Made by a program: the position numbers and the translations under genes
Assembly (NCBI GenBank): GCA_016181175.1
Contig: JACOZV010000004.1
Coordinates: 7,718-71,717, forward strand
Source: Candidatus Yanofskybacteria bacterium
GTDB lineage: Bacteria > Patescibacteriota > Minisyncoccia > 2-02-FULL-40-12 > IGHO2-01-FULL-4-A
Length of the DNA: 64,000 bases
Reading direction: 5' to 3'
Notes under the pieces: model-generated
What the model saw: the letters and a program-made list of their open reading frames with translations, nothing else
What the model was told of the DNA's origin: nothing
Database searches by the model: none
Shown: piece by piece, positions 1 through 64,000 of the stretch
Layout: the number at the start of each line of letters is the position of its first letter
How positions within the stretch are numbered: the stretch's first letter is position 1

Positions 1-26
1 AATTAAAAAACTAGCTCTAGCAATCC

Positions 27-62
27 CCAACCAAAAACCCCGATAACGGGGTTTTTGGTTGG
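27..62. other. perfect 15-bp stem / 6-nt loop hairpin (ccaaccaaaaacccc-gataac-ggggtttttggttgg)
   Basis: Inverted repeat read directly. It lies 3' of tRNA-Trp on the minus strand. There is no clean U-tract after the stem, so a terminator role is uncertain. Confidence 0.4.
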
Positions 63-122
63 GTCCTTCCTTCGCGGTCTAGAAGCGGGTTTTACCCGCC
101 GTAGCCCGCTTAGGTGGGCGAA
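63..122 (-). ncRNA. unassigned GC-rich structured element immediately 3' of tRNA-Trp
   Basis: On the minus strand, CCTTCGC...GCGAAGG encloses the nested hairpin GCGGG-TAAAA-CCCGC. It is GC-rich in an AT-rich genome. I recognise no family. Confidence 0.25.
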
Positions 123-195
123 GGCGGGGGCGTCCCGACTCGAACGGGAATTGACGGTTTTGGAGACCGTAGTCCTGCCATTGAACGACGCCCCC
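123..195 (-). tRNA. trnW: tRNA-Trp (anticodon CCA)
   Basis: The reverse complement folds as a cloverleaf. Acceptor GGGGGCG/CGCCCCC; anticodon stem ACGGT/ACCGT; loop CTCCAAA; T-stem TCCCG/CGGGA; discriminator G followed by CC. Confidence 0.85.
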
Positions 196-198
196 AAA

Positions 199-224
199 AT
201 AGTGCTTAAGGCACTATTTTTTTG
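199..224. terminator. hairpin atagtgc-ttaag-gcactat followed by T6-7
   Basis: Stem-loop plus T-run read directly. It sits between tRNA-Thr and tRNA-Trp. Confidence 0.45.
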
Positions 225-390
225 TTTCTTTGTGCATCACGTGCTTTCTGCAAAACTTGCAGAATTTCTTCATTTCGATTGTCCGCGTAACCAGTTTCTT
301 ATTTTTCGTAGAAAAATAATTGACTTGCTTGCAGATGCTGCACTTTAATTTTATTAGGTTATCTTGGGACATATTGTTTATTATTAACTT

Positions 391-465
391 TGGAGCCAGC
401 GGTCGGAATCGGACCGACGCTCTTTCCCTTACCATGGGAGTGCTTTACCACTAAGCTACGCTGGC
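391..465 (-). tRNA. trnT: tRNA-Thr (anticodon GGT), CCA encoded
   Basis: The reverse complement gives GCCAGCG-TA-GCTTAGTGGTAAAGC-A-CTCCC-ATGGTAA-GGGAA-...GTCGG-TCCGATT-CCGAC-CGCTGGC-T-CCA, a full cloverleaf. Confidence 0.85.
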
Positions 466-506
466 ATAATACCATGGAGTTGCTCTTCCACTGAGCTACA
501 ACGGCC
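466..506 (-). pseudogene. diverged duplicate of a tRNA-Thr(GGT) 5' half (acceptor, D-arm, anticodon stem-loop) with no 3' half
   Basis: The reverse complement is GCCGTTG-TA-GCTCAGTGGAAGAGC-A-ACTCC-ATGGTA..., parallel to the intact tRNA-Thr directly downstream. There is no matching 3' acceptor strand. Confidence 0.5.
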
Positions 507-520
507 TCACACCTACTTAG
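503..520. repeat. left arm of perfect 18-bp inverted repeat GGCCTCACACCTACTTAG
   Basis: Exact reverse complement of 781..798. It contains the TAG stop of the GIY-YIG ORF. Confidence 0.9.
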
Positions 521-776
521 CTTCAACAACACAATTCTTAATTCGCCTTTTAAGTTGCAGGTATGCGTTTCCTCTCAATTTTATACTATATTCTCTATGC
601 TTGGCATCTCCTTGCGAATAATAACTTTCATAGTATATCAGCCACCAAGGAATATTCAACTTTGTGGCTTTAACCAAACCAAAATTGTGTTGTTGGAATC
701 TTAACGTAAGATCGTGGGTATAGCCAAAGTATAATTGGCCATCTTTTTTACTTTTCAAAACATAAAAATAATACAT
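513..776 (-). CDS. GIY-YIG nuclease family protein (small stand-alone YhbQ/UPF0213-like), 87 aa
   Basis: The motif MYYFYVLKSKKDGQLYFGYTHDLTLRFQQHN matches the GIY-(x10)-YxG...R...H/N signature. The ORF extends to a TTG at 800 only because it reads through the inverted-repeat arm. The internal ATG at 776 is the likely start. Confidence 0.75.
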   Translation of the reverse strand: MYYFYVLKSKKDGQLYFGYTHDLTLRFQQHNFGLVKATKLNIPWWLIYYESYYSQGDAKHREYSIKLRGNAYLQLKRRIKNCVVEAK

Positions 777-780
777 AAAG

Positions 781-798
781 CTAAGTAGGTGTGAGGCC
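781..798. repeat. right arm of perfect 18-bp inverted repeat
   Basis: Reverse complement of 503..520. Confidence 0.9.
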
Positions 799-838
799 AA
801 CGGCCTTTTTTATCAACATTTTTTAACTTTATTTTTAT

Positions 839-854
839 TCTGTGGGGGCGGTAG
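839..854. repeat. 16-bp direct repeat TCTGTGGGGGCGGTAG, a copy of the tRNA-Tyr 3' end (T-stem 3' strand, acceptor 3' strand and discriminator)
   Basis: Identical to 1039..1054, which is the genuine 3' end of tRNA-Tyr. Confidence 0.85.
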
Positions 855-1036
855 CGTTGAAAACCAACTGCTTGGTTTTCAACGGGAATTTTAGCTTTGC
901 CTTGTGCGAATAGCACGGCAAAGCGTTATAAAAATTCCCATGCACCGTATTCGCTAAAAGCGAACTTGATGCAAATCTGCTGCTTCGCAGCAAGTCCAGA
1001 AACATAATCGCCGTAGGTAGTTATGTTTCTGGACTC
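855..1036 (-). other. hairpin-rich 180-nt segment between the two tRNA-Tyr 3'-end copies
   Basis: At least five strong hairpins: 855-884 (12-bp perfect stem), 883-941 (nested 9+8+4 bp), tcgctaaaagcga, gctgcttcgcagc, and 1003-1036 (14-bp stem). No ORF. Confidence 0.4.
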
Positions 1037-1038
1037 TA

Positions 1039-1054
1039 TCTGTGGGGGCGGTAG
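1039..1054. repeat. 16-bp direct repeat (native tRNA-Tyr 3' end)
   Basis: See 839..854. Confidence 0.85.
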
Positions 1055-1126
1055 GATTTGCACCTACGTAGGCACAAGGCCAGCAGATTTACAGTCTGCC
1101 CTCGTTGACTGCTTGAGTACACCCCC
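1042..1126 (-). tRNA. trnY: tRNA-Tyr (anticodon GTA), long variable arm
   Basis: The reverse complement gives GGGGGTG...GCAGA-CTGTAAA-TCTGC, a 15-nt variable arm, GTAGG-TGCAAAT-CCTAC, CGCCCCC and discriminator A. Confidence 0.85.
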
Positions 1127-1142
1127 TATTTTGGCCAACCGA

Positions 1143-1217
1143 TGGAGCCGACCCCGAGATTCGAACTCGGAACCTACGCTTTACAAAAGCGTTGCTCTGC
1201 CGTTGAGCTAGATCGGC
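1143..1217 (-). tRNA. trnT: tRNA-Thr (anticodon TGT), CCA encoded
   Basis: The reverse complement gives GCCGATC-TA-GCTCAACGGCAGAGC-A-ACGCT-TTTGTAA-AGCGT-AGGTT-CCGAG-TTCGAAT-CTCGG-GGTCGGC-T-CCA. Confidence 0.85.
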
Positions 1218-1822
1218 AACTTTTCCAATTTTTTTAAGAGTCGTGTGAGTTTGTTCCGAGTTGTTTCGTCCTCCGGATCAAGTTCTGCGGCTTTTTTAAA
1301 AGACTCAACTGCATCGTGCCACTCCTCCATTTTCATATATATATTGCCTAATTTTTTATAAAGCCCAGCGTCCTTTGGATTTGTTGCTATTTCAAGAATC
1401 AACTTATGTTCTTGCTCTTCTAAATCTACTCCCCTGCCACTGTCGCTACTAATCCTGACTTCTTGTTCGGCCTGGGCGGCCGCTTCGCTACTTATCACGC
1501 TCTCGTGATGCATCACTGATTTGCGAACCCTATTGATTAACCGATTGGTGACCGCGTCAAGTTTTAGCGAAAATAGTCTTAATTTCCTCAAAAATTTTTC
1601 AAATTCAGCAAGAAAATTAAGACGATATTGCCTTAAATCTACTTTCTGAATATAGGCAGTGGGCACCGGAAAAAATTCAGCCCAAAAACCAGACTGTTCC
1701 GGCACAACACTCTCAACCACTTCGGGGGTAAGTTTTTTAAGATAAACGAACTTTCGGCTTATAATCCAGCCGATAGAGACTATAGAGAAAATAAAAATAC
1801 CAAATGGAATGAAAAAAAACAT
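1208..1822 (-). CDS. hypothetical membrane-anchored protein with C-terminal TPR-like helical repeat
   Basis: ORF 1208..1843. An N-terminal TM helix (FFFIPFGIFIFSIVSIGWII) is followed by a charged helical region. The likely start is the internal Met at 1822 because the annotated start overlaps tsf. The stop codon overlaps the tRNA-Thr 5' end by about 10 nt. Confidence 0.5.
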   Translation of the reverse strand: MFFFIPFGIFIFSIVSIGWIISRKFVYLKKLTPEVVESVVPEQSGFWAEFFPVPTAYIQKVDLRQYRLNFLAEFEKFLRKLRLFSLKLDAVTNRLINRVRKSVMHHESVISSEAAAQAEQEVRISSDSGRGVDLEEQEHKLILEIATNPKDAGLYKKLGNIYMKMEEWHDAVESFKKAAELDPEDETTRNKLTRLLKKLEKLPI

Positions 1823-1824
1823 GT

Positions 1825-2274
1825 TTAGAGTTGCAGTCGGCAAAACTTACCTATCTTTATGTTCTCCCCGAGTTTAGCTATATATTGAGTTATCAATTCT
1901 TCAACGGTAACATCTTGATCGCGAATATATGGCTGGCTTAAAAGCTCGGGGCCGTCTTGCGGATCCATTGCCGCAACCTGCATCGCCACCTCGTGGGCCA
2001 GTTCACTGAACATGGGATTTCGCGCCACAAAATCCGTTTCGCACAAAAGTTCCAACAATACACCCACTTTTTTGTTGGAATGAATATAGGCCTCAACTAA
2101 TCCTTGTCCGGTAGTACGCAATGCCTTTTTTTCAGCCACCTTAACGCCATGTGCCTTTAATACCTCCAAAGCTCGCGCCTTATCCCCGCCGGATTCATCC
2201 AGAGCTTTTTTTATCTCGTTAAAAGACAGGCCTGTTGAATCACGAAGTTCTTTTAATAGTTCTACATGGGACAT
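1825..2274 (-). CDS. tsf: elongation factor Ts (short form)
   Basis: The N-terminus MSHVELLKELRDSTGLSFNEIKKALDESGGDKARALEVLKAHG is the EF-Ts UBA-like start. It lies directly downstream of rpsB. Confidence 0.85.
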   Translation of the reverse strand: MSHVELLKELRDSTGLSFNEIKKALDESGGDKARALEVLKAHGVKVAEKKALRTTGQGLVEAYIHSNKKVGVLLELLCETDFVARNPMFSELAHEVAMQVAAMDPQDGPELLSQPYIRDQDVTVEELITQYIAKLGENIKIGKFCRLQL

Positions 2275-2289
2275 ACATAATTGGGTTAA

Positions 2290-2988
2290 TTAAGGATTAG
2301 TGACGCCCTTGCATATTGCTTCCAATATGAGTTCTACTGATTTCTTGGAATTGTCGTTGGCCCCGATAGGATAATCGATCAGTTTGGGGTCACTATCGGT
2401 ATTAACTATGCCAACGACTTTAACACCTGCTCTTTTGGCTTCATGAACTGGCAATTGGCTCTCCTTAAGCGAGGTAATAAAAATTATGTCGGGAATACGT
2501 GACAGTTTGCGGATACCGCCGAATTTCAACTTCAGGCCTGCGATTTCTTTTTCTTTTAACACCTTTTCTTTTTTAGTAAACTTGTCAAAACCGCCTTCGG
2601 CTTGTTTTTTTTCAAGTTCTTCCAAATATTTAATCCTACCGGTAATTGTTTTGAAATTTGTCAAAGTGCCCCCAAGCCAGCGGTTGATTACATACGGCAT
2701 ACCCAATGTCTCGGCTGTTGTTTTAATCGAGTCGGCAGATTGTTTGGTCAAACCAACAAATAAAATCATCTTGCTTTCTGCCATGGCTTTCTTTAAAAAA
2801 TCCACCGCCTTAACGAGCGAATCTGTTGTTTTGATCAAATCTAATATATAGATATTATCTTTCAGGGTATAGATGTACGGTTTCATGTTTGGGTGGAAAA
2901 TCGTCTTCTTGCGCCCAAAATGCATCCCCGCCCTTACCATATCCTCATAGGCCGGCAAAAAACTGATTGTATTGTTTACTTCAGGCAT
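2290..2988 (-). CDS. rpsB: 30S ribosomal protein S2
   Basis: MHFGRKKTIFHPNMKPYIY...ILFVGLTKQ...VVGIVNTDSDP are S2 hallmarks. I take the start at the internal Met (2988); the ORF is called to 3045. Confidence 0.9.
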   Translation of the reverse strand: MPEVNNTISFLPAYEDMVRAGMHFGRKKTIFHPNMKPYIYTLKDNIYILDLIKTTDSLVKAVDFLKKAMAESKMILFVGLTKQSADSIKTTAETLGMPYVINRWLGGTLTNFKTITGRIKYLEELEKKQAEGGFDKFTKKEKVLKEKEIAGLKLKFGGIRKLSRIPDIIFITSLKESQLPVHEAKRAGVKVVGIVNTDSDPKLIDYPIGANDNSKKSVELILEAICKGVTNP

Positions 2989-3079
2989 GCTGAAAATAAT
3001 AACAAAAAAATTGGGGATATGCAACACAGCACTCGCCACCCACAAAAATTACAAACTTAATTAGCAATAGGATTTATCT

Positions 3080-3170
3080 ACCGGCTCCGCGCGCGCGTTT
3101 TGCTGGCCGCTACGCGAACAGGCACAAAACCCACGCGCCTTCACCGGAAAACCCGTCGGACTAGCACTTT
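3080..3170 (-). other. GC-rich, possibly structured leader upstream of rpsB
   Basis: A roughly 90-nt stretch at more than 60% GC in an AT-rich intergenic region, with multiple short complementary segments. Its position matches a ribosomal-protein leader. No family recognised. Confidence 0.2.
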
Positions 3171-3192
3171 GTCTTAGAAATTTACGACCGAT

Positions 3193-3215
3193 AAAAACTG
3201 CCGATTGGTATCGGC
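3193..3215 (-). terminator. rho-independent terminator (gccgataccaatcggc + T-run)
   Basis: Hairpin plus a T-tract on the minus strand downstream of the giant surface-protein gene. Confidence 0.55.
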
Positions 3216-3235
3216 TTGGGGTTTGTAATCTTTGA

Positions 3236-3263
3236 TGAAAAACAAAAGCCGAGGTGTCTCGGC
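3236..3263 (-). terminator. rho-independent terminator (gccgagacacctcggc + ttttgttttt)
   Basis: Hairpin plus a U-tract about 25 nt after the stop of ORF 3289..6984. Confidence 0.65.
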
Positions 3264-3288
3264 AAAAATTGACAGTTGCCCCTATGAC

Positions 3289-6200
3289 TTATTTATAAAA
3301 ATTCCAGAAATTTCCAAAAATATCTAACGCTTTGTCTTTTAACCCCCCCCCCCCCGTAACTTGTATTTCCAAACTGGAATCGCTGAAATTACCGGCCAGA
3401 TCAAAAACTCTGGCAGTTATTTTATGCTTTCCCGACTCAAAAAACGGGACAAGCAACTCCAAAGCAACAGGAAAAAATATTCCATCATCAATCTTAAAAT
3501 AAACAACCGGCTGAACAATTTCCTCGAAACCCACACTGAATTTAAATCTCACAGTCTCGCCGATTTTCACCGACAAAGAACTCGCCTTTATTACTGGCGG
3601 TGCCGGCGGCGTTGAATCAATCATAATTTTGAATTGGGAAACCGGCCCGAGACGGCCATCGGTGTCTTCTGCCTGGAGACGAAAATAGTATATGCTGTCT
3701 TCATCAATGGAGATGTTAAGAAAATTGTCCGAAGTTGAAACGGCTTTGCCCGGTATAAAGTCCGGGGTTTGATTCAACGCATAGTGATAAACGCCGCCTT
3801 CAAGCAACGGCCAAGCCAGCTGAATATCTTTTTTATGATACCAGCGATTGCTGTTGGGATGGCTTGGTGAAAATATGGGTATTATTTCATTAATGCTCGC
3901 GTTGGTTAATCCTTGTCGGGTAATACTGTAAAAAGCGTCACTTGCCGCCCTAAGCACATCGGTCCCCAAGCCGTCATTGGCAAGAACTTGCGTCCCTTCG
4001 GCGAATTTAAGCGAAGCCCCGCCCACAGTTAACGGCTGCACTACAAGCTCGGCTACCGTACCGGACGGTTCGGAAAATCCGGGATTAGGAACGCCGCAAA
4101 CAATTGTTACCGTTCCCGCCGCATTATCAATATCTTTTTCCAAAAAAAGTCCGGGATCGCACAAGGAATTGGCCGTCAAAATATCAACTATTTCAAACAC
4201 GCTCGGGTCATATTTTATTACCGCGCTCACGACATTGATAATTTCTCCACCGGTAAGCACCTTTATGGCAATGTTTTTTTCAACAAATTGGTTAATGATA
4301 TCCGCTTCAGGTTCAAATTTAATCGTAGAATTATAGATAGAATACGGCGCTCTTTCTAATTTTATAGAAATGCGGTCCAGTTTGTTGTAACTGATAAAAT
4401 ACATCACGGAAAATAAAGTCAGGGTTATAATTAAAATAGTTGGAATCCGATGCCTATGATGGAAAACACTCAGGAAAAAAGATAAATATATGAAAATCGC
4501 AAGAAAAGCAAGCGCCATAAAACCGGCCAAAACAATGCTATAGAAATTGTGGCTGGTCGGAAAAAGAATAATCGTTCCGCCGGGGCTTCCCTCAATTCCC
4601 GGAAATACGATATTGCTGACAATGTAATATTCCTCGCTTATTTTAAGTTCTTTGGCAAATTTAGGAACTTGTTTGGCAATTAGGTCGGAACCAACCGAGA
4701 AAAAGCTATTCAGTATAAAAATAGTATCCTTATCCTTTAAGCTTGTGCTGATTAAACCCTCCTCTGGAGTATAAAAAATAACATGCGAACCATTCTTCAA
4801 ATACTTGTCCTGAAACCGTACGGCATAAGAATTGTTAAATAAGTTTCCCAGAACAATAGCGCCGATAACTTTGTCATCTTCTAAAATAAGGGAGTTGCTT
4901 ATTGCGGCCAGGGGATTTTTGACCCCACGGACGATTTCAGTAACCGTTTCACCTTTAGCCACCCGCCTTCCTTGGATAGTGGTTTGAAAAACATTATCTC
5001 CGCGTTGATCCGGCAAATGTGAACGAACAAGCACAAATCCGTCCTTGTCAGTTACGGCAATAAAACTAAGTTCCCTTTCTTTTGCTTCAGCTTGCACGAT
5101 GGAGAGAAGCTCCAGCGTATCGCCTGCCTTCAGGGCATCGTTAAGAACTCCTGAAGAGACAATCTCCTCTCTTTGGTCAGAAATGTATTTGAGTTCCTCG
5201 GAAAAAACAGTCTTTAGTTGAATAATTTGTTTATCAGTTGAATAAGAATACCACAAGCCCAAGAGCCAGTTAGAAAATAGCATAATGATTACAAACACCA
5301 GAATGCTTAGCAATATTTCAATCATCTCTTTTTTGTGTATCCAGTCGGTTTTGCTTTTTTTATTTAATTTCTTTTTTTTACGATATTTTTTAATTAAATA
5401 ACTCTTAACTTCATGCCCAGTAGCTAGAATCTCCTTTTTTGTCGCGACAAAAATGAGCGCAATAATCAAAATAGAGGAAACCAAAAGCCATTCATTTTTA
5501 ATAAAGTTAATGAAGCCGCCGAATATCTTTGTCAAAAAGTCAAAAATTAGTTCGGTAAAAGACCCGGATTTTACCCTAAATGATACTCGGTTAGAATCAA
5601 TAGAAATGGCACTCCTGTCATCAACCGCCTGCGCCGTCACCTCGTGGCGACCTCCTCGTTCCGGCTTAAACTCAACCTGCCAATATCCATTGGCATCGGC
5701 GTGCGTTTCCAGTATGTATTCCGGGTTGACCCTGATGGCAACCCGAACTTTTTGGTTGGGCTTGGCTTTTCCATTTATAGTAATGGTTTCGCCTATTTTA
5801 ACTTGCGGCTTTTCTATTTGATTTAAAATCACCGGCTCTATTGATTGAATCTCCATTTGATAGTCAGATTCTGAATAATTCCCTGCTTTATCAAAAGCTC
5901 TTATGATAATCTTGCGCACCCCTGGCAATTGCAAAGGCATTTTATATAATCCGGCCAACCCCGGTTCTATTTTTAACCAGTCACTCTCACCGATTTTCAT
6001 TTCATATCTATCAATACCAGATGTACCGTCTGAAGTATCAAAAGCGAGTCTGGGTTGCGGGTTGGTTAAGTCCGCCACATCCAATCTGGTTATTTTAAAA
6101 TCTGCGGGTTTTTGGGTATCAACGTTAAACTTAAACGAAGTTACGGGACCTAATCCCGCTGGTGTTTTCGCACGGGCGTTAAAATAAAATTCGCCCTCTC

Positions 6201-6984
6201 CTACATCATCCAGAACTTTTTCTGAAATCGGAGGATCATAGCTTATTATCGGCGGGGAATTGTTTCTTCGGCTCAAAACCAAAATGACCTCGCCGGTATC
6301 TACCGGCAAATCCCATTTGAAAATTGGGTTATTATTTGAATACCACTTTAACTGGTCTGGATGGGTAGACGATGTAATAATCAACTGCTCCGCTGAAACA
6401 GGAGCGGGAGTTGTGACTATTTTGGGCGTTGCTTGAGACGATGCCTGCGGCGATACCGGTGTTACCTTTGGTAATACCGATATTGCCCTTAAAACATAAG
6501 CTCCGCCCGCTAACGATGATAAAACATTCGTACCCTGCCCATCATTGGCTAAAACCGCGCCGGATGAAAAAGAAACTTGAGTAGTTGCCACCGCCTTTGC
6601 CTTGAAGTTTATAGTAAGAATATTGCCTGATGTTCCCGTATATCCAGGATTAAAAACAATGCCGCCGAAATTTATCGTTCCCAGCGCATTGGAAAAATCG
6701 GGTTCTTGCACCCAGAGACTGAAAATAGAACCAGTCCTCGTAAGAGACGTAACCGCGAGTTCAGCAGGATTAAATTTTAGTATGCCTACAGCGGCGTTAA
6801 TTGAAACACCGGCGCTATTAATCCTGATAGAAACACTAAAGTTGCTCCCATTATTATAAGTTCCCGAACCTGGAGATATAAAAAGCGTCGCGGCTCGCGC
6901 TAAAGAAAAGGGAAACAGAAACAAAAGCAAAGAAATTGCTGGAATTGCCCACTGCTTTTTAAATTTTATTTTTAACCCCTCCAA
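3289..6984 (-). CDS. giant cell-surface protein: signal peptide, cohesin-like N-terminal domain, FN3/Ig-like repeats, four central TM helices, and a second cohesin-like module
   Basis: Signal peptide MEGLKIKFKKQWAIPAISLLLFLFPFSLARA. Cohesin-like motif LFISPGSG...FSVSIRINSAGVSINAAVGILKFNPAELAV, repeated near the C-terminus (NQFVEKNIAIKVL...IKYDPSVFEIVDI). TM segments near the middle. Confidence 0.75.
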   Translation of the reverse strand: MEGLKIKFKKQWAIPAISLLLFLFPFSLARAATLFISPGSGTYNNGSNFSVSIRINSAGVSINAAVGILKFNPAELAVTSLTRTGSIFSLWVQEPDFSNALGTINFGGIVFNPGYTGTSGNILTINFKAKAVATTQVSFSSGAVLANDGQGTNVLSSLAGGAYVLRAISVLPKVTPVSPQASSQATPKIVTTPAPVSAEQLIITSSTHPDQLKWYSNNNPIFKWDLPVDTGEVILVLSRRNNSPPIISYDPPISEKVLDDVGEGEFYFNARAKTPAGLGPVTSFKFNVDTQKPADFKITRLDVADLTNPQPRLAFDTSDGTSGIDRYEMKIGESDWLKIEPGLAGLYKMPLQLPGVRKIIIRAFDKAGNYSESDYQMEIQSIEPVILNQIEKPQVKIGETITINGKAKPNQKVRVAIRVNPEYILETHADANGYWQVEFKPERGGRHEVTAQAVDDRSAISIDSNRVSFRVKSGSFTELIFDFLTKIFGGFINFIKNEWLLVSSILIIALIFVATKKEILATGHEVKSYLIKKYRKKKKLNKKSKTDWIHKKEMIEILLSILVFVIIMLFSNWLLGLWYSYSTDKQIIQLKTVFSEELKYISDQREEIVSSGVLNDALKAGDTLELLSIVQAEAKERELSFIAVTDKDGFVLVRSHLPDQRGDNVFQTTIQGRRVAKGETVTEIVRGVKNPLAAISNSLILEDDKVIGAIVLGNLFNNSYAVRFQDKYLKNGSHVIFYTPEEGLISTSLKDKDTIFILNSFFSVGSDLIAKQVPKFAKELKISEEYYIVSNIVFPGIEGSPGGTIILFPTSHNFYSIVLAGFMALAFLAIFIYLSFFLSVFHHRHRIPTILIITLTLFSVMYFISYNKLDRISIKLERAPYSIYNSTIKFEPEADIINQFVEKNIAIKVLTGGEIINVVSAVIKYDPSVFEIVDILTANSLCDPGLFLEKDIDNAAGTVTIVCGVPNPGFSEPSGTVAELVVQPLTVGGASLKFAEGTQVLANDGLGTDVLRAASDAFYSITRQGLTNASINEIIPIFSPSHPNSNRWYHKKDIQLAWPLLEGGVYHYALNQTPDFIPGKAVSTSDNFLNISIDEDSIYYFRLQAEDTDGRLGPVSQFKIMIDSTPPAPPVIKASSLSVKIGETVRFKFSVGFEEIVQPVVYFKIDDGIFFPVALELLVPFFESGKHKITARVFDLAGNFSDSSLEIQVTGGGGLKDKALDIFGNFWNFYK
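3343..3355. repeat. homopolymeric C13 (G13 on the coding strand) inside the 3' end of the giant surface-protein gene
   Basis: 13 consecutive C read directly. It encodes GGGG, 20 codons before the stop. Confidence 0.95.
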
Positions 6985-7003
6985 AGTTAAAATTGATAGC
7001 CTA

Positions 7004-7903
7004 CTATCTGAATCTTTTGTTATTTTTTATTAATTTTTTTGCTCTTCGTATTAACCGTGTTAAAAATGAAAAAAATAAAATAACCAAAAAAGTCGGCGTG
7101 CCAATTGCCAAATATGCAAATCCGTGGGGGACGAATTTCTCAATTCTTGCAAGCCCTACTTTATCCACGGCTTTTATCTCTATTATACTAAACGGATACA
7201 AATGCCGCAAAACATAAGGACTGTCTGCTTCACGCCACTGACCAAACAAACCAAGAGTTTTTTCCTTAACTTCATAGTGGCTAATGCCACTTCCCTTGTC
7301 TTGGGCTGAAAAAACGGCAACTCTGGCGCCATCAAATAAATTCTCGTTTTTGGTTATGAGTATCTCAAACTTTTCGGGCGCATAAAAATCCACAATTCGT
7401 GTTTTGATTATCTCTTGGTCGCCAGCTTCAAGAATATTAACAGCCGCTATCCCCGTGGTAACCGGCGCCTCCTGGCCTCCATCTTGGTGCAAATAAACCT
7501 TAAAATCTTCGAAAAATATCCGAGCTTCTCCTGTTTTCTTGGCCAAAAATGATAAATCAATAATTTTATCTTCCTTATCAGTGGTTGGTCCCTCTCCTCC
7601 GGGTATAATACCTGAAAATTTAATTGTATCTTTTCCGATTAAGGCTGGCCTATCAACCCATAAATTTATCAGCGAATTGGCATCAGAAAAATCTTTATAT
7701 TCAAGCAGGTTTGGGTCAAATTTGATTTTACTTTCTATGGCATTTATAAATTCTTCCGGATTTATCAGAACCTTAACTGAAAAAATCTGACCGGCCTCAA
7801 TTTCGCCCGGGATAGAAAAATATAATTTGGCCGCCGAGGCAAAATTAGAGAATAGTAAGTAGAAAGTAGAAAGTAGTAAAAAAATTAAATATTTTTTAAA
7901 CAT
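7004..7903 (-). CDS. secreted/anchored protein with cohesin-like N-terminal domain and C-terminal TM anchor
   Basis: Signal peptide, then AAKLYFSIPGEIEAGQIFSVKVLINPEE...IKFDPNLLEY (same module as in 3289..6984), and a C-terminal hydrophobic segment followed by basic residues. Confidence 0.7.
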   Translation of the reverse strand: MFKKYLIFLLLSTFYLLFSNFASAAKLYFSIPGEIEAGQIFSVKVLINPEEFINAIESKIKFDPNLLEYKDFSDANSLINLWVDRPALIGKDTIKFSGIIPGGEGPTTDKEDKIIDLSFLAKKTGEARIFFEDFKVYLHQDGGQEAPVTTGIAAVNILEAGDQEIIKTRIVDFYAPEKFEILITKNENLFDGARVAVFSAQDKGSGISHYEVKEKTLGLFGQWREADSPYVLRHLYPFSIIEIKAVDKVGLARIEKFVPHGFAYLAIGTPTFLVILFFSFLTRLIRRAKKLIKNNKRFR

Positions 7904-7930
7904 TTTTGTTCAGAAGTAATCTATCTGACT

Positions 7931-9730
7931 CTATCCGGACCAATGGAATGCTAATATGCTAAAGTCGGCTAAGTTCAAAAGTCCGTCACAGTTCAAGTCA
8001 ACATTAGAACCTTCGGGAACTGTTCTTTTCCACCAGTAAGCCATAATAGAAAAGTCTATTAGATTAATTTTTCCGTCACTATTAATATCGGCGTCGCGGG
8101 AACATTCTTTTTGCGGAACCGCAACGCCGATTCCAAAAGTCACCAGCTGGGAAAAAATGGATTCATCACCGGTTTTTAAAACTTCGGTTTTGGTTTTAAC
8201 AGTATGAATACCCTTCTCCAGACCGATAGTAGAAAAAACCTGTGAATAATCTCCGTTCAACAACGATTTGGTAATATAATCTTTTGGTTCTGATACGACG
8301 CTCACTCTGACTTGGGAATCGGGCACGGAAGACCCGCTAACGGTCAATTGCTCTCCTAGGTTAACGGAGGTTTTATTTAAACTGATTGTCGGCGGCAAAA
8401 CAATATTGGACACTTTTGCGATAGAACCGCTTGTCAAAATTTCCCGCTTAGTAAAGGTTACCGAACGCCGGCCGGTTTTGTCTTGCGCCCAAAATCCAAA
8501 GTTATAACCACCCGCTGATAACCCCGATAAAATAAAGCTGAATTTGCCGCTACTGTCAGCCGTAGTCGCACCGGCATTAGATCCGTCTTTCAAAAAATTA
8601 ATAACTGCCGACGGGTAAGCAAAACCCCCAAACTCCACAGCCGCTGTTGCAAGTATAGACCCGCCGCCGCCACCTCCGCCTCCGCCACTCGAAGCCGGTG
8701 TGGGCGTCGGTGTAGCCGCCGTGGTTCCAAAAATGGCAAATGAACTAAAATTAGCAGTAGAAAAAGTAATTGTTTTATTGGTTGTATTAATTGTCGCTCC
8801 GCTAACCAGTTGCCATGAGGAGTCGCTGGATCCCCAACGATAAGGCGCAAGGGAGCTTTCTGTAATACCGCTTACATCCGAACTGGAATAACTAAGAGTA
8901 ATGGTAGCCGGAATAGAAATGGCGCTTATCTGGTCTCCGGTACTTGGATGAAAAATGTTAAAGTCGTATGTTTTGCCGACAAAGTTTTTTTGGGAAGGCG
9001 CCGGTTTGCTGGAAGCAAAATAACTATTTGGAAAAGAATTTGCGACGAGTTGAACCGTCTGTGTGTAGAAGTTCTGAGGAAAATCAAGAACAGCGGTCGT
9101 ACCGCCGCTGTTGGTTAAAGTAAGAGCATTTCTGGTGGCCACATTAAAAGTAGAGGCATTGGCCGCTTCTGCTATGCTACTTGAGACGGGAGTAACACTT
9201 TTTTCATTAGAGGTAGCGACAACATTGCCCACCCCGTCTTTTGTTTCAATTTTAAAAGTATAATCGGAGTTATTAGTTAAACTTGATTTTTGATAGAAAA
9301 TAACATTCCCTACGTTTTGGCACGAATAAGTTCCGCCTGAAGTTAATTTTGTGCAAACATTATATCCACCAACAGAAAAACCCTGGGATGCCGAAGCCGG
9401 TGTCCAAGAAAGAAAAGCTTCGGCATTCCCCTTTAAAGCAGTATGCAATATTGGAGCTGTTACTTTCGGAAAATACAAAAACCCACTTCTCAAACCAAAG
9501 TTAGTAATTGAAGAACTGCCGATGGCTAAGTCGCCGACCGTTGCTCTCAAAATAAAACTTGACGAGCTTGACGAAGCTGTACCGCCGAAAATCGAATGTT
9601 GTGAGTCCAAAATCCTAAAATTATCGGAAGATAAACTCGCGCCAATAGAAATTTCGGCCGAGACAAAATCAGGGATTAGAAATACCAAAAACAATATTAT
9701 TAACACCAATAAACCCTTGTAATGGCTCAC
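7931..9730 (-). CDS. secreted repeat protein with C-terminal dockerin-like module
   Basis: Signal peptide. A Ser/Gly-rich repeat region. The C-terminus DINSDGKINLIDFSIMAYWW...DLNCDGLLNLADFSILAFHW is a duplicated dockerin-type Ca-binding repeat. Confidence 0.7.
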   Translation of the reverse strand: MSHYKGLLVLIILFLVFLIPDFVSAEISIGASLSSDNFRILDSQHSIFGGTASSSSSSFILRATVGDLAIGSSSITNFGLRSGFLYFPKVTAPILHTALKGNAEAFLSWTPASASQGFSVGGYNVCTKLTSGGTYSCQNVGNVIFYQKSSLTNNSDYTFKIETKDGVGNVVATSNEKSVTPVSSSIAEAANASTFNVATRNALTLTNSGGTTAVLDFPQNFYTQTVQLVANSFPNSYFASSKPAPSQKNFVGKTYDFNIFHPSTGDQISAISIPATITLSYSSSDVSGITESSLAPYRWGSSDSSWQLVSGATINTTNKTITFSTANFSSFAIFGTTAATPTPTPASSGGGGGGGGGSILATAAVEFGGFAYPSAVINFLKDGSNAGATTADSSGKFSFILSGLSAGGYNFGFWAQDKTGRRSVTFTKREILTSGSIAKVSNIVLPPTISLNKTSVNLGEQLTVSGSSVPDSQVRVSVVSEPKDYITKSLLNGDYSQVFSTIGLEKGIHTVKTKTEVLKTGDESIFSQLVTFGIGVAVPQKECSRDADINSDGKINLIDFSIMAYWWKRTVPEGSNVDLNCDGLLNLADFSILAFHWSG

Positions 9731-9746
9731 TTGCTAATTTTAACAC

Positions 9747-9773
9747 AAAACCGCCGCAAAAGCGGCGGTTTTA
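9747..9773. terminator. bidirectional terminator hairpin aaaaccgccgc-aaaa-gcggcggtttt
   Basis: Perfect stem flanked by A- and T-runs. Confidence 0.7.
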
Positions 9774-9790
9774 TCAACAAATTTAAAATT

Positions 9791-10237
9791 TTACTTATTT
9801 CCTATGCTTATAGGGGCTACTTCTACAATTTTATTGTTATCCGGGTCATAGAGGATGGCTTTTTTAGCATTGGCATACAGCAAAAGCTTGTCGCCCTTTT
9901 TTGCTTTCACGAAGAATTGCTGGTCTTTTAATTTTTCCGGATCTGAAACAGTGGCAACAGTCGGCGTTTCTCCTTCGGGCAATATGATAAGTTTGGAAAT
10001 TTGAGCAACCAACTTGGCTGTTTCTTCCCTGACGATCTTGTTTGGATCTTCTTTTAGCACGGCTGCTTCATTGTAAAAATAAAACGCTAAACCGCTTGTC
10101 GTAAGCGCAAGAAAAACCAAAATGGGAATCAAATGTTTTTTACGCTTGGGTGGTGTTTGAACGGCTAAATCTGTACCTAAGCCTTCGTTATTCATTTCTT
10201 CCTCTACTACAACTTCATTATTTATATGTTTACTCAT
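9791..10237 (-). CDS. hypothetical membrane-anchored protein
   Basis: A charged N-terminus, one TM helix (LIPILVFLALTTSGLAFYFY), then a soluble domain. Confidence 0.55.
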   Translation of the reverse strand: MSKHINNEVVVEEEMNNEGLGTDLAVQTPPKRKKHLIPILVFLALTTSGLAFYFYNEAAVLKEDPNKIVREETAKLVAQISKLIILPEGETPTVATVSDPEKLKDQQFFVKAKKGDKLLLYANAKKAILYDPDNNKIVEVAPISIGNK

Positions 10238-10296
10238 ATCAATATACTACTTAACTAATTTTTAACTTTCAAGACGACTGTGGATAACTTCTGCTT

Positions 10297-12393
10297 TTAC
10301 TGATTCGTTTTAGGATTTAGATAGCCCTGAAGCTGGTTTAAATAGTTTGTGGTGTCATAGCGGTCCGGATCAAGATATAAAGATTTTTGAAACGAGTCTT
10401 CCGCTTTTTCAAACTGACCAGTCCTGAAATAAGCTAGACCAAGCCACATATAACTCTCTGGGGTTTTCTCGCCCATATCAATCGCGTTCTCCAGAAAAAT
10501 AATCGCCGAAATTAAACTCTGGGGATCATTCTTCCACACTTTAATAGAACCCATATACAACCAAACCCAGCTGTTTTTAGGATATTCGGCCACTACTTTT
10601 TTCAAGACAGAAGTGGACAAATTTTCACTGCCCATTAAATAAATAAACCGGCCGGCAATAATTCTATCTAACACATCATCGGACGTCAGCATGTGGTTAA
10701 TTCTCTCGTTGAGATTTCCAGGAGTACTAAATTTATTAATAACTTCACTGTTCTGAGGAATGTTTCTCAAAAGAATTACTGCATAAGAATCAATATAAAC
10801 TAATGACCATAATGGATCGCGCAAGCGCCTCAATAAAAAACTTCCCACAACCGGACTTCCGTCCCGCAAACTTATAAATATCGCGTTCAGGTTATATTTA
10901 TCCCGCGCTTCAATCCATTTTTCTTCACTTGATAGCGCCGGTATGAAAACATCATCAAAAAAAGAAACAGGATAAGAATCGGCTCCATTGTTGTCAACAA
11001 AAACACGCTCTTTAGGAAATAAGTGATAAATAATATAACCTCCGATATCATAATCATTAAAAATAGGACCTTTTAAGTTATTATTCTTGAAAAATTCTCC
11101 GGCATCATTTGAGTGGCGACCTAATCCAATGCCCCAGTCATTCTTATATCCCCGCGAAGCCGCATCCGCATTCAAATCATAAGCCTTATAAGGATAAACA
11201 GCAGAGATAATGACAACTAAACTATACCCTAACACGACTGCCAATTTTGGCCTTTTTTGCCTTAACCAATTTTTTATCGCAAGAAAAACACCATTAAAAT
11301 TAGACGAAACCGCGGGTAAAAATATAAACGCAAAAAGAGTAATTAATCTAATTTGGTTAAGTCCCGCGACGGCGCTAGCAAGTCCGGCCAATAAAAAGAA
11401 TATCGGTTTGTTTTTGTAGCGAAAACCAAAAATGGAACTAAAAAGAAAAATAAATACCATGGGCGCAAATGGCGAATTGAAAATATCCCACGAAAAAATA
11501 CTGGCTTTCAAATTAAAAAATGGCTGGTTTTCGCTTACCGAAAATGAGGCATAGTGAAATTTAATTTTAAGCGGAGCAAGCGCTCCTTCTAAGCCGTTGG
11601 GGTTGATAAATATTACAGCGAACAGTATAAACAGGACCGAAAGTAATTTTTTAACCACCGGATCATTTCGCAAATTTTTTAAATTTATTCTCCAATCCGC
11701 CAGCCGCCCGAATTGGCGGAGGCGGATTTTGGGCATATATAAAACAACTTTCTCAAACAAAAATCCGGCAACCAGAACGATGCCGAGAAAAAAGAAAAGA
11801 TGAAAATTAACCCACAAAAGCTGAAGCGGAATAAGCCAAAAAATCCTTTTTCTTTCCGGATGTTTTTCCAGGTCAAACAGCAAATAAAGAAACAGGGCGA
11901 GAAAAAGATAACTGAACATTTCCGGCCGTATTCTGTTGCGGCCCGCCAAGATCAAAATAGTCGGCAAAGAAAAAACCGCCACCAACCAAAAGTTAGCTTT
12001 TTTCATTGCTGCAATAAAAAGAATAGCGAAAGCGGAAAGAAGAATCGCGGTTTTTAAAATAGTCAATGCCCCAAAGCCGAAGATTTCGGACACGAGATAA
12101 AAAACAACGCTACTCATCCAGTGATGGTCGTATACAGGATGGTCCGGCACCGTAAAAGAATAGATGTTATTTCTAAATACATTTTGAGTTTCCCAAATCG
12201 TTTTGCCGTCCATAATATACAGACCGGTGTCGTTATCCATGTGCGGCAAACTTATCTTAATAAGCAAAAAAGAGGCATAAAAAGCCAGAATGATAATAAA
12301 AATCAGAATTTTCTTATAATCGGCGGGAATCAAATTCTTCATAAAACATTTTAGAGATAGCGCCAATGACATTGGAAAGTTTTTCAATGTCAT
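10297..12393 (-). CDS. polytopic membrane protein, GT-C-type glycosyltransferase-like, with C-terminal TPR repeats
   Basis: More than 10 predicted TM helices. The C-terminal TPR region includes YMWLGLAYFRTGQFEKAEDSFQKSLYLDPD. The start is uncertain (internal Mets at 12372 and 12342). Confidence 0.5.
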   Translation of the reverse strand: MTLKNFPMSLALSLKCFMKNLIPADYKKILIFIIILAFYASFLLIKISLPHMDNDTGLYIMDGKTIWETQNVFRNNIYSFTVPDHPVYDHHWMSSVVFYLVSEIFGFGALTILKTAILLSAFAILFIAAMKKANFWLVAVFSLPTILILAGRNRIRPEMFSYLFLALFLYLLFDLEKHPERKRIFWLIPLQLLWVNFHLFFFLGIVLVAGFLFEKVVLYMPKIRLRQFGRLADWRINLKNLRNDPVVKKLLSVLFILFAVIFINPNGLEGALAPLKIKFHYASFSVSENQPFFNLKASIFSWDIFNSPFAPMVFIFLFSSIFGFRYKNKPIFFLLAGLASAVAGLNQIRLITLFAFIFLPAVSSNFNGVFLAIKNWLRQKRPKLAVVLGYSLVVIISAVYPYKAYDLNADAASRGYKNDWGIGLGRHSNDAGEFFKNNNLKGPIFNDYDIGGYIIYHLFPKERVFVDNNGADSYPVSFFDDVFIPALSSEEKWIEARDKYNLNAIFISLRDGSPVVGSFLLRRLRDPLWSLVYIDSYAVILLRNIPQNSEVINKFSTPGNLNERINHMLTSDDVLDRIIAGRFIYLMGSENLSTSVLKKVVAEYPKNSWVWLYMGSIKVWKNDPQSLISAIIFLENAIDMGEKTPESYMWLGLAYFRTGQFEKAEDSFQKSLYLDPDRYDTTNYLNQLQGYLNPKTNQ

Positions 12394-13303
12394 GACCGCG
12401 CGTCATTACGCAAAGAAGGTACGGATTTTTAGGGTAATATACGATACCGCAATCATGGAGTTGTTTTATGCCACCCTCAAACCCGGTTCGCTCCCCGAAT
12501 TTATGCGCTACCGAAATTTCGGGGGGAACCCCAGCTACAATACCAATATTAAAATCTGTATTTGCCAGAAATTCTAATGTCTTTTCTGAAGTTTCTTTAT
12601 TCCTAAAAAATGATGCGTGGTAAAGCTGAATAAATATTGAGGAGTATGATTTTACGCTTATTACTTCGTCACGCTCTCCTCTTGGACTGACAATGCCCAA
12701 ATCTTGAATCGTTTCAGTAAAAACATCTGTATTTGGATAGGCCTGAATTAAATATTTAGTCAAAACAATGTATGCCTTATTGTCAGAATATTTAATCAGA
12801 CGCTTAAGCAAATCGTTTACAGAATAAGATTCATTTTCTTGAATTGATTCTTTTGGAGAAATTAATTGCTCAAAAATCACTTCTTTTGTCGTATGGTATG
12901 TTAATTTTTTTTCGAGCAACTCTGGTTTGTCCTCGGCAAAATTTAAATAGGTTATAAGCAGGGGCACCTTAAGTAAGCTGGCCGGGGCAAAAACGGCATG
13001 GTCATCAATACCCAGTGTCGGACCGCTCACAAGGTCTCTAAAATAAATGGACACATTAGTAATTTCTTTCTCTTTTATTTTAGAATCAATGAATTCTTCA
13101 ATCCTGCTCTTTAAGTCAGCATAAGCATGTTTTTTTATAACAAAAGAGTTATCGCAAGCCAGTTCTTTATTAATAAATTTAAACCTAGATTGATTACAAA
13201 AAAGATTAATATCAATAATATTAAATTTGTTTGCCAAAAATCCTCCTCCAAAAAGAATGAAAATAATAAGAAGGGTATTTGAAAACCTAAACCCAAAAAG
13301 CAT
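12314..13303 (-). CDS. class A beta-lactamase-like serine hydrolase (PBP fold)
   Basis: SxxK (PASLLKVP), SDN (YSDNKAY) and a degenerate KTG-like box (HKFGERTG), after an N-terminal TM/signal segment. Confidence 0.55.
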   Translation of the reverse strand: MLFGFRFSNTLLIIFILFGGGFLANKFNIIDINLFCNQSRFKFINKELACDNSFVIKKHAYADLKSRIEEFIDSKIKEKEITNVSIYFRDLVSGPTLGIDDHAVFAPASLLKVPLLITYLNFAEDKPELLEKKLTYHTTKEVIFEQLISPKESIQENESYSVNDLLKRLIKYSDNKAYIVLTKYLIQAYPNTDVFTETIQDLGIVSPRGERDEVISVKSYSSIFIQLYHASFFRNKETSEKTLEFLANTDFNIGIVAGVPPEISVAHKFGERTGFEGGIKQLHDCGIVYYPKNPYLLCVMTRGHDIEKLSNVIGAISKMFYEEFDSRRL

Positions 13304-13339
13304 CTTTTCAGTTTAAACTAAAATAAGAGTTTTTCAAAT

Positions 13340-15337
13340 TTAAGTGTCCGGTGAAGTTTCCGAAAGCGGAGATTCTTCTGACGGAGGCGGCTCTGGCGTT
13401 GCTTGCGGTAAGCTTGTTGAATCCGGTTCAGGAGTTGGCTCTTCCACTGGAGGTTGAACCTCTACTTGAGGTTCAACCTCGGCGGATGGCGTAGGTTCCG
13501 GAGGTGGCGATTCTTCTATTATTGGCTCCGCCGTGGACTCTTCGGATACGGATGGTTCTGATTCTGAAGTCGGTTCTATGCTCGACTCCGGAGTTGCCAA
13601 AGATTCGTAATCTTTTGAAGGAATTGGCGTCGGTTCTGGCTGTGAATTATTGAGGATACTCGGAATAACCGAACACTCACCCGGTATGTGAACCAGTTGT
13701 CCCCTTGTCATTCTTACGCAATACGGCTCCCCTGTTTCGGTATCATAAAACGTAATGCCGTTTGGCCGGTCTCGACTCCCTATGGTTAGCGAGTCGGCTT
13801 TAAGCGCCCCTGAGAAAAACGCATTACCTAAACTGTCAAAGGTAATTACCGGCGGACCAGTGCCTCGCCCCAAGCTTGAAGGACCAAATGAAGTAGAGAA
13901 TGAATCTGAAGCAACATTGAAAATACTAAATACGCCGCCATTGGCCAATTTAAACCCGACATCATCATCCACCGGCTCAATGATGTTCACGACCAGCGTA
14001 TCAGTTAAGACCCGCGGTGAAATAATTTCCAATCCGGCTATTATTCTATCAGTATATATTTCCGACAAAGATGTGCTGGCTGTTATTTCCTGCTTGTGAC
14101 TTAACATCTGGGCCAGTACCAGGCGCCCGATATCAATATCTTCTGGTATCTCATCCATATTGACCCCATATTTGCCAAGAACCGACTTTGTCCTGGCTCC
14201 GGTAGAATATGTTGTGGAAATGAACATTAAGATTTTACCTTGGTCTTCAGGAAAACCATCAGATTGGCTAGCAACACTGACGTCAAAATCTTCCAATGCC
14301 GAACCAATTATTAATCCCGCTTTATCAGTCCTTACTGCGACACCCGGAACATCGGATGCGGTAAGCAAATCGCCTTTTTTAATTTCACCATTTGCAGTTG
14401 AAACCTTAACAAGCGCCGTTCCCGACAAAGCTACGGGTTGGGTATCCGACGGCCTTTGGTCGTTCAGGTCTTTATTCATTATTTGAAATGGATCAGTAGA
14501 GATAACCCCAACTACACGGTCTTCAGGGGTTGCTTTTTTAAGAACTGCTGTTTTCTGGAGACCTTGTTTTGAGTCATATGAGGTGTCATTGGGGCCTACA
14601 GCCACCACATCACCGGGCTCTACACCATCTTCAACCACGAAATATTCTGCCAAGTCGGAACCATTGGTACCCGAAAGAGCCCAGACGATAACTGCACCGG
14701 CTGCTCCGGCGGCACCTTTTCCAAGGTTTGCAGAACCACCGCCTCCAGCGCCACCTGGAGCTGCTCCGATTGTTCCATTGCCATTATGAGCTGAGCCAGC
14801 CCCCGAACCCCCGCCGCCACCCGCACCACCCATCGGACTTCCTCCACCATCGCCGCCACCGGCGCCGGCAACTGCGGCAAAACCTGAACCGCCATTGCTT
14901 CCGCTTAGATTTAAGGTACCGCCAATTGCACTCCCCCCCACACCACCAACACCATTGGCAAGTCCTAATCCCCCGCCATTACCTTGAATATTAGCCCCAC
15001 CATTAAGTGCGCCTGTAAATCTGCTTAAATTTCCAACAACTCCGACGGTGCCACCGGTACCAACAACGATAGACACATTTCCGTTGACAGCCGTTATTCC
15101 CGCACTATACCCACCACCACCACCACCACCACCACCGTTTATCGCCGCAGCATTATTTCCACCAGCACCGCCGCCCCATACTTCCACATAAACCTGATTA
15201 ACATACGCCTGTTTAACCCAATTGCCATTAGCAGTGAAGGCGTTTATAGCTTCAATACCAAATCCCGCATCACCGCTACCAGCAGAGGTATCATCATCAC
15301 CACACGAAAATTTTCCTGTTGTTATATCCCAACCCAA
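13340..15337 (-). CDS. glycine-rich tail-fibre-like protein, C-terminal segment (frame C), with Pro/Glu/Ser-rich tail
   Basis: ORF call; the 'start' is a TTG artefact. This frame stays open upstream to about 15495 (PDPGFNFDSSLYIFDISKGLHALAALTSVGSASFNGG...). It contains long GGxGG tracts. Confidence 0.55.
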   Translation of the reverse strand: MGWDITTGKFSCGDDDTSAGSGDAGFGIEAINAFTANGNWVKQAYVNQVYVEVWGGGAGGNNAAAINGGGGGGGGGYSAGITAVNGNVSIVVGTGGTVGVVGNLSRFTGALNGGANIQGNGGGLGLANGVGGVGGSAIGGTLNLSGSNGGSGFAAVAGAGGGDGGGSPMGGAGGGGGSGAGSAHNGNGTIGAAPGGAGGGGSANLGKGAAGAAGAVIVWALSGTNGSDLAEYFVVEDGVEPGDVVAVGPNDTSYDSKQGLQKTAVLKKATPEDRVVGVISTDPFQIMNKDLNDQRPSDTQPVALSGTALVKVSTANGEIKKGDLLTASDVPGVAVRTDKAGLIIGSALEDFDVSVASQSDGFPEDQGKILMFISTTYSTGARTKSVLGKYGVNMDEIPEDIDIGRLVLAQMLSHKQEITASTSLSEIYTDRIIAGLEIISPRVLTDTLVVNIIEPVDDDVGFKLANGGVFSIFNVASDSFSTSFGPSSLGRGTGPPVITFDSLGNAFFSGALKADSLTIGSRDRPNGITFYDTETGEPYCVRMTRGQLVHIPGECSVIPSILNNSQPEPTPIPSKDYESLATPESSIEPTSESEPSVSEESTAEPIIEESPPPEPTPSAEVEPQVEVQPPVEEPTPEPDSTSLPQATPEPPPSEESPLSETSPDT

Positions 15338-15363
15338 TGTTTGGGTATCACCATCGCAATCAA

Positions 15364-16131
15364 CTAACCCCGAACCTCTGACTCCCCCGTTAAAGGAAGC
15401 TGAACCGACTGAAGTAAGGGCGGCCAGAGCGTGAAGTCCTTTGGATATGTCGAAAATGTAAAGGCTTGAGTCAAAGTTGAATCCAGGGTCAGGTCATCGC
15501 CGGTCAAGGTGAGATCGGTGCCGGCGGTAAGATTGGTGTGATTTGATATGTCTATGCCTTGGGAAGCTATGGTTAGGGTTGGAAAGGCGGTGAAAGTTAA
15601 GGCTCCGCCCAGACCGGCTAATACAGTGGCGCCGGCTGAATCATCCCACATGAAGAATCTGTCGGCGTTGGGGTCGGTAAGAGTGGCTCCAGTGCCGCCG
15701 TCGGCTAAAGAAACATCTGTGCCGCCGACTGTGTAGACGTTGGATCCGCCTATTGTAAGGGCGGAAACGCTGGCGGTTTTTATCTCAAGAGTATTACTGA
15801 ATTGATTGGAAGCGTTACTGAATGTCCAGCTTCCGGTGATAGTTTCATTGGCGGCACGACTTGCAGGACCGGTAGTCCAGTCTAATGTGATGGTGCCGTT
15901 GGAAGCGGTATTGCTGAAATTGAACATGTTAGCATCGAATTGTAAGGAAGCGATGGCGAAATATGTGCCGGCGGTTACGGCGATGTCTAAGCCGTCGGAA
16001 ACGTTGCCGCCTGAACCGCCGCCGGTATTCGGCGGAAGGCCAGGTATATGTAACGCCATTGAATGTGGTGGCGCCGGATATTGAGGCCGTACCGCCAACT
16101 TCAAAAGCGGTATTGGTAAGAGCACCCGCAT
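15364..16131 (-). CDS. tail-fibre-like protein, middle segment (frame B)
   Basis: Contains VSLADGGTGATLTDPNADRFF, which resembles the phage tail-fibre GGTGAT box. It overlaps frame A by about 200 nt. Confidence 0.5.
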   Translation of the reverse strand: MRVLLPIPLLKLAVRPQYPAPPHSMALHIPGLPPNTGGGSGGNVSDGLDIAVTAGTYFAIASLQFDANMFNFSNTASNGTITLDWTTGPASRAANETITGSWTFSNASNQFSNTLEIKTASVSALTIGGSNVYTVGGTDVSLADGGTGATLTDPNADRFFMWDDSAGATVLAGLGGALTFTAFPTLTIASQGIDISNHTNLTAGTDLTLTGDDLTLDSTLTQAFTFSTYPKDFTLWPPLLQSVQLPLTGESEVRG

Positions 16132-16834
16132 TAATACCCAGTTTTGAAAGTGTTGATGTTAACTCTAAACTTCCGGAAATTGAAGCGCTACTTCCAAAAC
16201 TCACAAATCCGTCAAATGAAACTGAACCGTCCACCTCAAGACCACCGGAGATTAGAAGATCGTTAGCGGAATAAATTGCATCGGAATGAGTCGTTGTCGC
16301 TGTCCCGAATCTTGAGTATGAAGCCGTAGTTAGTCCGCCGAACTGACCAACACCAGTCGCGTTCAAAAATCTCCCCCCGTGAACCGTCTCGGCGTTAACC
16401 GCAAATCCGGAAGCAACGATCCTTTGCCTGGGTGACAATGTTTCAAAGTCAACATTGTCATCAGACACCTGAACTTCCAAATAATAGGTCTGAGAATCAA
16501 AATCCAAATTTAACGCGCTATAACTGGCAGACGTATCACCAAGTAAAGTATTAAAAACACCTTGAGTAACTTTTATCGTTATCGCAGTTCCACCGGATGA
16601 CCACAACTCATTATCACCCGTTGCCGTAGAATGGATTTCGAACTTGAAATAAAAGTTAGTTCCGTTTCCGCCAAGAAGATTTCCAGAAGCATCAGCCAGC
16701 CGTCCTTGAAAACTTAAAATTTGAGGAACAGCAGCCGAAGAATGCCACGCAAAAAAAGTAAACGAAAAAACCGCAGTAATCAAAAACAGCGTGAAAAATC
16801 TTTTTAAAATTAAAATTTTCCCTCCTTGTTTCAC
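15929..16834 (-). CDS. tail-fibre-like surface protein, N-terminal segment (frame A) with signal peptide
   Basis: Signal peptide, then PQILSFQGRLADASGNLLGGNGTNFYFKFEIH...LWSS. The ORF ends in an Arg-rich out-of-frame tail (YRRRFRRQRFRRLRHRR), which marks a frameshift near 16035-16050. Confidence 0.55.
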   Translation of the reverse strand: MKQGGKILILKRFFTLFLITAVFSFTFFAWHSSAAVPQILSFQGRLADASGNLLGGNGTNFYFKFEIHSTATGDNELWSSGGTAITIKVTQGVFNTLLGDTSASYSALNLDFDSQTYYLEVQVSDDNVDFETLSPRQRIVASGFAVNAETVHGGRFLNATGVGQFGGLTTASYSRFGTATTTHSDAIYSANDLLISGGLEVDGSVSFDGFVSFGSSASISGSLELTSTLSKLGINAGALTNTAFEVGGTASISGATTFNGVTYTWPSAEYRRRFRRQRFRRLRHRRNRRHIFRHRFLTIRC

Positions 16835-17007
16835 TTATTAGAGAATAAATATATATTCCAATGAATTATATTTTCTCTAGTAATAATTTTAACATTAAAA
16901 CAAGCTTCCTGCTCGACTTTTATCCACAAGTTATTTTATGACATGAACGAAGACATTTTATAAGAATCCGGTTGCTTTATAAAATAAATTGTGATAATCT
17001 AATAATG

Positions 17008-17256
17008 ATGAAACCAGACATTCACCCACAATATTTTGACGCCACAGTCCACTGCGCCTGCGGAAATAAATGGAAAACCGGCTCAACAATGCCGGAGATT
17101 AGCGTGGAAATTTGCAGTCAATGCCATCCTTTCTATACGGGCAAAGAAAAAATGCTTGATACGCGAGGACGAGTTGATAGGTTCAAAAAAAGAATGGGAA
17201 AATCGGATGTTGCAATCAAAAGCAAAACCGTTAAAAAACCTCGCATCAAAAAATAG
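17008..17256 (+). CDS. rpmE: 50S ribosomal protein L31
   Basis: [27 protein letters not shown]...[10 protein letters not shown] carries the CxxC...CxxC zinc ribbon of L31. The called ORF starts at a TTG at 16972. Confidence 0.85.
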
Positions 17257-17277
17257 CTTGCCACCTGGCTCTCCTCA

Positions 17278-18168
17278 ATGCCAACAGCTGAAGAACTCAA
17301 AAAAGAACTTGATCAAATTCAAAAACAACTCGCTGATCCCGAGTTTGTTTTAGATTACAAGCGAGTAGCTGAAGCATCTAAGAGATATGCCGAGATTGAA
17401 CGATTGCTTTCCGGCGGCCAGTCAACTAACTCCGGGCAGGGCCGACAAGAAACTATTATTGAAATACGCGCCGGTACCGGTGGCGAGGAAGCGGCCTTGT
17501 TTTCTTCCAGACTTTTTGAAATGTACAAAAAATATGCCGAAACACAGGGTTGGCAAACAAGCGTCCTGGATTACAGTCAAACAACGCTTGGCGGTTATAA
17601 AAACATGGTCTTTGAACTGTCAGGAAAGGAGGTTTATAATAAAATGCGGTATGAGTCAGGCGTTCATAGAGTTCAACGAATTCCCGAAACCGAAAAAAGC
17701 GGACGCGTTCACACTTCAACAGCCACAGTGGCCGTACTCCCCAAAGCAAAGGAAACAGACTTGGAAATTAAACCTGAAGACCTTGAAATATCATTTTACC
17801 GCGCCGGCGGACCGGGAGGGCAAAATGTAAATAAAGTTTCAACCGCAGTAAGATTACTTCACAAACCATCCGGTTTAGTCGTCAGCTCGCAAAAGGAACG
17901 CTCCCAAGCGCGCAACAAGGAAAGCGCGCTGGAAGTCCTGCGATCCAAATTGTTGGATATCAAAAAACGCGAAGAAGTCGGAGCCGTTACCGAGGAACGC
18001 CGCAAACAGATTGGCTCTGCTGAACGCGCCGAAAAAATACGCACTTATAATTTCCCCCAAGACCGCATTACAGATCATCGCATCAAGAAAAGCTGGGGAA
18101 ACATAAGCAAAATACTGGACGGCAATCTTGATGTAATAGTTAATGCGTTGCTGAATATTAAAAATTAA
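17278..18168 (+). CDS. prfA: peptide chain release factor 1
   Basis: GGQ motif ([19 protein letters not shown]), an RF1-type PxT region ([22 protein letters not shown]), and the position after rpmE. Confidence 0.85.
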
Positions 18169-18294
18169 AAATAAAAGACTGGTTAATTTTATAATTTTTA
18201 ATTTTATAATTTTGTAAATAATTTCTAATGTTTAAAAATTAAAAACATTAAGATTTATTTAAAAATTAAAAATTGGAAATTAAAAATTACAAAA

Positions 18295-18852
18295 ATGCAA
18301 TTAGACCATCGTGCTTTATTTTTAAAATCTGGCACAAGCGGGTTAAATGCGCCGGGCGGTAAATCATCTGGGCCGGTTTTTGAGTTTGGCCCCGGTTGGG
18401 GAAGCAAAATAAAAAAGTGGTTTAAAAAATATATTCTCGGCGGTCACTGCACGCTCTGTCGGGCAACGCGTTATGTTCTTCTTTTTGGTCTGGTACTTCT
18501 GGTATTTGGCGGACCACAATTGAAGTCGCTGCTGGACAGCAAAAAACAGCAAGCCCTAATAAGTGAAACGAGAATAACCGAAACGGCTCAATCCGGCGAC
18601 AGTAAAATCAAAATGGCCCGCCGCGCCCTTACGGGTTATCTTAACAAATTCACCGACACGACCGTTACAAACGGCCAGAGAGTTTTCATTGAAACAGTAT
18701 TGAGCCAAACAATAACTGACGAATTGAAACCTGGCGCTCAAATAGATTTTGATTTTAAAAGCGTTGAGACCCTTATAGAGCAGTCACGCTTACTCACTCC
18801 TTCCCAGCTCCAAAAATGGGAGGACTACGCCAAAAAGGTGAAGTTTTATTAA
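18295..18852 (+). CDS. hypothetical membrane-anchored protein
   Basis: A single TM helix (YVLLFGLVLLVFGG) followed by a soluble domain. Confidence 0.5.
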   Translation: MQLDHRALFLKSGTSGLNAPGGKSSGPVFEFGPGWGSKIKKWFKKYILGGHCTLCRATRYVLLFGLVLLVFGGPQLKSLLDSKKQQALISETRITETAQSGDSKIKMARRALTGYLNKFTDTTVTNGQRVFIETVLSQTITDELKPGAQIDFDFKSVETLIEQSRLLTPSQLQKWEDYAKKVKFY

Positions 18853-18856
18853 ATCA

Positions 18857-18882
18857 AAACCCGCCTTATGGCGGGTTTTGAT
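18857..18882. terminator. bidirectional terminator aaaacccgcc-ttat-ggcgggtttt
   Basis: Perfect stem with flanking A/T runs between convergent genes. Confidence 0.7.
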
Positions 18883-19568
18883 TACTCTTTTTTCTCTGAC
18901 GACACCGGTGCTTCTTCCGCAACTTCCTCTTCGGGTTTTTCTTTCTTAATAACCTCAACCTCCTCCGGCGCGGTCGTAACCGGTGTCTCAAGTTGAGCCT
19001 TGAGTTCTTCTTCGGAAATCGGTTCCTGTACCAAAGCCACTATAACTTCGGGTTCAACCTTCACCTCAAGTTTTTTTGAGATTGATAAATCTTTTACCAA
19101 AATTTGGCTTTTAAATTCCGCGAGTACAGAGATATCTACATCGATCTGGTGGGGCAAATCTTGCGGAAAACCCTCAACTTCTATTTCAGACAGGTTTTTC
19201 ACTAAAATTCCGCCCAAGCCCTTAACCGCTGGGGATTCACCTATAAAATTAAGCTGAATTTTTGCATGTATTTTTTCATCCAAACGCACTTTATAAAAAT
19301 CTGCGTGCAAAAAAATATCATTTAACGGGTCACGAACAACATCGTGAATAATAGTAGGATGATCCTGTCCATCAACATTGAGATAAATTACAGTGGATTC
19401 ACCGGCTTCAGTATAAACCCGCTCAAATTCATTAACTGGCACCTGAATTGATAGTGGCTTAAAACCGTGACCATAAACTACGGCCGGCACAAAACCGCGT
19501 CGTCTAAGCGACTTCACCTGCCTGCCAATAATACTTCTCGGTTCCGCTTGTAGTATAACTCTTTCCAT
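18882..19568 (-). CDS. rplY: 50S ribosomal protein L25 / general stress protein Ctc
   Basis: MERVILQAEPRSIIGRQVKSLRRRGFVPAVVYGHG...FLHADFYKV is the L25 N-domain. It is followed by a C-terminal acidic extension. Confidence 0.85.
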   Translation of the reverse strand: MERVILQAEPRSIIGRQVKSLRRRGFVPAVVYGHGFKPLSIQVPVNEFERVYTEAGESTVIYLNVDGQDHPTIIHDVVRDPLNDIFLHADFYKVRLDEKIHAKIQLNFIGESPAVKGLGGILVKNLSEIEVEGFPQDLPHQIDVDISVLAEFKSQILVKDLSISKKLEVKVEPEVIVALVQEPISEEELKAQLETPVTTAPEEVEVIKKEKPEEEVAEEAPVSSEKKE

Positions 19569-19779
19569 TTGTGACGGGACTTACACGCTTAACTTAAGAA
19601 GCCCGAAATCTTATGGGCTTTGCTTGAGTTAAGCCCTACGGGTTTGTCCAATTTCTTCGTTAAAACCTCCGCTTCTCGCTCACCATAGTTCTGCTATGAC
19701 TCGCTTCGATGCTCGGTTTTGCCTTGAACTTCGCCAACCGCGTAAGCCCAGAATTATTAACTTAACACGGAAAAAATAA

Positions 19780-21086
<1,307 letters not shown>

Positions 21087-21088
21087 GT

Positions 21089-21274
21089 CTAGTTACCCTT
21101 CTTTCCCCAGACATACAGATATAAAATATCCAATACACCCAAAGTGTTAACTAATAACAGCACAACAAACCATCGCTTGTTGCGGTTTTGTGCCGCTCGC
21201 CAAAGGGCCCAACCTTTCCACGGCAAACTCCATATTGCCGCCACAACCATAATAACTAAAAATAATTTACTCAT
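21089..21274 (-). CDS. small membrane protein (two TM helices)
   Basis: MSKLFLVIMVVAAIWSLPWKGWALWRAAQNRNKRWFVVLLLVNTLGVLDILYLYVWGKK. Confidence 0.5.
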   Translation of the reverse strand: MSKLFLVIMVVAAIWSLPWKGWALWRAAQNRNKRWFVVLLLVNTLGVLDILYLYVWGKKGN

Positions 21275-21313
21275 ATGAAAAGTATACCACGTTTGTTAAA
21301 AATTAAACATTAA

Positions 21314-21946
21314 ATGTGCAACCGGGTCAACTGTTGGCAAGCCAGTAATGGCATGCTTAAATGCACACAACATGAATCCCGAACGAGACAGCCTTCGCCA
21401 ACAACAAGGAAGGGTTACAATGGCTATTTAATCGGGAATAATAAAGTTATTTTTAATAGGCACGGAAATGATTTACACAACAAATCATTTCCTGTCTCGT
21501 ACGGGATGAAACTCCTCGGCCGCGCCTACAAGCAAAAAAATGGCTGGACCTGCGGCCCAGCGGTAACCAAAATAATCCTGAATTATTCAGGCAAAACTTG
21601 CCTGGACACCAACTTGGCTAAAGAACTTAAAACCACACCGTCGGGAACTTCAAATAGTCAATTAGTTAAATTTCTAAAAAAGAAAGGTGTAAAATTTAGA
21701 GTAAGAGAGGGAGCGAGCCTAGACGCCCTGAAAAGGTTCTCAAAAAAAAGTTTGGTTCTAGTTACTTATTGGATTCCCAACCACAAAGAACATCATTACT
21801 CAATCGTAAAAAAAGTTTCCTCAAAAAGAATTTATTTCCACGACACCTGGTTCGGCGCCAACCACAGTTATACTATTGGACACTTCCGCAAAAATTGGTG
21901 GGATGATGAAGCTAAAAGCAGCTGGCTATTGGCTGTTAAAAAATAG
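21314..21946 (+). CDS. papain-like (C39-type) cysteine peptidase domain protein
   Basis: NGWTCGPAVTKIIL is a Cys box, with HYSIV...D downstream. The N-terminal 60 aa look non-protein-like, so the true start may be the Met at about 21503. Confidence 0.45.
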   Translation: MCNRVNCWQASNGMLKCTQHESRTRQPSPTTRKGYNGYLIGNNKVIFNRHGNDLHNKSFPVSYGMKLLGRAYKQKNGWTCGPAVTKIILNYSGKTCLDTNLAKELKTTPSGTSNSQLVKFLKKKGVKFRVREGASLDALKRFSKKSLVLVTYWIPNHKEHHYSIVKKVSSKRIYFHDTWFGANHSYTIGHFRKNWWDDEAKSSWLLAVKK

Positions 21947-21975
21947 CCCAGACAAATCGTCTGGGCTATTTTTTA
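21942..21975. terminator. bidirectional terminator aatagcccagac-aaatc-gtctgggctatt + T-run
   Basis: Read directly. Confidence 0.7.
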
Positions 21976-22583
21976 TATTGGACAACTTTGCCGGCCTTAA
22001 TCTCTGTTGGGTCGGCACTGCGGAATGAGGCAATGGTTTTTTTGTCGGCAATTTTTTGGTGAAGACAGTCGCATAACGCCTCGGCAATATGCCAAGGGTC
22101 TTTTTCAGCGGTTATCCAGTCGCTACCGAATTTTCTCAAATCAAGCGGCCTGGAATATTCCCTCAAATTCTTCCGGCCGACATTATCAAAGTATTCGTGG
22201 AAATAGGACATCGCTAACTCACGAATGCTTTTATAAACCGGCTCACGATAACGCAAAACAGCGTGGTTGGTCTTGCTGATCGCGCCCCAGTAACCACCGC
22301 GCTTGAAAAGCGTAACTACATGATCAAAATCCCTGTCAGCCGCACTCAAATCTAAAAGCAACGGCCTCTCGCCATGAAACCAAAGCACCGCTGACGCAAA
22401 CATAGCCCCCTCAATACAGTGCGCCTTATTTTTACGGAGCATAACCCGGGGCGACATGCAGGTATCTTTTTTGTGATCAAAATTTATAGGAATCGCTTCC
22501 AGAAAATCTTGTATTTTTTGGGGCGTATTTAATTTCCTGAAAATTTTTAGTTCTTCTGGATTTAGGAAAGAAAAGTTATCCAT
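21966..22583 (-). CDS. transglutaminase-like (Cys-His-Asp) superfamily protein
   Basis: KAHCIEGAMFASAVLWFHGERPLLL resembles the C-E-x-x-A-x-x-F-x-A-L-L-R...G-I-P-A-R core. A DFDH follows downstream. Confidence 0.4.
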   Translation of the reverse strand: MDNFSFLNPEELKIFRKLNTPQKIQDFLEAIPINFDHKKDTCMSPRVMLRKNKAHCIEGAMFASAVLWFHGERPLLLDLSAADRDFDHVVTLFKRGGYWGAISKTNHAVLRYREPVYKSIRELAMSYFHEYFDNVGRKNLREYSRPLDLRKFGSDWITAEKDPWHIAEALCDCLHQKIADKKTIASFRSADPTEIKAGKVVQYKK

Positions 22584-22701
22584 AAAATAACAAATTGTGC
22601 TAATTTCATATTAAATATAGCACAAACAAAATAGGATTGACCAACAATAAAAAATAATTTATTCTTTCGTGATAGATAACGCACATTTAAAAGGAGTTTA
22701 G

Positions 22702-23817
22702 ATGATAAAACAAGAAATCGAACGGCGTTTTTTGGTTAAAAAAATTAACCTGCCGCTAATGCTTTCCTGCGAAGACGGCTGTAAAAAAATACAGCAGGGA
22801 TACCTTGAACTGCCCGAACAGACAAAATCATTTAGGGTAAGATTGGCCAGTGAAGGAAAGTCAATTTTGGCAACAGCGACAATCAAAACCGGCTCGGGGT
22901 TGGTGCGCGAGGAAGGCCAGTTTAAAATAGATCGCCTTTTTGCGGAACACCTGCTAATGGCATGCCATCATCATCTTACAAAAACTAGGCATAAGGTTAA
23001 CGGCTGGGAAGTTGATTTTTATGATGAACCTTTGAAAGGAATTATTATCGCGGAAAAAGAATTGGCATCCGCAGACGAAAAAGTAGAACTGCCGCCATGG
23101 ATTATGGAAGCTACCGAGGTAACCGACAAGTTATCAAATTTACATCTTGCCAGACTAGCAAGTGAGTTGCGTGGCATTAACGGCCAAATTGCCTTGAATC
23201 ACACGAGAGAACTGCAAAAAGATATTTGCCGAATGGCCATAATTGGTCCCCCTTGTTCTGGTAAAAGTAGCATCTTGGAAATATTTAAAAAAAAGAGACC
23301 TGAAATATATTTTATTCCAGAAACGGCTTCAATGGTAATCCATCAACTTGGCATAAAACCAAGTGGCGATAGGGTCGCTAACCGCAGATTTCAGCTGACG
23401 GTATATCAAACTCAAAAAAATTTTGAAACGCTATCAATTCAATTCGCCAAATTAGAAAACAAAAAAGCAATTGCAGTAGATCGTGGCACACTGGATAACG
23501 CGGCGTATCTCAATGGCGGCTTGAAAGAATTTTTGAGTTTTTTCAAAACAAGCGTGGAACAAGAATATGCCCGATACGACGCCGTCATATATCTAGGTCC
23601 GCCACCAAAGCATATATTTGAAAAGGACCGCTTAAAAAATCCTGCCCGCTACGAAAAAAATTACGAAGAAATAGCACAAAGACACCGCGAGCTGTTCCGA
23701 TTGTGGAGCAAACACCCTGCATTTTTTTACATAGGATCCAAACTAAACTGGGAAGAAAAAGTTGATGAAGTTCGCTCGATAATAAAAAATATTTTAAGTA
23801 AAGGGGGGAGACAATGA
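22702..23817 (+). CDS. CYTH (triphosphate tunnel) domain fused to a P-loop NTPase/kinase domain (AAA_28/NadR-kinase-like)
   Basis: The N-terminus EIERRFLV...IQQGYL...FRVRL is CYTH. The Walker A is IIGPPCSGKSS, followed by a nucleoside-kinase-like region. Confidence 0.6.
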   Translation: MIKQEIERRFLVKKINLPLMLSCEDGCKKIQQGYLELPEQTKSFRVRLASEGKSILATATIKTGSGLVREEGQFKIDRLFAEHLLMACHHHLTKTRHKVNGWEVDFYDEPLKGIIIAEKELASADEKVELPPWIMEATEVTDKLSNLHLARLASELRGINGQIALNHTRELQKDICRMAIIGPPCSGKSSILEIFKKKRPEIYFIPETASMVIHQLGIKPSGDRVANRRFQLTVYQTQKNFETLSIQFAKLENKKAIAVDRGTLDNAAYLNGGLKEFLSFFKTSVEQEYARYDAVIYLGPPPKHIFEKDRLKNPARYEKNYEEIAQRHRELFRLWSKHPAFFYIGSKLNWEEKVDEVRSIIKNILSKGGRQ

Positions 23818-24551
23818 AGTCCGGCATTCCAAACCATATTGCTATCATACCGGACGGCAACCGGCGCTGGGCAAAATCTAAAGGACGGCCATCAGTAATG
23901 GGTCACCTGGAAGGTAAAAAACGATTTCACGAAATCAGCAAAATTGCGTTTAATCTCGGCATCCCCTATTTCACGTTTTGGGCAATGTCCGAAGACAACT
24001 ATAGAAAAAGGTGTGCCACTGAAATAGATTATTTGGTTTCTTTGCTAAAGAAAGGTCTAAACGGCCGCTTAACAAAAGACCTGTTTGAAAAACAAATCAG
24101 GTTCAAGGTTTTTGGCAAATGGAAAGAACTTACCGCCACCAGAGTTTTGGCTGATTTAATCAAGAACCTTGAGATGCGGACTGCAAATTTTGACAAACAC
24201 CACCTTACTCTCCTGTTGGGATACGACGGGAAACAAGAATTAGTCGAAGCTTTTCAAATCCAAGCGAAAATGAGAAATTGGCAACCACAAAACGCATGGC
24301 AACCTGGAGAATTAGATTTTCAAAAAATTAAGGCAACACTTTGGACGAGAGAACTGCCACCGGTAGATCTTGTTATCAGGACCGGCGAAACAAAAGAACA
24401 TTGGTTTCACAACAGTTCGGGTTTTATGATGTTGCACACCACCGATTCGGAAATTTATATATCACCCACCCTCTGGCCAGATTTTTCTGAAGAAGAGTTT
24501 AAAAAAATAATTGAAGAGTACGGCCAGCGAGAAAGAAAATTAGGAAAATAA
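23814..24551 (+). CDS. uppS: undecaprenyl diphosphate synthase (cis-prenyltransferase)
   Basis: HIAIIPDGNRRWA, IRTGETKEHWFHNS and WPDF motifs. Confidence 0.85.
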   Translation: MKSGIPNHIAIIPDGNRRWAKSKGRPSVMGHLEGKKRFHEISKIAFNLGIPYFTFWAMSEDNYRKRCATEIDYLVSLLKKGLNGRLTKDLFEKQIRFKVFGKWKELTATRVLADLIKNLEMRTANFDKHHLTLLLGYDGKQELVEAFQIQAKMRNWQPQNAWQPGELDFQKIKATLWTRELPPVDLVIRTGETKEHWFHNSSGFMMLHTTDSEIYISPTLWPDFSEEEFKKIIEEYGQRERKLGK

Positions 24552-24574
24552 AAGCGCGAGAAACGCGCTTTTTG
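24551..24574. terminator. terminator aaagcgcg-agaaa-cgcgcttttt
   Basis: Read directly. Confidence 0.7.
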
Positions 24575-24588
24575 TTTAGGCATAATAG

Positions 24589-25065
24589 TTAGCCAAGCCA
24601 GAAACGTAATTTTGGAAATTTGGAACAAATTGGCAACCTTGAACACCAATTTTCCAGACCCCAAACACGACCCGCCCGGATTGTAGCAAGAAATAGCAAC
24701 ACCGAAATATAAATTATATGCTCATCTACTATGAACGAATGGGCATTGGGGTACGGGAATTGCAAAATCGGAAAATAATATAGGAGCATAAGCACTGCCC
24801 CCAGAACCGAACTCAACCTAACAAAGATTCCAAAAATAAGAGCTAGGCCCAACAGCGTAAGACCCCACTCGTTCACAAGATTAGTAAACGGTAAAATATC
24901 GGGTCGTAAAAACCAATTATAAAACCCAGTAAAAGTTTTGGCATTGCCAAGATAGCCAGCCGCCGACCATGTCGGGTCAACAACCTTTATGATCCCGGCG
25001 TAAAACATAAGCCAACCCATTGAAATGCGAAGCAAAAATAAACAAATTTTTTGAAATTTATTCAT
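24589..25065 (-). CDS. DoxX family membrane protein
   Basis: LRISMGWLMFYAGIIKV... with four TM helices, typical of DoxX. Confidence 0.55.
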   Translation of the reverse strand: MNKFQKICLFLLRISMGWLMFYAGIIKVVDPTWSAAGYLGNAKTFTGFYNWFLRPDILPFTNLVNEWGLTLLGLALIFGIFVRLSSVLGAVLMLLYYFPILQFPYPNAHSFIVDEHIIYISVLLFLATIRAGRVWGLENWCSRLPICSKFPKLRFWLG

Positions 25066-25834
25066 AAAACAATAAAAGAAAAAATATTAAGGCCGCTATA
25101 ACACGATAAATGCCGAACCCGATAAATGAATGGCGCTGTATCAAATTAAGCAGGAATTTTACACCTAGTAAAGCGGCGAAAAAGGAAATAACAAACCCTG
25201 CCGCCAACAAATGGAATTGGCTGGCTGAAAATCCGCCGGCATTCTTAAAAAGGTCGTAGCCAGTTGCGGCGGCCATGGTCGGAACAGCCAAAACAAAAGA
25301 AAATTCAACTATAGCTACGCGTTTTATCCCGGCAAACATCCCCCCTATTATAGTTGCCGCCGCCCGCGATACGCCGGGTATAACCGCCAACGATTGCGCG
25401 CAACCCACCATGAATGCTTGGGTATAAGTAATGTCTTTCATACTAGCGGCTGAAGTTTCTTTTTCTTTAAACAACAGTTCAAAAATTATTAAAATAATAC
25501 CACCCGCAAACAAGGAAATAATAATTACGAACAAACTTTCAAATAAAACTCCTTTGATTGTTTTATACAGCAAAAAACCTACCACGGCCGTCGGCAAAAA
25601 GGCCACTAATGTTTTTTTGCCTATTCCCGGGTTTATTACCAACCGCCACGCGTAAAGAAATACAACGGCCAATATCGCCCCCAGCTGAATAGCAATTGTG
25701 AAACTTTTCATAAACTCCGATCCGCCCAATTGAAACAACCGGGACGCTAAAATAAGATGGGCCGTTGATGAGATCGGCAAAAACTCCGTAAATCCCTCCA
25801 GAATCCCTAAAATAAAAAGCTGTATTATATCCAT
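25058..25834 (-). CDS. uppP: undecaprenyl-diphosphatase
   Basis: GILEGFTEFLPISSTAHLIL and a polytopic membrane profile. I take the start at the internal Met (25834). Confidence 0.85.
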   Translation of the reverse strand: MDIIQLFILGILEGFTEFLPISSTAHLILASRLFQLGGSEFMKSFTIAIQLGAILAVVFLYAWRLVINPGIGKKTLVAFLPTAVVGFLLYKTIKGVLFESLFVIIISLFAGGIILIIFELLFKEKETSAASMKDITYTQAFMVGCAQSLAVIPGVSRAAATIIGGMFAGIKRVAIVEFSFVLAVPTMAAATGYDLFKNAGGFSASQFHLLAAGFVISFFAALLGVKFLLNLIQRHSFIGFGIYRVIAALIFFLLLFYE

Positions 25835-25850
25835 ATCATTGAGACTGTTT

Positions 25851-26192
25851 TTAACTCCACAAATAATGCCAAATGAAAAATAAAAACACAACCGAGAATC
25901 CGGCCAACGCGGTAATAATTAAAAATATCAGTCCCCCACGAATGGTATTGGGGTTTGCGCCCTTGGGCAATAAATAAAATATAGCCAATCCCCCGAAATA
26001 AACTATTAACGACAGCGCACTTTTGGTCAGCCAGTGGTGGCCTGTAAAACCGGCAAGCCAAGTCTTAAACGAAGGCGACAACTCACCCCAAATTGTAACT
26101 GCGGTGATAACAACAATAGAAAGAGCGGCGGCTATTGAAGATGAATAAGTTAGTTTAACCTTGTTCATAATATAACGACTTGCGATGTCCAA
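25851..26192 (-). CDS. hypothetical membrane protein (3-4 TM)
   Basis: Hydrophobic profile; the start may be the Met at 26168. Confidence 0.45.
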   Translation of the reverse strand: MDIASRYIMNKVKLTYSSSIAAALSIVVITAVTIWGELSPSFKTWLAGFTGHHWLTKSALSLIVYFGGLAIFYLLPKGANPNTIRGGLIFLIITALAGFSVVFLFFIWHYLWS

Positions 26193-26229
26193 ATATTAAA
26201 ACCCAATATGAGGACATCGCAAGTCGTGT

Positions 26230-26742
26230 CTAGCCCCAGCGAACGGCGGCGGATATAATAAATCCCATCGCGCCGATGGCTAATCCCAGAAAAGCAATAA
26301 ATCCGGCTAATAACATAGCCGTTTTGCGTAGCTTGAATTTTTCAAATTCTTCTTTATCTACAAACGCCAAAATCATTGCCGTTATTGCTAGTGGCAAAAT
26401 AAACAAAAAAATATGCTCTTTGGCTTCCATCGCGATAGCATGTGCCCAAGGCGCCGTTCCCTTTAGAATTACCGGCTTCACCATCTTGCCGTAATTAACA
26501 ACATAGTAATAACCGCCGAGTAGCCAGGTTAAAGCAAAACCGATTACGCCGATTATGGAAGCCCATTTAATTCTGGCATGATTTTGCGACTTGCCGGCTT
26601 GTCCAGCTCCAGTTTGGGACTGTCCAAACTGGAGCTGGACCAACTCCCCTAAGTACCACAAAAAAGCGTCTATGCCGGCAATTGCAAAAGCAAGGTGTAA
26701 TCCCACCAATACAGGTTTATATGTTAAAAATGAAAGTATCAT
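26230..26742 (-). CDS. hypothetical polytopic membrane protein
   Basis: Five TM helices. It contains a 40-nt perfect hairpin repeat at 26601..26640 encoding LVQLQFGQSQTGAGQAG. Confidence 0.5.
   Translation of the reverse strand: MILSFLTYKPVLVGLHLAFAIAGIDAFLWYLGELVQLQFGQSQTGAGQAGKSQNHARIKWASIIGVIGFALTWLLGGYYYVVNYGKMVKPVILKGTAPWAHAIAMEAKEHIFLFILPLAITAMILAFVDKEEFEKFKLRKTAMLLAGFIAFLGLAIGAMGFIISAAVRWG
26601..26640. repeat. perfect 17-bp inverted repeat with 6-nt spacer inside a CDS
   Basis: gtccagctccagtttgg-gactgt-ccaaactggagctggac. Confidence 0.9.
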
Positions 26743-26779
26743 TTTTTTATTATATCACATTAAACCAAGTTTATAGACG

Positions 26780-28609
26780 TTATGCGGCGCTATTTAAATA
26801 ATCAACTTCCATACGAGCACCGGAAATAATCGGCAGATAAGCCGCCAGTTGGCGTTTAAGGTATTCGATTTTTTTAGCTTTATCGTCCAGTAGATCAGCG
26901 GCATGGCGCATTTGCCCATAAAGCGATTCGACTTCTTCATTAAAATTTTGACCGCTGATTTCTAAAAATGATTCCTCCTTTTCTGTTTTGGCCTGTTCGG
27001 CAAGCACCTCCAGATCGGCCGCTCCTCCATCGGGAGTAGAGATCAGGATTGTATTGCCAAGAATATCCTTCTCCCATGAAGTGCCGCAGGCTTCGGTGCT
27101 AATACGTTCTCCCCTTCTCTCCCCTTCTTCAATTCTTACACGCGGCGTATTGAGCGCGACATCAGCTCCCTGCGCCAGAGCTTTTGCCAATACCTCGTTA
27201 TAATTTTTAACAAAGTGCACGCGTTTTTTAAGAATCGGATTGGCATCAATAACTTTAAAAATTCTTTTCAATTCCTCCTGCATCGGCTTGTCGGCCGAAT
27301 GCGCTTCTCCAGCCATTACCAGATAGGCATCTCGTTCTTCAAGAATACCAGCAAGTTCATCAGGACGTTCAAAAACCATACCTGGCCGTTTGTATTCCGC
27401 AATTCTTCGCTTCCAATCATATATTTTTGCCTCTTGCGGCACCACGACGGGCTCACCATATTGGTTTTTGTGTTTTTTTAAAACATCTCTCGCGATGGTG
27501 CGATCGCGTTCTTTTATTTCTTCCAATTTTTGAGCATCCATGGATTGTATTTTTTCCTTAAAATCGTCCAATACAAGATCAAATTCGTCAATAATGCCAT
27601 GCTCTCGATAATATGCAAGAAGTTCCCGATCTCCCCAGCGATCAAGCGCAATTCCATTAGTAATACCCTCAAATTCCACATTATTGCCGTGGATATCTTT
27701 GTATGTCTTGCCGGCTTCGCGTGCGTGAATCAAACTGACTCCATTCTTTTTGCCGGCAAGTTCTATCGCAAGAGTACTTAACTTGACCCTACCATCTCTA
27801 AATAATCCGCGAAGCCACTTTTTAACAGTGTCGCTTTGTATATTTGGCATTACAAAACGATCAAACTGATCAAGCGTAAATTCAGCTTCAGCGGCCTGTA
27901 CTAAAGTATGGTTAGTATAAATTGTGCCATCTTTTACGGCTCGCAATGCCTGCTCAAAATCGCCAACTACACGAACCTTCTCATCAAGGCACGCAAGAGC
28001 TGAAAAAACCGTAGCCGACTCATTGAGTTGCCGCACCGTTGGCTCCATTCCCATTTTCCTCATCGCCTGCCAACCGCCAAAACCCAATGATATTTCTTGA
28101 TAAAGACGGTGATCGCTATTGTTTTCACCCTGATAAAGCGCACCGAAGTTTTTCTCCGTGATTGTGAGTAATGTAACGCAACCCTCTTGTTTTTGGTATA
28201 CGCCCAATTCCGTAAAATCAGGTCTTCCACCCGCGACCTCTCTTACCGTAACTGACCAACCCGTAGGCTTAAATCCGCGTTTTTCCGGTTTTACGTTCGT
28301 TAGCTTGATTCTCTGTTCAAATTTCTTAAATCCCTGCGCTCTTTCTTTGGTATAAAAGGGGGTAATAAAAACAGCCGGAACTTGCTCTTTCTTTTTTACC
28401 TCAAGTGTGTCCGCCGCTAGAATTCCCAAACCTCCGCCGCCCCTTATACCGCTTCCGTAAAGTTCCATTGTAAAATAAGCCCATGGCGTTTCGGGGGTTA
28501 ACTTTTCTTTCAACTCCGGCCTGCCAATCCGTTCAAAAAACGACAGTCTTTTTTCACTTTCAATTTTCGTTTCCGGCTTTATCTCTGATTTTGGTTGTTC
28601 CAAAGACAT
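26780..28609 (-). CDS. alpha-glucan (glycogen/maltodextrin) phosphorylase, GT35 short type
   Basis: YFTMELYGSGIRGGGGLGILAADTL and the PLP-lysine region ISTEACGTSWEKDILGNTILISTPDG. Confidence 0.75.
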   Translation of the reverse strand: MSLEQPKSEIKPETKIESEKRLSFFERIGRPELKEKLTPETPWAYFTMELYGSGIRGGGGLGILAADTLEVKKKEQVPAVFITPFYTKERAQGFKKFEQRIKLTNVKPEKRGFKPTGWSVTVREVAGGRPDFTELGVYQKQEGCVTLLTITEKNFGALYQGENNSDHRLYQEISLGFGGWQAMRKMGMEPTVRQLNESATVFSALACLDEKVRVVGDFEQALRAVKDGTIYTNHTLVQAAEAEFTLDQFDRFVMPNIQSDTVKKWLRGLFRDGRVKLSTLAIELAGKKNGVSLIHAREAGKTYKDIHGNNVEFEGITNGIALDRWGDRELLAYYREHGIIDEFDLVLDDFKEKIQSMDAQKLEEIKERDRTIARDVLKKHKNQYGEPVVVPQEAKIYDWKRRIAEYKRPGMVFERPDELAGILEERDAYLVMAGEAHSADKPMQEELKRIFKVIDANPILKKRVHFVKNYNEVLAKALAQGADVALNTPRVRIEEGERRGERISTEACGTSWEKDILGNTILISTPDGGAADLEVLAEQAKTEKEESFLEISGQNFNEEVESLYGQMRHAADLLDDKAKKIEYLKRQLAAYLPIISGARMEVDYLNSAA

Positions 28610-28777
28610 ACTCCAATTCTATCACTCATTCTTCTTTATTTTCAAACCCCGTTAGAAGTAACTACTGCGTAGCTTTACACATAAGTTAAAACTGTTTTCA
28701 GCAAACTTTTTAAGTTATTTGATAGTTATTGAATACAAACCCGCTAGGGCTACTTCTAATGGGGTCAAACCCAAATT

Positions 28778-28806
28778 AAAAACCCACCAATTGGTGGGTA
28801 AAAAAT
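28778..28806. terminator. bidirectional terminator aaaaacccaccaattggtgggtaaaaaa
   Basis: A 9-bp palindromic stem flanked by A/T runs, 3' of nrdJ. Confidence 0.7.
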
Positions 28807-28822
28807 AAAAAATTAAATAATC

Positions 28823-31504
28823 CTAATCACATGAACCGGTTGAAGTGGCACAATTCGAACATGTGTAACACGAGCCAGCTCTTTTCATGATAGTACCGCA
28901 TCCACAAACCGGAGCATCGGTATCGACACCACTGATACCGCTTTTTTCTGATACGCTAACAGGTGTTTTATCATGTGGCGGTCCAAAAATTTCTTCCTGG
29001 TCTTCCTTTGAAAGAAACTTCTTGCCAAGCCATTTAAAAATGTAATCAACAATTGAACTTGCGAAACGTATTTCCTGATTTTCGGTTATACCCGCCGGCT
29101 CAAATCTCATGTCTTTAAACTTCTTAACCAGAACTTTTAGCGGCACGCCCGACTGCAGAGCTACCGAAATAAGGGTTGCAATGGTATCAACCAATCCAGA
29201 CACCGTGCTCCCTTCCTTTGCCATGACAATAAATGTTTCACCAGGAGATCCATCGGGATAAAGACCAACGGTCAAATATCCTTCATGGCCGCCGAGAGAA
29301 AACTTATGGGTTATCGCATCTCTTGTGTCAGGCAACTTTCTTCTCGTGTAATTGCCGATTGTCTGGACGAGATTACCGTCAGCAGTTTGTGGATTTACTG
29401 TCTTTTTTGTTTTTTCTTCGTCTGAAACATTCAACGGCTGAACGCTCTTACAACCATCGCGGTAAACGGCCACTGCTTTCAGGCCAAGTTTCCACGACTG
29501 TATAAATACATCGCGAATATTCTCCACCGTGGCACCACTGGGCAGATTGACGGTTTTAGAAATCGCACCGGAAATAAAGGGCTGAACGGCACCCATCATT
29601 TTGATATGACCCGCATAACCGATACTTCTAACACCGTTTTGTGCTTTGAACGAACAGTCAAAAACGGGCAGGTGTTCATCCTTTAGATACGGCGCGCCTT
29701 CTATGGTTTCCTTTTCCAAAATGTAATTTTTGATGTCAGAAACTTGCTGTTCATTGTAACCGAGTTTTTTAAGAGCCGCCGGCACTTGGTTATTTATCAA
29801 CTTAAGTGTTCCACCACCCACGAGTTTCTTATACTTAACCAAAGCCAATTCCGGTTCAACTCCGGTCGTATCACAATCCATCAGGAATGCAATAGTACCG
29901 GTCGGAGCCAATACTGTAGCTTGAGAATTCCGATAGCCAAATTTTTGCCCTAGCCCAAAAGCTTCTTTCCAAACACATTCAGATTCGCGCATAAGATGCG
30001 TCCGCTCACCAAATTGGTTTTGAAGTTTTATGGCAAATATGCCGTGCTTTTCTATAACTTTCAACATGTCTTCACGATTTAACTCATATCCGGCAAACGG
30101 GCCAGTTACTTCCGCAATTCTTGCAGACATGCAGTATGCCTCTCCGGTCATAATAGAGGTAATAGCGGCTGCCACGTCACGGCCAAAATCAGAATCGTAG
30201 GGCAAGCCCATATTCATTAAAAGACTACCGAGGTTAGCATAGCCCAATCCAAGTTCACGGAAAGCAAGAGCATTGGCGGTTATTTTTGGTGTTGGATAAG
30301 AAGAGTTGCCGACAATGATTTCTTGGGCAAGAATCATGGTATCCACGGCTTTTTTAAATGAAACAATGTCAAAACTGCCGTCATTATTCAGAAATTTAAC
30401 CAAGTTAAGCGAAGCTAAGTTACAAGCGCTATCATCCAAATGCATATACTCACTGCATGGGTTTGAAGCGTTAATTCTGCCGGTTTTCGGACAAGTATGC
30501 CAATCGTTAATTATGGTATCAAATTGCATACCCGGATCAGCAGAACGCCAGGCGGCATCCGCAATCCACCTCATGACCTCTCTTGCTTTTACCACCCTGA
30601 GTGTTTCTCCGGTGGTAACCGCTTTGAGTTCCCAATCTTCATCGGCATCAACCCGTCGCATAAATTCATTGCTTACACGCACGGAGTTATTAGCATTTTG
30701 ATAAGGTATCATGGTATATGGACTAAAAAGATCACCGTCAATTGAATTTTGAAAACCGCTGGCCTCTAAAGCCCTCACTTCATCTTCTGCTATTGTTTTA
30801 CAACAAATAAACTGCTTGATATCGGGATGGTCAACATTTAAAACTACCATTTTGGCGGCGCGTCTAGTTGTGCCGCCAGAACGTATCATGTTGGCAAATC
30901 CGTCAGCACCTTTCATAAATGAAACCGGACCAGAAGATCTGCCACCTCTAGATAATGGCTCCAGAGAAGACCTTAGTGGTGAAAGATTTACTCCACTTCC
31001 AGAACCACCCTTAAAAATCCAGCCCTCCTGCCTGCACCATTCAAAAATTGATTCCATACTGTCGTCTATGGATAGAATAAAACAGGCACTACACTGCGGT
31101 TTGTCATAAACTCCAACATTGAACCAGACTGGGCTGTTAAACGCCGCCCACTGATTTATCATCAAGAATTTTAGGTCCTGCCTGAAATTTTCAGCATCTT
31201 GTTCGGTTGCGAAATAGCTGTCCAATATGCCCCAAGCAGTGATTCTATCTACAACGCGATTAACCATCTGCCTGGCACTATTTTCTCTTTCTGATGATTC
31301 TAGTTTACCGCGAAAATATTTTGAAGCCACGATATTGGTCGCGGTCTGGCTCCAAAAATCTGGAACTTCAACACCGTCCTGTCTAAAAAAGATCTTGCCT
31401 TTTTCATTAGTAATTTCTGCCGTTCTTTTTTCCCATTTTATAGAATCATATGGATCGCCTTCACCAAATAAACGAGGCCACGAAAGGCCCTTATTTTTTT
31501 CCAT
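28823..31504 (-). CDS. nrdJ: class II (adenosylcobalamin-dependent) ribonucleotide reductase
   Basis: NPCSEYMHLDDSACNLASLNL is the active-site Cys loop. The C-terminal Cys-rich zinc ribbon is CGCGTIMKRAGSCYTCSNC. Confidence 0.85.
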   Translation of the reverse strand: MEKNKGLSWPRLFGEGDPYDSIKWEKRTAEITNEKGKIFFRQDGVEVPDFWSQTATNIVASKYFRGKLESSERENSARQMVNRVVDRITAWGILDSYFATEQDAENFRQDLKFLMINQWAAFNSPVWFNVGVYDKPQCSACFILSIDDSMESIFEWCRQEGWIFKGGSGSGVNLSPLRSSLEPLSRGGRSSGPVSFMKGADGFANMIRSGGTTRRAAKMVVLNVDHPDIKQFICCKTIAEDEVRALEASGFQNSIDGDLFSPYTMIPYQNANNSVRVSNEFMRRVDADEDWELKAVTTGETLRVVKAREVMRWIADAAWRSADPGMQFDTIINDWHTCPKTGRINASNPCSEYMHLDDSACNLASLNLVKFLNNDGSFDIVSFKKAVDTMILAQEIIVGNSSYPTPKITANALAFRELGLGYANLGSLLMNMGLPYDSDFGRDVAAAITSIMTGEAYCMSARIAEVTGPFAGYELNREDMLKVIEKHGIFAIKLQNQFGERTHLMRESECVWKEAFGLGQKFGYRNSQATVLAPTGTIAFLMDCDTTGVEPELALVKYKKLVGGGTLKLINNQVPAALKKLGYNEQQVSDIKNYILEKETIEGAPYLKDEHLPVFDCSFKAQNGVRSIGYAGHIKMMGAVQPFISGAISKTVNLPSGATVENIRDVFIQSWKLGLKAVAVYRDGCKSVQPLNVSDEEKTKKTVNPQTADGNLVQTIGNYTRRKLPDTRDAITHKFSLGGHEGYLTVGLYPDGSPGETFIVMAKEGSTVSGLVDTIATLISVALQSGVPLKVLVKKFKDMRFEPAGITENQEIRFASSIVDYIFKWLGKKFLSKEDQEEIFGPPHDKTPVSVSEKSGISGVDTDAPVCGCGTIMKRAGSCYTCSNCATSTGSCD

Positions 31505-31652
31505 TTCTACTCCTTTTGTTAACGAACAAAAATGTAGTTGGAATTATAGCAGTCTAAAAAATATGCGTCAAATTAATCCGACTAACACGATACGATTGAT
31601 TTTTTTTCTATGAAGCCTATGCTTTAAATAACTTGGTCTTTTAAAATATTTA

Positions 31653-32789
31653 GTGGAGATAGTCATGGCAAATAAAATGCGCGTGGGAACTCTTTTAAAC
31701 ACCTTCAAGCTAATACCCAAAATTTTGCAAGATACGCTTTTTTCCGACCCGCACCTTCATCATCCGCTACTGCGGCGGCGAATGGGCAATATCTTGCTCA
31801 AATTGGGCGGGCGATGTTTAAGCGGCATTTACCACGGTCCGCAAATGCCCCCGGAAAAATTGCTTTCAATGTTTAACCTTGAAAACCAAATTGAAGAATT
31901 GAGGAATGCCGGCGCGGAACATTTTGAACTTGATGACGACATAGTTTTCCTAAGACCCGAGATTACACAGTGGTGGCAAAATAAAATACCCTATTTGAGC
32001 CAGCTCAAAGATGAAGGCATAACCTTCAGCGAACACTTATCGCAATTCGGCGGATTGCAAGTTGATTCATTTATACCGGAAATCAGACAAGCTTCAGTCC
32101 AGGCGATAGGTAGAATGGTAAAACTTTTTGAACCGTTACAACCGCTTAATTATGTCCTGCATCTTGGCGGAGACAGATTTTTCCGCTACTTGAATACCCA
32201 TGCCATTGATCCTGTTTTAAGGCAAGAACTTGATAAAATATTCCCCCATTCACCTCTTAAAAAATATGCTCTGCGCAAATTTATACAGGGCTTAGTTTGG
32301 TGGACACAGCATCACGTCAATGACACTATCGTAGTTCCCTCTGTTTTGGAAACAATGAAAGAATTAAAAAAAATAATCCCCGCTCAAAACATTTGTTTGG
32401 AAAACCTGGAACACAGCGACTTTGATATGATGGCCGATATTGTTACCAAACAAATAGATGCCAGGATTTGTTTTGACGTAGGACATGACGTAATCAGGAA
32501 CGGCTTTGAACATCCCAAGCGATTTATTTTGAAATACGGACACAAGATCGCCCAATTGCACCTGCACGATATCCGCGTCATTGCCAGCACCATTTACCCG
32601 TCGGGGTATAAAGAGCCGGTTTATCAAGACCACAAGCCGCTTGGTGATGGGTCTCTTAACCTTAAAAATAATATCTTGATACCGCTAAAAGAAGTCGGGT
32701 TTTCTGGCCCGATTGTCATAGAAGATTATTACCACGACCCACTACCATCAGTAAAAATTCTAAGAAAAGCAATTGATGAAATAAGCTAG
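31653..32789 (+). CDS. sugar phosphate isomerase/epimerase family (xylose-isomerase-like TIM barrel) protein
   Basis: CFDVGHD...LHLHD...DHKPLGDG is a metal-binding pattern. Confidence 0.55.
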   Translation: MEIVMANKMRVGTLLNTFKLIPKILQDTLFSDPHLHHPLLRRRMGNILLKLGGRCLSGIYHGPQMPPEKLLSMFNLENQIEELRNAGAEHFELDDDIVFLRPEITQWWQNKIPYLSQLKDEGITFSEHLSQFGGLQVDSFIPEIRQASVQAIGRMVKLFEPLQPLNYVLHLGGDRFFRYLNTHAIDPVLRQELDKIFPHSPLKKYALRKFIQGLVWWTQHHVNDTIVVPSVLETMKELKKIIPAQNICLENLEHSDFDMMADIVTKQIDARICFDVGHDVIRNGFEHPKRFILKYGHKIAQLHLHDIRVIASTIYPSGYKEPVYQDHKPLGDGSLNLKNNILIPLKEVGFSGPIVIEDYYHDPLPSVKILRKAIDEIS

Positions 32790-32798
32790 TTGAATGCC

Positions 32799-32845
32799 GC
32801 CATAACAGGCGGTTTTTTTATTAAAAAAAACCGCCTGTTATGGGG
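32799..32845. terminator. bidirectional terminator, 13-bp stem ccataacaggcgg / ccgcctgttatgg with T7/A8 loop
   Basis: Read directly between convergent genes. Confidence 0.75.
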
Positions 32846-32851
32846 CGGAGG

Positions 32852-34345
32852 TTAAAACCCATGAAGGAATGCTCTCAATGCTAAGTTGGTCAAACCGTTA
32901 TACGGAAGCCACCACGGTTCCTTTGTCTTAAAAAACGGCAAATGGAAAAACGGGTGGTCGTGCCAAACAATAGTCTTGGGTTTTCCGAATCGCTGAATAC
33001 CGGTTCGGCCGTGCCGCGGCAAACCGCCGTATTGGGACGTACTCCCCTTCCGACCGCATTGCGGCGCGTCAGTTATAAACCAGTTTATCATCGCGTCATT
33101 GCCGACAACATTGCCAGCCTGAATATATCCGGCTATTTCATAAAATAATTTCTTGTTTTTGGTAAAAACGGAAGCATTCAAACCCAAATGAGAATCATTG
33201 GCCAAAGAGATGGCTTCTCCGATGTCATCAAATTCCATGAATGGCATTACGGGACCAAAGGTCTCTTCTTTCATCACAGACATCGAATGATCCGTGGGAT
33301 ATAAAATTGCCGGAGTCAGCCAGTTGCCACCATCGCGCAACCGATCTGGCAATTCTTTCCTCCAACAAACATGGGCTCCGGCTTTTTTGACGTCCTCAAT
33401 TTGTTTTTCCACAACATCAAATTGAGCTCTTGTAATCATGGGACCATAATCTCTGCCGGGTTTAAGATCATAGTGCACAATCTGAATGACATAAGACAAA
33501 ATGGCGTGTAAAACTTCTTTGTGAACGTAAATCCTTTCAAACGATTTGCAATATTGACCTGAATTTGCAATTGCACCGTACACCAGTGCTTGGGCAGTAC
33601 GCCGTAAATCCGCATCGGGCAGGACGATTGCCGGCGCCTTGCCGCCCATTTCTAAATTGGGTATGAAGCCGCGAGACTGGCAAATTTCAGCAACTTTTTT
33701 GCCGGTTTTACATGAACCGGTAAAACTAATGTGATCCGCAACTTGGCAAAGTTTCGCTCCAATATCGCCGTAACCCAATAGCACTTGCATCAAGCCCGCA
33801 GGAAAACCGACATTTTTCATAATTTCTTCCAGCTTTAAGGCCGTCAAGGGCGTATATTCAGACGGCTTCCAGATAACCGCGCTGCCAAGAAATAATGCCG
33901 GAAAAATATCTGCCGCCGGAATAGCCAAAGGCAAATTCCATGGAGTAATTACCCCCACAAGCTGATGCGGTTCAAAGAAGACCTTCGCATTTTTATTTGA
34001 TAAAAATACGTGATTAGAAACATGCTCGCAGGCATAAGCTTCACCCCTCCGCTCAAGCTCATGAATTTCGGCAACAGCGGATATCACGTCAACCATCGCA
34101 TCCGGCCAAGTTTTTCCCGTTTCTGATTGATTCGGCTCGACTAATTCATGATATTTTTTTTGAATATGGCGTTTCAGTTTCTTGAAAAGTTTCAATCGAT
34201 CGGAAAAGGAAACTTTTTGCCATTTTATTTGAGCCTTTCTGCCTTCACGCACAAAAAAATCCAATATAGTTTCATCATGACAAACAATTTCTCTAAATAC
34301 CTTGCCAGTGGCAGGATTAGTTACAACAATAGATTCATGGGTCAT
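32852..34345 (-). CDS. aldehyde dehydrogenase family protein
   Basis: FTGSCKTGKKV, LEMGGKAP, GQYCKS and EETFGPV motifs. Confidence 0.8.
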   Translation of the reverse strand: MTHESIVVTNPATGKVFREIVCHDETILDFFVREGRKAQIKWQKVSFSDRLKLFKKLKRHIQKKYHELVEPNQSETGKTWPDAMVDVISAVAEIHELERRGEAYACEHVSNHVFLSNKNAKVFFEPHQLVGVITPWNLPLAIPAADIFPALFLGSAVIWKPSEYTPLTALKLEEIMKNVGFPAGLMQVLLGYGDIGAKLCQVADHISFTGSCKTGKKVAEICQSRGFIPNLEMGGKAPAIVLPDADLRRTAQALVYGAIANSGQYCKSFERIYVHKEVLHAILSYVIQIVHYDLKPGRDYGPMITRAQFDVVEKQIEDVKKAGAHVCWRKELPDRLRDGGNWLTPAILYPTDHSMSVMKEETFGPVMPFMEFDDIGEAISLANDSHLGLNASVFTKNKKLFYEIAGYIQAGNVVGNDAMINWFITDAPQCGRKGSTSQYGGLPRHGRTGIQRFGKPKTIVWHDHPFFHLPFFKTKEPWWLPYNGLTNLALRAFLHGF

Positions 34346-34525
34346 TTTGTCTCTTTTTTATTAAAGATCAAATTCTAACCGCAGTCTATTTTAAACATAT
34401 ATAAAAAACAAGGGGGAAGTTACAATTTGACCCCGCCCTTGAAAAGGACGGGCGGGGTTTACAAAATATCAATAATAGTAAAGAATGATGACAACTTGAT
34501 AGCACATTAAAAAGGTAGGTAAAGT

Positions 34526-35593
34526 ATGTCAGAAACAAAAAAACCAACTGCTTTGGTAACCGGCGCCTACGGATTTGTGGGGCCGCATATGATAAAACTG
34601 CTGATAGATAATGGCTTTGGGGTCATAGCCACAGACCATCCAAATGCTAAACCCAAACCATTGCCTTATAATGTGGAATATCAACCGTGCGATCTGGCAA
34701 ATTTTTCAGATGTGGCCTCGTTGATTGCTAAACATAGACCAAACGTTGAATTCCTCGTTGCTTCTATTTTTAGATACGATGTTCCGCGAGAAAAAATTCT
34801 AAAGACCAATCACGCTATCATGAGAAATTGCTTAGAAGCAACGCGAAAATACAATCCTGATGTTCAACATATTGTGGCTTGGATTTCAGCATCCGTTTAT
34901 GGAGAAAGTTTCCGCAAGTCAAAGAACGTAAACGAAGGACATATAATCATTGATCAGCCTCTTTCAGAAAACTCACCAATGCGTCCTCGAAACGCCTACG
35001 AAGAATCAAAGGCATTACAACACATGATTTGCCAAGAATATGAAGATCTTCCTATAACCGAAATTTTTCCGATGGCAATTTACGGACCGGGTGGTAACTA
35101 TGGAGCAATGGTGATCATTGACATGATGGCCAAAAACCAGCTCCCGGGTTTTCCGTGCGGTGGCAAAAATAGAATTAGTTTGGTACATGTCTCGGATGTA
35201 TGCAGGGCGGCGCTTTTCCTTGCTAAACGCCAAGATACAATTGGAAAATGCTTTAATCTTGGCGACCGCTCCAGCTATACCATTAAAGATTTGATGCTGT
35301 GGCTAAAAAAGGAGTTTGAACGGGTAGGAATCAGGGTCGATCTTTTCCCGGTTAGCTATCCGATGTGGCTGATGAAGTTTTTCGCATGGCAATCAGAAAG
35401 AATCGCACGAAAATATAATCACCCGCCATTAGTTCAACGCGATTTCTTGGGCTACTTTGAACGTGGTTATAACTTTTTGGTTAGTTCTGAGTCTATTCGT
35501 AACCTTGGATTTAGATTTCAATATAATGACCCGCTACTTGATGGTGGCCTGCGTGAAACAATTGAATGGATGAGGGAGGAGGGACTGATATGA
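34526..35593 (+). CDS. NAD-dependent epimerase/dehydratase (extended SDR)
   Basis: ALVTGAYGFVGPHMIKLL is a Rossmann motif; YEESK is the catalytic YxxxK. Confidence 0.75.
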   Translation: MSETKKPTALVTGAYGFVGPHMIKLLIDNGFGVIATDHPNAKPKPLPYNVEYQPCDLANFSDVASLIAKHRPNVEFLVASIFRYDVPREKILKTNHAIMRNCLEATRKYNPDVQHIVAWISASVYGESFRKSKNVNEGHIIIDQPLSENSPMRPRNAYEESKALQHMICQEYEDLPITEIFPMAIYGPGGNYGAMVIIDMMAKNQLPGFPCGGKNRISLVHVSDVCRAALFLAKRQDTIGKCFNLGDRSSYTIKDLMLWLKKEFERVGIRVDLFPVSYPMWLMKFFAWQSERIARKYNHPPLVQRDFLGYFERGYNFLVSSESIRNLGFRFQYNDPLLDGGLRETIEWMREEGLI

Positions 35594-36312
35594 TTATTAT
35601 GTTATTGATGGTTCTTGCCAGTATCGGCATTGTTCTTACGGCTGAACGGCACGCAACAACACGCGGTGTAATACGAGGGCTCGCTCAAGCGTATACTCCC
35701 GGCACTTGCCATAGCTTCCTACTTGATATACCAATTCTTCTGCCGCTTGTCGGCTTACTGGTCGAAGTCCTGGCAAGACGCATAAATAGTCTAAGGGCTC
35801 TGGCAATTTTCCCAACCATAACTTCACTCATATTCTTGTTTGCTGGATTTTTTTTGCAAAATAACTTTTTAATGATTTTAGCCTTCATTCTCTATTGCCC
35901 ATTTGTTCCTGGATTATTGTTTGGAGGAAAAACTTGGCTATGGTGGACAATGCGCCAAACACCGCTATATTATACGGCGCTTGTGATTTTCTTGACGATT
36001 TCCGGTTCTCTTTATGTTGATTACATTAATTTTTCATTTCTGACGCCACTACTCGGCCATGCCGAAGCATGGAGTGGAAATCACTTTATGTGGAATTCCG
36101 GGATTGAGGTTGTGGGGTTCAACCCACTTATTGACACGACTGTGCCGACTTACAAAAACTTCCTGGGTTCCTGGAACCTTCTTGCTCTTGTTTTATTTCT
36201 CACCTATCCCTTTGTCATGATAGGTGCCGGCACCAGAATTCATGGATTAATTTTCGGCTATAGTGAAAAACAGACCGGCATTTCCGCTTTATTTTTAGAA
36301 CGCAAAACCTAA
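35566..36312 (+). CDS. hypothetical polytopic membrane protein
   Basis: Multiple TM helices; overlaps the end of the epimerase gene. Confidence 0.5.
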   Translation: MDEGGGTDMIIMLLMVLASIGIVLTAERHATTRGVIRGLAQAYTPGTCHSFLLDIPILLPLVGLLVEVLARRINSLRALAIFPTITSLIFLFAGFFLQNNFLMILAFILYCPFVPGLLFGGKTWLWWTMRQTPLYYTALVIFLTISGSLYVDYINFSFLTPLLGHAEAWSGNHFMWNSGIEVVGFNPLIDTTVPTYKNFLGSWNLLALVLFLTYPFVMIGAGTRIHGLIFGYSEKQTGISALFLERKT

Positions 36313-36337
36313 TCGGGATAAAAACCCGATTTTTTTA
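36312..36337 (+). terminator. terminator atcggg-ataaaaa-cccgat + T7
   Basis: Read directly. Confidence 0.7.
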
Positions 36338-36417
36338 TTAGCCTTTACAAGTTTCGCAATTCGGCGTATTTTTTAGATGAATTATTTGGGTTCTTTTAAA
36401 ATAAGCGGGAGAAAACC

Positions 36418-38400
36418 ATGAAAGATATTCAAAGAATAGCTGTTTTTGGCGCTGGAACTATGGGTTTGGGTATTGCCCAAAACGCCCTGCAAAGCGGCTT
36501 TGATGTTTACCTTTATGATGTTTTTTCGTCAATGGCAAAAAATAAAAATAATAGCGGACCGTTTGAAATTGCGTATCAGGAAACGATTCAAGATTTTAAA
36601 AGAAGACTCTGGCTTGCGCTTTTTTTGGCTAAAGGATCAGATAGCCGGCTCTTATACTATTCCAAGGAAGCCGTAAACTCGGCTTTGAGCCGTATCCAAT
36701 TTTTTGATTCAAGCAATTTAGACTCACTAACTTTGGCCGATTTTATCATAGAAGCAATTTTCGAAGATTCAGAAACCAAAATGAAACTCTACGAAGCGGT
36801 GACCGAAAAAATCGACGACAGTATTCCAATAGCTTCAAACACTTCAACCATAAAAATTGAGACTCTGGCTCAAGCCGTAAAAAATCCACAGAGATTTCTG
36901 GGGATGCACTTTTTTAACCCAGTACCAAAAATGCATTTGGTTGAATTGGTTTTTTCCAAATACACCAACAAGGTAACAGCGGATTCGGCAATTTTCTTGG
37001 CTTCCGCCTTGGGTAAAACCCACGTTATCGCCCCAGATATTCCGGGTTTTATCGTAAATCGGGTTGCACTGCCCATGCTAATGACCACCTTTGAAGTTTT
37101 GTCTGAAAGCACAACTCCCCAAGACATAGACGGAGCTTTTACAAGCGGGGAATGGTTCAAAGATCAAAAGTCATTAAGGATTATGAAGGCTATGGCTAAT
37201 TCTGTTTCAGAGCTCGCAAAAGAAACCGGCTGTAGCATGGATGCCATTGACAAGGCTTTACGATTGGGCTTAAACTGGCCCGTCAAAGCTTCGGAATTGG
37301 ATCGGCTCCTGTCGCTATCGACCGATAAACTTGAAGAACAAAAAGAAGAACTCAAATTCAGGATGGGGCCGGTAATGTTCAGCGATTTAGTTGGCAATGA
37401 TGTCAGCTTAGACGCATTAAAGTCATTCCAAAAACAAGAACCGGAAAAACACTGGTCTATTCCGCCGCTACTTGCAAAAATGGTAGCGGAAAAAAAACTG
37501 GGAATGAAAACCGGAAACGGTTTTTACGAATACAGATCAGGGGTCAGGCTTGATAACCTGGGTGATGGCTACTGGCAAATTACCTTCGGCGATGGCCGAA
37601 GCAACCTTTTGTCGTCATCAATCGTAAAACAACTCCGTGAAGCATTTGAATCGTTAAGAAGCCAAAAAGACATTCGAGCCGTTTTTATTGGAGCCAACGG
37701 ACCGGTAAACGGTGCGAACATCAAAGAGTTTCCCTTGTGTCTGCAAAGTGTTGAGCAAGCACAAAAAGCAGTAAACGAATTCAACGATTTGCTTAAAACC
37801 ATTGAGGATTTTCCGGCTCTAGTTGTCGCGATCATTCGCCAGCGTGCTTTGGGCGGCGGCTACGAATTGGCTCTGGCTTGCGACCGGATTGTCGCCACAA
37901 AAGACAGCCAAATCGGTTTGCCAGAAGTAACCTTGGGTATTATGCCTGGTGCAGGAGGCACGCAAAGGTTGCCTCGCCGCGCCGGAAGGGTTCGTGCTAT
38001 TAACCTAATACTTTCCGGCAGACTCGAAAAAGCCGAACCTCCATTTGTCGATTTCGTTTTATCAACAATAGAACCGCGATTTTTAAAATTACTGTTTGCG
38101 CAACCTTACAAGCCAATCAAACAATCAAAGAACGGACCGCTTAACGAAATGTTTAGCGACAAACTGGCGGCTCTCAAAGAAATACTAAAAATATGGCTGG
38201 GTTGGAAAGTAAAAGGCATGACACCACCTAAATCTTTTGCGTCGGCGTGTCAAACAATAATTCGTGGCAGTAGAAAAACTCTTGAAGAAGGACTGCTATG
38301 TGAAAAAAACGCAATTTTAGAATCTTTCCAAAGCCGTGATGCCGAAGAAGGGATCAGAGCTTTTCTTGAAAAACGTAAACCTAAATTTACCGGACAATAA
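36418..38400 (+). CDS. 3-hydroxyacyl-CoA dehydrogenase (N-terminal) / enoyl-CoA hydratase (C-terminal) fusion protein
   Basis: The N-terminus is IAVFGAGTMGLGIAQ (NAD-binding HCDH). The C-terminus is ALGGGYELALACDRIVAT (crotonase fold). The domain order is the reverse of FadB. Confidence 0.75.
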   Translation: MKDIQRIAVFGAGTMGLGIAQNALQSGFDVYLYDVFSSMAKNKNNSGPFEIAYQETIQDFKRRLWLALFLAKGSDSRLLYYSKEAVNSALSRIQFFDSSNLDSLTLADFIIEAIFEDSETKMKLYEAVTEKIDDSIPIASNTSTIKIETLAQAVKNPQRFLGMHFFNPVPKMHLVELVFSKYTNKVTADSAIFLASALGKTHVIAPDIPGFIVNRVALPMLMTTFEVLSESTTPQDIDGAFTSGEWFKDQKSLRIMKAMANSVSELAKETGCSMDAIDKALRLGLNWPVKASELDRLLSLSTDKLEEQKEELKFRMGPVMFSDLVGNDVSLDALKSFQKQEPEKHWSIPPLLAKMVAEKKLGMKTGNGFYEYRSGVRLDNLGDGYWQITFGDGRSNLLSSSIVKQLREAFESLRSQKDIRAVFIGANGPVNGANIKEFPLCLQSVEQAQKAVNEFNDLLKTIEDFPALVVAIIRQRALGGGYELALACDRIVATKDSQIGLPEVTLGIMPGAGGTQRLPRRAGRVRAINLILSGRLEKAEPPFVDFVLSTIEPRFLKLLFAQPYKPIKQSKNGPLNEMFSDKLAALKEILKIWLGWKVKGMTPPKSFASACQTIIRGSRKTLEEGLLCEKNAILESFQSRDAEEGIRAFLEKRKPKFTGQ

Positions 38401-38422
38401 AACCTGCAAAAGCAGGTTTTTA
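38401..38422. terminator. terminator aacctgc-aaaa-gcaggtt + TTT
   Basis: Read directly. Confidence 0.65.
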
Positions 38423-38441
38423 ATTTAGCTATTTTTCCAGA

Positions 38442-38960
38442 TTATTCTGACAATCCTGGTCTGTTTTGTTCTATAAAATCCGTTACTTTTGTAGAATTCT
38501 CGTTGCTTAAAATTTGCATGAGCAATTCATCTTCTATAAAAATCGGTGAATTAAAATGTAATGCCATGGCAACCGCATCGCTGGGCCTACTATCTATAAT
38601 TTTCTCTTCCTCGCCTTGTTGACAGTAAATCTCGGCAAAATATGTTGCATCCTCGTCAATTCTGGTAATAACGACTTTGTTTATCTTTATACCCCAATCA
38701 ACAAGAGTATTTTTAAAAAGATCGTGCGTTAGCGGTCTTAAAGTAGCAGCACCCTCAAGTAACAAAGAAATGGCTACATACACAGACTCGTCTATCCAGA
38801 TCGGAAATGTGGAATTTGTTAGTTTGTCCCGAGGCAAAAGAATATAGTGAATTTCTAGGGGCTGATCTTCCTCCTCTTGGCCATCCTTAACCTGGCTGTT
38901 TTTTATGTAACCCTTTATGATTACGGGAGAACTTAAATCAACTATTAACTCTCTCAGCAT
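38442..38960 (-). CDS. bifunctional nuclease family protein (BFN/DUF151)
   Basis: DSRPSDAVAMALHFNSPIFIEDEL matches the D-(A/S)-RPSDA-(I/V)-ALA core. Confidence 0.65.
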   Translation of the reverse strand: MLRELIVDLSSPVIIKGYIKNSQVKDGQEEEDQPLEIHYILLPRDKLTNSTFPIWIDESVYVAISLLLEGAATLRPLTHDLFKNTLVDWGIKINKVVITRIDEDATYFAEIYCQQGEEEKIIDSRPSDAVAMALHFNSPIFIEDELLMQILSNENSTKVTDFIEQNRPGLSE

Positions 38961-39044
38961 TTTGCTTCCTTATTTTAATGAACGAGTAATTAGTTGATGT
39001 AAGAGTATCACTGGTGTTTCTTGCTGTCCAACATTGGTTAGTGT

Positions 39045-39266
39045 TTAAAAACTTATTTCAAAAATTTTGTTTCTTTTTTTTGCGCCACTGATTAGCCTGA
39101 TTTTAGCCGATGACATTTTAAAATACGAAATTAGAGCGGGCACAACCGCTTTGTTGGCTAAACCTCGTTCGGCTTTTTCCTTTACCCTAACTTCCAAGCT
39201 ATCCTCTGACTTTTTTATGATTCCTGTTTTCTTTGAGCCGACGAAAACCTTTACTTTAATCAACAA
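39045..39266 (-). CDS. DUF167 (YggU/UPF0235) family protein
   Basis: KVKVFVGSKKTGI...LEVRVKEKAERGLANKAVVPALISYFK...IRLISGAKKRNKIFEI. Confidence 0.6.
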   Translation of the reverse strand: MLIKVKVFVGSKKTGIIKKSEDSLEVRVKEKAERGLANKAVVPALISYFKMSSAKIRLISGAKKRNKIFEISF

Positions 39267-39270
39267 TTTA

Positions 39271-39405
39271 TTATTTGCCTTTTATCTTTTTCCAAAGCCA
39301 AAAACCAAGAAGCACTAAGTCAATAAGAATAACAGCTGAAAAAAGTGATGCAAACAAACCAAAACCGCCTCCCCAGCCCATCATGTTTCCCCAATAACCC
39401 ATCAT
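39271..39405 (-). CDS. unlisted small membrane peptide (44 aa, Gly/Trp-rich then TM)
   Basis: MMGYWGNMMGWGGGFGLFASLFSAVILIDLVLLGFWLWKKIKGK, preceded by a strong RBS (aagggggtgcatctac-ATG). It is below the 60-aa ORF cutoff. Confidence 0.4.
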   Translation of the reverse strand: MMGYWGNMMGWGGGFGLFASLFSAVILIDLVLLGFWLWKKIKGK

Positions 39406-39435
39406 GTAGATGCACCCCCTTTCGTTTTAGCCATT

Positions 39436-40398
39436 TTAATTCTCAAACAATATCGGTATTTCTATGGCATCATCATATTCAGGAAGACCCGAAGGATTGT
39501 CTTTTCTTAAAATAAGTGCTCCCCTTCTGCTGAAGTCACCGATATATTCCGGCTTTTTAAATTCAATCACTCCTTCAAACGGAACAAAGTCCTCGGTCAT
39601 CCAATCTTTTTTCGCCATTGCATACCCTTCGGAGATAATTCTTCCGTCCCAATCCGTCAGCACAATTGGAAAACTTGCTTCAAAAAACCAAATACCCCTA
39701 GCCTGGCCCTTCACGGTCAAGGGACTTGAAACAGTATCATTAGCTTTGACATTTTCAACCTTGATTAAGTCTTCCTTGGGACAAAGCGCAAACTCGCAAT
39801 TTGGTCCAGTCCTACCAACATACGATCCATCTGAACAAAGTTTAGCATCCTGCGTACAGAAAACAGTGTCGGGTGTTTTATTGGCTTGCCAAATGGAAAA
39901 ATTAAGATAGGCCGCAAAACTCACCCAGAGAATATATGGCACTAGCAAATATGCCGCGGAATGGAAAATTTTGTAAAACACAACGATTGTCCAGACAATC
40001 GCAAACCAGAGCGCTACGATATCAACAAATGCCCAACCGAGATTATTTATGGTGAGCCATGTCGAACCATGCAATCCGAAAAAAATAATTGACCAGATAG
40101 CATTCAAGAATAACTGGATAAAAAACACCGCGATGGCCATTTTCCACATCCACAACATTCTAACATTCTGCAGAATGTTAGAATGTTGTTTCCAAACAAG
40201 GAAAAGCGCGATACCCATTAGTGCGTAAAGTGTTGTCCACGCCGGCCCAAATACCCATGCCGGTGGGTTAAGTGCCGGCTTTGTGAGTGTCTCATACCAG
40301 GTTGGAATTGCCGAGATCGTAAACACGGAACCAAGAATACCAGCAAGTTCGGATACGCCGACTGCAATGAATAACTTAGTAAGATTATTTAAACGCAT
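39436..40398 (-). CDS. TspO/MBR (tryptophan-rich sensory protein) domain fused to a C-terminal Gmad2 Ig-like domain
   Basis: PTWYETLTKPALNPPAWVFGPAWTTLYALMG is TspO. The C-terminus GIWFFEASFPIVLTDWDGRII is Gmad2-like. I take the start at Met 40398. Confidence 0.6.
   Translation of the reverse strand: MRLNNLTKLFIAVGVSELAGILGSVFTISAIPTWYETLTKPALNPPAWVFGPAWTTLYALMGIALFLVWKQHSNILQNVRMLWMWKMAIAVFFIQLFLNAIWSIIFFGLHGSTWLTINNLGWAFVDIVALWFAIVWTIVVFYKIFHSAAYLLVPYILWVSFAAYLNFSIWQANKTPDTVFCTQDAKLCSDGSYVGRTGPNCEFALCPKEDLIKVENVKANDTVSSPLTVKGQARGIWFFEASFPIVLTDWDGRIISEGYAMAKKDWMTEDFVPFEGVIEFKKPEYIGDFSRRGALILRKDNPSGLPEYDDAIEIPILFEN
40152..40189. repeat. perfect 38-bp palindrome (19+19, centre ctgcag) inside the TspO gene
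   Basis: acaacattctaacattctg | cagaatgttagaatgttgt. Confidence 0.9.
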
Positions 40399-40441
40399 AA
40401 TTAAATTATATCTTAAATCATTTATACGAACAAAAAAACAA

Positions 40442-40466
40442 AACGACACGAAAGTGTCGTTTTGTC
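40442..40466 (-). terminator. terminator aacgacac-gaaa-gtgtcgtt + T-rich
   Basis: Downstream of the 66-aa gene on the minus strand. Confidence 0.6.
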
Positions 40467-40598
40467 CTGTCTGGCTCCGAACTGTTGACTGCGTTCGAAC
40501 ATGGATTAGGGCAAACTATCGGACGTATTATGTGCCTAAATTAGAGAAGCCGAAATAAAAAATGACCGTTCTCGGCCAGCGAGCCCATCGTGGACAAC

Positions 40599-40799
40599 CT
40601 ACTTGTTGATGTCTCTGTGTATCTCTTCTTGAACCTCAGATAGACGGGCTTTGTAAAGCGGAGCAATTTCTCCGAGTTCTTGGCAATATCCTGGCTCCTG
40701 GAGTTCCATGAGCATATTGCTCACAGCTACTCGAATTGCCATCGATTGAGCCTCATTTAACTTGGTACTACCAATCATGATTGTCGCTTCTTTTGACAT
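40599..40799 (-). CDS. small hypothetical protein (66 aa, helical, charged)
   Basis: Good RBS (gggaggtaacgc-ATG). A 9-bp palindromic operator-like site lies about 20 nt upstream. Confidence 0.45.
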   Translation of the reverse strand: MSKEATIMIGSTKLNEAQSMAIRVAVSNMLMELQEPGYCQELGEIAPLYKARLSEVQEEIHRDINK

Positions 40800-40820
40800 G
40801 CGTTACCTCCCATTAAAAAA

Positions 40821-40842
40821 ATATACCACTTTTGTGGTATAT
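40821..40842. promoter_or_regulatory. palindrome ATATACCAC-TTTT-GTGGTATAT upstream of the 66-aa gene (candidate operator)
   Basis: Perfect 9-bp inverted repeat read directly. Confidence 0.4.
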
Positions 40843-41039
40843 TGTCAAACAATGCTCGCTTGGGTGGATAGTTTCAGGAACTATAATTGGCGCAAGGCTC
40901 TACCGTGTCCGGATGTAACAATTAAGCATTCAAAATACTTGTTGTCTTTGATTTGACTTGTACTGAGCTTGTCGAAGTAATCCTCTCCCGACATTTCGGG
41001 TAAGGTTCAGAAAAGTGAAAAGTAAACCGTCAACCATAA

Positions 41040-41423
41040 TTAGTTTTGCATTTTTGGTTTTCTGAAAAGCGATTTGTTATAGATGACAGCAGTAATAATT
41101 AATCCAACGCCCGTTCCCCAAATCTGCCATATTCCCCAAGTACTGGCAAATACATAGCGACCGACATAAAGAAGAATTGCCCCAATCACAAGCAGTATAA
41201 ATGGTTTTTGATTTTTATGCGCTCGGTAGTCCAAAATAAAGCCAACTGCACCAAGAGTAATGAAACCAAAAGCAATCCATCGCCAAACTGGTATTAAGGC
41301 ACCTAATCCTAAATAAGTTAAAAGCGAAGCCGAACCAATCCAGCAGAGCGGACAGACACCTATTGCTCCAGCACCTAGAATAGGGGCTAGTCTCGTCACT
41401 ATCTTTTTAAAAAATTCCCTCAC
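41040..41423 (-). CDS. hypothetical membrane protein with CPLC motif in its first TM helix
   Basis: GAGAIGVCPLCWIGSASLL; four TM helices. Confidence 0.45.
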   Translation of the reverse strand: MREFFKKIVTRLAPILGAGAIGVCPLCWIGSASLLTYLGLGALIPVWRWIAFGFITLGAVGFILDYRAHKNQKPFILLVIGAILLYVGRYVFASTWGIWQIWGTGVGLIITAVIYNKSLFRKPKMQN

Positions 41424-41426
41424 GAA

Positions 41427-41604
41427 CTTATTTTATATCATTATTCTTATTTTCCTCTGCTTGAGCGGTAATCTCTAAATTACAACTATGATGCTCCTTA
41501 CACCATGCTTCGCATTTTTCAGCTTGTTCTTTTTCAACGTAGTGAAAACCGCATTCTTCACATTGATATAATTGCTTGACTTCTTGTATCGAAACTTTAA
41601 CCAT
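41427..41604 (-). CDS. unlisted small Cys-rich zinc-ribbon protein (58 aa)
   Basis: MVKVSIQEVKQLYQCEECGFHYVEKEQAEKCEAWCKEHHSCNLEI..., preceded by the RBS ggaggcattataaat-ATG. It lies between trxB and the CPLC membrane protein. Confidence 0.45.
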
Positions 41605-41606
41605 AT

Positions 41607-42584
41607 TTATAATGCCTCCGCTGCGGGGCTTTGTTTCTGGCGCTGAAGCAGATAGTTGTAGGCTGCCAAAGCTGCCTTAACCGCATCGCCAGCAGAGATG
41701 TTATTTTGCTTATAGGGGTCATTCGTTATATCACCGGCTGCAAATATACCGGGATGGGAAGTAGAAGCATGGCGCGGGTTAATGACTACTTGCCCCCATT
41801 GATCAAGTTCTACCAAACCCTTTACTATTTCCGAGTTTGGTACCGAACCTATTTCTACAAAGACACCATCCAGAGACATTGTCCCCTCTTCTTTTGTTTG
41901 TTTGTCCCTGTATTTTAGACCAGAGACAAATTTATCACCTGTTATTTCAAGAGTCTCGGCGTTTAATATCAAACCCTTGAATTTATTGCTTTTTTTAATC
42001 TCTTCTAGCGTGGTGGCATCGCCCTTGATTTTGTCAGAGTTATTGAAGAGGTAAACCTCGGAGGCATAGGGTATCAAGTCCTGAACCGCTTCCAGTCCGG
42101 CATTGCCACCGCCAACTACCGCTACTTTTTTACCTGGGAAAAGTGGAGCATCGCAGGTTGAGCAATAAGCGACGCCCTTGCTGCTAAACTGTTCTTCTCC
42201 TGGTATTCCTAGCTTTCGACGCCTTGCACCGGCAGCGAGAATCAACGCCTTGCCTTGATATTTATTTGATTGATCGGTCTCAACTTCAAAATCGCAAGTC
42301 CTTCCCGGATCGGTGCATGCTATCGCGCTTACTTTAACTACTTTCTCTGGAGATTTTATTTCAACCATTTCTGGGTATGAGCGTATATGGGTTTCCAGTT
42401 TTTGAGCCAAGTCGAATCCTGAAATATGGGGGTCGCCAATCCAGTTTTGAATATCATCGGAAACGATTGATTGCCCGCCGAATGAATCGGCAATAAAAAG
42501 GGTTTTTAGTTTTTTCCTGGCCGCATAAACCCCGGCCGCTACTCCAGCCGGCCCGCCGCCGATAATAATTAGGTCGTAAGCCAT
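41607..42584 (-). CDS. trxB: thioredoxin-disulfide reductase
   Basis: MAYDLIIIGGGPAGVAAGVYAARK (FAD binding). The redox-active site is CSTC. An NADPH-binding GGGNAG motif is present. Confidence 0.85.
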   Translation of the reverse strand: MAYDLIIIGGGPAGVAAGVYAARKKLKTLFIADSFGGQSIVSDDIQNWIGDPHISGFDLAQKLETHIRSYPEMVEIKSPEKVVKVSAIACTDPGRTCDFEVETDQSNKYQGKALILAAGARRRKLGIPGEEQFSSKGVAYCSTCDAPLFPGKKVAVVGGGNAGLEAVQDLIPYASEVYLFNNSDKIKGDATTLEEIKKSNKFKGLILNAETLEITGDKFVSGLKYRDKQTKEEGTMSLDGVFVEIGSVPNSEIVKGLVELDQWGQVVINPRHASTSHPGIFAAGDITNDPYKQNNISAGDAVKAALAAYNYLLQRQKQSPAAEAL

Positions 42585-42638
42585 AGTATGTGTGACAATG
42601 AATCTCCACGCAACAAATTACGCGAAGATTCATCATTT

Positions 42639-42881
42639 TTAGGCAGTCTTAACCTTCTCCCATAGTTCAAGATCTTGGAAAAATCTATCGTCTTCGTATT
42701 TTTTGTTTGCCATGCAAGAAAAACAGCTAGTAAACATCGCGCCTTTTTCAAAATATTGTTTCCTTCCGCAAGGCACGCATATATATTCTCCCGCTTCTTT
42801 TACCAAACTACCGACCGCGAATACCGTCTCGGCAGACTCCTGTTTTTCTCCGGTTTTATTAAAGGTTTTATTAGTAAACAT
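42639..42881 (-). CDS. small Cys-rich protein (CxxC...CxxC, zinc-ribbon-like)
   Basis: ICVPCGRK...TSCFSCMANK. Confidence 0.45.
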   Translation of the reverse strand: MFTNKTFNKTGEKQESAETVFAVGSLVKEAGEYICVPCGRKQYFEKGAMFTSCFSCMANKKYEDDRFFQDLELWEKVKTA

Positions 42882-42909
42882 GGTTTTTTATTATTTTAAG
42901 ACGCTCAAC

Positions 42910-43617
42910 CTACAGACCGCCGTTTGTTAATATTTGATCTATTAAACCGGCGAAAACTTGATATGGCTGGGCGCCAACAAGTTGACGGCCATTGAGAAAA
43001 AAGTTGGGCGTGCCGCGAGCGCCGAATCGAGCCGCATCTTGACTGTCTTTGGCTATTTCTTGCTGATATTTGCCTGATTCATAACAAGAACTGAATTGTT
43101 CCGTGTCAAGCCCCAGATCAGAAGCAAATTTTATAAGATTATTTTTTTTAAAAACTCCAACATTGTAACCGCGGCGTTCGGAATAAAGCCGATCGTGATA
43201 ATCCCAATACTTCTCTTGTTCTCCGGCGCATTCTGCCGCCTCAGCGGCATTTTGGGACTCGCGACCGTTGATAACAAGGTCACGAAACACAATCTTTAGT
43301 TTTCCCGTTTTAACATATTTATCAATTAGAATTGATTCGGTCTCGTTAAAAAACTTGGTGCAAAAAGTACATTGATAATCGGCGAACTCTACCAATGTTA
43401 TAGGGGCATCGGGATTGCCAAGCACGGCGTCATTATCTTCAAGAGATGTTGGGCCCGGAACGATTTGCGCGGCCTGCTGCGGGCGTGGCGCGCTGTTGCC
43501 CAGATGATTTCCCGTGGGTTGATTGGTGGCCTTTCCGCCAACTAAAATCAGTATCACTGACAGACCGATAGCGCCTGCTATCATGCTTATCGAAGTTATT
43601 AAAGATTTATTTTTCAT
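42910..43617 (-). CDS. DsbA-like thioredoxin-fold protein (CxxC = CTFC) with signal/TM anchor
   Basis: FADYQCTFCTKFF; N-terminal TM helix. Confidence 0.7.
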   Translation of the reverse strand: MKNKSLITSISMIAGAIGLSVILILVGGKATNQPTGNHLGNSAPRPQQAAQIVPGPTSLEDNDAVLGNPDAPITLVEFADYQCTFCTKFFNETESILIDKYVKTGKLKIVFRDLVINGRESQNAAEAAECAGEQEKYWDYHDRLYSERRGYNVGVFKKNNLIKFASDLGLDTEQFSSCYESGKYQQEIAKDSQDAARFGARGTPNFFLNGRQLVGAQPYQVFAGLIDQILTNGGL

Positions 43618-43620
43618 AAT

Positions 43621-44388
43621 TTATAAAAATCTATTTATATATTCTTCATAAAACTGGTATTGCAGCAACCAACCGCGGAATTGGTTAAAAACCGGCGTGA
43701 ACTGGTTACTGATAAGGAGAGCGCCGAGCGCGATAAGAAAAATACCAGCGACAACATTGATGACCTTGAGCATTCGGCCCCACTTGGCAAAAACCGTAAA
43801 CGCTTTGCCGATAAGAAGCGCAGTAATCAAAAAAGGTATGGCTAGCCCTAAAGAAAACATCATCAAAAGAAATGTGCCCTGCGCCACCGTACCGGATCCG
43901 GATGCCAGGAAAAGAATAGAACCCAAGAGCGGCCCGACACAGGGCGACCAACCGAGAGCGAAAAGCACGCCGATACCGAATGAGTTTGTCTTATTAGATG
44001 AAGTAAAAAGCTTGGGCAATCGAATCTGTTTCTCTGCGCTCAACCATGGCAGTTTTAATAATCCCGACAAAAATAGTCCGAACAGTATTATCAAGATACC
44101 GCCGATTCTTTGAAGCCATAACCGGATAACAAAAATTTTACCCAGGAATGAGAAAGCCACGCCGAATAATATAAATACCAGTGAAAATCCAAGCACATAG
44201 AAAACAGCGTTGCTGAATATTTTCCAACGTAACCGTTTTAGCTTCTCGGGATCGTTCAGCTCTTCCGGCCCGACGCCGGCAATCACACCCAAAAACGCCG
44301 GCACAAGCGGTAGAGTGCAGGGCGCGAAAAAAGTAAATACGCCGGCAACAAATGAAGAAAGTATTAATGCGATACCAAATTCTATCAT
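43621..44388 (-). CDS. ccdA: cytochrome c biogenesis / disulfide transfer membrane protein CcdA (DsbD core)
   Basis: FFAPCTLPLVPAFLG and GWSPCVGPLLGSIL, the two conserved Cys-bearing TM segments. Confidence 0.75.
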   Translation of the reverse strand: MIEFGIALILSSFVAGVFTFFAPCTLPLVPAFLGVIAGVGPEELNDPEKLKRLRWKIFSNAVFYVLGFSLVFILFGVAFSFLGKIFVIRLWLQRIGGILIILFGLFLSGLLKLPWLSAEKQIRLPKLFTSSNKTNSFGIGVLFALGWSPCVGPLLGSILFLASGSGTVAQGTFLLMMFSLGLAIPFLITALLIGKAFTVFAKWGRMLKVINVVAGIFLIALGALLISNQFTPVFNQFRGWLLQYQFYEEYINRFL

Positions 44389-44420
44389 CGTTTATTTGAT
44401 TATTTTATTTATTTTTTGGA

Positions 44421-44930
44421 TTAACTCTGCCTGTGGGGCATCGCAAAGCCTCCGTAACGTCCATAGATAGAGTCGGATTTATCGTTAAGAAAAACAAGGG
44501 CATCGGCTAGACTAAGCTGGTCCGTGAATTTTTGGCCGGTTTTCTGATCTTCGCCTCGGTTAATCGCCAAAGTAACATACTGGCCACCGGATTGTTTTTG
44601 AACACGGGCCATAAGCGGAAGCTCTTCAACGCAAAACGGACACCATGACGCCCAGAAATTTACGAACACCGGTTTCTGTCCGCGAAAATCAGACAACCTT
44701 ACGGTCTTGCCGTTATAATCTGTTAATTCAAAATCGGGCGCGAGATTGCCGATCTTTGTCCCCGTTGTTAGCTCGCCTTGCGGTTCTTCCGTGGTTGAGG
44801 GCGTTGAAACTGATGTTTCTTTTTTGCCATCGCGCAAAACTAATGCCAAAACCGCCGCAATAATTATGACTATAATTGGAATAATTTTTTTCATATTTCG
44901 TGCATTATTTGCAACCGCAAGCGGGGGCAC
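44421..44930 (-). CDS. TlpA/ResA-like thiol-disulfide oxidoreductase
   Basis: VFVNFWASWCPFCVEELP; N-terminal anchor. Confidence 0.75.
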   Translation of the reverse strand: MPPLAVANNARNMKKIIPIIVIIIAAVLALVLRDGKKETSVSTPSTTEEPQGELTTGTKIGNLAPDFELTDYNGKTVRLSDFRGQKPVFVNFWASWCPFCVEELPLMARVQKQSGGQYVTLAINRGEDQKTGQKFTDQLSLADALVFLNDKSDSIYGRYGGFAMPHRQS

Positions 44931-44941
44931 CGTCTTCCTTA

Positions 44942-45178
44942 TTATTTTATCCCAAGTAATTGCGAAAGCCGCGGCTTATCAAAGCCGACAACAATCGTGC
45001 CGTCAATATCAATAACCGGCACTGACATTGCTCCTGATTTTTCCATTGCTTCCTCCGCTGCGGCGTGATCTGACGCCACATCTTTTTCCTCGTAGACGAC
45101 ATTATGCTCTTTGAAAAAAGCTTTGGTCATCTTGCAATATGCGCAGGTGGGTGTTGTATATATTGTTACTTTAACCAT
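44942..45178 (-). CDS. glutaredoxin / NrdH-like redoxin
   Basis: VTIYTTPTCAYCKMTKAFF...SVPVIDIDGTIVVGFD. Confidence 0.75.
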   Translation of the reverse strand: MVKVTIYTTPTCAYCKMTKAFFKEHNVVYEEKDVASDHAAAEEAMEKSGAMSVPVIDIDGTIVVGFDKPRLSQLLGIK

Positions 45179-45194
45179 AGTTTTGTTATTTTAA

Positions 45195-45581
45195 TTACTG
45201 AATTAACCTATAGTATCCGCCGCCAGTAAAGAATATCGCCAGGTTAGATGCCAACAATATAAAATCAAACTCCCAACCGGTTTTATCCATCGCGGAAAAC
45301 CTCGTTTTCCATTTTGTCATCTTGAAATATATTGCCCCGACCATGACAATAGACAGCAAGATGGATGCTAACTGTATATAAATTCCTAAGAGCAGACCTA
45401 TACCAGAAAGGGCTTCAATCATACCAAGCATGAATACCTCACCTCCGGACATGCCCATCATCTGACCCATCATGCCGGCTTTCATCAGTTTTGGCAGGCC
45501 ATGGTAAAGAAAGATGATTGCTACCGCCAATCTCAATATCAGTAAACCGAGATTGGCATTCAAAAAAACTGATGGATCCAT
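45195..45581 (-). CDS. DoxX family membrane protein
   Basis: LGLLILRLAVAIIFLYHGLPKL. Confidence 0.55.
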   Translation of the reverse strand: MDPSVFLNANLGLLILRLAVAIIFLYHGLPKLMKAGMMGQMMGMSGGEVFMLGMIEALSGIGLLLGIYIQLASILLSIVMVGAIYFKMTKWKTRFSAMDKTGWEFDFILLASNLAIFFTGGGYYRLIQ

Positions 45582-45685
45582 TCTGTTTAGATAAACTAAG
45601 CTGATGTTTCTCTGTTTTGATTTTCAACTCAGAAAAAGCATCATTCTTAATTATTAATGGGTTGAACTCAGCTCGATGGGCCAAA

Positions 45686-46333
45686 TTATTTATATAATTC
45701 CGTCTCCGGATGAACTGCTAACCAACTGAACCAGAATCCTCCAATATATGGAAGCGGTTTTTTGTTTGCGCCGATAAACATTCTCACTTCTCCTTCCGTT
45801 TTTTTCTGGATTAGAATCTGCTTTCCGCTGAACGTATCTTTTGTCTCTCCGGCTTTCAGAGCTTCCGAATGATATGCTTTGTACTTTCCATCAATCTGAA
45901 TTCCCAAAACAAATTCTTTGGGGTGCAGACGGGTATCGCTAAAGGATGCACCGAAGGAAACATCGTTGGAGGTGTAATAATCGCCATAAGGATCGTAGCC
46001 GTAACTTCTGATGGTTCCCGTGTCTTTAGAAAGAACGGTTGTGCCGGGATGCAGTTTTTTCCAGTCGCTGTATCTGACTACATCGGATGGGATAACTTTC
46101 AATTTCGTTCCTGTAAACTCACCGACAATCGCTTCGCCGAGCACCTGTGACCATAGAGATTCCTTTTGGGGGTCACCGGTTCGGTTATACATAACAAGGT
46201 TGGACTTCCAGAGCTTCCCGGAAGTGCCAAATTCCACTGTCGTACCGTCTAATTTTCTTTCAAAAACAATACCAGTCAGACAAAGGGGGCAATACGTGAC
46301 CAATACTGGTTGATTGCCAACGGTGTCATTCAC
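45686..46333 (-). CDS. DUF3179 family protein, C-terminal part (GTG-called start is an artefact)
   Basis: NDTVGNQPVLVTYCPLCLTGIVFERKLDGTTVEFGTSGKLWKSNLVMYNRTGDPQKESLWSQ is the DUF3179 core. This frame continues upstream as FYPYQILVWHEIVND, to about 46384. Confidence 0.6.
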   Translation of the reverse strand: MNDTVGNQPVLVTYCPLCLTGIVFERKLDGTTVEFGTSGKLWKSNLVMYNRTGDPQKESLWSQVLGEAIVGEFTGTKLKVIPSDVVRYSDWKKLHPGTTVLSKDTGTIRSYGYDPYGDYYTSNDVSFGASFSDTRLHPKEFVLGIQIDGKYKAYHSEALKAGETKDTFSGKQILIQKKTEGEVRMFIGANKKPLPYIGGFWFSWLAVHPETELYK

Positions 46334-46347
46334 AATCTCATGCCAAA

Positions 46348-46656
46348 CTAGTATTTGATAAGGATAAAATCGGAATCCGCTTCTTTAGTGGATAGAAATT
46401 TCGGGTCATCAATTGAGGGTATGCCGTCTTTAGGCGGACCGCCGGATAGAATTTCATTTAATGGTACGGAATGTTTTACCCCGTCGGTTATTAAAATTTT
46501 TCTGTCTGATATTGGCATGTTGAAATCAGAATTGGCCGGCGCTGTTTCTAAAACTTTGGTCTCTCCTTTGGGCAGTTTAAACTGGCGCGATTGGTTATAA
46601 AAATAAAACCCGCCAACTCCAAGCAATAACACAATAATTATAACCCATTTTATCAT
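46348..46656 (-). CDS. DUF3179 family protein, N-terminal part (TM anchor + GGPPKDGIPSIDDPKF)
   Basis: Matches the DUF3179 N-terminus. It is separated from the core by a 1-nt frame change in an A4/T4 run at about 46366-46371. Confidence 0.55.
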   Translation of the reverse strand: MIKWVIIIVLLLGVGGFYFYNQSRQFKLPKGETKVLETAPANSDFNMPISDRKILITDGVKHSVPLNEILSGGPPKDGIPSIDDPKFLSTKEADSDFILIKY

Positions 46657-47003
46657 TTAACTGTTTTTATAAGTTTAATTAGCTGGTTAGTTAGTTTGTT
46701 ATCTCTATTAAGGCAATAGCATATCTCCTGACCATAACGGCACCTAGAAACAACACCCAAAAGCTCTAACTTTTTCAACTGGTGAGAGATGGCGGATAAA
46801 GATGAGTTCGTCATTTCAGATATCCTGCCTACGCAAGGCTCTTTCTCTGCTATTAAAACCTTAAAAATACTGATCCTGGTAGGGTCGGACAAGAGGCTAA
46901 AAACTTCCGCTGGTTCTAATTGTTTGTATTGGTCATTCATGGATTCGATTAACTCACCATGGGTTGATTCTATAAGCTTATCACAACTTGAAGAATTGAG
47001 CAA
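46653..47003 (-). CDS. ArsR/SmtB family transcriptional regulator
   Basis: LSDPTRISIFKVLIAEKEPCVGRISEMTNSSLSAISHQLKKLELLGVV is a winged HTH with the metal-site Cys. Confidence 0.7.
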   Translation of the reverse strand: MLNSSSCDKLIESTHGELIESMNDQYKQLEPAEVFSLLSDPTRISIFKVLIAEKEPCVGRISEMTNSSLSAISHQLKKLELLGVVSRCRYGQEICYCLNRDNKLTNQLIKLIKTVK

Positions 47004-47121
47004 CTATTCAAGTATACTACCTGAAAAATATGCCGTCAACTGTGGACAACTTGAACATCAAAAAACTGCCCCTGGGCAGCTTAAATTAAAATCATCGTTT
47101 ATCTATCGCCGAGCGTTTCTT

Positions 47122-47280
47122 TCATTTTGGTGTTACTTCCGTTCCGCCTCTGGTACCGACCCCGGCAAAATGCTTTTTTTCAAAATCATTGAGTTCGTCT
47201 TTATGATTTTTAGCCAACATAGCGTAATTCATCAAATTACGGGCCATCACATCAACCATTGCTTTGGTGGCTTTGCTCAT
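47122..47280 (-). CDS. small hypothetical protein (about 52 aa)
   Basis: The internal Met MSKATKAMVDVMARNL... starts right after the stop of the upstream gene. The longer ORF call (to 47364) overlaps the flavodoxin gene. Confidence 0.3.
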   Translation of the reverse strand: MSKATKAMVDVMARNLMNYAMLAKNHKDELNDFEKKHFAGVGTRGGTEVTPK

Positions 47281-47780
47281 TCTCCTTTTTTCAGCATCTT
47301 GGTCCATGCTTCCGCCACACTCTCGGGCGGTATGACAAATCCGAGCCACTGCAAAAAATTGCATAAATTGCCAACAATATGTTGGACCCCGTCTTCGTGA
47401 CCGGTAATAATCAAACCGGCAATTTTATGATAGAAATCAGATTTTCCGGTCATAATATATGACTCGTCAAAATGAGTCATCCTTTCCATAACCCGTTGAA
47501 TCAAACTTGATTGCCCGCCCCACCAAATAGGGGTAGCGAAAATAACAATATCAGCTTTCCGCAAGGCATCGGCAATCTTGGGCCAGTCGTCGTCATCAGA
47601 CATCTTTTCCCCCAGGCCAACCGGGATATTCATATTGGCTAAACGAAATTTCTCCATTTCTGTTCCATATTCATTAAAATGCTTCAAAAGATTATCAACA
47701 AGCTCGTCTGTATTAGATGGCCCATCGCCAACCTTAAGAGTTCCCAATAAAACCACTATTTTTATTTTTTCTTCAAACAT
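47277..47780 (-). CDS. flavodoxin-like NAD(P)H-dependent FMN reductase family protein
   Basis: KIVVLLGT...ADIVIFATPIWWGGQSSLIQRVMER. Confidence 0.6.
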   Translation of the reverse strand: MFEEKIKIVVLLGTLKVGDGPSNTDELVDNLLKHFNEYGTEMEKFRLANMNIPVGLGEKMSDDDDWPKIADALRKADIVIFATPIWWGGQSSLIQRVMERMTHFDESYIMTGKSDFYHKIAGLIITGHEDGVQHIVGNLCNFLQWLGFVIPPESVAEAWTKMLKKGE

Positions 47781-47783
47781 AAT

Positions 47784-48071
47784 TTATTCAATATTTGTCT
47801 TTATTCCACAAATCTTGCAGAACTTATGCCAAAAATTAGGATGATCGACAATCAGCTCTTCCAATATAGCAAACGGAATGACAATAACAATAGCGCCCAA
47901 CATAATACGGGGGGTTATTATTTGATCAGTTAAGAAGTATAAAGACAACAAGTTGTCGGCTAGGTTGGATATTAAACCGAAAATTACAAACTCCAAAATT
48001 CTGAATATGGTTTTAGGTTTCATGTATTCATTATATCCGCCATTTAAAAATAAGGTAAGAGAGTAGGCCAA
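47784..48071 (-). CDS. hypothetical membrane protein
   Basis: Three TM helices. Confidence 0.4.
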   Translation of the reverse strand: MAYSLTLFLNGGYNEYMKPKTIFRILEFVIFGLISNLADNLLSLYFLTDQIITPRIMLGAIVIVIPFAILEELIVDHPNFWHKFCKICGIKTNIE

Positions 48072-48411
48072 GTTGTAAAGTTGGAGTTAGCCCCGTATCT
48101 AATAAGGGTATGATCGGCATTAATGAAGTATATGCCCATCGACCGCTACTGATAGCAAAACGTTCTAGTACAACCGCAACAACAACACCGAATATTAACG
48201 CATACCATTTTCTTTCTCTAAAATATGAAATTCTTATAAATAATACAGCTAAAAGTGTTATAAAAAAAGCATCAAAAAGCGTAGCTCGCAATAAAATGAG
48301 TTGAGTTATCTCTCCTGCCTTATAATGGATATACAGATACGAATACAGATTTTCCCAAACTAAATTCAACAAGAAACTAATTATAAAAATTAGAGATAAT
48401 TTCTTAAACAT
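48031..48411 (-). CDS. hypothetical membrane protein
   Basis: Four TM helices. The likely start is MFKKLSLIF (48411); the ORF is called to 48456. Confidence 0.4.
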   Translation of the reverse strand: MFKKLSLIFIISFLLNLVWENLYSYLYIHYKAGEITQLILLRATLFDAFFITLLAVLFIRISYFRERKWYALIFGVVVAVVLERFAISSGRWAYTSLMPIIPLLDTGLTPTLQLGLLSYLIFKWRI

Positions 48412-48905
48412 TAGGGCTTTTGATCGAGTTGAGGACGGAGGCAGGTCGCAACACACCAGAAACTACTTGATAGGTGGGTAAACGCCTTTATGGCCTATGA
48501 CTGAAAGAAGGCTTTTGCTGATCCAGAAGTGGCTATTAAACAGATATGTCAGCTACTGGCCACAATATAGTGAATTAAAAAACTACTTCCCTGGCCTATC
48601 AAAATCTGGCCCTCGGGGTTCTTTGTCTACAAAAGGTTAGAACTGGATAAAAACCGCTTAAACAAAGCACAAAAGGAAGCTCTCGCTTCCCTTCATTCAC
48701 ACTGGCTCGCTTGGCTAACCGCTTTCCGAACAACGGACTGGTCTAAAATCTTCCCATATCCATTGGTTTCTTTGAGGCAGATGCGCTACTTACTCACTTT
48801 AGTGGACTAACTTTTGCCCTCTTTTTTGCCTTTTTGAATAATTTTCGAACCGGACGACTCCAGCCCAAAAAATCGGGTACTTTACTGCTTACAATACTTT
48901 GCATT

Positions 48906-49075
48906 TAGGATCCTTGTTTGCGCGCCGGTTCTTCCTTGATTCGACGAAGTGTTTCGTCGAAGAGAATGGCGAAGGCGTCATCAAGATTACGCTGACCTTC
49001 TTCAGTTAAAGGAAGCTGGTGATAGCGCAGCTCAACAAGTAACGGTTTCTGTTTTCTTTTTTTCTTGGTGGTCAT
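48906..49075 (-). CDS. unlisted small basic protein (56 aa), translationally coupled to the upstream 492-aa gene
   Basis: MTTKKKRKQKPLLVELRYHQLPLTEEGQRNLDDAFAILFDETLRRIKEEPARKQGS. Its ATG lies 6 nt after the upstream stop. Confidence 0.35.
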
Positions 49076-49080
49076 GACAA

Positions 49081-50559
49081 TTACATTACCAACTTCCTAT
49101 ATGCCCCATCTAAAAAAGTGTCTATTGCTCTGATCTGATTATCTCTCCTTAAATCGAGGAGTGTTTTTATATCATCGTCGTCAAGCGCGATGATAAAACC
49201 TCGATCGTCGGACGCTGTATCTTTGCATCGTTGAATGAAGCGCGTCTTGTTGGTAAAACTCCTGCATATTAACAATCCGAATCTGCCACGATTAGTAGAA
49301 AACCTACCGGACAACTGGTCGAGTTCGGGGTTAGCCGGATCAGATGAGTAATTCTTACACTCAACAAAAATATAGCTTGATGGTACTCGCTTGTTCTGCG
49401 GTAATTCCCAAAAGAACCCTTTTTTTGCAGCGTTTTCGAAAACGATATCAACTTTCTTTCTCCTTTCATGTAGCGGCTGCTCCTTTTTCGGATTTATAAG
49501 AAACGGATAAAAAATGGCAGTGAGCGCCCCTTGAATATGGTTATGGAAATTGTCTGCGTCAGCATCACCAGTATCTATACGATCCAGTTCTGCTTTTAGA
49601 GCATCGAAGTCAAAAGCTGGGCGTGCACCTATAGCATCAATGTCTTCGTTACTAATTTCTTCGAGATTGTACTGTTTACTGTCGCGATATCGTCGCAAAA
49701 CTTCCGGATGATCTTTCGAAAAAGTGTAAAGAAATTGCTTCGAATGAGGGTGAAGTTCTTTGAGTGCCTTTTTTGTAGGCGGTCTACGCGTTCCATCTTT
49801 AAGCACCCTCACAAGGGCAGAGTTCGCGCTTAAATGCTCTTCCTGTAAAAAGTTTAGTACGAAATGCTGATAGTATTCCTGATGGCTAAACTCCAAACTA
49901 AAACGCGCAACTGCTTTAGGGACAAGTAAAACATTTCTATCATTACACACCGGAAGATTAACATACTCATTAGTCCATTCATTACGAACCGTATTCCAAA
50001 CAGTGCCGCTTGGTACGTTGTGCATTGTAATACCCCAAAATATACATTCGTTTTGGGTGTACTCGATTAACTTTCCGCGAATAATGTTAGTGGTCATGTC
50101 AGATATCTTGTCATGGCTGATGCCTTCGATAAGAAGTTCGCACTCTTCAAGATCTTTAAGAAACCCAGTTCTTACAGCCGAGCTTTCAGCCAACGCATCA
50201 TATAAATCGTTCGCCTGATCTCCTCCTACACCCCTACCTCTCGGGGATCCTCCAACAGACAAACCAAAACGAGTTTGATTCGGCTCTCGCAATCCTGAAA
50301 GCATGTATTTTGCGTCATCCTTTCTATCGGCTCTGATCAAGTCGATAACTCTTTGAAAAAAATTAACGATCTGATTGTGGCAATCGATTGACCACCTATC
50401 ATTCCGCTTTGAAAGAGCATAAGGATCAATAAACAAAGGAATATCCCCATTATTTATGGGAACATCGACAAAATCGAGTTCGTACTGGCTTTTACCAAGT
50501 CGGAAGTTCTCCGAAAAGGTTTCGTATCTTCTTGGTTGTTGTGTTCTTTGTCTTGGCAT
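49081..50559 (-). CDS. large hypothetical protein with a C-terminal PD-(D/E)xK-type nuclease motif
   Basis: ...KKVDIVFENAAKKGFFWELPQNKRVPSSYIFVECKNYS...GRFGLLICRSF fits D-x(n)-E-x-K with a downstream Q/R. No other recognisable domain. It is the last large gene of the type I R-M operon. Confidence 0.5.
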   Translation of the reverse strand: MPRQRTQQPRRYETFSENFRLGKSQYELDFVDVPINNGDIPLFIDPYALSKRNDRWSIDCHNQIVNFFQRVIDLIRADRKDDAKYMLSGLREPNQTRFGLSVGGSPRGRGVGGDQANDLYDALAESSAVRTGFLKDLEECELLIEGISHDKISDMTTNIIRGKLIEYTQNECIFWGITMHNVPSGTVWNTVRNEWTNEYVNLPVCNDRNVLLVPKAVARFSLEFSHQEYYQHFVLNFLQEEHLSANSALVRVLKDGTRRPPTKKALKELHPHSKQFLYTFSKDHPEVLRRYRDSKQYNLEEISNEDIDAIGARPAFDFDALKAELDRIDTGDADADNFHNHIQGALTAIFYPFLINPKKEQPLHERRKKVDIVFENAAKKGFFWELPQNKRVPSSYIFVECKNYSSDPANPELDQLSGRFSTNRGRFGLLICRSFTNKTRFIQRCKDTASDDRGFIIALDDDDIKTLLDLRRDNQIRAIDTFLDGAYRKLVM

Positions 50560-50567
50560 GGTTCATG

Positions 50568-52250
50568 CTATTTGATCAATTTCTTATTCCAGCCCTTTGA
50601 TTTGATGAACTTGAGCGTGCCTTCGATTTCGGCTTTCCTAAACTTGTTTGGTTTCCATGCTTGAATCTTGTCATTGATCGTTGTGAGATCGTCGCTTTTT
50701 GCATCCTGCACAACCTTGCAGACGGTTGCCAAGCACTCAATTTGAGCGCTGGTGGAGTTTTTAATTGCCGGCATAAGATCATTAAGGACGGACTCCATGT
50801 TGCTCAAGATTTTTGAGTTGTATTTGAAGAGTTTACCGGAGTTAGCGCCTAAACCATAGACGCCGTTTTTTTGCTGAAAGAAGCCATTGCGAGGACTTGC
50901 GCCGGCGGTGATGGCTTTCTTAATCTGTAGATCGTAGGGGCCGAAGTTCTGCGAGGTAAAGCTGAAGCCGAGCGGTACCCTGTAAACTTCCTGCGCGAGA
51001 TATAAGAGCTTCGCCACAACCATTTCACCACGTTCAAAACGTTGCAACACCGCTCCGATGGCTTGCCACACCGGAAAGACACTTGCTTTGACAGGAACAG
51101 CAGCCACGCCCTCTTTTACCAACTCACCAGCAAGCGCTTTTGACAAGGCGGAATCAAAAAGTTCCTTCAGCTTCTCTTTTTGAACGAGAAGTCCTTTTTT
51201 ATACTCTTTAATAGCACTAAACCTCTCGGCAATGGCATGCTGGTCTGTCGTTGGTGGTACCATGATTTTTATTTTTTTAAGTGCGGTAGAGTTTACTGCG
51301 GCTTGATTTACCCACGGCGTGCATAGATAACGAAATCTATCGGTTGAATATAAGTATTGAAGATATATAGAGAAGTAGCGCGGATCTAATACTTTTTCGT
51401 TTGTGCGAATCCGAGTGATGTGATTTGAAAAGACATACTTGTAATCCTTGTCTATGTAAACGCTTTTTCCAACTAAACTAATACTGTTTGTATTATTAAA
51501 TAGGACATCACCACTCTTCAGGAAATAAGTTTCCGCATGTGGGTAATCCTGTGGAATATACTTGATGCTATCAAAGTTCAAACTACCGTCATCGCCGATA
51601 TTATTAGGTCTGATTTGTCCAATACCCTTCCCAACCGGACGGAAGGCAAAACCATTCGTAACATCGACTACTAACGCACCGATCTTTTCTTCCTTCCAGC
51701 TTTTTGACGATGATCCAAAAATCTTATTCAAAAGCGACTGAAAAAGCTGATCTGTTTTTTCAATAAGCGCATCATTGAGTTTTTGGGCTTCGCGGATAGA
51801 ATCAACACGTTCTGCAATTGCTTGTTGGGTATTTAAAGACGGCATTGGTACTCGTAAATTTTCAAGGAAGGTTCTATTCAAATGTGGTACTGCCGCTCCT
51901 TGCGCTGCTGATCTAATTTTTTGCTGATTAAATTGCAAAAGGTAAGCAAGGTATCGACTTTCCAGTGTTTCGTTATGAACCACTTTAGCAATCGTGGAAC
52001 CAACAAATCCTCTTAAACCGATACCAACGGTGCCGGCATAAGCACCATCCCAAACCAATAAAACATCGTCATTGTCGCATCGAACTCCGTTATTTTCTGA
52101 AGTGTAAAGCGTATATTGACCACTTCTTAAATTTTCAATGCCAATATAAGGCAAGGTGTCCTTTGCGGCTTCTGCTGCGGAAATCATCATTTTACCTTTC
52201 GCAAAAGAAATAAGTTCGCCTAATTTTTTTGTTTGATAATTACTTTGCAT
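50568..52250 (-). CDS. hsdS: type I restriction-modification specificity subunit HsdS (two TRDs) with a 180-aa C-terminal Panacea/DUF4065-like extension
   Basis: The N-terminus and central conserved region are typical HsdS (LGELISFAKG...IGIENL...; central NTQQAIAERVDSIREAQKLNDALIEKTDQLFQSLLNKIFG; distal HAIAERFSAIKEYKKGLLVQKEKLKELFDSAL). After about aa 380 an extra domain carries KLLYLAQEVYRVPLGFSFTSQNFGPY. Confidence 0.75.
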   Translation of the reverse strand: MQSNYQTKKLGELISFAKGKMMISAAEAAKDTLPYIGIENLRSGQYTLYTSENNGVRCDNDDVLLVWDGAYAGTVGIGLRGFVGSTIAKVVHNETLESRYLAYLLQFNQQKIRSAAQGAAVPHLNRTFLENLRVPMPSLNTQQAIAERVDSIREAQKLNDALIEKTDQLFQSLLNKIFGSSSKSWKEEKIGALVVDVTNGFAFRPVGKGIGQIRPNNIGDDGSLNFDSIKYIPQDYPHAETYFLKSGDVLFNNTNSISLVGKSVYIDKDYKYVFSNHITRIRTNEKVLDPRYFSIYLQYLYSTDRFRYLCTPWVNQAAVNSTALKKIKIMVPPTTDQHAIAERFSAIKEYKKGLLVQKEKLKELFDSALSKALAGELVKEGVAAVPVKASVFPVWQAIGAVLQRFERGEMVVAKLLYLAQEVYRVPLGFSFTSQNFGPYDLQIKKAITAGASPRNGFFQQKNGVYGLGANSGKLFKYNSKILSNMESVLNDLMPAIKNSTSAQIECLATVCKVVQDAKSDDLTTINDKIQAWKPNKFRKAEIEGTLKFIKSKGWNKKLIK

Positions 52251-52869
52251 AAGAATGCGCAGAGTATTGAATTCTACCTACGCGGTTTAATAAGCGCGTA
52301 TCCCGAACTTTTAAGTTTTCACCATCTTTATCGAATGGCCTTATTTCTGCTTTCCAAATAGATCTACAAAAAACAGTGTTCTGATCATTCATATATGTAA
52401 TTTCTAAACATACTGGTATCGCAAATTCAGCCATTTCATACCATTCTCTAAAATTTTTTATGAGTTGAAGTTTGATTCTAAATGACTCATCCTCTGTGGT
52501 CTGATAGAGGGGCACCTTATGATATCTTTCTTCTGCGATGGGCATACCGGTCGCTTTGGGTTGGGAGATATTAAAAGCCGATCCGCGACCAGAATTGAAA
52601 CAGTCAAACTCTATGGAAAAAACTATTTCAAAATGATTCGCATCAGCACGGATTATGCTTCCGGCATCCATCACACCATATCCATGCTCTACTTCACTAT
52701 GTCTAACCCCAACCCATATTCTTAATGGACGCAAAATTAAGCTGGGTACTGTACTTAATGCAGAATTCCAATCTGCTTTTCTGATAGCTTTTATCGAAAT
52801 CCACAGTGAAACAACTGCGGTTATCCCGACTAAAATATCTGCCGTTTTAGAAATTATTTCAAAATTCAT
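52240..52869 (-). CDS. hypothetical protein with N-terminal TM helix, embedded between hsdM and hsdS
   Basis: MNFEIISKTADILVGITAVVSLWISIKAI... It overlaps the hsdS start by 11 nt and begins 7 nt after the hsdM stop. Confidence 0.5.
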   Translation of the reverse strand: MNFEIISKTADILVGITAVVSLWISIKAIRKADWNSALSTVPSLILRPLRIWVGVRHSEVEHGYGVMDAGSIIRADANHFEIVFSIEFDCFNSGRGSAFNISQPKATGMPIAEERYHKVPLYQTTEDESFRIKLQLIKNFREWYEMAEFAIPVCLEITYMNDQNTVFCRSIWKAEIRPFDKDGENLKVRDTRLLNRVGRIQYSAHSYAK

Positions 52870-52875
52870 AATCTT

Positions 52876-54405
52876 TTATCCCAGTTTATCTGTCATCTCT
52901 TCTTGTAATTTTGTTAGATCTTTATTGATTTTCTCAATTTCTTTCAAAATAATTTTTGGCTCGCGGTGTTTTATCTCTTCTCCGATAGCATATGGGTTAT
53001 AAGTGTTTGCAGAAAGTATGTAATCATTTTCGATGATTTCTTTAACTGGCGTAAACCATGCAAGCTGTTTTTCAACTGCGCGGTTTTTATGCCAGAGTTC
53101 CAACAGCTTCGGAATATCATTTCTATATTGGCTGCCGAATTTTTTGGATGCTGAAAGCGATGAACCATCACCTTGCATATCAAAGAACCATACCTTTGCA
53201 GATTCATCGAGTTTCGGCACCGCCTTTTTTTTGAACACCAAGAAGGACGTTTTTACGCCGGCATACGGCTGAAACACGCCTGCCGGCATGGAAACAACCG
53301 CCTGTAAGTCCGTATTTTCAAGTAGAAAACGGCGGATCTCTTTATCATCGCGGTTGGTACCAAAAAATGAACCTTCGGGAAGGATTATGCCGGCTCTGCC
53401 ATTGGGCTTGAGCGAGTTTATAACATGACCCAAAAATAGAACCTGTGTTTTGGTTGATTTGACCGGCAAGGTTGGTTTTATACGTTCCCGATCAACCTTT
53501 CCAGAGAATGGTGGATTTGTAAGGACAATATCGAATGTGCGCAGATCATCCTCATCTTCAGATCCAGCAACCGTGTCTTTGCGCTTAATGTTCGCACTCT
53601 CTATGCCATGTAATATCAAATTCATAAGTGCTAACCGCACCATCTCCGGATCAACATCAGAACCCAAAAAGGTTTTTTTGGTTAGAAATTCCCACTGTTT
53701 TTTATCGAGCTTATCTCCAAACCCCCTCTTGTGTCCATTTTCCTCTTCAATGCTTTTGGGATCGCTATTTCTTAATCGGATCCAATCATAGCCGGAGATG
53801 AGGAAGCCACCAGAACCACACGCAGGATCATAAACAGTTTCGCCAATTTTTGGATTCACCATTTCAACTATGACGCGAACGATATGACGCGGAGTGAGAA
53901 ATTGTCCAAGTTCGCCGGCTGATTCAATACTTGCAAGCAGCTCTTCATAAAGATCGCCCTTAACATCTGTGTCTAATCCTGTTAAATTGATCGTGTCAAT
54001 AATTTCAATCGTGTTTTTTAATGTAACAGAATGGGGAATTTCGAGCTTCGCATCATAAAAAATTTGCCGTATGTTAGAGTGTCCATTTTGCAATCGCTCC
54101 ACAAAGGGAAATACCTCATCACGAACAATTTTATACAATTCATCGCCAGCTTTTTCTTTCCAGCGCGACCATCGGAATTTTTCGTTTTTGCCCTCGAAAA
54201 TTGATTTATGTTTACGCCCAGTAAGTTCTTCGCCTCTCTCCATAGAAATATCCTGTTCCTCAAGCATTTTCAAAAAAAACAAAAAGCTAATCTGCTGGAT
54301 CCTTCTCACAGGGTCTCGTAAACCTGCACCCCAAAGATAATCGTTCAGGCGATCTAATTTTTGGCGAAACTCTATTCTTAATTGTTGTATTTTTTGTTCG
54401 GGCAT
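52876..54405 (-). CDS. hsdM: type I restriction-modification N6-adenine DNA methyltransferase subunit
   Basis: NPPFSGKV catalytic motif, AdoMet site DPACGSGGFL, HsdM N-terminal domain. Confidence 0.85.
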   Translation of the reverse strand: MPEQKIQQLRIEFRQKLDRLNDYLWGAGLRDPVRRIQQISFLFFLKMLEEQDISMERGEELTGRKHKSIFEGKNEKFRWSRWKEKAGDELYKIVRDEVFPFVERLQNGHSNIRQIFYDAKLEIPHSVTLKNTIEIIDTINLTGLDTDVKGDLYEELLASIESAGELGQFLTPRHIVRVIVEMVNPKIGETVYDPACGSGGFLISGYDWIRLRNSDPKSIEEENGHKRGFGDKLDKKQWEFLTKKTFLGSDVDPEMVRLALMNLILHGIESANIKRKDTVAGSEDEDDLRTFDIVLTNPPFSGKVDRERIKPTLPVKSTKTQVLFLGHVINSLKPNGRAGIILPEGSFFGTNRDDKEIRRFLLENTDLQAVVSMPAGVFQPYAGVKTSFLVFKKKAVPKLDESAKVWFFDMQGDGSSLSASKKFGSQYRNDIPKLLELWHKNRAVEKQLAWFTPVKEIIENDYILSANTYNPYAIGEEIKHREPKIILKEIEKINKDLTKLQEEMTDKLG

Positions 54406-54407
54406 AG

Positions 54408-56663
54408 TTATCGTGTACAGATCCTTTGGTTAAGCTCCGAGAGAGCGGATTGTAAAACACCTTCCTCAAACACTCGCAACGCATAATTAAGACCACCGAT
54501 TTGCCGGAAGATCGGCTCGTTGAATATGGAAATATCAACCGGCTCTTTGCGAACGATACATTGCGACTTTACCAAACGCAGGATTTTTATTTGATCGGAT
54601 GCAAAGTTTTTCTCGATTAGCCATGATTCAAAAAGCTGATTTACACGCTGCTCATGTAGTTGCTCTTCTGTAGGGAACTCCTTTGTTTTGAGTGCTGCTT
54701 GTATGAAGTCATTGAGCGTGCCTACCGGATAGCGATATGCTTCTCGCAAGTTTGCTTCGTTAAAATAGAACTCCGGAGAATTAAGTTTTTCGGAAAGGAA
54801 GGCGGTTTCGTCATTTGAAAGATCTTCGCCTTGTTTAACTTTTGAAATAAGCGGCTCGGTTTTAGCCATCTCTTGAACTTGCTGCTCCCATGCCACCTGA
54901 TAATCATCGGCATCAATTCTTTCGCCTTCTGCTCCAACTTCGATATGCGCACGCTGCATAACCACGTCCATGTTTTCGGGTGCTGTTTCCGGCACTTGAA
55001 CAAAAAGTCGCTTCACCACTTCTTCCTCTTCCTGCGTTAAATCTTCAGCTTCGGTTCCCCACGGAATACCAGCTTTAATTTTTGCATAGGCAGAATACGG
55101 ATCAAATCCTTCGTCATTGAAGTAACGAGTAACGCCAGCAAAGTCATAAATACGAAAAGATGTTTTGCTGATTTTTTGATATAATCGGCTGCCACGTCCT
55201 CGCATCTGTTGGTAAAGGATCGGGGAACGTGTAGGACGCGCCATGATCAAGTTTTCTACCATTGGGACATCGATGCCGGTATCCATCATACCCACCGAAA
55301 CCGCTACCATCGGCATTTCTTGGTGCTTAAAACGTCTTATGGCTCCACGAGGATCTTCGGTATCGGAAGTAATAACTTCAGCGTATCTTCCCTTATATTC
55401 CGGATATGTCTGATTGAGATAATACGCCAATTGCGCAGCGTGTTTTTTCGTAACAGCATAAAGAATGGTTTTGCGATGGTGTTTTGGTTCATGCTTTTCT
55501 TCTTCCTCTCTGAATGTTTTTGCCAATTGCTCGTTTCTTGCCGGCACATTGATTTTTCTCTCCAAATCTTCGGCGTTGTAATCTTCACCCTCAAATTGCA
55601 CACCTTCTAAAGACACTTTGGTGTCGATCTGTAAGATCTCATAACCAGCAAGAAATCCCTCTTTGATGCCTCGTCGAATACTGTATAGAAATGTCGGTTT
55701 ACCCTTTTTTTCACGCTCATCCCAACAACCAAAGAGCTTATAGGTGTTACGATCAATAAACACACTCGGCGTTGCTGTAAGACCTATCCGGATTGCGTCA
55801 AAATGCGATAGGACAGCGTTGTAGATGCCGAAGATGGATCTATGTGCTTCGTCCGAGATAACCACATCAAAATAACCACTTGTAAAATTCGATAGTTGCG
55901 AATAAAGAGTGGGAAGTGTCGAGATGATTATTGAGGATTCGTCTTTTTGCTTGCCTCCGTAAAGAAGCTTTGTAGGATAATCTTTCAAAATTTCATCAAA
56001 AACTTCCTTTGTTTGTATGCCTAAATCAATGCGATCAACAAGAAATAAAACACGCCGGATGAGATTCGCTTCAAACAGCCGTTTGAGATAAAGAGCTATG
56101 GTATCTGTCTTGCCAGTGCCGGTTGCCATAGCGATGAGCATTTTGCGCAAACCGCCCTCAATGGTTTTGTCCATGATCTGCATGGCCTCCTTTTGATATG
56201 GGCGTGGTGTGCGTAATTCGCCACCTTTAAAATAATTGTCGGGTACAGGAATGGCGGTTATCGGCTTTTGATCTATTCGTAGGGTTTGGATTTTTTCTAA
56301 ATCGCGTTGAGAAAAGAAGGTAATTACCTTTTGCTCTGGACGATATTTGTAATCCCAAAAATAAATATCCTCTCCATTGGAAAGGAAAATGAAATCGATA
56401 CCCAGCTCTTCTGCGTAGGTCAATGCCTGCTGTTTTGCCAATACTGGTTCAGTTGAAAACCGCTTTGCTTCGATAAGCCCGATGGCTCTGCCGCGTCTAT
56501 CCCTCAAGAAATAATCGGCACGTCCATCCTTCACCGGATCTTCGGTTGAAACTTGATTTTTATCCTCAATATCCCAGCCAGCTTCGCGGAGTTTGCGATC
56601 GATGACAATGCGAGCGTCCGTTTCTCTTGAGTTGTTATTGTTATTTGTCATATTCATTTTCAT
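54408..56663 (-). CDS. hsdR: type I restriction enzyme R subunit (short form: N-terminal PD-(D/E)xK nuclease + SF2 helicase)
   Basis: DYFL...IGLIEAKR nuclease core; MATGTGKT Walker A; DEAH box (VVISDEAH). Its stop overlaps the hsdM start (ATGA). Confidence 0.8.
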   Translation of the reverse strand: MKMNMTNNNNNSRETDARIVIDRKLREAGWDIEDKNQVSTEDPVKDGRADYFLRDRRGRAIGLIEAKRFSTEPVLAKQQALTYAEELGIDFIFLSNGEDIYFWDYKYRPEQKVITFFSQRDLEKIQTLRIDQKPITAIPVPDNYFKGGELRTPRPYQKEAMQIMDKTIEGGLRKMLIAMATGTGKTDTIALYLKRLFEANLIRRVLFLVDRIDLGIQTKEVFDEILKDYPTKLLYGGKQKDESSIIISTLPTLYSQLSNFTSGYFDVVISDEAHRSIFGIYNAVLSHFDAIRIGLTATPSVFIDRNTYKLFGCWDEREKKGKPTFLYSIRRGIKEGFLAGYEILQIDTKVSLEGVQFEGEDYNAEDLERKINVPARNEQLAKTFREEEEKHEPKHHRKTILYAVTKKHAAQLAYYLNQTYPEYKGRYAEVITSDTEDPRGAIRRFKHQEMPMVAVSVGMMDTGIDVPMVENLIMARPTRSPILYQQMRGRGSRLYQKISKTSFRIYDFAGVTRYFNDEGFDPYSAYAKIKAGIPWGTEAEDLTQEEEEVVKRLFVQVPETAPENMDVVMQRAHIEVGAEGERIDADDYQVAWEQQVQEMAKTEPLISKVKQGEDLSNDETAFLSEKLNSPEFYFNEANLREAYRYPVGTLNDFIQAALKTKEFPTEEQLHEQRVNQLFESWLIEKNFASDQIKILRLVKSQCIVRKEPVDISIFNEPIFRQIGGLNYALRVFEEGVLQSALSELNQRICTR

Positions 56664-56676
56664 TCTTGAGCTTGAT

Positions 56677-58476
56677 CTATAAATTCTCGTAATACCCCCT
56701 GATCTTTTTCGCCATGAGTTTGCGGCGTTCCTTCAAAAACCTTTCGTAATCCCCAAGCTCCATATTCTGAAAGCCATCCGGTATGCAATTCTGTTTTAGG
56801 TTCTCGGCGAGATCTTTTTTATCGGTTATGCCGCCATACTTGAGCTTGCCTCCTTCGGTTTGTTTCATTACTTCAGCCATGTACTCTTTGGGAGATTTTT
56901 TGCCGACTTTGATATTTATTTCAGATTGAGCATAAGTAAAGTTGCCAATCTGGTTGTAATCGCCCCTACTTAAGCCGCCTGCTTTCTTCAGGTATTCCTT
57001 TGGAAAGAGATGATGGATGTCGCCGCGATGACTGATCATATTACCAACGGTAATGTCGGTTGAAAGAAAGCCCCTGTCGTTATTTTTAACCTGTGCCGCA
57101 AAAAAAAGATTGAGAAATGGATTGCTGATGCTCGCCTTATCGAGTTCCTGAATAAGCTGCGCGTTCCAAAAAGCATCGGAGAGTTGCGCTTCTTCGATTG
57201 ATTTCAAAATCTCGCCAGCATCGCCATTGGAAATCTGCTTAATATCCGAATCAAATTGGCTTTCCGGTGATCCGGAATAACGTCCGGTGAGGATAGACAT
57301 CACAAACCAGCGTTGGACATACTTTTCGATCAAGCTTGGATCGACACTCTTATCGCGCAGCTTGAGATATAAAATATAGGCAAAGTTAAGAGCGTTTTGC
57401 GAATTGATAAGGTCGTTGCTTATAAAGCCGCAGGATTTGATGATCATTACAAACCGCTTGAAGTTTGTTTCATTTACAAAATCCAGTACCGCATCACGGA
57501 GTTTTTGGAAAGACGCATCCATTATGTCTTGCTCAAAACTGCGTGTTTCAAAGTTACGCCCCGAAAGCAGTCCGACAAGATCCGCCATCTTGCCTCGTTC
57601 AAATTGTTTGGTGAAACTCACACGCAACACATCGGAATAATCCGGATCGTAGAGGTCGTCATTTTCATCTTTAAGCCATGCAAGTTTTGAAAGGTAAACA
57701 GTTTTGTTAAACTCTGCATCATTTTCAGTTATGTGTTTGTAAAACTGCGGCTCGCGCGCAAGATGGCAAAAATAGTCGACACACTTTCTTAAATTAACGC
57801 CGAAATTATCCTCCTTGTCATAAGAAGCTATCTTCGACATGGCAAAGTCAGCTTGGCTTAATACAACACCTTTGGAATTGATACGGATAAAAATCTCGGT
57901 AACCGTTTCAATATCTAAACCGGCATCAAGTTCAATAAAACCAACCTGCTTGCTTTTGATCTGTAATAACTTCTCAATGTTCTTTTCAATGAGTTCACGA
58001 TTTACGTCAAGATTTTTGTCGCAATAGTCAGTTACATCTTTGAATAAGCCGCCGTCCTTACTCATAAGTTTTGAGATGTCAGCTATCCACGCCTTGTCCT
58101 TTTTTATTGCCGGTGTGAGTGTGGCAAATTCTTCTATGATGGGGTGAAATGCAATATAGATCCGTTCCTCCTTATAATCTTTATTGATAATGTTTTGACC
58201 GAGAATTGCCGCACGGAGAGCGGTAATGCGTTGCTGTCCGTCAATCAAGACCTTTTTGCCGTTGGAAATGGAGCCATCTTTAAGACGAACATCGGGGTTT
58301 TTCCATGCAATGATATAGCCGATCGGATAGCCACGATAAAGCGAATCCATCAGATCGCGCACCTTTGTCGAATCCCAAACAAACGGACGCTGGATTTCCG
58401 GTATAGCGATTTCCTTTTCCTGAACCCAATTCAGGATATTGCTCACAAAGTATTGATTGACTGTGTATTTTTGCAT
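56677..58476 (-). CDS. GmrSD-family type IV restriction enzyme (DUF262 ParB-like N domain + DUF1524 HNH-like C domain)
   Basis: IPEIQRPFVWDSTKVRDLMDSLYRGYPIGYII...LIDGQQRITAL is DUF262. The C-terminus GDIHHLFPKEYL is DUF1524. I take the start at MQKYTV (58476). The ORF call to 58638 reads through an HTH gene in another frame. Confidence 0.75.
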   Translation of the reverse strand: MQKYTVNQYFVSNILNWVQEKEIAIPEIQRPFVWDSTKVRDLMDSLYRGYPIGYIIAWKNPDVRLKDGSISNGKKVLIDGQQRITALRAAILGQNIINKDYKEERIYIAFHPIIEEFATLTPAIKKDKAWIADISKLMSKDGGLFKDVTDYCDKNLDVNRELIEKNIEKLLQIKSKQVGFIELDAGLDIETVTEIFIRINSKGVVLSQADFAMSKIASYDKEDNFGVNLRKCVDYFCHLAREPQFYKHITENDAEFNKTVYLSKLAWLKDENDDLYDPDYSDVLRVSFTKQFERGKMADLVGLLSGRNFETRSFEQDIMDASFQKLRDAVLDFVNETNFKRFVMIIKSCGFISNDLINSQNALNFAYILYLKLRDKSVDPSLIEKYVQRWFVMSILTGRYSGSPESQFDSDIKQISNGDAGEILKSIEEAQLSDAFWNAQLIQELDKASISNPFLNLFFAAQVKNNDRGFLSTDITVGNMISHRGDIHHLFPKEYLKKAGGLSRGDYNQIGNFTYAQSEINIKVGKKSPKEYMAEVMKQTEGGKLKYGGITDKKDLAENLKQNCIPDGFQNMELGDYERFLKERRKLMAKKIRGYYENL

Positions 58477-58477
58477 A

Positions 58478-58666
58478 TTACTTTTTTGGTTTCTTGATAT
58501 TCGATCGAGAACGAATAAACGCCTCGAGATCGCTCTCGCTGATCCGCCAATAGCCGACTTTGGTCGCCTTGAGCCGCCCACTCGAAATATAGCGATACAA
58601 GGATCGCTCGCTAACTCGCAAATACTTTGCCGCTTCACGTAATGTAAGAAATTTCTTTTTGGTCAT
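58478..58666 (-). CDS. excisionase/AlpA-family helix-turn-helix DNA-binding protein
   Basis: LTLREAAKYLRVSERSLYRYISSGRLKATKVGYWRISESDLEAF. It is the first gene of the defence operon. Confidence 0.65.
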   Translation of the reverse strand: MTKKKFLTLREAAKYLRVSERSLYRYISSGRLKATKVGYWRISESDLEAFIRSRSNIKKPKK

Positions 58667-58704
58667 AGGTCAATTGATTTCATTCTATCGCAAAAAAGCC
58701 ACAT

Positions 58705-58723
58705 GGTCAAATGTGGCAAAGTC
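58705..58723 (+). repeat. 19-mer GGTCAAATGTGGCAAAGTC (copy 1), embedded in the palindrome gccacat-ggtcaa-atgtggc
   Basis: Matches 59333..59351 at 18/19. Confidence 0.8.
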
Positions 58724-58747
58724 GGTTATCTTCCTAAAAGGCAGGTG

Positions 58748-59188
58748 TTAGCAGGGGTAACCATTTGGACAAATATCTTCCTGTCGTTCGGTCGTCGGAT
58801 CAATAGGGGTGTTTAAGTCCGGCACGGTATGGTTGCGTGCCATCAACCACCAAACGAGAAGTATCCAAAATCCCCAAAATAAAACTACTGGAACAACTTT
58901 TGAGATGTTTTTCTTTACTCTGATTTTCAACGGAGGGTGAAGTACATGTTTAAGCTCATGGCTTGCTAAATCGCCGTACTCGATTTTCTCCACACACTTT
59001 GGACACGCAACAAATTCTTTCTGCTGCTCGGAAAAGCGCTTGTTTACTCTTGCCCAGAACCCCTCGTCAATAAATGGATTTCTATTTTTTCCGCTCATAG
59101 TTTTGTGAGCGGCGAGTTTTGAAACACAAAACCCACCACTGGGAGGGCTTGCGCCCCTATGGAAGTTTCCCTCCATAACGTTAGGCAC
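58748..59188 (-). CDS. hypothetical protein with CxxC motif and C-terminal TM helix
   Basis: ACPKCVEKIEYGD...; C-terminal VVPVVLFWGFWILLVWWLMA. Start uncertain. Confidence 0.4.
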   Translation of the reverse strand: MPNVMEGNFHRGASPPSGGFCVSKLAAHKTMSGKNRNPFIDEGFWARVNKRFSEQQKEFVACPKCVEKIEYGDLASHELKHVLHPPLKIRVKKNISKVVPVVLFWGFWILLVWWLMARNHTVPDLNTPIDPTTERQEDICPNGYPC

Positions 59189-59332
59189 GCCCCAAATGAT
59201 GGGTTTTCTATGCCTAACGATTTGCGACCATGCCGCCAGCCGAAGCCGATGGTTTAGATCATTTGATATCCAATTGTGTTTTTAAGTATATCAGAAAAAC
59301 ATGAGATCCTGCAACGGATGAAAAATACTGCT

Positions 59333-59351
59333 GGTCAAATGTGGCAAGGTC
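59333..59351 (+). repeat. 19-mer GGTCAAATGTGGCAAGGTC (copy 2)
   Basis: Direct repeat of 58705..58723. The two copies bracket the divergent control region. Confidence 0.8.
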
Positions 59352-59371
59352 TGCTAAAATGAGTTTTAAGA

Positions 59372-59869
59372 ATGACGATGAATATGAAAATGAATAGTAA
59401 AAAAACCGAACCATTTCGCGTTGTTATAAATACAAGTACCGACCCCAATGTGCCATTGATTGAGCTTGTACGTGGTAACCGGAAAGCCAAACTTCCACCT
59501 ATTGCGATCAAAAACGTACGTCTTGATACCGATCGCTATTTGCTTGTCGTAAATGACGGCGAGCGCGTTGTTGCCTTTAAGTCAAAAAGGCACAAGAAGG
59601 GACTGGATAAAGAAACGAAGCTATTTAAAGTGCTGGTATTGCTTTTTGATTTTCGCCTCGAAAAAAAGGGTGAAAAAATACTCCACAGCAAAAACCTTAA
59701 CCCCGACTACACTTCTCTAAAAAATATCGCCGGAAATAGCGGAAGCCCAACACAAGAAGCAGCATATAGAAACATAAAGCGGTTAAATGGCTACTTTGAG
59801 GAAAATGGCTTGTCTATATGGATTGAAAAACACGGCAATGATTGCCGCCTCGTAGTTAAGAAGAGTTAA
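59372..59869 (+). CDS. hypothetical protein
   Basis: ORF only; no motif recognised. Confidence 0.4.
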   Translation: MTMNMKMNSKKTEPFRVVINTSTDPNVPLIELVRGNRKAKLPPIAIKNVRLDTDRYLLVVNDGERVVAFKSKRHKKGLDKETKLFKVLVLLFDFRLEKKGEKILHSKNLNPDYTSLKNIAGNSGSPTQEAAYRNIKRLNGYFEENGLSIWIEKHGNDCRLVVKKS

Positions 59870-59986
59870 TACGCGGACATTATTTTTACAGAAGCGCTCG
59901 ATACTTTAAGGATAAAAGCGCTCAAAAAGTAGAAAAAATCCCTCAAGGGACATTTTGAAAATGTCCCCGATTTTTCTCAATAGTGA

Positions 59987-60298
59987 ATGATATGGTCAAA
60001 GCAAGATACGCTTTGGCTTTTTTGTTTTCCCAAGCCAGCGCGGTCGGATGATATGAAGATACTAAATGAAAAAAACTTTTATCAAACTTCTGACTTTTGC
60101 CTCGCAACGGTTATTTCACTTTCTTTTCCGATAGAAGCAGTAGATCGGCAGAACACGCGAAAAGTTCAATTTATATTTCGTCGCAATAACGTCCTCGATA
60201 AGCTGATCGAGGATTTTTGGCGTGGTGAGATCCGAATTGATCCACAGCTTTTCTATAACCAATTACGAGTGATGAAAGCTCGGATTTACAACGACTAA
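59987..60298 (+). CDS. hypothetical protein
   Basis: ORF only. Confidence 0.35.
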   Translation: MIWSKQDTLWLFCFPKPARSDDMKILNEKNFYQTSDFCLATVISLSFPIEAVDRQNTRKVQFIFRRNNVLDKLIEDFWRGEIRIDPQLFYNQLRVMKARIYND

Positions 60299-60299
60299 C

Positions 60300-60554
60300 A
60301 TGCTTAAACCATCGGCAATTGAAGAATTAAGGTCGATATTGCTCGAAGAGTTTGGGCGTGATGTTGATATTAAAACAGCCAGAACGATCGGCGAGGATTT
60401 AGTCGGCTTCTACGACACTCTCGCAAAGATCGCGCATAAGGATAAAACGATAAGCAAAAATCTTTCCCCTTGCTCGGGTTCCATAGTGGACTATCCACTT
60501 GCAATGAGTAGTTCATTGAAAAAGAGGGTGGAACCCGAACAAAGAGAAAGATAA
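60300..60554 (+). CDS. hypothetical protein
   Basis: ORF only; tightly packed with its neighbours. Confidence 0.35.
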   Translation: MLKPSAIEELRSILLEEFGRDVDIKTARTIGEDLVGFYDTLAKIAHKDKTISKNLSPCSGSIVDYPLAMSSSLKKRVEPEQRER

Positions 60555-60565
60555 AAAAAGAAATT

Positions 60566-62125
60566 ATGAAAAACATTTTTAGTGGTAACCACAAAAAAGG
60601 AAAGGTGTCCGACAAACTGAAGGGCGCGGAATTGGTTTTAGATGTGATCGAAAAAAGCGACTTATGGCTCTTTCACGATCAATTAAACGAGGCATACGCC
60701 GTTATAGCTGGTGATGGAGCATCAATAATGAAAATCGACTCGCAAAAGTTCCACAACTGGCTTTTTAATCATATCTATGACGAAACCGGAAAGATCAGCA
60801 ACACAGCCGCGTGCGAGGCAGCCATAAAGGTTCTGAAACATCAAGCAGAAACTGGGAATCTATTTGAGCTTGGAGTTAGGGTAAAACTGCGTGAGGGCGG
60901 TATTTGGTACGATCTCGGCGGTCAAAACTTTGTGAGTATCGCAGAAGATGGATGGTTGGTAACTGATCCTCCGCAACCAATCCTCTTTAAGAGGTTCGGG
61001 CATCAAAAAGAGCAGGTGCGACCGGAACGCGAGGGTAGCATGAATGAGTTTATGGAGCTTATTAACCTACAAGACAAAAAAGAATCTTTGCTCCTCATGG
61101 TTTACTTGGTTGCATCGTTTATTCCTAACTTTCCTCATCCTGTATTGATTGTGCATGGTTCGCAGGGGGCTGCTAAAAGTACCGCATGTAAATTGATTAA
61201 AGAATTAGTGGATCCATCTGCATTAGAAACTTCGACTATAAACGACGATAAAGACATAAAAGAATTGGTACAAGCCGCATCGCATCATTGGCTGTTAGTT
61301 CTCGATAATATCTCCTATATCTCCGAGAAAATCTCGGACACGATCTCACGAATATGTACCGGAGGCGGATTATCTAAAAGAATACATTATAGCAATGACG
61401 ACGACTTCATTTACAACTTTATGCACATAGTCGCCATTAACGGAATCCATCAGATCGTAAGCAAGCCCGATCTCCTCGATCGATCAATCTTGTTGGCGCT
61501 TGAACGCATCCCTGAAGATAAAAGGATAACGGAGGAGCAACTTTGGGGTCGTTTCAATGCAATGAAAGGAAGAGTTCTCGGCGCGGTTTTCGATGCCGTA
61601 TCCGGAGCATTGCGTGAATATCCGAATGTGCAGTTAGCAACATTGCCACGAATGGCGGACTTTGCACGCTGGGGATGCGCTATTGCGAGGACGCTCGGCT
61701 ACACCGACGAGGACTTTATGAATGTATACAAAACGAATATCGGAAGGCAGAACCAAGAGGCGCTTTCAGCAAGCGCCACAGCAGCAGTCATCATCAAGCT
61801 CATGGAAGATAATGATGTTTTCGAAGATACACCATCTGCTCTTTTGCGACTAATGGATCCGATAGCCGACGATCTCAAGGTAAAAGAAGCGAAGGATTAT
61901 CCACGACAGGCAAACTGGCTTTGGAGGCGCATTGAAGCGGTTATACCGAACCTTGCTGACGCCGGCATAAAGGTCGAGCAAACGAAAGATACTGAACGGA
62001 AGATAAAAATATCAAAGATATTGCGCGGTGATGACAGCACTGAAATTATGCCGTCTTCCGAAAAACCAGCAGAAGAACCTGCAAAAGACAGCATCGACAG
62101 CATAGACGGCACTTTCCCCCTGTAG
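60566..62125 (+). CDS. plasmid/phage replication-associated P-loop NTPase (primase-helicase C-terminal / D5-VirE-like)
   Basis: Walker A VLIVHGSQGAAKSTACKLI; Walker B WLLVLDNIS. The size and context are typical of replication proteins on integrative elements. Confidence 0.5.
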   Translation: MKNIFSGNHKKGKVSDKLKGAELVLDVIEKSDLWLFHDQLNEAYAVIAGDGASIMKIDSQKFHNWLFNHIYDETGKISNTAACEAAIKVLKHQAETGNLFELGVRVKLREGGIWYDLGGQNFVSIAEDGWLVTDPPQPILFKRFGHQKEQVRPEREGSMNEFMELINLQDKKESLLLMVYLVASFIPNFPHPVLIVHGSQGAAKSTACKLIKELVDPSALETSTINDDKDIKELVQAASHHWLLVLDNISYISEKISDTISRICTGGGLSKRIHYSNDDDFIYNFMHIVAINGIHQIVSKPDLLDRSILLALERIPEDKRITEEQLWGRFNAMKGRVLGAVFDAVSGALREYPNVQLATLPRMADFARWGCAIARTLGYTDEDFMNVYKTNIGRQNQEALSASATAAVIIKLMEDNDVFEDTPSALLRLMDPIADDLKVKEAKDYPRQANWLWRRIEAVIPNLADAGIKVEQTKDTERKIKISKILRGDDSTEIMPSSEKPAEEPAKDSIDSIDGTFPL

Positions 62126-62190
62126 GTTTTGGGGTTGTAGGGGTAAATAAAGAAATAGGAATTGCTGTCTGTGTTGTCGGTAAAAAAACT

Positions 62191-62418
62191 ATGAAGAATC
62201 GAACCGAACAATTTAGAGCATGGCGAAGGCGCAATCCGGCGGCATGGAACGCTATTGTAAAGCGCTGCAAGCGCAAGGGGCGCGCGCTCAAGCTACAGTG
62301 GGTTATAAACGAGTATTCGCGCTGGCAGAAGTGGTGTGCAGCGCATCCAGCACAACACCGTAAAATAGCACGCGATTCTTACCACAGAAGAAAAACAAAT
62401 AAGATCAGGGATGCTTGA
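62191..62418 (+). CDS. small basic hypothetical protein
   Basis: Arg/Lys/Trp-rich, 75 aa. Confidence 0.35.
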   Translation: MKNRTEQFRAWRRRNPAAWNAIVKRCKRKGRALKLQWVINEYSRWQKWCAAHPAQHRKIARDSYHRRKTNKIRDA

Positions 62419-62419
62419 G

Positions 62420-62622
62420 TTGTATTCATTGTCAGATTTTTATCTGGCAGCAAGCTGGGTTGTATTCGTTGTCAAAGTGTACATGGATATAACTACAGTA
62501 GTAATGTGCGCATAAAAGATGGGGTTGAACAGGAGTGCGTGTCGTATTGTCAAGCTTCGAAGCAAGTATTGCACGCAAAGAAAAGATGGCTTGATTGAAA
62601 ACGTGTATTTGTTTGTCAAGCC
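62420..62622 (+). repeat. four direct iteron-like repeats GTTGTATTCRTTGTCAAG, at 62420-62435, 62460-62477, 62539-62555 and 62603-62622
   Basis: The repeat consensus was read directly. It lies upstream of the recombinase promoter. Confidence 0.7.
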
Positions 62623-62653
62623 CCGAAGAGAAAAACAAGGAAAAAAGTAAACA

Positions 62654-62682
62654 TTGTATCGACAATGTATTGATAGTATAAT
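62654..62682 (+). promoter_or_regulatory. sigma70-like promoter: TTGTAT - 17 nt - TATAAT
   Basis: Optimal 17-nt spacing with a perfect -10 box. It is overlapped by the small palindrome cattg-tatcga-caatg. Confidence 0.5.
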
Positions 62683-62710
62683 GGCAATGTACCCCCAGTT
62701 GCACTACAAT

Positions 62711-62770
62711 CCGTGATTTTTTATTGGCTTCTGCCCTTAAGGGGGGCGGTGCCGGAAGCCAATCCTCACG
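62711..62770 (+). other. structured 5' leader of the recombinase gene
   Basis: ccgtga...tcacgg encloses ttggcttc...gaagccaa, two nested perfect stems. Confidence 0.35.
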
Positions 62771-62808
62771 GAAAAAGCGACTGGGGTACCACCGCTCCCT
62801 TTAAGTTT

Positions 62809-64000
62809 ATGAAAAACGAACAAAATACAACTAAAAATAAGGCGATTTCCTTTTGCCGCGTAAGCTCGAAGGAGCAAGCCGATGAGGGTTATTCGCTTGA
62901 ATCGCAGGAAAAGCTACTTGAGGCATACGCTACAGACGATAAACGAGATTTTAAGATCATCAAGATCTATAAGATCACGGAATCAGCGAGCGGAAAGCAG
63001 GTACGAAAGACATTTCAGGAAGCACTGAAATACGCCACTGATCAAAAAATAAAGATCATTCTGTGTGAAAAGATTGATCGATTAACACGCAACCTTAAAG
63101 ACGCCAGCACAATTGACGATTGGGTAAAGGATAAAGACACTACCGGTCGGCAGGTTCACTTTGTAAAGGAAAACTTTATTCTTAACGCTGATACAAAGGC
63201 ACACGATAACCTTGTGTGGGATATGAAGGTGGCTATTGCGCGTTTCTATTCAAACAATCTATCCGAAGAAGTGAAGAAGGGGCAAAAGGAAAAGATCGCG
63301 CAAGGATGGCTTCCTACGAAGCCGCCGCTTGGGTATCGCACGATCGGCGACAAAGGGCATAAAACGCACGAAATTGACGAGAAGATCGCCCCATATATCC
63401 GTAAGATGTTTGAGCTTTACGCTACCGGTAATTACTCAACGCTTTCTTTGGTAAGGGTTATGTACAAGGAAGGTTTGCGCAACCGCGAGGGTAAAAGGGT
63501 TGGAAAGAGTAGATTGCATCAATTGCTTTCGGATCCATTTTATTACGGCAAGATGCGATGGAAAGGCGAGGTTGTTAAAGCAGAACACGAACCCCTTATT
63601 CCGAAAGAATTGTTTGACGACGTTCAAAAAATACTTGTCCGGAAGATCAAATATCCCATGTATAGGAAACACCTCCCTATATTTAAGGCGATGCTGCGCT
63701 GCGGAGAGTGCAAAGGCACTGTTACGTGGGAAATACAAAAAAATCATTGGTACGCTCACTGTAGCCATTACCGAAACTGCAAGCAAAAAAAGTATGTCCG
63801 GCAGGAAGCTGTCGAAGAACAGCTTTTCCCATACTTTGATCGAGTTGCCCCGATAAACACGCGCTTGCTGCAGTGGCTTGAGAAGCAGCTTAAAGAAAGC
63901 CACACCGAAGAGATCAAATACAACACCTCAAAGCGAGAGGAGTTAAACCGGATCATCGCAACCGCCGATAGACGGATCGAGGCGGCGTATAAAGAGAAGC
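62809..64000 (+). CDS. large serine recombinase (resolvase catalytic domain + recombinase domain + zinc ribbon), 3'-truncated by the window end
   Basis: My own translation gives MKNEQNTTKNKAISFCRVSSKEQADEGYSLESQ... (catalytic Ser), then DPFYYGKMRWKGE and CGECKG...C. It is not in the ORF table because it has no stop within the window. Confidence 0.85.
   Translation, partial: MKNEQNTTKNKAISFCRVSSKEQADEGYSLESQEKLLEAYATDDKRDFKIIKIYKITESASGKQVRKTFQEALKYATDQKIKIILCEKIDRLTRNLKDASTIDDWVKDKDTTGRQVHFVKENFILNADTKAHDNLVWDMKVAIARFYSNNLSEEVKKGQKEKIAQGWLPTKPPLGYRTIGDKGHKTHEIDEKIAPYIRKMFELYATGNYSTLSLVRVMYKEGLRNREGKRVGKSRLHQLLSDPFYYGKMRWKGEVVKAEHEPLIPKELFDDVQKILVRKIKYPMYRKHLPIFKAMLRCGECKGTVTWEIQKNHWYAHCSHYRNCKQKKYVRQEAVEEQLFPYFDRVAPINTRLLQWLEKQLKESHTEEIKYNTSKREELNRIIATADRRIEAAYKEK

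Follow-up and report, generated by a model that had tools for sequence, protein, structure and literature searches.

A type I restriction specificity subunit carrying a C-terminal domain probably related to DarG and Panacea antitoxins

The window, by which we mean the whole 64,000-nucleotide stretch of Candidatus Yanofskybacteria DNA that was analyzed, encodes a type I restriction-modification (R-M) operon whose specificity subunit, HsdS-ext, carries an extra domain at its C terminus. This extension very probably belongs to one superfamily with the DarT-binding C-terminal domain (CTD) of DarG, with stand-alone proteins named YwgA and, more distantly, with SocA_Panacea/DUF4065 proteins, and we hold with the same high confidence that the fusion is genuine and recurrent. 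Both parts are well studied singly; their covalent fusion is undescribed in the literature searched, where no paper linking DUF4065/Panacea to HsdS was found, in agreement with the impression of a first-pass annotation of this DNA that the architecture had not been characterized.

Judged by profile matches, residues 1 to 380 of HsdS-ext make up a complete HsdS of the usual kind, encoded in a standard hsdR-hsdM-hsdS operon (Table 1). The PADLOC Specificity_I profile aligns over all 392 of its positions to residues 4 to 377 (E=4.8e-65) and Pfam Methylase_S matches in two stretches (E=5.7e-34), with hsdM and hsdR lying on the same strand and the HsdR C terminus being of the EcoEI_R_C type. Since a protein with two target recognition domains (TRDs) is already complete within residues 4 to 377, some 180 residues are surplus. 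The first-pass annotation had made the same observation on the 560-residue protein, and the region that it singled out (50568-51113) is indeed the extension, an autonomous domain of 175 residues which a canonical two-TRD HsdS does not have.

Table 1. The type I operon of the window, the parts of its specificity subunit and the adjoining genes (window coordinates)
Feature	Coordinates	Strand	Evidence
DUF8370/PDC-M36A gene, 492 aa, 8 nt downstream of hsdS-ext	49081..50559	(-)	PADLOC, PHROGs, Pfam, AF2
hsdS-ext, 560-aa specificity subunit with C-terminal extra domain	50568..52250, stop included	(-)	ORF list, Methylase_S, Specificity_I
C-terminal extension, residues 385-560, probable DarG-CTD/YwgA/Panacea-superfamily domain	50571..51098	(-)	PADLOC DarG, NCBIfam DarG, Pfam, AF2, Foldseek
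Core motif K414-LLYLAQEVYRVPLGFSFTSQNF-G437-P-Y of the extension	50934..51011	(-)	Invariant alignment columns
HsdS core, residues 1-380, two TRDs and conserved helices	51111..52250	(-)	Specificity_I, Methylase_S
orf209, orphan ORF between hsdM and hsdS	52240..52869	(-)	Position; no profile match
hsdM, 509 aa, methyltransferase subunit, same operon	52876..54405	(-)	Pfam N6_Mtase (E=1.1e-61), HsdM_N
hsdR, 751 aa, restriction/translocase subunit	54408..56663	(-)	Pfam ResIII, Helicase_C, HSDR_N, EcoEI_R_C

The short linker VKEGVAAVPVKAS connects the HsdS core to the extension, which the AF2 model (pLDDT 85) predicts to be a separately folded domain from about residue 385 to residue 560. The model opens with a helix-helix-helix-hairpin unit and has a winged-helix-like N-terminal half and a helical C-terminal half. 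The core motif lies in the peptide KLLYLAQEVYRVPLGFSFTSQNFGPY (residues 414 to 439), and alignments of 135 and 34 sequences show K414, G437, E505, and K533 to be invariant or almost so. A Foldseek search of the PDB with the model gave a single good match, over its full length, to chain D of 7YK3, the DarG-CTD (TM 0.71/0.67), followed at a TM of ∼0.3 by the winged-helix regulators PadR and MarR. The entry 7YK3 is the DarT-DarG complex, with the Mycobacterium tuberculosis DarG being Rv0060 (Deep et al. 2023, as cited in passages of PMC13621843 and PMC12170906). By both profile and fold the extension is thus a DarG-CTD-like domain rather than an additional TRD or a coiled coil.

The profile searches point in the same direction. 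The PADLOC DarG profile matches the window extension with its C-terminal half (positions 170-326 of 329, E=6.6e-11) and also matches 32 of 34 domain-only relatives, and the NCBIfam DarG profile matches HsdS-ext over positions 185-324 of 338 (E=6.8e-7). In tblastn searches, the matches were confined to the C-terminal half of a macrodomain protein adjoining an annotated DarT. The nearest sequence relatives of the extension are the stand-alone proteins that carry the JGI name YwgA, on which no literature was found; a profile of this sister clade aligns to the extension in hhalign with a probability of 99.9% (E=3.7e-31), shares its core motif and itself matches 7YK3 (E=3.6e-5). In scores, the fused domains form a group of their own at E≤1e-20 versus 1e-6 to 1e-9 for the stand-alone YwgA-type proteins. 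A narrow profile, A1, gave an insignificant match to 7YK3 (E=1.1), a PDB search with the single sequence gave none, and the BFVD viral fold library returned just low-TM, mostly unnamed matches.

The first-pass annotation had recognized in the extension the core of a Panacea/DUF4065 protein, and this identification stands in part. Pfam SocA_Panacea (PF13274, DUF4065) aligns over its whole model (positions 2-113 of 113) to the window extension, and it matches 20 of the 34 domain-only sequences while any other Pfam family matches at most one. The score of 16.0 to 16.4 bits (E=0.018-0.024), however, lies below the gathering threshold of 25.7 bits, so that the proposed DUF4065 search yields no formally significant match; none of the 34 relatives reaches the threshold (best E=9.2e-4), and the closest characterized relative is the DarG-CTD. 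A third homologue search with the 34-sequence profile returned only 21 proteins, none with a Pfam annotation, and so provided no bridge to bona fide PF13274 proteins. From these alignments we regard the likeness to Panacea/DUF4065 as a real but remote homology. It is in line with the reported homology of the DarG C-terminal domain to DUF4065 proteins (PMC13621843).

Set beside DarG, the window protein has at its C terminus a helical domain that is alike in sequence and in fold, attached in both proteins to a DNA-directed "protective" module, and the K, GPY, ELLA(S/T), and (K/R)W motifs are common to both and recognizable in the alignment with M. tuberculosis DarG. The N-terminal parts differ, being a macrodomain (ADP-ribosyl glycohydrolase) in DarG and HsdS here, and the DarG profiles align solely through their C-terminal parts. 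DarG-CTD inhibits DarT directly (PMC13621843, PMC12170906) and is described as a mimic of single-stranded DNA, whereas the fused domains are basic (pI 9.8 in the window and above 8 in 73 of 80); DNA mimicry is therefore disfavored for them, although this is weak evidence since the whole protein is basic. With PanA and SocA (Kurata et al. 2022, PMC8832971) the extension shares PF13274 as sole Pfam family and the core signature KL..LLY..Q ... GP, but it lacks their bicistronic toxin partner. PanA binds its toxin directly while SocA is a ClpXP adaptor, and the recurrent N-terminal fusions in the PanA survey are just HTH and PAD1, not HsdS (PMC8832971). The YwgA-type proteins differ from the extension in being free proteins of ∼180 residues, often acidic, which lie outside R-M operons and are translationally coupled to an upstream dGTPase-like enzyme with HD and HD_assoc_2 domains in 3 of 3 cases (loci L030, L033, and L034), whereas the window operon contains no HD gene. 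This coupling indicates that members of the branch formed by the YwgA-type proteins and the extension do pair with a neighboring enzyme.

The survey of HsdS homologues that the first-pass annotation had suggested showed that the same fusion recurs. The homologue search placed the domain in 225 clusters at 50% identity; among the best 150 clusters, 89 reach at least 500 residues, and all 80 long members scanned contain Methylase_S. The fusion recurs in about 100 sequence clusters. It lies within type I operons on 25 independent contigs and spans at least four type I families and several phyla, including RefSeq genomes of cultured Chryseobacterium, and the domain is also found on single-TRD half-HsdS proteins and HsdM-HsdS fusions. 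A misassembly or gene-calling error behind the fusion, or a motif arisen by chance in a degenerate tail, might be suspected from database hits that are fragmentary or frameshifted (P0004/L002) or cut by a contig end (P0185), but an uninterrupted ORF of the same architecture on many independent contigs and in the cultured Chryseobacterium genomes, together with the confident domain model and the invariant residues, leaves such an artifact a negligible probability, and we reject it. Between type I families the extension is 45 to 55% identical, compared to 29 to 40% for HsdM and HsdR, which argues that it is under selection and functional, being better conserved at this distance than the catalytic subunits; among family A members its divergence outpaces that of HsdM and HsdR. 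Phage records and IMG/VR viral contigs contained no relatives of the extension, and a phage origin is thus unsupported.

The other half of the survey, a conserved neighbor, gave a different answer. Among 26 fusion loci, the only recurring genes are HsdM/S (26 of 26) and HsdR (24 of 26), whose start usually lies 1 to 5 nucleotides past the stop codon of the extension, and no toxin-like gene is conserved across them. Two HsdR architectures accompany the fusion, an EcoEI_R_C type of 750 to 820 residues and a T1RH-like_C type of 1086 residues. Most complete fusion loci also have a tightly linked, codirectional accessory gene, often for a nuclease: DUF8370 in the window, Cas4+RNase_H_2 in L028, where it overlaps the stop of the specificity gene, HARE-HTH+PDDEXK_5 in L011, PDDEXK_1 in L012, NucS-like PDC-S18 and PDC-S11 in L009, L010, L015, and L023, and the DRT UG13 in L017 and L019. 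Accessory genes are absent from L022, L026, and the Chryseobacterium locus L036. These genes match stand-alone PADLOC defense candidates, and they differ between L017 and L021 even though extension, HsdM, and HsdR are 83 to 89% identical between the two loci. The variable nucleases are for both reasons disfavored as partners of the extension, and their profile matches suggest varied, independent defense genes.

In the window, two genes adjoin hsdS-ext. The protein encoded downstream of hsdS-ext matches PADLOC PDC-M36A (E=2.1e-48) and phrog_27295 (E=3.6e-105), PF28123 stands on every homologue listed for it, and it is predicted to be a PD-(D/E)xK nuclease, with D371, E400, and K402 invariant and an AF2 model (pLDDT 86) that has weak fold matches to FokI, Nt.BspD6I, and Can2; no literature on PDC-M36 was found. 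More than 2,987 homologues exist, and all three contexts inspected in other genomes lack an HsdS or Panacea-like neighbor. For this reason, and as the equivalent position in L028 holds the unrelated Cas4+RNase_H_2, we rejected this protein as the cognate toxin, and its gene is most likely an independent defense gene and not the partner of hsdS-ext. The suggestion that the domain neutralizes an adjacent toxin, and so couples a toxin-antitoxin or abortive-infection switch to restriction, is accordingly not borne out by this neighbor or by the 26 loci. On the other side, orf209 overlaps the start of hsdS by 11 nucleotides, has a hydrophobic N-terminal segment and, by its position, appears to be cotranscribed with the hsd operon; it has no match in Pfam, NCBIfam, PADLOC, or PHROGs and no relative among the other fusion loci, viral contigs, or plasmids. 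PADLOC and Pfam scans of ORFs from the operon and the island found neither a DarT nor an HD gene. The direct repeats of the island included no convincing att sites, and no tRNA lies at the island border.

Characterized members of the superfamily are protein-binding modules that bind and inhibit the enzyme of a neighboring gene. DarG follows a dual-antitoxin logic in which the enzymatic N-terminal part reverses DNA damage while the C-terminal domain restrains the toxin. The explanation that we tentatively prefer as a whole, at clearly less than even confidence, combines the domain fusion with a gating of HsdR by this logic. The M2S core would protect DNA through methylation, as the enzymatic part of DarG undoes damage, and the appended domain would bind HsdR, the "toxin" of the system, and gate or delay restriction, for example when a mobile element bearing the operon enters an unmethylated host. 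In a SocA-like variant, the domain would instead hand HsdR to a protease. With HsdM and HsdR as the sole constant companions of the fusion, the restriction complex itself is the suggested target of the tethered domain, yet co-occurrence with HsdR is trivially expected in any type I operon. By analogy with DarG the domain may bind a protein and this protein may be the HsdR of its own system, a proposition that we consider rather doubtful. It is weakened by the lack of codivergence of the extension with HsdR or HsdM and by the two HsdR architectures, and since HsdR is active only when bound to M2S, the idea of neutralizing it by binding comes less naturally than it would for a free toxin.

Other roles for the domain were considered. 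EcoprrI, a type I enzyme, keeps the PrrC anticodon nuclease latent, which is a conceptual precedent for an R-M complex with an "antitoxin" role toward an effector whose gene lies in or beside the hsd operon. In a similar manner, the HsdS-tethered domain would hold some other, toxic protein in check on the restriction complex until a phage that disables or disassembles the enzyme frees it and the infection is aborted, with the DUF8370 nuclease, orf209, another accessory nuclease, or an unlinked gene as candidate effectors. The domain family is known for direct toxin neutralization and for fast, promiscuous partner swapping, and the PanT toxins include small membrane proteins (PMC8832971), with which the hydrophobic segment of orf209 would fit, as would the linked accessory genes of most complete loci. 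We nevertheless think this unlikely. The prr system has a conserved effector encoded by a gene of its own and an HsdS that lacks any additional domain, while here the domain is conserved and the effector is not: orf209 and the DUF8370 gene are locus specific, three loci have no accessory gene at all, and extensions that are 86% identical (L017 and L021) go with different ones. The DUF8370 protein, which elsewhere does without such an antitoxin, does not need the domain, and the accessory genes match stand-alone defense candidates. A function without any toxin-antitoxin logic, in which the extension is an auxiliary nucleic-acid-binding or assembly domain making an extra nonspecific contact to DNA, to HsdM, or to a second HsdS, is in our estimate similarly improbable. 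The opening helical unit with its PadR and MarR matches would agree with it, as would the charge of the fused domains compared to the stand-alone sister clade (mean pI 6.6), and both the retention on half-HsdS and HsdM-HsdS proteins and the absence of codivergence with HsdR fit a role in the core enzyme. However, the HsdS core is equally basic without the extension (pI 9.1), so the charge may reflect proteome composition, the winged-helix TM is far below that for DarG-CTD, most type I enzymes function without such a domain, and for none of the characterized superfamily members is DNA binding known as the mode of action (PMC8832971, PMC13621843). Least probable among these functional readings, and improbable in itself, is a sensor or decoy that binds a conserved phage or host factor encoded elsewhere, such as a phage anti-restriction protein or a phage or host DarT-like or HD-type enzyme, and thereby protects the enzyme or signals attack. 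The domain does move as a module, through four families and several phyla, and is better conserved between families than the catalytic subunits, both as expected of a domain whose ligand is independent of the R-M subunits, but the idea is purely inferential, no candidate ligand was found, the ORFs scanned contained no DarT or HD gene, and the viral records yielded no relatives.

Returning to gating by a tethered antitoxin-like domain, we consider it possible, though rather doubtful, that an HsdS with a hard-wired antitoxin module makes a self-guarded type I enzyme, in which either its own HsdR is restrained or an exchangeable or unlinked effector is kept latent. If HsdR is the target, possibly through delivery to a protease as SocA delivers SocB, the module would amount to a "restriction alleviation" device built into the enzyme, with which mobile elements could establish the operon in naive hosts, and it would give a handle on how type I systems borne by such elements spare a new host. 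If an effector is guarded, disruption of the complex by a phage anti-restriction protein would release it, a PrrC-like retaliation encoded in HsdS and a new case of layered defense. With either version, toxin-antitoxin logic would be coupled to restriction-modification in a way not described before.

The fusion is directly testable, since Chryseobacterium indologenes, a cultured and tractable organism, carries it (WP_336703179.1). Current domain libraries do not annotate the HsdS-antitoxin-like fusion, and public records name the proteins merely "restriction endonuclease subunit S." Some PADLOC type I models silently include the extra domain.

The hsdS-ext operon runs on the minus strand in the order GmrSD-like gene, hsdR, hsdM, a 209-aa ORF, hsdS-ext and a 492-aa gene. 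Pfam finds two Methylase_S stretches in the hsdS-ext product and residues 4-377 span the PADLOC Specificity_I profile (392 positions) end to end, so the protein is a complete two-TRD HsdS with ~180 surplus residues, the excess noted in the first-pass annotation. The peptide quoted there as Panacea (DUF4065)-like comprises residues 414-439. The 209-aa ORF, hydrophobic in its N-terminal segment, overlaps the hsdS start by 11 nt and was matched by none of four HMM libraries and by nothing in plasmids, viral contigs or the other fusion loci; an unrelated 133-aa gene holds the equivalent position in locus L012, and a 63-aa gene separates S-ext from R in L018. The GmrSD_N family gene (type IV restriction-like, PADLOC HEC-05) precedes hsdR by 13 nt. 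Its listed start is a GTG, but the ~54 residues that this adds look non-coding, and the true start is probably the methionine of MQKYTV. In L031, too, a GmrSD gene is present, there behind a fragment that bears the extension.

Features of the window and of the loci compared with it (L numbers)
Sequence	Feature	Position	Strand	Remark
Window	tRNA cluster	123-1217		Trp, Thr, Tyr, Thr
Window	Run of very large ORFs	3289-15337	-	1231, 299, 599, 698, 329 and 665 aa
Window	DUF8370 gene, 492 aa	49081-50559	-	starts 8 nt past hsdS-ext
Window	hsdS-ext	50568-52250	-	560 residues
Window	Quoted peptide	50934-51011		within hsdS-ext
Window	Orphan 209-aa ORF	52240-52869	-	between hsdM and hsdS
Window	hsdM	52876-54405	-	operon gene
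Window	hsdR	54408-56663	-	operon gene
Window	GmrSD-like gene	56677-58638	-	first in operon order
Window	DUF5659 small protein	59987-60298	+
Window	519-aa ORF	60566-62125	+
Window	Large serine recombinase	62713-64000	+	runs past window end
L008	HsdM, one-TRD HsdS and DarG-CTD-like domain	7937-10531		single polypeptide
L014	HsdM, one-TRD HsdS and DarG-CTD-like domain	205-2772		single polypeptide
L024	HsdM, one-TRD HsdS and DarG-CTD-like domain	5937-8531		single polypeptide
L030	HD enzyme and YwgA-type pair	2-1098
L033	HD enzyme and YwgA-type pair	501-2374
L034	HD enzyme and YwgA-type pair	2-1700
L017	DRT UG13b-type reverse transcriptase	6527-7932		after hsdR
L019	DRT UG13b-type reverse transcriptase	6816-8207		after hsdR

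Scanned alone, the extension has one Pfam match, SocA_Panacea, over the whole model (2-113 of 113). The proposed resemblance to Panacea holds over this length and in 20 of 34 domain-only sequences (any other Pfam family matched at most one), but the score of 16 bits lies under the 25.7-bit membership threshold and we therefore call the extension Panacea-like and do not count it as PF13274. A closer match is to DarG, in the C-terminal half that lacks the macrodomain (NCBIfam E=6.8e-7, PADLOC E=6.6e-11), with PADLOC DarG matched by 32 of the 34 sequences. Structure prediction, suggested at first pass, gave a confident AlphaFold2 model of residues 385-560 (pLDDT 85, pTM 0.81). Among solved structures this model matches well only the C-terminal domain of DarG in its complex with DarT from M. 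tuberculosis (7YK3; TM 0.71/0.67, with both proteins aligned over their full length); winged-helix regulators follow at TM ~0.3. A profile built from the closest stand-alone relatives aligns with the extension at 99.9% probability and reaches 7YK3 by sequence (E=3.6e-5). A tblastn search with the extension against 72,556 plasmids returned nothing but the C-terminal half of one macro-domain protein, whose gene directly follows an annotated DarT. Homology between DUF4065 proteins and DarG's C-terminal DarT-inhibitor domain is stated in PMC13621843. Given these profile, structural, sequence and literature data, we place the extension in the DarG-CTD/YwgA/Panacea superfamily as a divergent member. 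PADLOC PDC-M19A also matched 13 of the 34 sequences weakly.

When 1.84 billion cluster representatives were searched exhaustively by HMMER with a profile of the extension, 225 matched (113 with E<=1e-10), the domain always lying at the extreme C-terminus. Among the best 150, 89 had at least 500 aa and 13 had 330-499 aa. All 80 long members scanned contained Methylase_S, whereas Pfam Panacea touched 7 of them, weakly. Variants include a single-TRD half-HsdS with the extension (~375 aa) and three M-S-ext triple fusions of 855-864 aa with HsdR immediately downstream. Carriers are chiefly Patescibacteria/Saccharibacteria MAGs, together with one Gammaproteobacteria-labelled MAG and cultured Chryseobacterium, whose protein RefSeq labels just "restriction endonuclease subunit S". 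Several PADLOC type I models match the isolated extension (PDLC03135, PDLC03184, PDLC03196 and PDLC03088, Specificity_I; PDLC03039, MTase_I; E down to 1.6e-32), so such fusions are already hidden, unrecognised, in reference R-M sets, and with these models a stand-alone relative could be wrongly annotated as an R-M subunit. A full-text search of the open-access literature found no paper joining DUF4065/Panacea to HsdS, and in the Panacea survey the recurrent N-terminal partners are HTH and PAD1 alone (PMC8832971). The two component families are known, but their fusion and its distribution seem not to have been described before, in agreement with the first-pass annotation.

We compared neighbourhoods at 26 fusion loci: the window's own, 2 from look-ups, 4 on genome contigs and 19 on metagenome contigs (of these 19, L030 carries a stand-alone pair and not a fusion). 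In this sample, in which one type I family predominates, the only recurrent genes were HsdM/S (26), HsdR (24), the large serine recombinase (11) and DUF5659 protein (10) found on the window's island, and a few other mobile-element genes. HsdR usually starts 1-5 nt past the extension stop codon. Genes appended to the operon vary by locus (PDC-S18, PDC-S11, DRT UG13, Cas4-like nucleases, HARE-HTH+PDDEXK, an OLD-family protein and some unknowns), are absent from L022, L026 and the Chryseobacterium locus, and differ between L017 and L021 even though their extensions are 86% and their HsdM/HsdR 83-89% identical. In the window the appended gene is DUF8370 (PF28123, PADLOC PDC-M36A, phrog_27295), a large, mostly patescibacterial family of more than 2,987 homologues with an invariant signature, D371...E400-C-K402 (D371...E400-x-K402). 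Its confident structure model gave weak but thematically consistent matches to PD-(D/E)xK nucleases (FokI, Nt.BspD6I, Can2, Cap4), and the protein is probably a restriction-like nuclease that stands alone. No HsdS lies near it in three other genomes, where it neighbours a type II R-M, an HTH gene or unrelated genes. We conclude that the appended genes, most likely DUF8370 too, are independent defence-island cargo and no cognate toxins. The fusion recurs among HsdS homologues, but the adjacent toxin that the domain was first thought to neutralise has no conserved counterpart at the 26 loci.

The loci fall into at least three type I families by HsdM/HsdR identity (<=40% between families; HsdM <=39%): family A, with gene order M, S-ext, R; family B, L011 and L028; and family C, the window. 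Chryseobacterium is a fourth, with a different HsdR architecture (1086 aa, T1RH-like_C domain). Between families the extension retains 45-55% identity against 29-40% for HsdM and HsdR, whereas within family A it diverges faster (mean 63%, against 73% for HsdM and 75% for HsdR). It does not, therefore, co-diverge with the catalytic subunits and, judged from these identities, behaves as a constrained, exchangeable module. In its sister clade, stand-alone proteins named YwgA by JGI, a ~180-aa member is translationally coupled to a ~435-aa HD + HD_assoc_2 enzyme (PADLOC dGTPase-like) in 3/3 cases, which argues that this superfamily branch works paired with a neighbouring enzyme. The two genes form a conserved module, to all appearances an uncharacterised pair of TA-like or defence function.

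With fusion, homology, fold, recurrence and lack of a conserved toxin established, we considered how the extension might act. In characterised relatives the domain directly binds and inhibits a partner enzyme, as PanA pull-downs and SocA, a ClpXP adaptor, illustrate (PMC8832971). HsdM and HsdR are the fusion's only constant companions, and DarG likewise joins a C-terminal toxin-binding domain to a DNA-protecting enzyme part. These points lead us to favour, tentatively, a DarG-like logic in which M2S would protect DNA, as DarG's enzyme part does, and the tethered domain would gate the system's own HsdR. Such gating, if true, would be useful to operons riding integrative elements into unmethylated hosts. 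Against it, the extension does not co-diverge with HsdR and is found with two HsdR architectures, and HsdR is active only while bound to the core enzyme.

That the extension acts as PrrC-like guard, with an effector that is variable or unlinked, seems to us unlikely. An auxiliary DNA-binding or assembly role, suggested by the extension's winged-helix-like half and basic pI although the HsdS core is equally basic, we consider similarly improbable. Least probable of all is that the extension senses an external factor or serves as a decoy for it. The R-M cassette of the window is part of an island that resembles an integrative element (~48.5-64 kb); neither a tRNA at the border nor convincing direct repeats were found to mark its boundaries.

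Among the other loci, the reverse transcriptase of L017 and L019 is seemingly split into two ORFs in both, and in L001 hsdR is followed by an intact RVT_1 gene (502 aa). Elsewhere in the window, the very large ORFs have signal-peptide-like N-termini and probably encode cell-surface proteins; local GC climbs to 0.50 at 14-16 kb.

Follow-up and report, generated by a model that had tools for sequence, protein, structure and literature searches.

Introduction

The genomes of CPR bacteria (Patescibacteria) are tiny, few defences have been recognised in them, and CRISPR is mostly lacking. Their missing immunity may therefore well lie in unrecognised modules of their restriction-modification (R-M) operons. 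In the prr locus, prrC lies between hsdS and hsdR and not between hsdM and hsdS. In the accessible portion of Payne et al. 2024 (bioRxiv 10.1101/2024.01.29.577857), defence genes predominate among those embedded in type I R-M, BREX and DISARM loci. A published case of embedding in a type I R-M locus is TgvAB of Vibrio cholerae (PMC11411939). As far as the literature found was available to us, embedding has so far been described statistically, without a mechanistic explanation.

Here we describe a 209-aa open reading frame (ORF), termed the focal gene, that lies between hsdM and hsdS in the window (the whole stretch of 64,000 nucleotides that was analysed), which comes from an ultra-small (CPR) bacterium. 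On balance we lean towards reading it as a single-gene, horizontally mobile cargo module of the hsdM-hsdS interval that encodes an autonomous membrane defence protein.

The gene and its operon

The original prediction placed a 209-aa ORF between hsdM and hsdS at 52240-52869, and the ORF and Pfam calls agree. The surrounding operon is densely packed, in the order HTH_17, GmrSD-like, hsdR, hsdM, focal ORF, hsdS and PDC-M36A, with the following features.

58478..58666, minus strand: 62-aa HTH_17 (excisionase/MerR-type) gene heading the operon (HTH_17 3e-18)
56677..58638, minus strand: GmrSD-like (DUF262) type IV restriction-like gene, the first large gene of the operon (GmrSD_N 7e-33; PADLOC HEC-05 7e-32)
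54408..56663, minus strand: hsdR, restriction/translocase subunit (ResIII 3.5e-34, EcoEI_R_C 2.8e-17, HSDR_N)
52876..54405, minus strand: hsdM, type I methyltransferase subunit (Pfam N6_Mtase 1e-61, HsdM_N 7e-12)
52240..52869, minus strand: focal gene, ATG-start ORF of 209 aa, predicted membrane-tethered beta-sandwich protein (homologues at 42-82% identity)
52219..52250, minus strand: hsdS start codon and conserved hsdS 5' segment, ATG N9 TATCAAACAAAAAAATTAGG
50568..52250, minus strand: hsdS, specificity subunit, 560 aa (Methylase_S 6e-34)
50571-51095, minus strand: extra C-terminal domain of HsdS, ~175 aa (NCBIfam DarG C-terminal 6e-6; Pfam SocA_Panacea 0.018)
49081..50559, minus strand: 492-aa gene, PADLOC phage-defence candidate PDC-M36A (2e-48) and phrog_27295 (4e-105)

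The best promoter-like site in a promoter and terminator scan (58710-58682) lies ahead of the HTH_17 gene. The GmrSD-like gene probably starts at an internal ATG near 58476, and the PDC-M36A gene begins 8 nt past the end of hsdS. In HsdS, the PADLOC Specificity_I match (5e-65) spans residues 4-377 only. A correspondence between the HsdS C-terminal extension and the Panacea proteins of related loci was considered and was not confirmed, the BLASTP match covering only 8 residues and the Pfam match having an E value of 0.018.

A spacer of 6 nt (bases 52870-52875, AAGATT) separates the hsdM stop from the focal ATG, where a 7-nt gap had been claimed. The claimed 11-nt overlap with hsdS is present (TATGCAAAGTAA), with the hsdS start at 52250 and its ATG falling within the final codons of the focal gene. 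Co-translation with the R-M subunits had also been proposed; the gene has their orientation within the operon, and its junctions would allow translational coupling. In R-M loci the overlap may nonetheless mean that the protein pairs stoichiometrically with HsdS. The ORF is a genuine gene, with homologues, intact copies, low dN/dS and a confident AF2 model, and two plus-strand ORFs (52519-52725 and 52655-53002) are considered spurious because they overlap it.

Distribution and selection

The family is rare and confined to CPR bacteria, with only 25 clusters among 1.84 billion representatives by one count and 32 homologue clusters (at 90% identity) by another. No viral copies were seen in IMG/VR (0 loci), in BFVD (nothing at E <1e-3) or in PHROGs (0 matches). 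All of the approximately 22 distinct genomic copies are intact, and the stop-codon or frameshift polymorphism that the original prediction had named as grounds for its rejection occurs in none of them. In unsaturated pairs dN/dS is 0.09-0.10 (0.093 for loci L008-L015 and 0.102 for L010-L028), which indicates that the gene is under strong purifying selection across hosts.

Genomic contexts

The position seen in the window recurs elsewhere. Type I R-M loci account for 14 of 22 distinct contexts, in a sample that is biased in that every locus was found via the focal gene and many contigs are short. In these loci the gene is nearly always directly 5' of hsdS and its stop codon falls within the start region of hsdS; the loci span four HsdM lineages at no more than 39% mutual identity. 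The remaining eight contexts (36%) are not R-M loci, and in most of them the gene adjoins Shedu-like, HNH, DUF4145 or SMODS-SLATT genes; examples include a copy with a DUF4145 neighbour, another with SMODS and SLATT_4 genes, one beside an HNH gene, and one at the border of an integrated element, next to an HNH and a nuclease-like gene. An Imm_superinfect gene is carried by the element that holds one of the focal copies. In Kaiserbacteria (L019, L032 and L033) the gene is flanked by a peptidase M16 gene on one side and an IS200-like gene on the other, with no obvious defence neighbour.

When neighbours were compared all-vs-all by BLASTP and phmmer, no constant partner gene was detected, and the only recurring neighbours were a Shedu-like gene (four loci) and a 184-aa gene (two loci). 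Several of the adjoining genes encode nucleases. A Shedu SduA_C gene lies directly upstream in L025 (3e-9, 4-nt overlap) and L016 (6e-19, 3-nt gap), and decayed forms of the Shedu-like gene sit beside an intact focal gene in L015, where it is split, and in L008, where a 56-aa remnant is left. A PIN_12 gene is directly upstream of the homologue in L030, and an HNH gene is directly upstream in L035 and L038 and adjoins P0035. No nuclease gene adjoins the focal gene in L012, L019 or L040.

Defence genes are associated with the family in 20 of the 22 contexts, which counts against the idea that the gene is a passenger with no part in defence, either a membrane protein of unrelated cellular role (for example associated with envelope or transport) or a selfish cassette exploiting the well-expressed, recombinogenic hsdS 5' region. 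The protein has no recognisable effector or enzymatic domain, the peptidase M16/IS200-like context fits such a reading, and so does copy P0009, which is fused to a C-terminal region with three TM segments that has no match among neighbour genes. In the accessible part of the survey of embedded genes (bioRxiv 10.1101/2024.01.29.577857), over 50% of them are without an assigned role, but the same part of that source describes embedded genes as mostly defence and not housekeeping genes, and the strong purifying selection across hosts also tells against a passenger. We consider this explanation unlikely, while recognising that it survives better than the other alternatives.

Relationship to the restriction enzyme

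The original prediction implied that the protein depends functionally on the R-M enzyme. Its embedding in the operon stands, but the dependence is weakened by the contexts outside R-M, by incongruence with HsdM and by the rarity of the family relative to HsdM. Focal proteins that are 87% identical (L010-L028) accompany HsdM proteins that are 32% identical, and the L024-L030 pair is similar (72% vs 35%). The skew is reversed in other pairs, with focal and HsdM identities of 61% vs 87% for L001-L006 and 50% vs 67% for L016-L030. Judged by these identities, the focal phylogeny is decoupled from that of HsdM.

The 32 clusters of the family compare with at least 120 HsdM clusters at 68% or more identity to the HsdM of the window, and HsdM relatives at E <1e-100 form at least 938 clusters. 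The share of close HsdM relatives able to carry the gene is below about 5%, as a comparison of cluster counts and not of loci. An obligate R-M subunit would be expected in most related hsd loci and would share its phylogeny with HsdM and HsdR; by cluster counts the focal gene is absent from most, and the identity matrices are incongruent. Lack of conservation in homologous type I loci had been given beforehand as a reason to abandon the idea, and this holds in part: the gene recurs in such loci but, being sporadic among them, it is not a conserved component. These observations favour a protein that is not an R-M subunit and that is autonomous mobile cargo, associated with defence through the company it keeps, a reading we hold to be somewhat better than evenly balanced as a whole.

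They also bear on a role as a guardian of restriction in the manner of PrrC, in which HsdM/HsdS would hold the sandwich inactive until a phage anti-restriction protein frees it, whereupon the helices would oligomerise and depolarise the membrane in abortive infection. Type I loci as the commonest setting (14/22 contexts), the operon embedding, the 11-nt hsdS overlap and the 6-nt hsdM gap would all suit a guardian, and sequestration of PrrC in a type I complex provides a precedent (PMC3874165; PMC12707154). Yet eight of the 22 contexts hold no R-M genes at all, a cassette 87% identical serves HsdM proteins only 32% identical, and because the focal tree is incongruent with that of HsdM there appears to be no co-evolving interface between the two proteins. 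Similarity to PrrC or RloC is also lacking, and we judge a guardian role to be quite unlikely.

The frequent presence of a nuclease gene upstream (SduA_C in L016 and L025 and its remnants in L015 and L008, PIN_12 in L030, HNH in L035, L038 and beside P0035) and the predicted cytoplasmic location of the domain would fit a membrane tether that brings HsdR-containing complexes, or nucleases of the Shedu-like, HNH or PIN kind, to the inner side of the membrane, the site of foreign DNA entry. EcoKI is reportedly membrane-associated, which counts in favour of a tether. The nuclease partners are of unrelated folds, however, which makes it unlikely that they share a binding interface. The focal gene remains intact where its Shedu-like partner has decayed, L012, L019 and L040 have no adjoining nuclease, and nucleases are abundant in defence islands anyway. 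A tethering function is accordingly very improbable.

Protein architecture and topology

The 209-aa product can be divided as follows.

52783..52857, minus strand: hydrophobic TM-type helix, residues ~5-29 (Kyte-Doolittle maximum 1.86 over residues 11-29)
52741..52782, minus strand: juxtamembrane motif RKADWNSALSTVPS, residues 30-43 (family consensus K-S-D/E-W-N/D-S-A-M-x-T-x-P-S)
52261..52740, minus strand: all-beta sandwich domain, residues 44-203, predicted cytoplasmic
52567..52596, minus strand: motif N-S-G-R-G-S-A-F-N-I, residues 92-101 (family N-x-G-R-G-x-A-F-N-I)
52354..52395, minus strand: motif Y-M-N-D-Q-N-T-V-F-C-R-S-I-W, residues 159-172 (family Y-T-N-D-Q-x-N-x-x-C-x-S-x-W)

The original prediction of an N-terminal TM helix followed by an unrecognisable soluble domain was correct on both counts. 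The hydrophobicity maximum coincides with a helix at residues 3-39 of the AF2 model (pLDDT 85, pTM 0.73), in which 12 strands follow and form a beta-sandwich of ~165 aa, and profile searches of Pfam, NCBIfam, PADLOC and PHROGs gave no match by which to class the gene with mobility, housekeeping or any other known functions. The sole hit of a profile search of PDB sequences was GspD at E 0.42, a noise-level value, and no specific fold relative of the sandwich was found, all structural scores lying in the generic beta-sandwich range.

Conservation is concentrated in the three motifs. Within the close subfamily (A1), K31, S36, T40 and P42 never vary, and P42 is invariant across the wider family too. 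All of 22 diverse members have N92, G94, G96 and A98, and in the wider family Y159 is invariant and N161, D162, Q163, C168, S170 and W172 are kept in at least 90%. A disulfide or metal site formed by C90 and C168 was ruled out since C90 is unconserved in the wider family, and a type IV pilin or archaellin was ruled out by the absence of a class III signal peptide with its cleavage motif. Conserved small residues form a stripe on the helix (A10, G15, A18, S21, S25 and A28, continuing to S32 and S36) within an arc of ~80 degrees.

A hydrophobic segment with a Kyte-Doolittle value of at least 1.5 is present in 43 of the 46 full-length members. Net charge is -2 to 0 on its N-terminal flank and +1 to +4 on its C-terminal flank, and by the positive-inside rule the predicted topology is N-out/C-in, with the sandwich at the cytoplasmic face of the membrane. 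Variants P0017, P0018, P0021, P0022, P0032 and P0035 carry either an additional hydrophobic segment or an N-terminus that resembles a signal peptide; their N-termini are basic, and therefore the sandwich is again placed in the cytoplasm. An extracytoplasmic exclusion protein, its sandwich outside the membrane (N-in/C-out) and blocking phage adsorption or genome injection like Sie- or Ltp-type proteins, would share the common surface architecture of a single-pass anchor and an Ig-like sandwich, could use C90 and C168 (both invariant in the close subfamily) for a disulfide and has one copy in an element with an Imm_superinfect gene, but we dismiss it as highly improbable because the charge distribution is opposite to that required, the two-TM variants likewise place the domain inside, C90 varies in the wider family, and IMG/VR, BFVD and PHROGs hold no matches.

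Proposed role and cassette exchange

In the mobile-cargo reading, which we slightly prefer to disbelief when taken as a whole, the focal gene would be expressed from the hsd operon and would probably serve as an extra anti-virus module, a defence role assigned by guilt by association and not by homology to any characterised defence protein. Its product probably acts at the membrane, by a mechanism that can be sketched as follows. With the N-out/C-in topology the sandwich would hang at the cytoplasmic membrane face, and the small-residue stripe could mediate helix-helix packing, in a homo-oligomer or with another membrane protein. The sandwich may sense or bind a ligand associated with phage or DNA entry through the N-x-G-R-G-x-A-F-N and Y-T-N-D-Q loops, and the helices would then either disturb the membrane, causing abortive infection, or prevent the genome from entering, as in exclusion. 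Recombination at the conserved hsdS 5' sequence would carry the gene from operon to operon, and this sequence could also be the source of its translational coupling.

Evidence for such exchange comes from the boundaries of the insert. Among L010, L028, L024 and L021, DNA homology extends from an upstream hsdS-5' remnant to just past a downstream copy. What is repeated is the coding 5' end of hsdS (ATG N6-9 TGGCCAACAAAAAAATTAGG), present in five copies in L028, three in L008 and two each in L010, L021 and L024; in the window itself there is the downstream copy only. Four of the L028 copies have no more than three mismatches, where none are expected, and the five copies occur alongside five cargo genes. 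These repeats suggest a cassette mechanism. No recombinase or integrase is present among the called genes of the R-M loci, and the mechanism may be plain homologous recombination. A literature search on hsdS-repeat-bounded cassettes and on CPR defence accessory genes returned nothing relevant.

A broader proposal is offered tentatively, as one that may well prove wrong. CPR type I R-M operons might be cassette platforms in which promoterless defence genes are exchanged at the hsdS 5' end, each capture leaving behind a remnant of the hsdS start from which the cargo would also take its translational start or coupling signal. Such operons would follow the logic of an integron while lacking the integron itself. 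The 209-aa family would be among the most exchanged, and would represent membrane-tethered effectors or sensors of a new class, in which the cytoplasmic sandwich gates an oligomeric helix bundle. Repeat-bounded cassettes would provide a concrete, testable mechanism for the embedding of genes in R-M operons.

Comparison with known systems

The original prediction likened the gene to PrrC and RloC. It does resemble them as a lone accessory gene nested in, and co-expressed with, a type I hsd operon, where it may form a second line of defence, but the analogy fails at the level of the protein. PrrC is a soluble protein of ~400 aa with an ABC-ATPase-like N-terminal domain and an anticodon-nuclease C-terminal domain, whereas the focal protein has 209 aa, a TM helix and a beta-sandwich. 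Searches of Pfam, NCBIfam and PADLOC at E thresholds of 0.1-1 found neither a Walker A/B ABC-ATPase-like domain nor an anticodon-nuclease domain in it, and no PADLOC PrrC match. PrrC is almost exclusively R-M-embedded according to the accessible part of bioRxiv 10.1101/2024.01.29.577857, whereas the focal family lies outside R-M in 36% of its contexts.

The PADLOC PDC and HEC candidates and TgvAB are closer in organisation, being same-strand genes nested in type I operons and also found non-embedded. Same-strand nesting in a complete type I system is seen in the window and is repeated in 13 further loci, and the neighbouring 492-aa gene is itself a PADLOC candidate, PDC-M36A. The focal family differs in its unrelated architecture, its restriction to CPR bacteria and its 0 matches in PADLOC-DB v2, a database built from RefSeq. 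Repeat-bounded cassette structure is not mentioned in the portion of Payne et al. 2024 that was available (bioRxiv 10.1101/2024.01.29.577857).

Proteins of the Imm_superinfect family, lactococcal Sie proteins, RexB and SLATT effectors are likewise short proteins that begin with a TM segment; their genes lie in defence or mobile contexts, and they are presumed to act at the membrane. They show no sequence or profile similarity to the focal family, for which no phage-borne copies were found in IMG/VR or BFVD, and they are mostly membrane-embedded, whereas the focal protein has a large conserved sandwich that is predicted to be cytoplasmic. Kir/KirBac channels (an inner helix and a cytoplasmic Ig-like domain), aegerolysin, actinoporin, Cry34 and Nakanori share only 6-10% sequence identity and generic sandwich scores with it, with no family-specific motifs in common. 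The pore loop and selectivity filter of Kir are absent from the family, in which most members have one TM segment and the two-TM variants have a loop of ~12-20 aa without a filter motif.

If the protein protects against phage, it would add a new membrane-tethered architecture to the defence repertoire, from a family that Pfam, PADLOC, NCBIfam and PHROGs all miss and that is nevertheless under strong purifying selection and appears to be repeatedly exchanged between unrelated type I systems. Its proposed mode of spread can be compared with that of integron gene cassettes. Here the coding 5' end of hsdS takes the place of an attC hairpin, and no integrase is seen in the loci, but L028, like an integron, carries promoterless single-gene cassettes in an array, each bounded by repeats and expressed from the resident operon.

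Operon organisation

The ORF of 209 aa between hsdM and hsdS (the focal gene) belongs to a compact, same-strand array of the following order.

Genes of the array in the window
58478-58666, minus strand, HTH_17 gene of 62 aa, heading the array
56677-58638, minus strand, GmrSD-like gene (DUF262; PADLOC HEC-05), second in the array
54408-56663, minus strand, hsdR, upstream of hsdM
52876..54405, minus strand, hsdM (N6_Mtase 1e-61, HsdM_N), upstream neighbour of the focal ORF
52240..52869, minus strand, focal ORF, ATG start, 209 aa
50568..52250, minus strand, hsdS (Methylase_S 6e-34; PADLOC Specificity_I 5e-65), downstream neighbour
49081-50559, minus strand, 492-aa gene, last in the array (PADLOC PDC-M36A 2e-48; phrog_27295 4e-105)

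Successive spacers from the GmrSD-like gene to the 492-aa gene are 13, 2, 6, -11 and 8 nt. The top promoter-like site lies upstream of the HTH_17 gene and the strongest terminator-like site at 48696-48669. The original prediction gave an 11-nt overlap with hsdS, which is correct (the hsdS ATG lies inside ...TCT TAT GCA AAG TAA), and a 7-nt gap to hsdM, which counts to 6 nt (AAGATT).

The 492-aa gene, which begins 8 nt past hsdS and has no Pfam domain, is a second defence candidate. The GTG start listed for the GmrSD-like ORF overlaps the HTH_17 gene, so an internal ATG near 58476 is probably the true start. HsdS is 560 aa long, with the usual two-TRD body at residues 4-377, and its extra C-terminal domain of 175 aa (50571-51095, minus strand) weakly resembles the C-terminal region of the DarG antitoxin (NCBIfam 6e-6) and SocA/Panacea (Pfam 0.018). 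Related loci have a separate HTH-Panacea gene and a small gene between hsdS and hsdR in place of this extension, which may represent the fusion of an antitoxin-like domain to HsdS.

A rare protein family

The focal ORF is a real gene, belonging to a genuine but rare family. Searching 5.8 billion clusters by word index returned 15 homologues at 42-82% identity, a profile search raised the count to 32 clusters, and only 25 clusters emerged when 1.84 billion representatives at 50% identity were scanned exhaustively with an HMM. The frame was expected to be kept in relatives, and it is intact in all of the approximately 22 distinct genomic copies; dN/dS is 0.093 and 0.102 for two pairs of homologue-bearing loci with unsaturated dS (L008-L015 and L010-L028, Nei-Gojobori). 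The protein has no match in Pfam, NCBIfam, PADLOC or PHROGs, nor in PDB sequences by profile search. All named sources are CPR/Patescibacteria (Yanofsky-, Morani- and Kaiserbacteria), and an identical protein in NCBI assigns the window to a Candidatus Yanofskybacteria MAG. Two short contigs with identical focal sequence (L017, L018) come from MAGs labelled 'uncultured Gammaproteobacteria' and 'Methanosarcinales archaeon', both binchicken co-assemblies, and are probably mis-binned CPR contigs.

Genomic contexts and movement between type I systems

The 40 loci recovered represent 22 distinct contexts; every locus was found through the focal gene itself, so the sampling is biased, and many contigs are short. 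Homologues do recur between hsdM and hsdS elsewhere, as anticipated: 14 of the 22 contexts are type I restriction-modification (R-M) loci, with the gene in the hsdM-hsdS interval and nearly always directly before hsdS. Co-embedded genes number from none (the window, L013) to five, among them Shedu-like SduA_C nucleases, PIN_12, a Ymh protein, a DndB-like protein, HTH proteins and several unknowns. Fic and HTH-Panacea pairs are found at other positions of these operons. R-M genes are absent from 8 of the 22 contexts.

Focal-gene contexts without R-M genes
L004, adjoining a DUF4145 gene
L025, overlapping the end of a Shedu-like gene by 4 nt, downstream of a protein whose N-terminus has a DUF262-like motif
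L035/L038, after an HNH and a nuclease-like gene, at the margin of an integrated element that carries serine recombinases, Dam and Imm_superinfect
L040, after SMODS and SLATT_4, within an element that has Prim-Pol and an S24 repressor
Locus of P0035 (a 23%-identical member), beside HNH
L021, hsdS remnants on both flanks, without hsdS
L012 2482-3483 (protein P0009), standing alone, with a fused C-terminal extension of ~125 aa holding three hydrophobic/TM segments
L019 group, between a peptidase M16 gene and an IS200-like gene

The P0009 extension matched no neighbour gene of the other loci. The focal gene is mobile and selected, predicted to be co-expressed and membrane-tethered, and found with defence genes with or without R-M. 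A non-defence passenger, which the fused L012 copy and the L019 surroundings might suggest, is an unlikely explanation. A PrrC-type guardian of the R-M enzyme, an idea that follows from the position between hsdM and hsdS and from the PrrC/RloC likeness in the original prediction, is quite unlikely. The gene does not belong to PrrC/RloC, whose defining domains were looked for and are lacking.

The HsdM proteins of focal-bearing loci form four lineages with no more than 39% identity between them, and pairwise identities of the focal proteins cut across these lineages. Focal and HsdM identities are 87% and 32% for L010-L028, 72% and 35% for L024-L030, 61% and 87% for L001-L006, and 50% and 67% for L016-L030. 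This discordance shows that the gene moves between unrelated type I systems. Its supposed conservation in homologous type I loci held as recurrence but not as regular presence, being sporadic: the same database holds 32 focal clusters against at least 120 HsdM clusters 68-81% identical to that of the window (938 at E below 1e-100), and by this count at most a few per cent of the window operon's close relatives can carry the focal gene.

In four loci the gene immediately before the focal one is Shedu-like (SduA_C). It is intact in two of them (L025:3038-4201, L016:6870-7949), split by a stop in L015:33-1196 and reduced to a 56-aa remnant in L008:2777-2947. The focal gene is intact in all four, so the partner decays and the focal gene persists, and no constant partner gene was seen among its neighbours across the recovered loci. 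That the protein serves as a membrane tether for nucleases, as this adjacency could imply, is very unlikely.

Proposed cassette structure at the hsdS 5' end

The hsdS genes start ATG-N6/9-TGG CCA ACA AAA AAA TTA GG (M..WPTKKLG), and direct repeats or remnants of this 5' end, ATG N6-9 TGGCCAACAAAAAAATTAGG, occur at cargo-gene boundaries in the hsdM-hsdS interval. The recurrent 11-nt overlap arises because, in most loci, the focal stop codon sits 2 nt ahead of the hsdS TGG. L010, L021, L024 and L028 also have copies or remnants on the upstream side of the focal gene, and in these loci the TAA of a 14-codon mini-ORF falls one base ahead of the focal ATG.

Copies or remnants of the hsdS 5' end
L028:3600-6116
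L008:3578, 4104-4130, 4966
L010:3113, 3783
L021:5756, 6420
L024:7258, 9256

L028 has five copies, one per boundary of the cargo array after the first post-hsdM gene, four of them with at most 3 mismatches against 0 expected (200 shuffles). The window has only the downstream copy (52219-52238, 3 mismatches; start region 52219-52250), its upstream boundary being the hsdM stop. Several cargo genes begin with the HsdS N-terminus (M..NWPTKKLG): MQNNWPTKKLGE (L008, 184 aa), MNSINNWPTK (L008, 284 aa), MNCHWPTKKLGK (L028, 183 aa) and MKTNWQTK (L001, 125 aa). DNA homology among L010, L028, L024 and L021 runs from the upstream remnant to just past the downstream copy, and the flanks are unrelated.

The pattern resembles arrays of cassettes assembled by recombination where hsdS begins. 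The simplest reading of the sequences is that cargo is exchanged as cassettes through recombination, either homologous or site-specific, at the conserved hsdS 5' end, which would also supply a translation start or coupling for the cargo. No recombinase gene was found in the R-M loci with these repeats. A second recurrent cassette is the gene for a 183-184-aa protein without Pfam match that follows the focal gene in L008:3566-4120 and L028:4724-5275, two loci with just 32% identity between their HsdM proteins.

Protein architecture and proposed function

The predicted N-terminal TM helix is present as a hydrophobic segment (Kyte-Doolittle maximum 1.86, residues 11-29). The AF2 model (pLDDT 85, pTM 0.73, 15-sequence alignment) has a single long helix at residues 3-39 followed by an all-beta domain with strands from 44 to 203, and 43 of 46 full-length members have a hydrophobic segment scoring at least 1.5. 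In nearly all members the residues before the helix have a negative or zero net charge and those after it a net charge of +1 to +4 (IKAIRK..., SRKALKKS...), which under the positive-inside rule points to an N-out/C-in anchor with the predicted beta domain on the cytoplasmic side. Where a member has an extra hydrophobic segment at its N-terminus, that terminus is basic (MKVRFK-, MNKKDY-, MNKRK-), implying the same placement. An extracytoplasmic exclusion protein, which would share the membrane anchor, is the least probable alternative.

A stripe of small residues (A10, A18, S21, S25, A28, S32, S36 and G15) forms an arc of ~80 degrees along the whole helix and is kept even among members at 20-35% identity; as a simple lipid anchor would not need it, helix-helix packing is suggested. 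Three motifs define the family: juxtamembrane K-S-D/E-W-N/D-S-A-M-x-T-x-P-S, N-x-G-R-G-x-A-F-N-I (residues 92-101) and Y-T-N-D-Q-x-N-x-x-C-x-S-x-W (residues 159-172). Foldseek searches of PDB and BFVD with the model returned no match below E 0.016. The best-ranked matches were KirBac chimeras (probability 0.63), and this modelled resemblance, a TM helix with a cytoplasmic Ig-like domain, is a lead only. Membership of the Kir channels, pilins, Imm/Sie proteins or a PADLOC candidate family was rejected, a defining feature tested in each case being absent.

We lean towards a mobile, autonomous, defence-associated, membrane-acting module, which would work at the inner face of the membrane. In the preferred mechanism, the cytoplasmic sandwich would bind a ligand derived from phage or DNA entry through two conserved loops. 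The helices, held together along their stripe of small residues, would next either impair the membrane (abortive infection) or hinder the genome from entering. This specific step of sensing and membrane perturbation is proposed tentatively and is rather doubtful.

Comparison with known systems

Nested defence genes are frequent in type I R-M, BREX and DISARM operons, and PrrC is almost exclusively embedded, according to Payne et al. (2024, bioRxiv 10.1101/2024.01.29.577857); the focal gene fits the 'guilt-by-embedding' pattern described there. TgvAB of Vibrio is a tested case of R-M-embedded defence (PMC11411939), and the window, like the TgvAB locus, has type IV and type I restriction in one transcription unit. 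Accessory genes embedded in R-M operons are thus already known as a kind; new here are the focal protein family and its architecture, together with a cassette structure that may explain the embedding.

Follow-up and report, generated by a model that had tools for sequence, protein, structure and literature searches.

Among the described systems closest to the locus reported here are the IncI-alpha/IncB repZ/repA leaders, in which the loop of stem-loop I forms a long-range pseudoknot with sequence adjacent to the ribosome binding site. This contact comprises 4-8 bp, activates translation, and is under the control of an antisense RNA and a leader peptide. In the hok mRNA, with its tac/fbi fold-back, and in the transposase leaders of IS10 and IS200, metastable or fold-back structures occlude the translation initiation region. 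Pseudoknot riboswitches of the preQ1-II and SAM-II types sequester the ribosome binding site. At the level of DNA, the res sites of the Tn3 family consist of three dyad-symmetric subsites that are bound by a small resolvase upstream of its own gene. Many phages and integrative elements rely on large serine recombinases as their integration engines, and the same enzymes are prime tools of genome engineering. To our knowledge, little is known about how their synthesis is restrained. The CPR/Patescibacteria are hard to culture.

The locus described here belongs to a mobile element of a Patescibacteria/CPR-type genome, which occupies the end of the window (the whole 64-kb stretch of DNA that was analysed). 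As in the IncI-alpha/IncB leaders, a mobile-element gene is preceded by a hairpin whose loop sequence (GGCG-type, G-rich) pairs with a stretch close before the start codon, and a long-range RNA-RNA contact would set translation. Unlike in those leaders, the helix is 15-19 bp long, the gene encodes a recombinase, and the effect is likely repression; no conserved antisense promoter was found among 37 loci, and no conserved leader ORF was noticed. The leader resembles hok, IS10 and IS200 in that alternative folds, ordered in transcription, would keep the expression of a potentially harmful element gene low. It differs from them in having neither sequence nor structural homology to these RNAs and no Rfam match, and in consisting of a three-stem hairpin with loop-tail pairing on large serine recombinase mRNAs of CPR. 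With the preQ1-II and SAM-II riboswitches it shares a 3′ tail next to the start codon that pairs into a loop, and a U-rich strand available for triples. Unlike these, it matches no Rfam model, has far fewer conserved unpaired nucleotides and a much longer helix, and stands in a non-metabolic context.

Short boxes between replication and serine recombinase genes, one of them lying over the promoter, recall both iterons and the res-tnpR arrays of Tn3/gamma-delta. Only two full copies are present, however, spaced irregularly and without a DnaA box. Furthermore, unlike res subsites, the boxes are direct and lack dyad symmetry, they co-occur with a small basic ORF and not with the recombinase, and the enzyme is a large serine recombinase instead of a resolvase. 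Resolvase autoregulation of the Tn3-family type was rejected on the grounds of this missing symmetry and of the Recombinase and zinc-ribbon domains of the enzyme. The observation that had drawn attention to the locus proved real and more interesting than first described, for a different reason: what it revealed is a new RNA motif, and the iteron reading is weak.

The mobile element and its recombinase gene

Read rightwards, the element displays small ORFs and a P-loop protein gene, a 75-aa ORF, an intergenic region, and the recombinase gene:

59372-62125: several small ORFs, then the gene of a 519-aa P-loop protein
59987-60298: 103-aa ORF with a match to DUF5659 (PF18903)
60566-62125, plus strand: gene of the 519-aa P-loop protein, homologues of which are fused to replication domains
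62191-62418, plus strand: 75-aa arginine-rich small basic ORF, with homologues in the related loci L087, L097 and L098
62419-62808: intergenic region of 390 bp between the 75-aa ORF and the ATG of the recombinase gene
62809-64000, plus strand: first 397 codons of a large serine recombinase gene that runs off the window (Pfam Resolvase, Recombinase, Zn_ribbon_recom)

The 519-aa protein had no match of its own in Pfam, PHROG or NCBIfam, and a sequence search of the PDB returned nothing informative. Among its 1098 homologues, many are fused to Prim-Pol (PF09250), PriCT_1 (PF08708), Toprim_2 or RepB-primase domains. Because of these frequent fusions, we read it from sequence as the putative helicase portion of a replication protein of the primase-helicase type that the element encodes. 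The neighbouring small ORFs were blank in Pfam, PHROG and NCBIfam, save for the DUF5659 match listed above. Meanwhile, the 75-aa basic ORF matched a 107-aa ORF of L097 (40% identity, E 6e-17) and, more weakly, an ORF of L087. CxxC...CxxC motifs are present in its homologues in L087, L097 and L098.

The domain order of the enzyme (resolvase catalytic domain, PF00239, 5e-24; recombinase, PF07508, 5e-17; zinc ribbon, PF13408, 7e-5) is that of a predicted large serine recombinase, and residues R17, V18 and S19 are invariant in the alignment. A total of 2149 homologues were retrieved at E<=1e-40. Those with a source name are proteins of CPR MAGs (Parcubacteria group, Moranbacteria, Pacebacteria, Ryanbacteria and Wildermuthbacteria), save for one Elusimicrobia entry. 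Related recombinase genes terminate inside a tRNA gene of the opposite strand, which is tRNA-Asn in L087, L010, L023 and L009 and tRNA-Gln in L011, with further loci behaving likewise. In L087, the stop codon of the recombinase falls in the complement of the tRNA anticodon loop. The attachment site thus lies at the gene's 3′ end and not in the leader; ARAGORN found no tRNA or tmRNA remnant in the intergenic region. The recombinase gene has no visible Shine-Dalgarno sequence, as stated in the initial annotation. This is ordinary here, since a Shine-Dalgarno-like motif accompanies only 9 of the 43 long ORFs of the window, and the missing motif was therefore rejected as a special feature of this gene.

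Repeat boxes of the upstream module

The 390-bp intergenic region holds two separate things: a promoter followed by a leader RNA, and a set of boxes of the TTGTCAA(A)G type. The boxes are arranged as follows:

62416-62434, plus strand: box copy 1, TGAGTTGTATTCATTGTCA, with the full 16-mer core at 62419-62434
62456-62474, plus strand: box copy 2, TGGGTTGTATTCGTTGTCA, a 19-mer identical to copy 1 at 17 of 19 positions and 40 bp away from it
62539-62562, plus strand: box copy 3 (partial), GTGTCGTATTGTCAAGCTTCGAAG
62603-62628, plus strand: box copy 4 (partial), GTGTATTTGTTTGTCAAGCCCCGAAG

Four direct copies had been annotated at this site, with coordinates that were 1 nt off. Two of them are indeed exact 16-mers, whereas the other two share only the 3′ half. 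The exact 16-mer GTTGTATTCRTTGTCA occurs in the window only at 62419-62434 and 62459-62474. When up to 3 mismatches are allowed, the window holds 6 matches against 1.16 expected, only two of which have 0 mismatches. The partial copies form a pair of their own, TTGTCAAGCTTCGAAG at 62547 and TTGTCAAGCCCCGAAG at 62613; the sequence common to both, TTGTCAAG, has just these two occurrences in 64 kb. A fifth core, an inverted ATTGTC, lies inside the palindrome over the -35 element. The five TTGTC cores of the intergenic region are the maximum for any 282-bp segment, and the spacing of the boxes is irregular (40, 78 and 66 bp).

The repeats are not conserved as an array in related elements. A single box is present in L087, the recombinase of which is 93% identical to that of the window; L002-L004 have none, an ORF abutting the promoter there, and other relatives displayed only unrelated two-copy repeats. 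What recurs is the position of one box relative to the small basic ORF. In L087, L097 and L098 a TGT..ATTGTCAA(A)G box lies 12-20 bp past the stop codon of the homologue of the 75-aa ORF, and a TTGTCAA(A)G box holds the same position in the window, making four elements in all. TTGTCAA occurs a single time in the 10-12 kb of L087 and L097, and four times in the 5.6 kb of L098, one of these at the position after the ORF. L097 and L098 have the box and are devoid of the leader, while L099 and L100 have a different small ORF and no box. The box thus tracks the homologue of the 75-aa ORF and not the recombinase, and the boxes therefore belong to the module of the helicase and the small ORF.

These associations suggest that the boxes are candidate sites for a DNA-binding protein encoded in the upstream replication module, the small basic ORF itself being the most likely one. 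The small basic ORF is a candidate through guilt by association, in four elements only. The full 16-mers and the partial copies may differ as sites. The boxes are amplified in the window and reach into the recombinase promoter, so that they may also modulate transcription of the recombinase.

Two further functions had been proposed for the repeats, and neither is favoured. Origin iterons would be expected as at least three near-identical 17-22-bp repeats in helical phase; two full and two partial copies with irregular spacing were found. Although the region lies downstream of a helicase-type rep gene, it displays no DnaA box and no marked AT-rich unwinding stretch (GC 0.38 against 0.42 for the window), which leaves the origin reading weak. 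An array for a recombination directionality factor is unlikely, since such factors of large serine recombinases are known to bind the integrase protein and not DNA arrays. The TTGTCA boxes were also considered as -35 elements and rejected, as by eye no -10 element lies at 16-18 nt.

A leader RNA on recombinase transcripts

The promoter and the leader that follow the boxes comprise these features, in which P1 to P3 denote the stems of a hairpin, and X and X′ two complementary stretches:

62654-62682, plus strand: promoter, with -35 TTGTAT (62654-62659), a 17-nt spacer and -10 TATAAT (62677-62682)
62652-62667: palindrome CATTGTATCGACAATG over the -35 element, holding the inverted ATTGTC core on the minus strand (62661-62666)
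62688-62806, plus strand: leader RNA motif, whole element of about 120 nt (covariance-model match of 120 bits, E 1e-22)
62689-62702, plus strand: 5′ strand of P1, the outer stem of 13 bp, which pairs with 62777-62789
62710-62716, plus strand: 5′ strand of P2, TCCGTGA, which pairs with TCACGGA at 62766-62772 (7 bp)
62717-62722, plus strand: conserved U-run after the 5′ strand of P2
62723-62732, plus strand: 5′ strand of P3, ATTGGCTTCT, which pairs with GGAAGCCAAT at 62754-62763 (10 bp)
62736-62751, plus strand: X, CUUAAGGGGGGCGGUG, in the apical loop, which pairs locally (CCCUU/AAGGG mini-stem) or with X′
62790-62805, plus strand: X′, CACCGCUCCCUUUAAG, directly 3′ of P1 and ending 3 nt before the ATG

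The -10 hexamer is perfect, while the -35 hexamer agrees with TTGACA at 3 of 6 positions (9/12 in total), which is why a generic promoter scan missed this TTGTAT-17-TATAAT arrangement. The description of it as a textbook promoter overlapped by a palindrome therefore holds for its presence and its -10 box, and overstates the -35. Position among relatives argues for its function: the -10 hexamer ends exactly 5 nt ahead of the RNA motif in 28 of 37 instances, most of which have a TTGnnn -35 element at 16-18 nt. This conservation supports the assignment of a sigma-70-type promoter, and from the fixed distance we infer a predicted transcript start at about 62688-62689, at the foot of P1. The palindrome CATTGTATCGACAATG is a possible operator. 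Being conserved in dozens of related elements, promoter and structured leader together constitute a genuine regulatory unit that belongs to the recombinase gene.

Within the window, 62688-62806 was the sole match of the covariance model, and no second, degenerate copy of the leader was detected in the intergenic region. The leader has a folding energy of -48.8 kcal/mol (MFE; z = -3.9), and X and X′ are complementary over 16 bp, including 3 G.U pairs. A 60-nt leader with two nested stems had been described here; both stems are real (P2 and P3), and the element is in fact about 120 nt long, with P1 and the pairing of X with X′ (X:X′) having been missed. Rfam 15 yielded no match overlapping 62688-62806 at E<=10 or at the gathering threshold, and none overlapping the leader in six related loci at E<=1. 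Likewise, when the region, the entire window and 13 related loci were scanned with Rfam, the leader was assigned to no family.

By eye, the recombinases of L002-L005 were seen to be preceded by the same layout, in which a -10 box is followed by a long hairpin whose loop is complementary to the tail. A first covariance model (R1), seeded with the window sequence only, gave 24 plausible matches upstream of related recombinases, all on the strand of the gene. A second model (R2), built from 22 of these, gave 38 matches at E<0.007 among 89 recombinase loci, with exactly one in the window. One further instance was found in L100, and a DNA pattern scan of IMG/VR contigs added five more; a protein-based scan of IMG/VR with a single recombinase sequence found nothing. 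Altogether, the architecture is present at about 40 of 95 related large serine recombinase loci, always on the gene strand. Wherever checked, the leader is followed by the recombinase, or by a small ORF and then the recombinase; the contig of L094 ends at this point. X′ follows P1 after a median linker of 1 nt and ends 1-30 nt ahead of the first ATG of the operon, which is that of the recombinase or, at some loci, of the preceding small ORF. Many members have an A/U-rich spacer of 10-30 nt between X′ and the ATG. About half of the closely related recombinase genes are without a leader, which is therefore dispensable. Searches of the literature on the topic returned no description of such a leader. 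Based on these comparisons of sequence, we conclude that the predicted leader is one copy of a previously uncatalogued and widespread RNA motif on CPR large serine recombinase mRNAs. It probably switches translation of the recombinase on and off.

Conserved unpaired positions are confined to the A-rich J1/2, the U-run of J2/3 and a CC, and the only gene context is the recombinase. The A-run in X is conserved, as is the U-rich J2/3. This pattern bears on the idea of a protein- or ligand-responsive element, comparable to a riboswitch or to the leader of T4 gene 32: one fold would be bound by the recombinase, a small conserved helical ORF, the basic ORF or a host factor, with autoregulation of translation as the result. 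Inside the helix, AAAGGGG/UCCCUUU and a G.U pair are conserved in sequence, and this hints at recognition. A small conserved ORF also keeps synteny with leader and recombinase, being placed ahead of the promoter or between the two, and the A/U-rich spacer that follows the structure in many members is unstructured. However, there are few conserved unpaired nucleotides from which a pocket could be made. Moreover, the leader stands beside recombinases that are only about 26% identical to that of the window (two of the five IMG/VR contigs) and is absent from many close relatives, which argues against a tightly co-evolved protein partner. We regard such an element as unlikely, though as a serious rival of the switch.

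Proposed alternative folds and control of the recombinase

Both helices of the leader are very strongly supported by covariation. In the P1-P2-P3 hairpin, for which the alignment was model-fitted and leans towards structure, 96.1% of cells are paired and double-sided changes occur in 29 of 30 pairs; covariation scores 0.871, compared with 0.225 in shuffles, and slid controls are 36-44% paired. The alignment of X and X′ was anchored by sequence alone (the first GGG after A or T; the last C before UUU) and is gapless, with 50 columns and 28 sequences. Here, columns 6-15 pair in 27-28 of the 28 sequences and columns 2-5 and 16 in 23-27 of them, 13 pairs have changed on both sides, and covariation reaches 0.529, compared with 0.167 in shuffled alignments (0/500); slid controls stand at 40-65%. 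The helix extends over 15 gapless bp, with each position paired in at least 30 of 34 sequences. Position 4 is illustrative, being CG in 15, GC in 13, UG in 2, UA in 2, GU in 1 and AU in 1. Duplexes of loop and tail are also specific, with a mean of -29.6 kcal/mol for cognate and -21.3 kcal/mol for non-cognate combinations. Finally, a G.U pair is kept at k=3 in 24 of 34 sequences and a U.G pair at k=8 in 20 of 34, and such conservation is meaningful only for the plus-strand RNA.

These pairs are at odds with an account of the region at the level of DNA, which would take the inverted repeats for a site of recombinase binding or attachment, for a cruciform or for a single-strand origin, and the repeats upstream for the iterons of an origin. 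It is true that the region is densely palindromic and adjoins the recombinase and the helicase-type replication genes, and the direct repeats are statistically real. Nevertheless, in addition to the conserved G.U and U.G pairs, matches to the covariance model strongly favour one strand (71-120 bits for plus, no more than 27 bits for minus), the loops are neither symmetric nor concentric, and the promoter lies at a fixed distance. The leader remains intact in integrated copies, and the recombinase genes that end in tRNA genes put the attachment site at the opposite end. As for iterons, the two full copies at 40/78/66 bp spacing, the missing DnaA box, the GC content given above and the lack of a conserved array all weigh against them. 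An explanation of this kind is very improbable.

The geometry of the loop suggests how the two helices are related. The apical loop has a median length of 23 nt, 17 contiguous nt of which pair with X′; linkers of 3 and 4 nt remain. About 1.5 A-form turns could hardly form inside such a closed loop unless the closing stem opens. With P3 closed, the loop is thus too short to accommodate X:X′. The complete X:X′ helix would therefore exclude the hairpin, or P3 at the very least, yet both are under selection. Mean energies of the two nested folds are nearly equal, at -46.0 kcal/mol for the hairpin alone and -43.1 kcal/mol with X:X′ enforced; nearest-neighbour energies of this kind ignore pseudoknots, and a partial pseudoknot of up to 10 bp that coexists with P1-P3 is possible. 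Differences between the folds span -15.5 to +6.6, and for 8 of 33 sequences the MFE is the X:X′ fold. Every subgroup has a local partner for part of X, be it CCCCU/AGGGG, GCUG/CAGC or GGUAG/CUACU. The short loop and the near-isoenergetic folds are the reasons for reading the leader as a bistable translational switch.

Based on these findings, we propose a model in two parts, a bistable leader whose off-state is X:X′, and boxes bound by a protein of the upstream module. As an explanation of the whole region, we hold it with moderate confidence, at about an even chance. The sigma-70-type promoter (62654-62682) would start the transcript at the foot of the leader, which would then control the recombinase mRNA in cis. 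In the first of two folds, the long P1-P2-P3 hairpin with its mini-stem cap would form first during transcription and leave X′ and the adjoining ATG free, so that translation is possible. In the second, the X:X′ helix of 15-19 bp would bury the ribosome landing site and turn translation off; it would also leave the 5′ half unpaired, with the mRNA probably exposed to decay. Refolding to X:X′ would limit synthesis of the recombinase to a short window of time or to particular conditions, with time, ribosome occupancy, a nuclease or a protein as candidate triggers. The outcome would be low, burst-like or conditionally gated synthesis from a strong promoter. Hindrance of the translation start by X:X′ may be weak in those members with a spacer of 10-30 nt before the ATG.

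The same two helices could instead be parts of a static, compact structure at the 5′ end, in which the hairpin coexists with a partial pseudoknot of loop and tail, to which the conserved U-run might contribute U.A-U triples. Such a structure would protect the mRNA from nucleases that depend on the 5′ end, or would constitutively damp or enhance translation. In its favour, the foot of P1 holds the predicted 5′ end in a base-paired state, the short linker between P1 and X′ permits coaxial stacking, both helices are kept in every member, the U-rich J2/3 and the A-run in X are conserved, and no trigger was found. Against this, 17 contiguous bp within a closed loop of 23 nt appear sterically and topologically implausible, the covariation spans the whole 15-bp helix and thus exceeds a kissing core of about 7 bp, and the two nested folds are near-isoenergetic across divergent sequences. 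We consider a static structure rather unlikely, yet a serious rival of the switch.

A more ambitious form of the bistable switch is that the leader reports the state of the element or of the cell to the recombinase and gates integration and excision at the level of translation. It might sense ribosome traffic, a nuclease, or some product of the element itself, be it an RNA such as LOOT or a protein such as that of the small helical ORF. We put this forward as a speculation with a small chance of being right. If true, no such layer of control by an RNA switch would have been described before for large serine recombinases. In any case, the leader constitutes a directly testable post-transcriptional control point on CPR recombinase mRNAs, and a compact three-stem hairpin with a start-capturing loop could be reused as a synthetic expression gate. 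The motif is also a marker of a large family of CPR elements that integrate into tRNA genes; as these likewise carry the orphan LOOT RNA, LOOT gains a genomic context.

Control by an antisense RNA, in the manner of IncI-alpha/IncB, would have a counter-transcript bind X and block an activating pseudoknot with X′. The geometry is the same, in that the loop of a hairpin is complementary to sequence shortly before the start codon. But the candidate antisense promoters are weak sites in only 6 of the 37 loci and scattered in position, none is conserved, no leader peptide was noticed, and the LOOT RNA of the same element pairs with the leader no better than shuffles do. Such control is highly improbable, and the duplex energies, a weak test in themselves, also led us to reject LOOT as a trans partner of the leader.

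Other roles for the RNA were considered and set aside. By eye, no conserved start codon follows X, and X was rejected as a Shine-Dalgarno sequence for a leader peptide. Functions of the RNA as a cofactor or guide of the recombinase were disfavoured by the tests. X′ resembles the anticodon arm of the target tRNA-Asn in L087, with nothing comparable in L010, L011, L023 and L009, so that mimicry of a guide or att site was attributed to chance. Lastly, an intrinsic terminator or attenuator was rejected: terminator-like matches are weak, and the U-run of X′ has its own partner in the A-run of X, with a conserved C-G closing the pairing.

The tRNA target and the attachment site

In this recombinase family, the 3′ end of the gene lies within a tRNA-Asn or tRNA-Gln gene encoded on the other strand. 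This overlap was read from relatives of the window's element, the window itself ending before the 3′ end of its recombinase gene. The tRNA genes at the recombinase gene ends include the following, and others were found at further loci:

L087:11731-11803, closest relative (recombinase 93% identical)
L010:5554-5626, related recombinase locus
L023:4103-4175, related recombinase locus
L009:5633-5705, related recombinase locus
L011:5542-5613, related recombinase locus

In L087, the stop codon TAA of the recombinase falls within the complement of the tRNA anticodon loop. Judged from sequence, then, the element supplies the 3′ half of the tRNA, and the attachment site is located at the 3′ end of the recombinase gene. 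In two related elements, the recombinase gene is immediately followed by a group I intron, which presumably lies within the tRNA or tmRNA gene that serves as target:

L004:7607-7914, minus strand, group I intron
L007:2251-2495, minus strand, group I intron

Genes and RNAs carried with the recombinase

The core of the element is adjoined by leftward genes, and an Rfam match to the LOOT RNA (RF03000, 71 bits), an orphan sRNA motif, lies between these cargo and HTH genes and the rightward operon, within the recombinase's own element:

49081-58638, minus strand, leftward genes adjoining the core, including the next two entries:
49081-56663, minus strand, four large ORFs
56677-58638, minus strand, GmrSD-type restriction protein (PF03235)
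58478-58666, HTH_17 excisionase-like ORF
59144-59260, minus strand, LOOT RNA
60300-60554, plus strand, 84-aa ORF

At the equivalent place, the cargo of L087 is methyltransferase/helicase/AAA. Four related recombinase elements also contain LOOT copies (L087:5764-5884, L001:3462-3584, L013:2327-2444 and L015:150-272); thus, LOOT seems to be part of the make-up of these tRNA-integrating CPR elements.

The 84-aa ORF is homologous to a helical ORF of about 50 aa in relatives (34% identity to that of L003, E 1e-7), which either directly precedes the promoter of the leader or, in L093, L069 and L075, separates the leader from the recombinase gene. This small ORF is conserved as a companion of the recombinase module; possible roles are those of a directionality factor or a regulator.

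Other upstream sequences and translation starts

Recombinase loci devoid of the leader (L013, L015/L016, L018, L031 and L036) share a different conserved G+C-rich sequence, ...GGGGTAGGGGGA(T/A)C(T/C)GT(C/T)AC..., about 100-220 nt 5′ of the recombinase ATG. It may be another structured element, and had no Rfam match at the gathering threshold. Between its helicase gene and small basic ORF, L087 has an inverted repeat with 20-nt arms (9321-9366; CACGTTGTATCTC...GAGATACAACGTG), which contains GTTGTATC and also the GTTGTAT half of the window's repeated 16-mer.

At 60033-60123 (plus strand), the beginning of the DUF5659 ORF is overlapped by a weak hit to the HTH-XRE RNA motif (RF02923), which is probably due to chance: it scores 22 bits (E 0.59), where the gathering score is 49.8.

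Only 9 of the 43 long ORFs in the window have an SD-like motif. Several genes, such as those starting at 26742 and 40398 (both minus strand), display a TATAAT-like box just 6-10 nt 5′ of the ATG, a spacing that suggests leaderless mRNAs for these genes.
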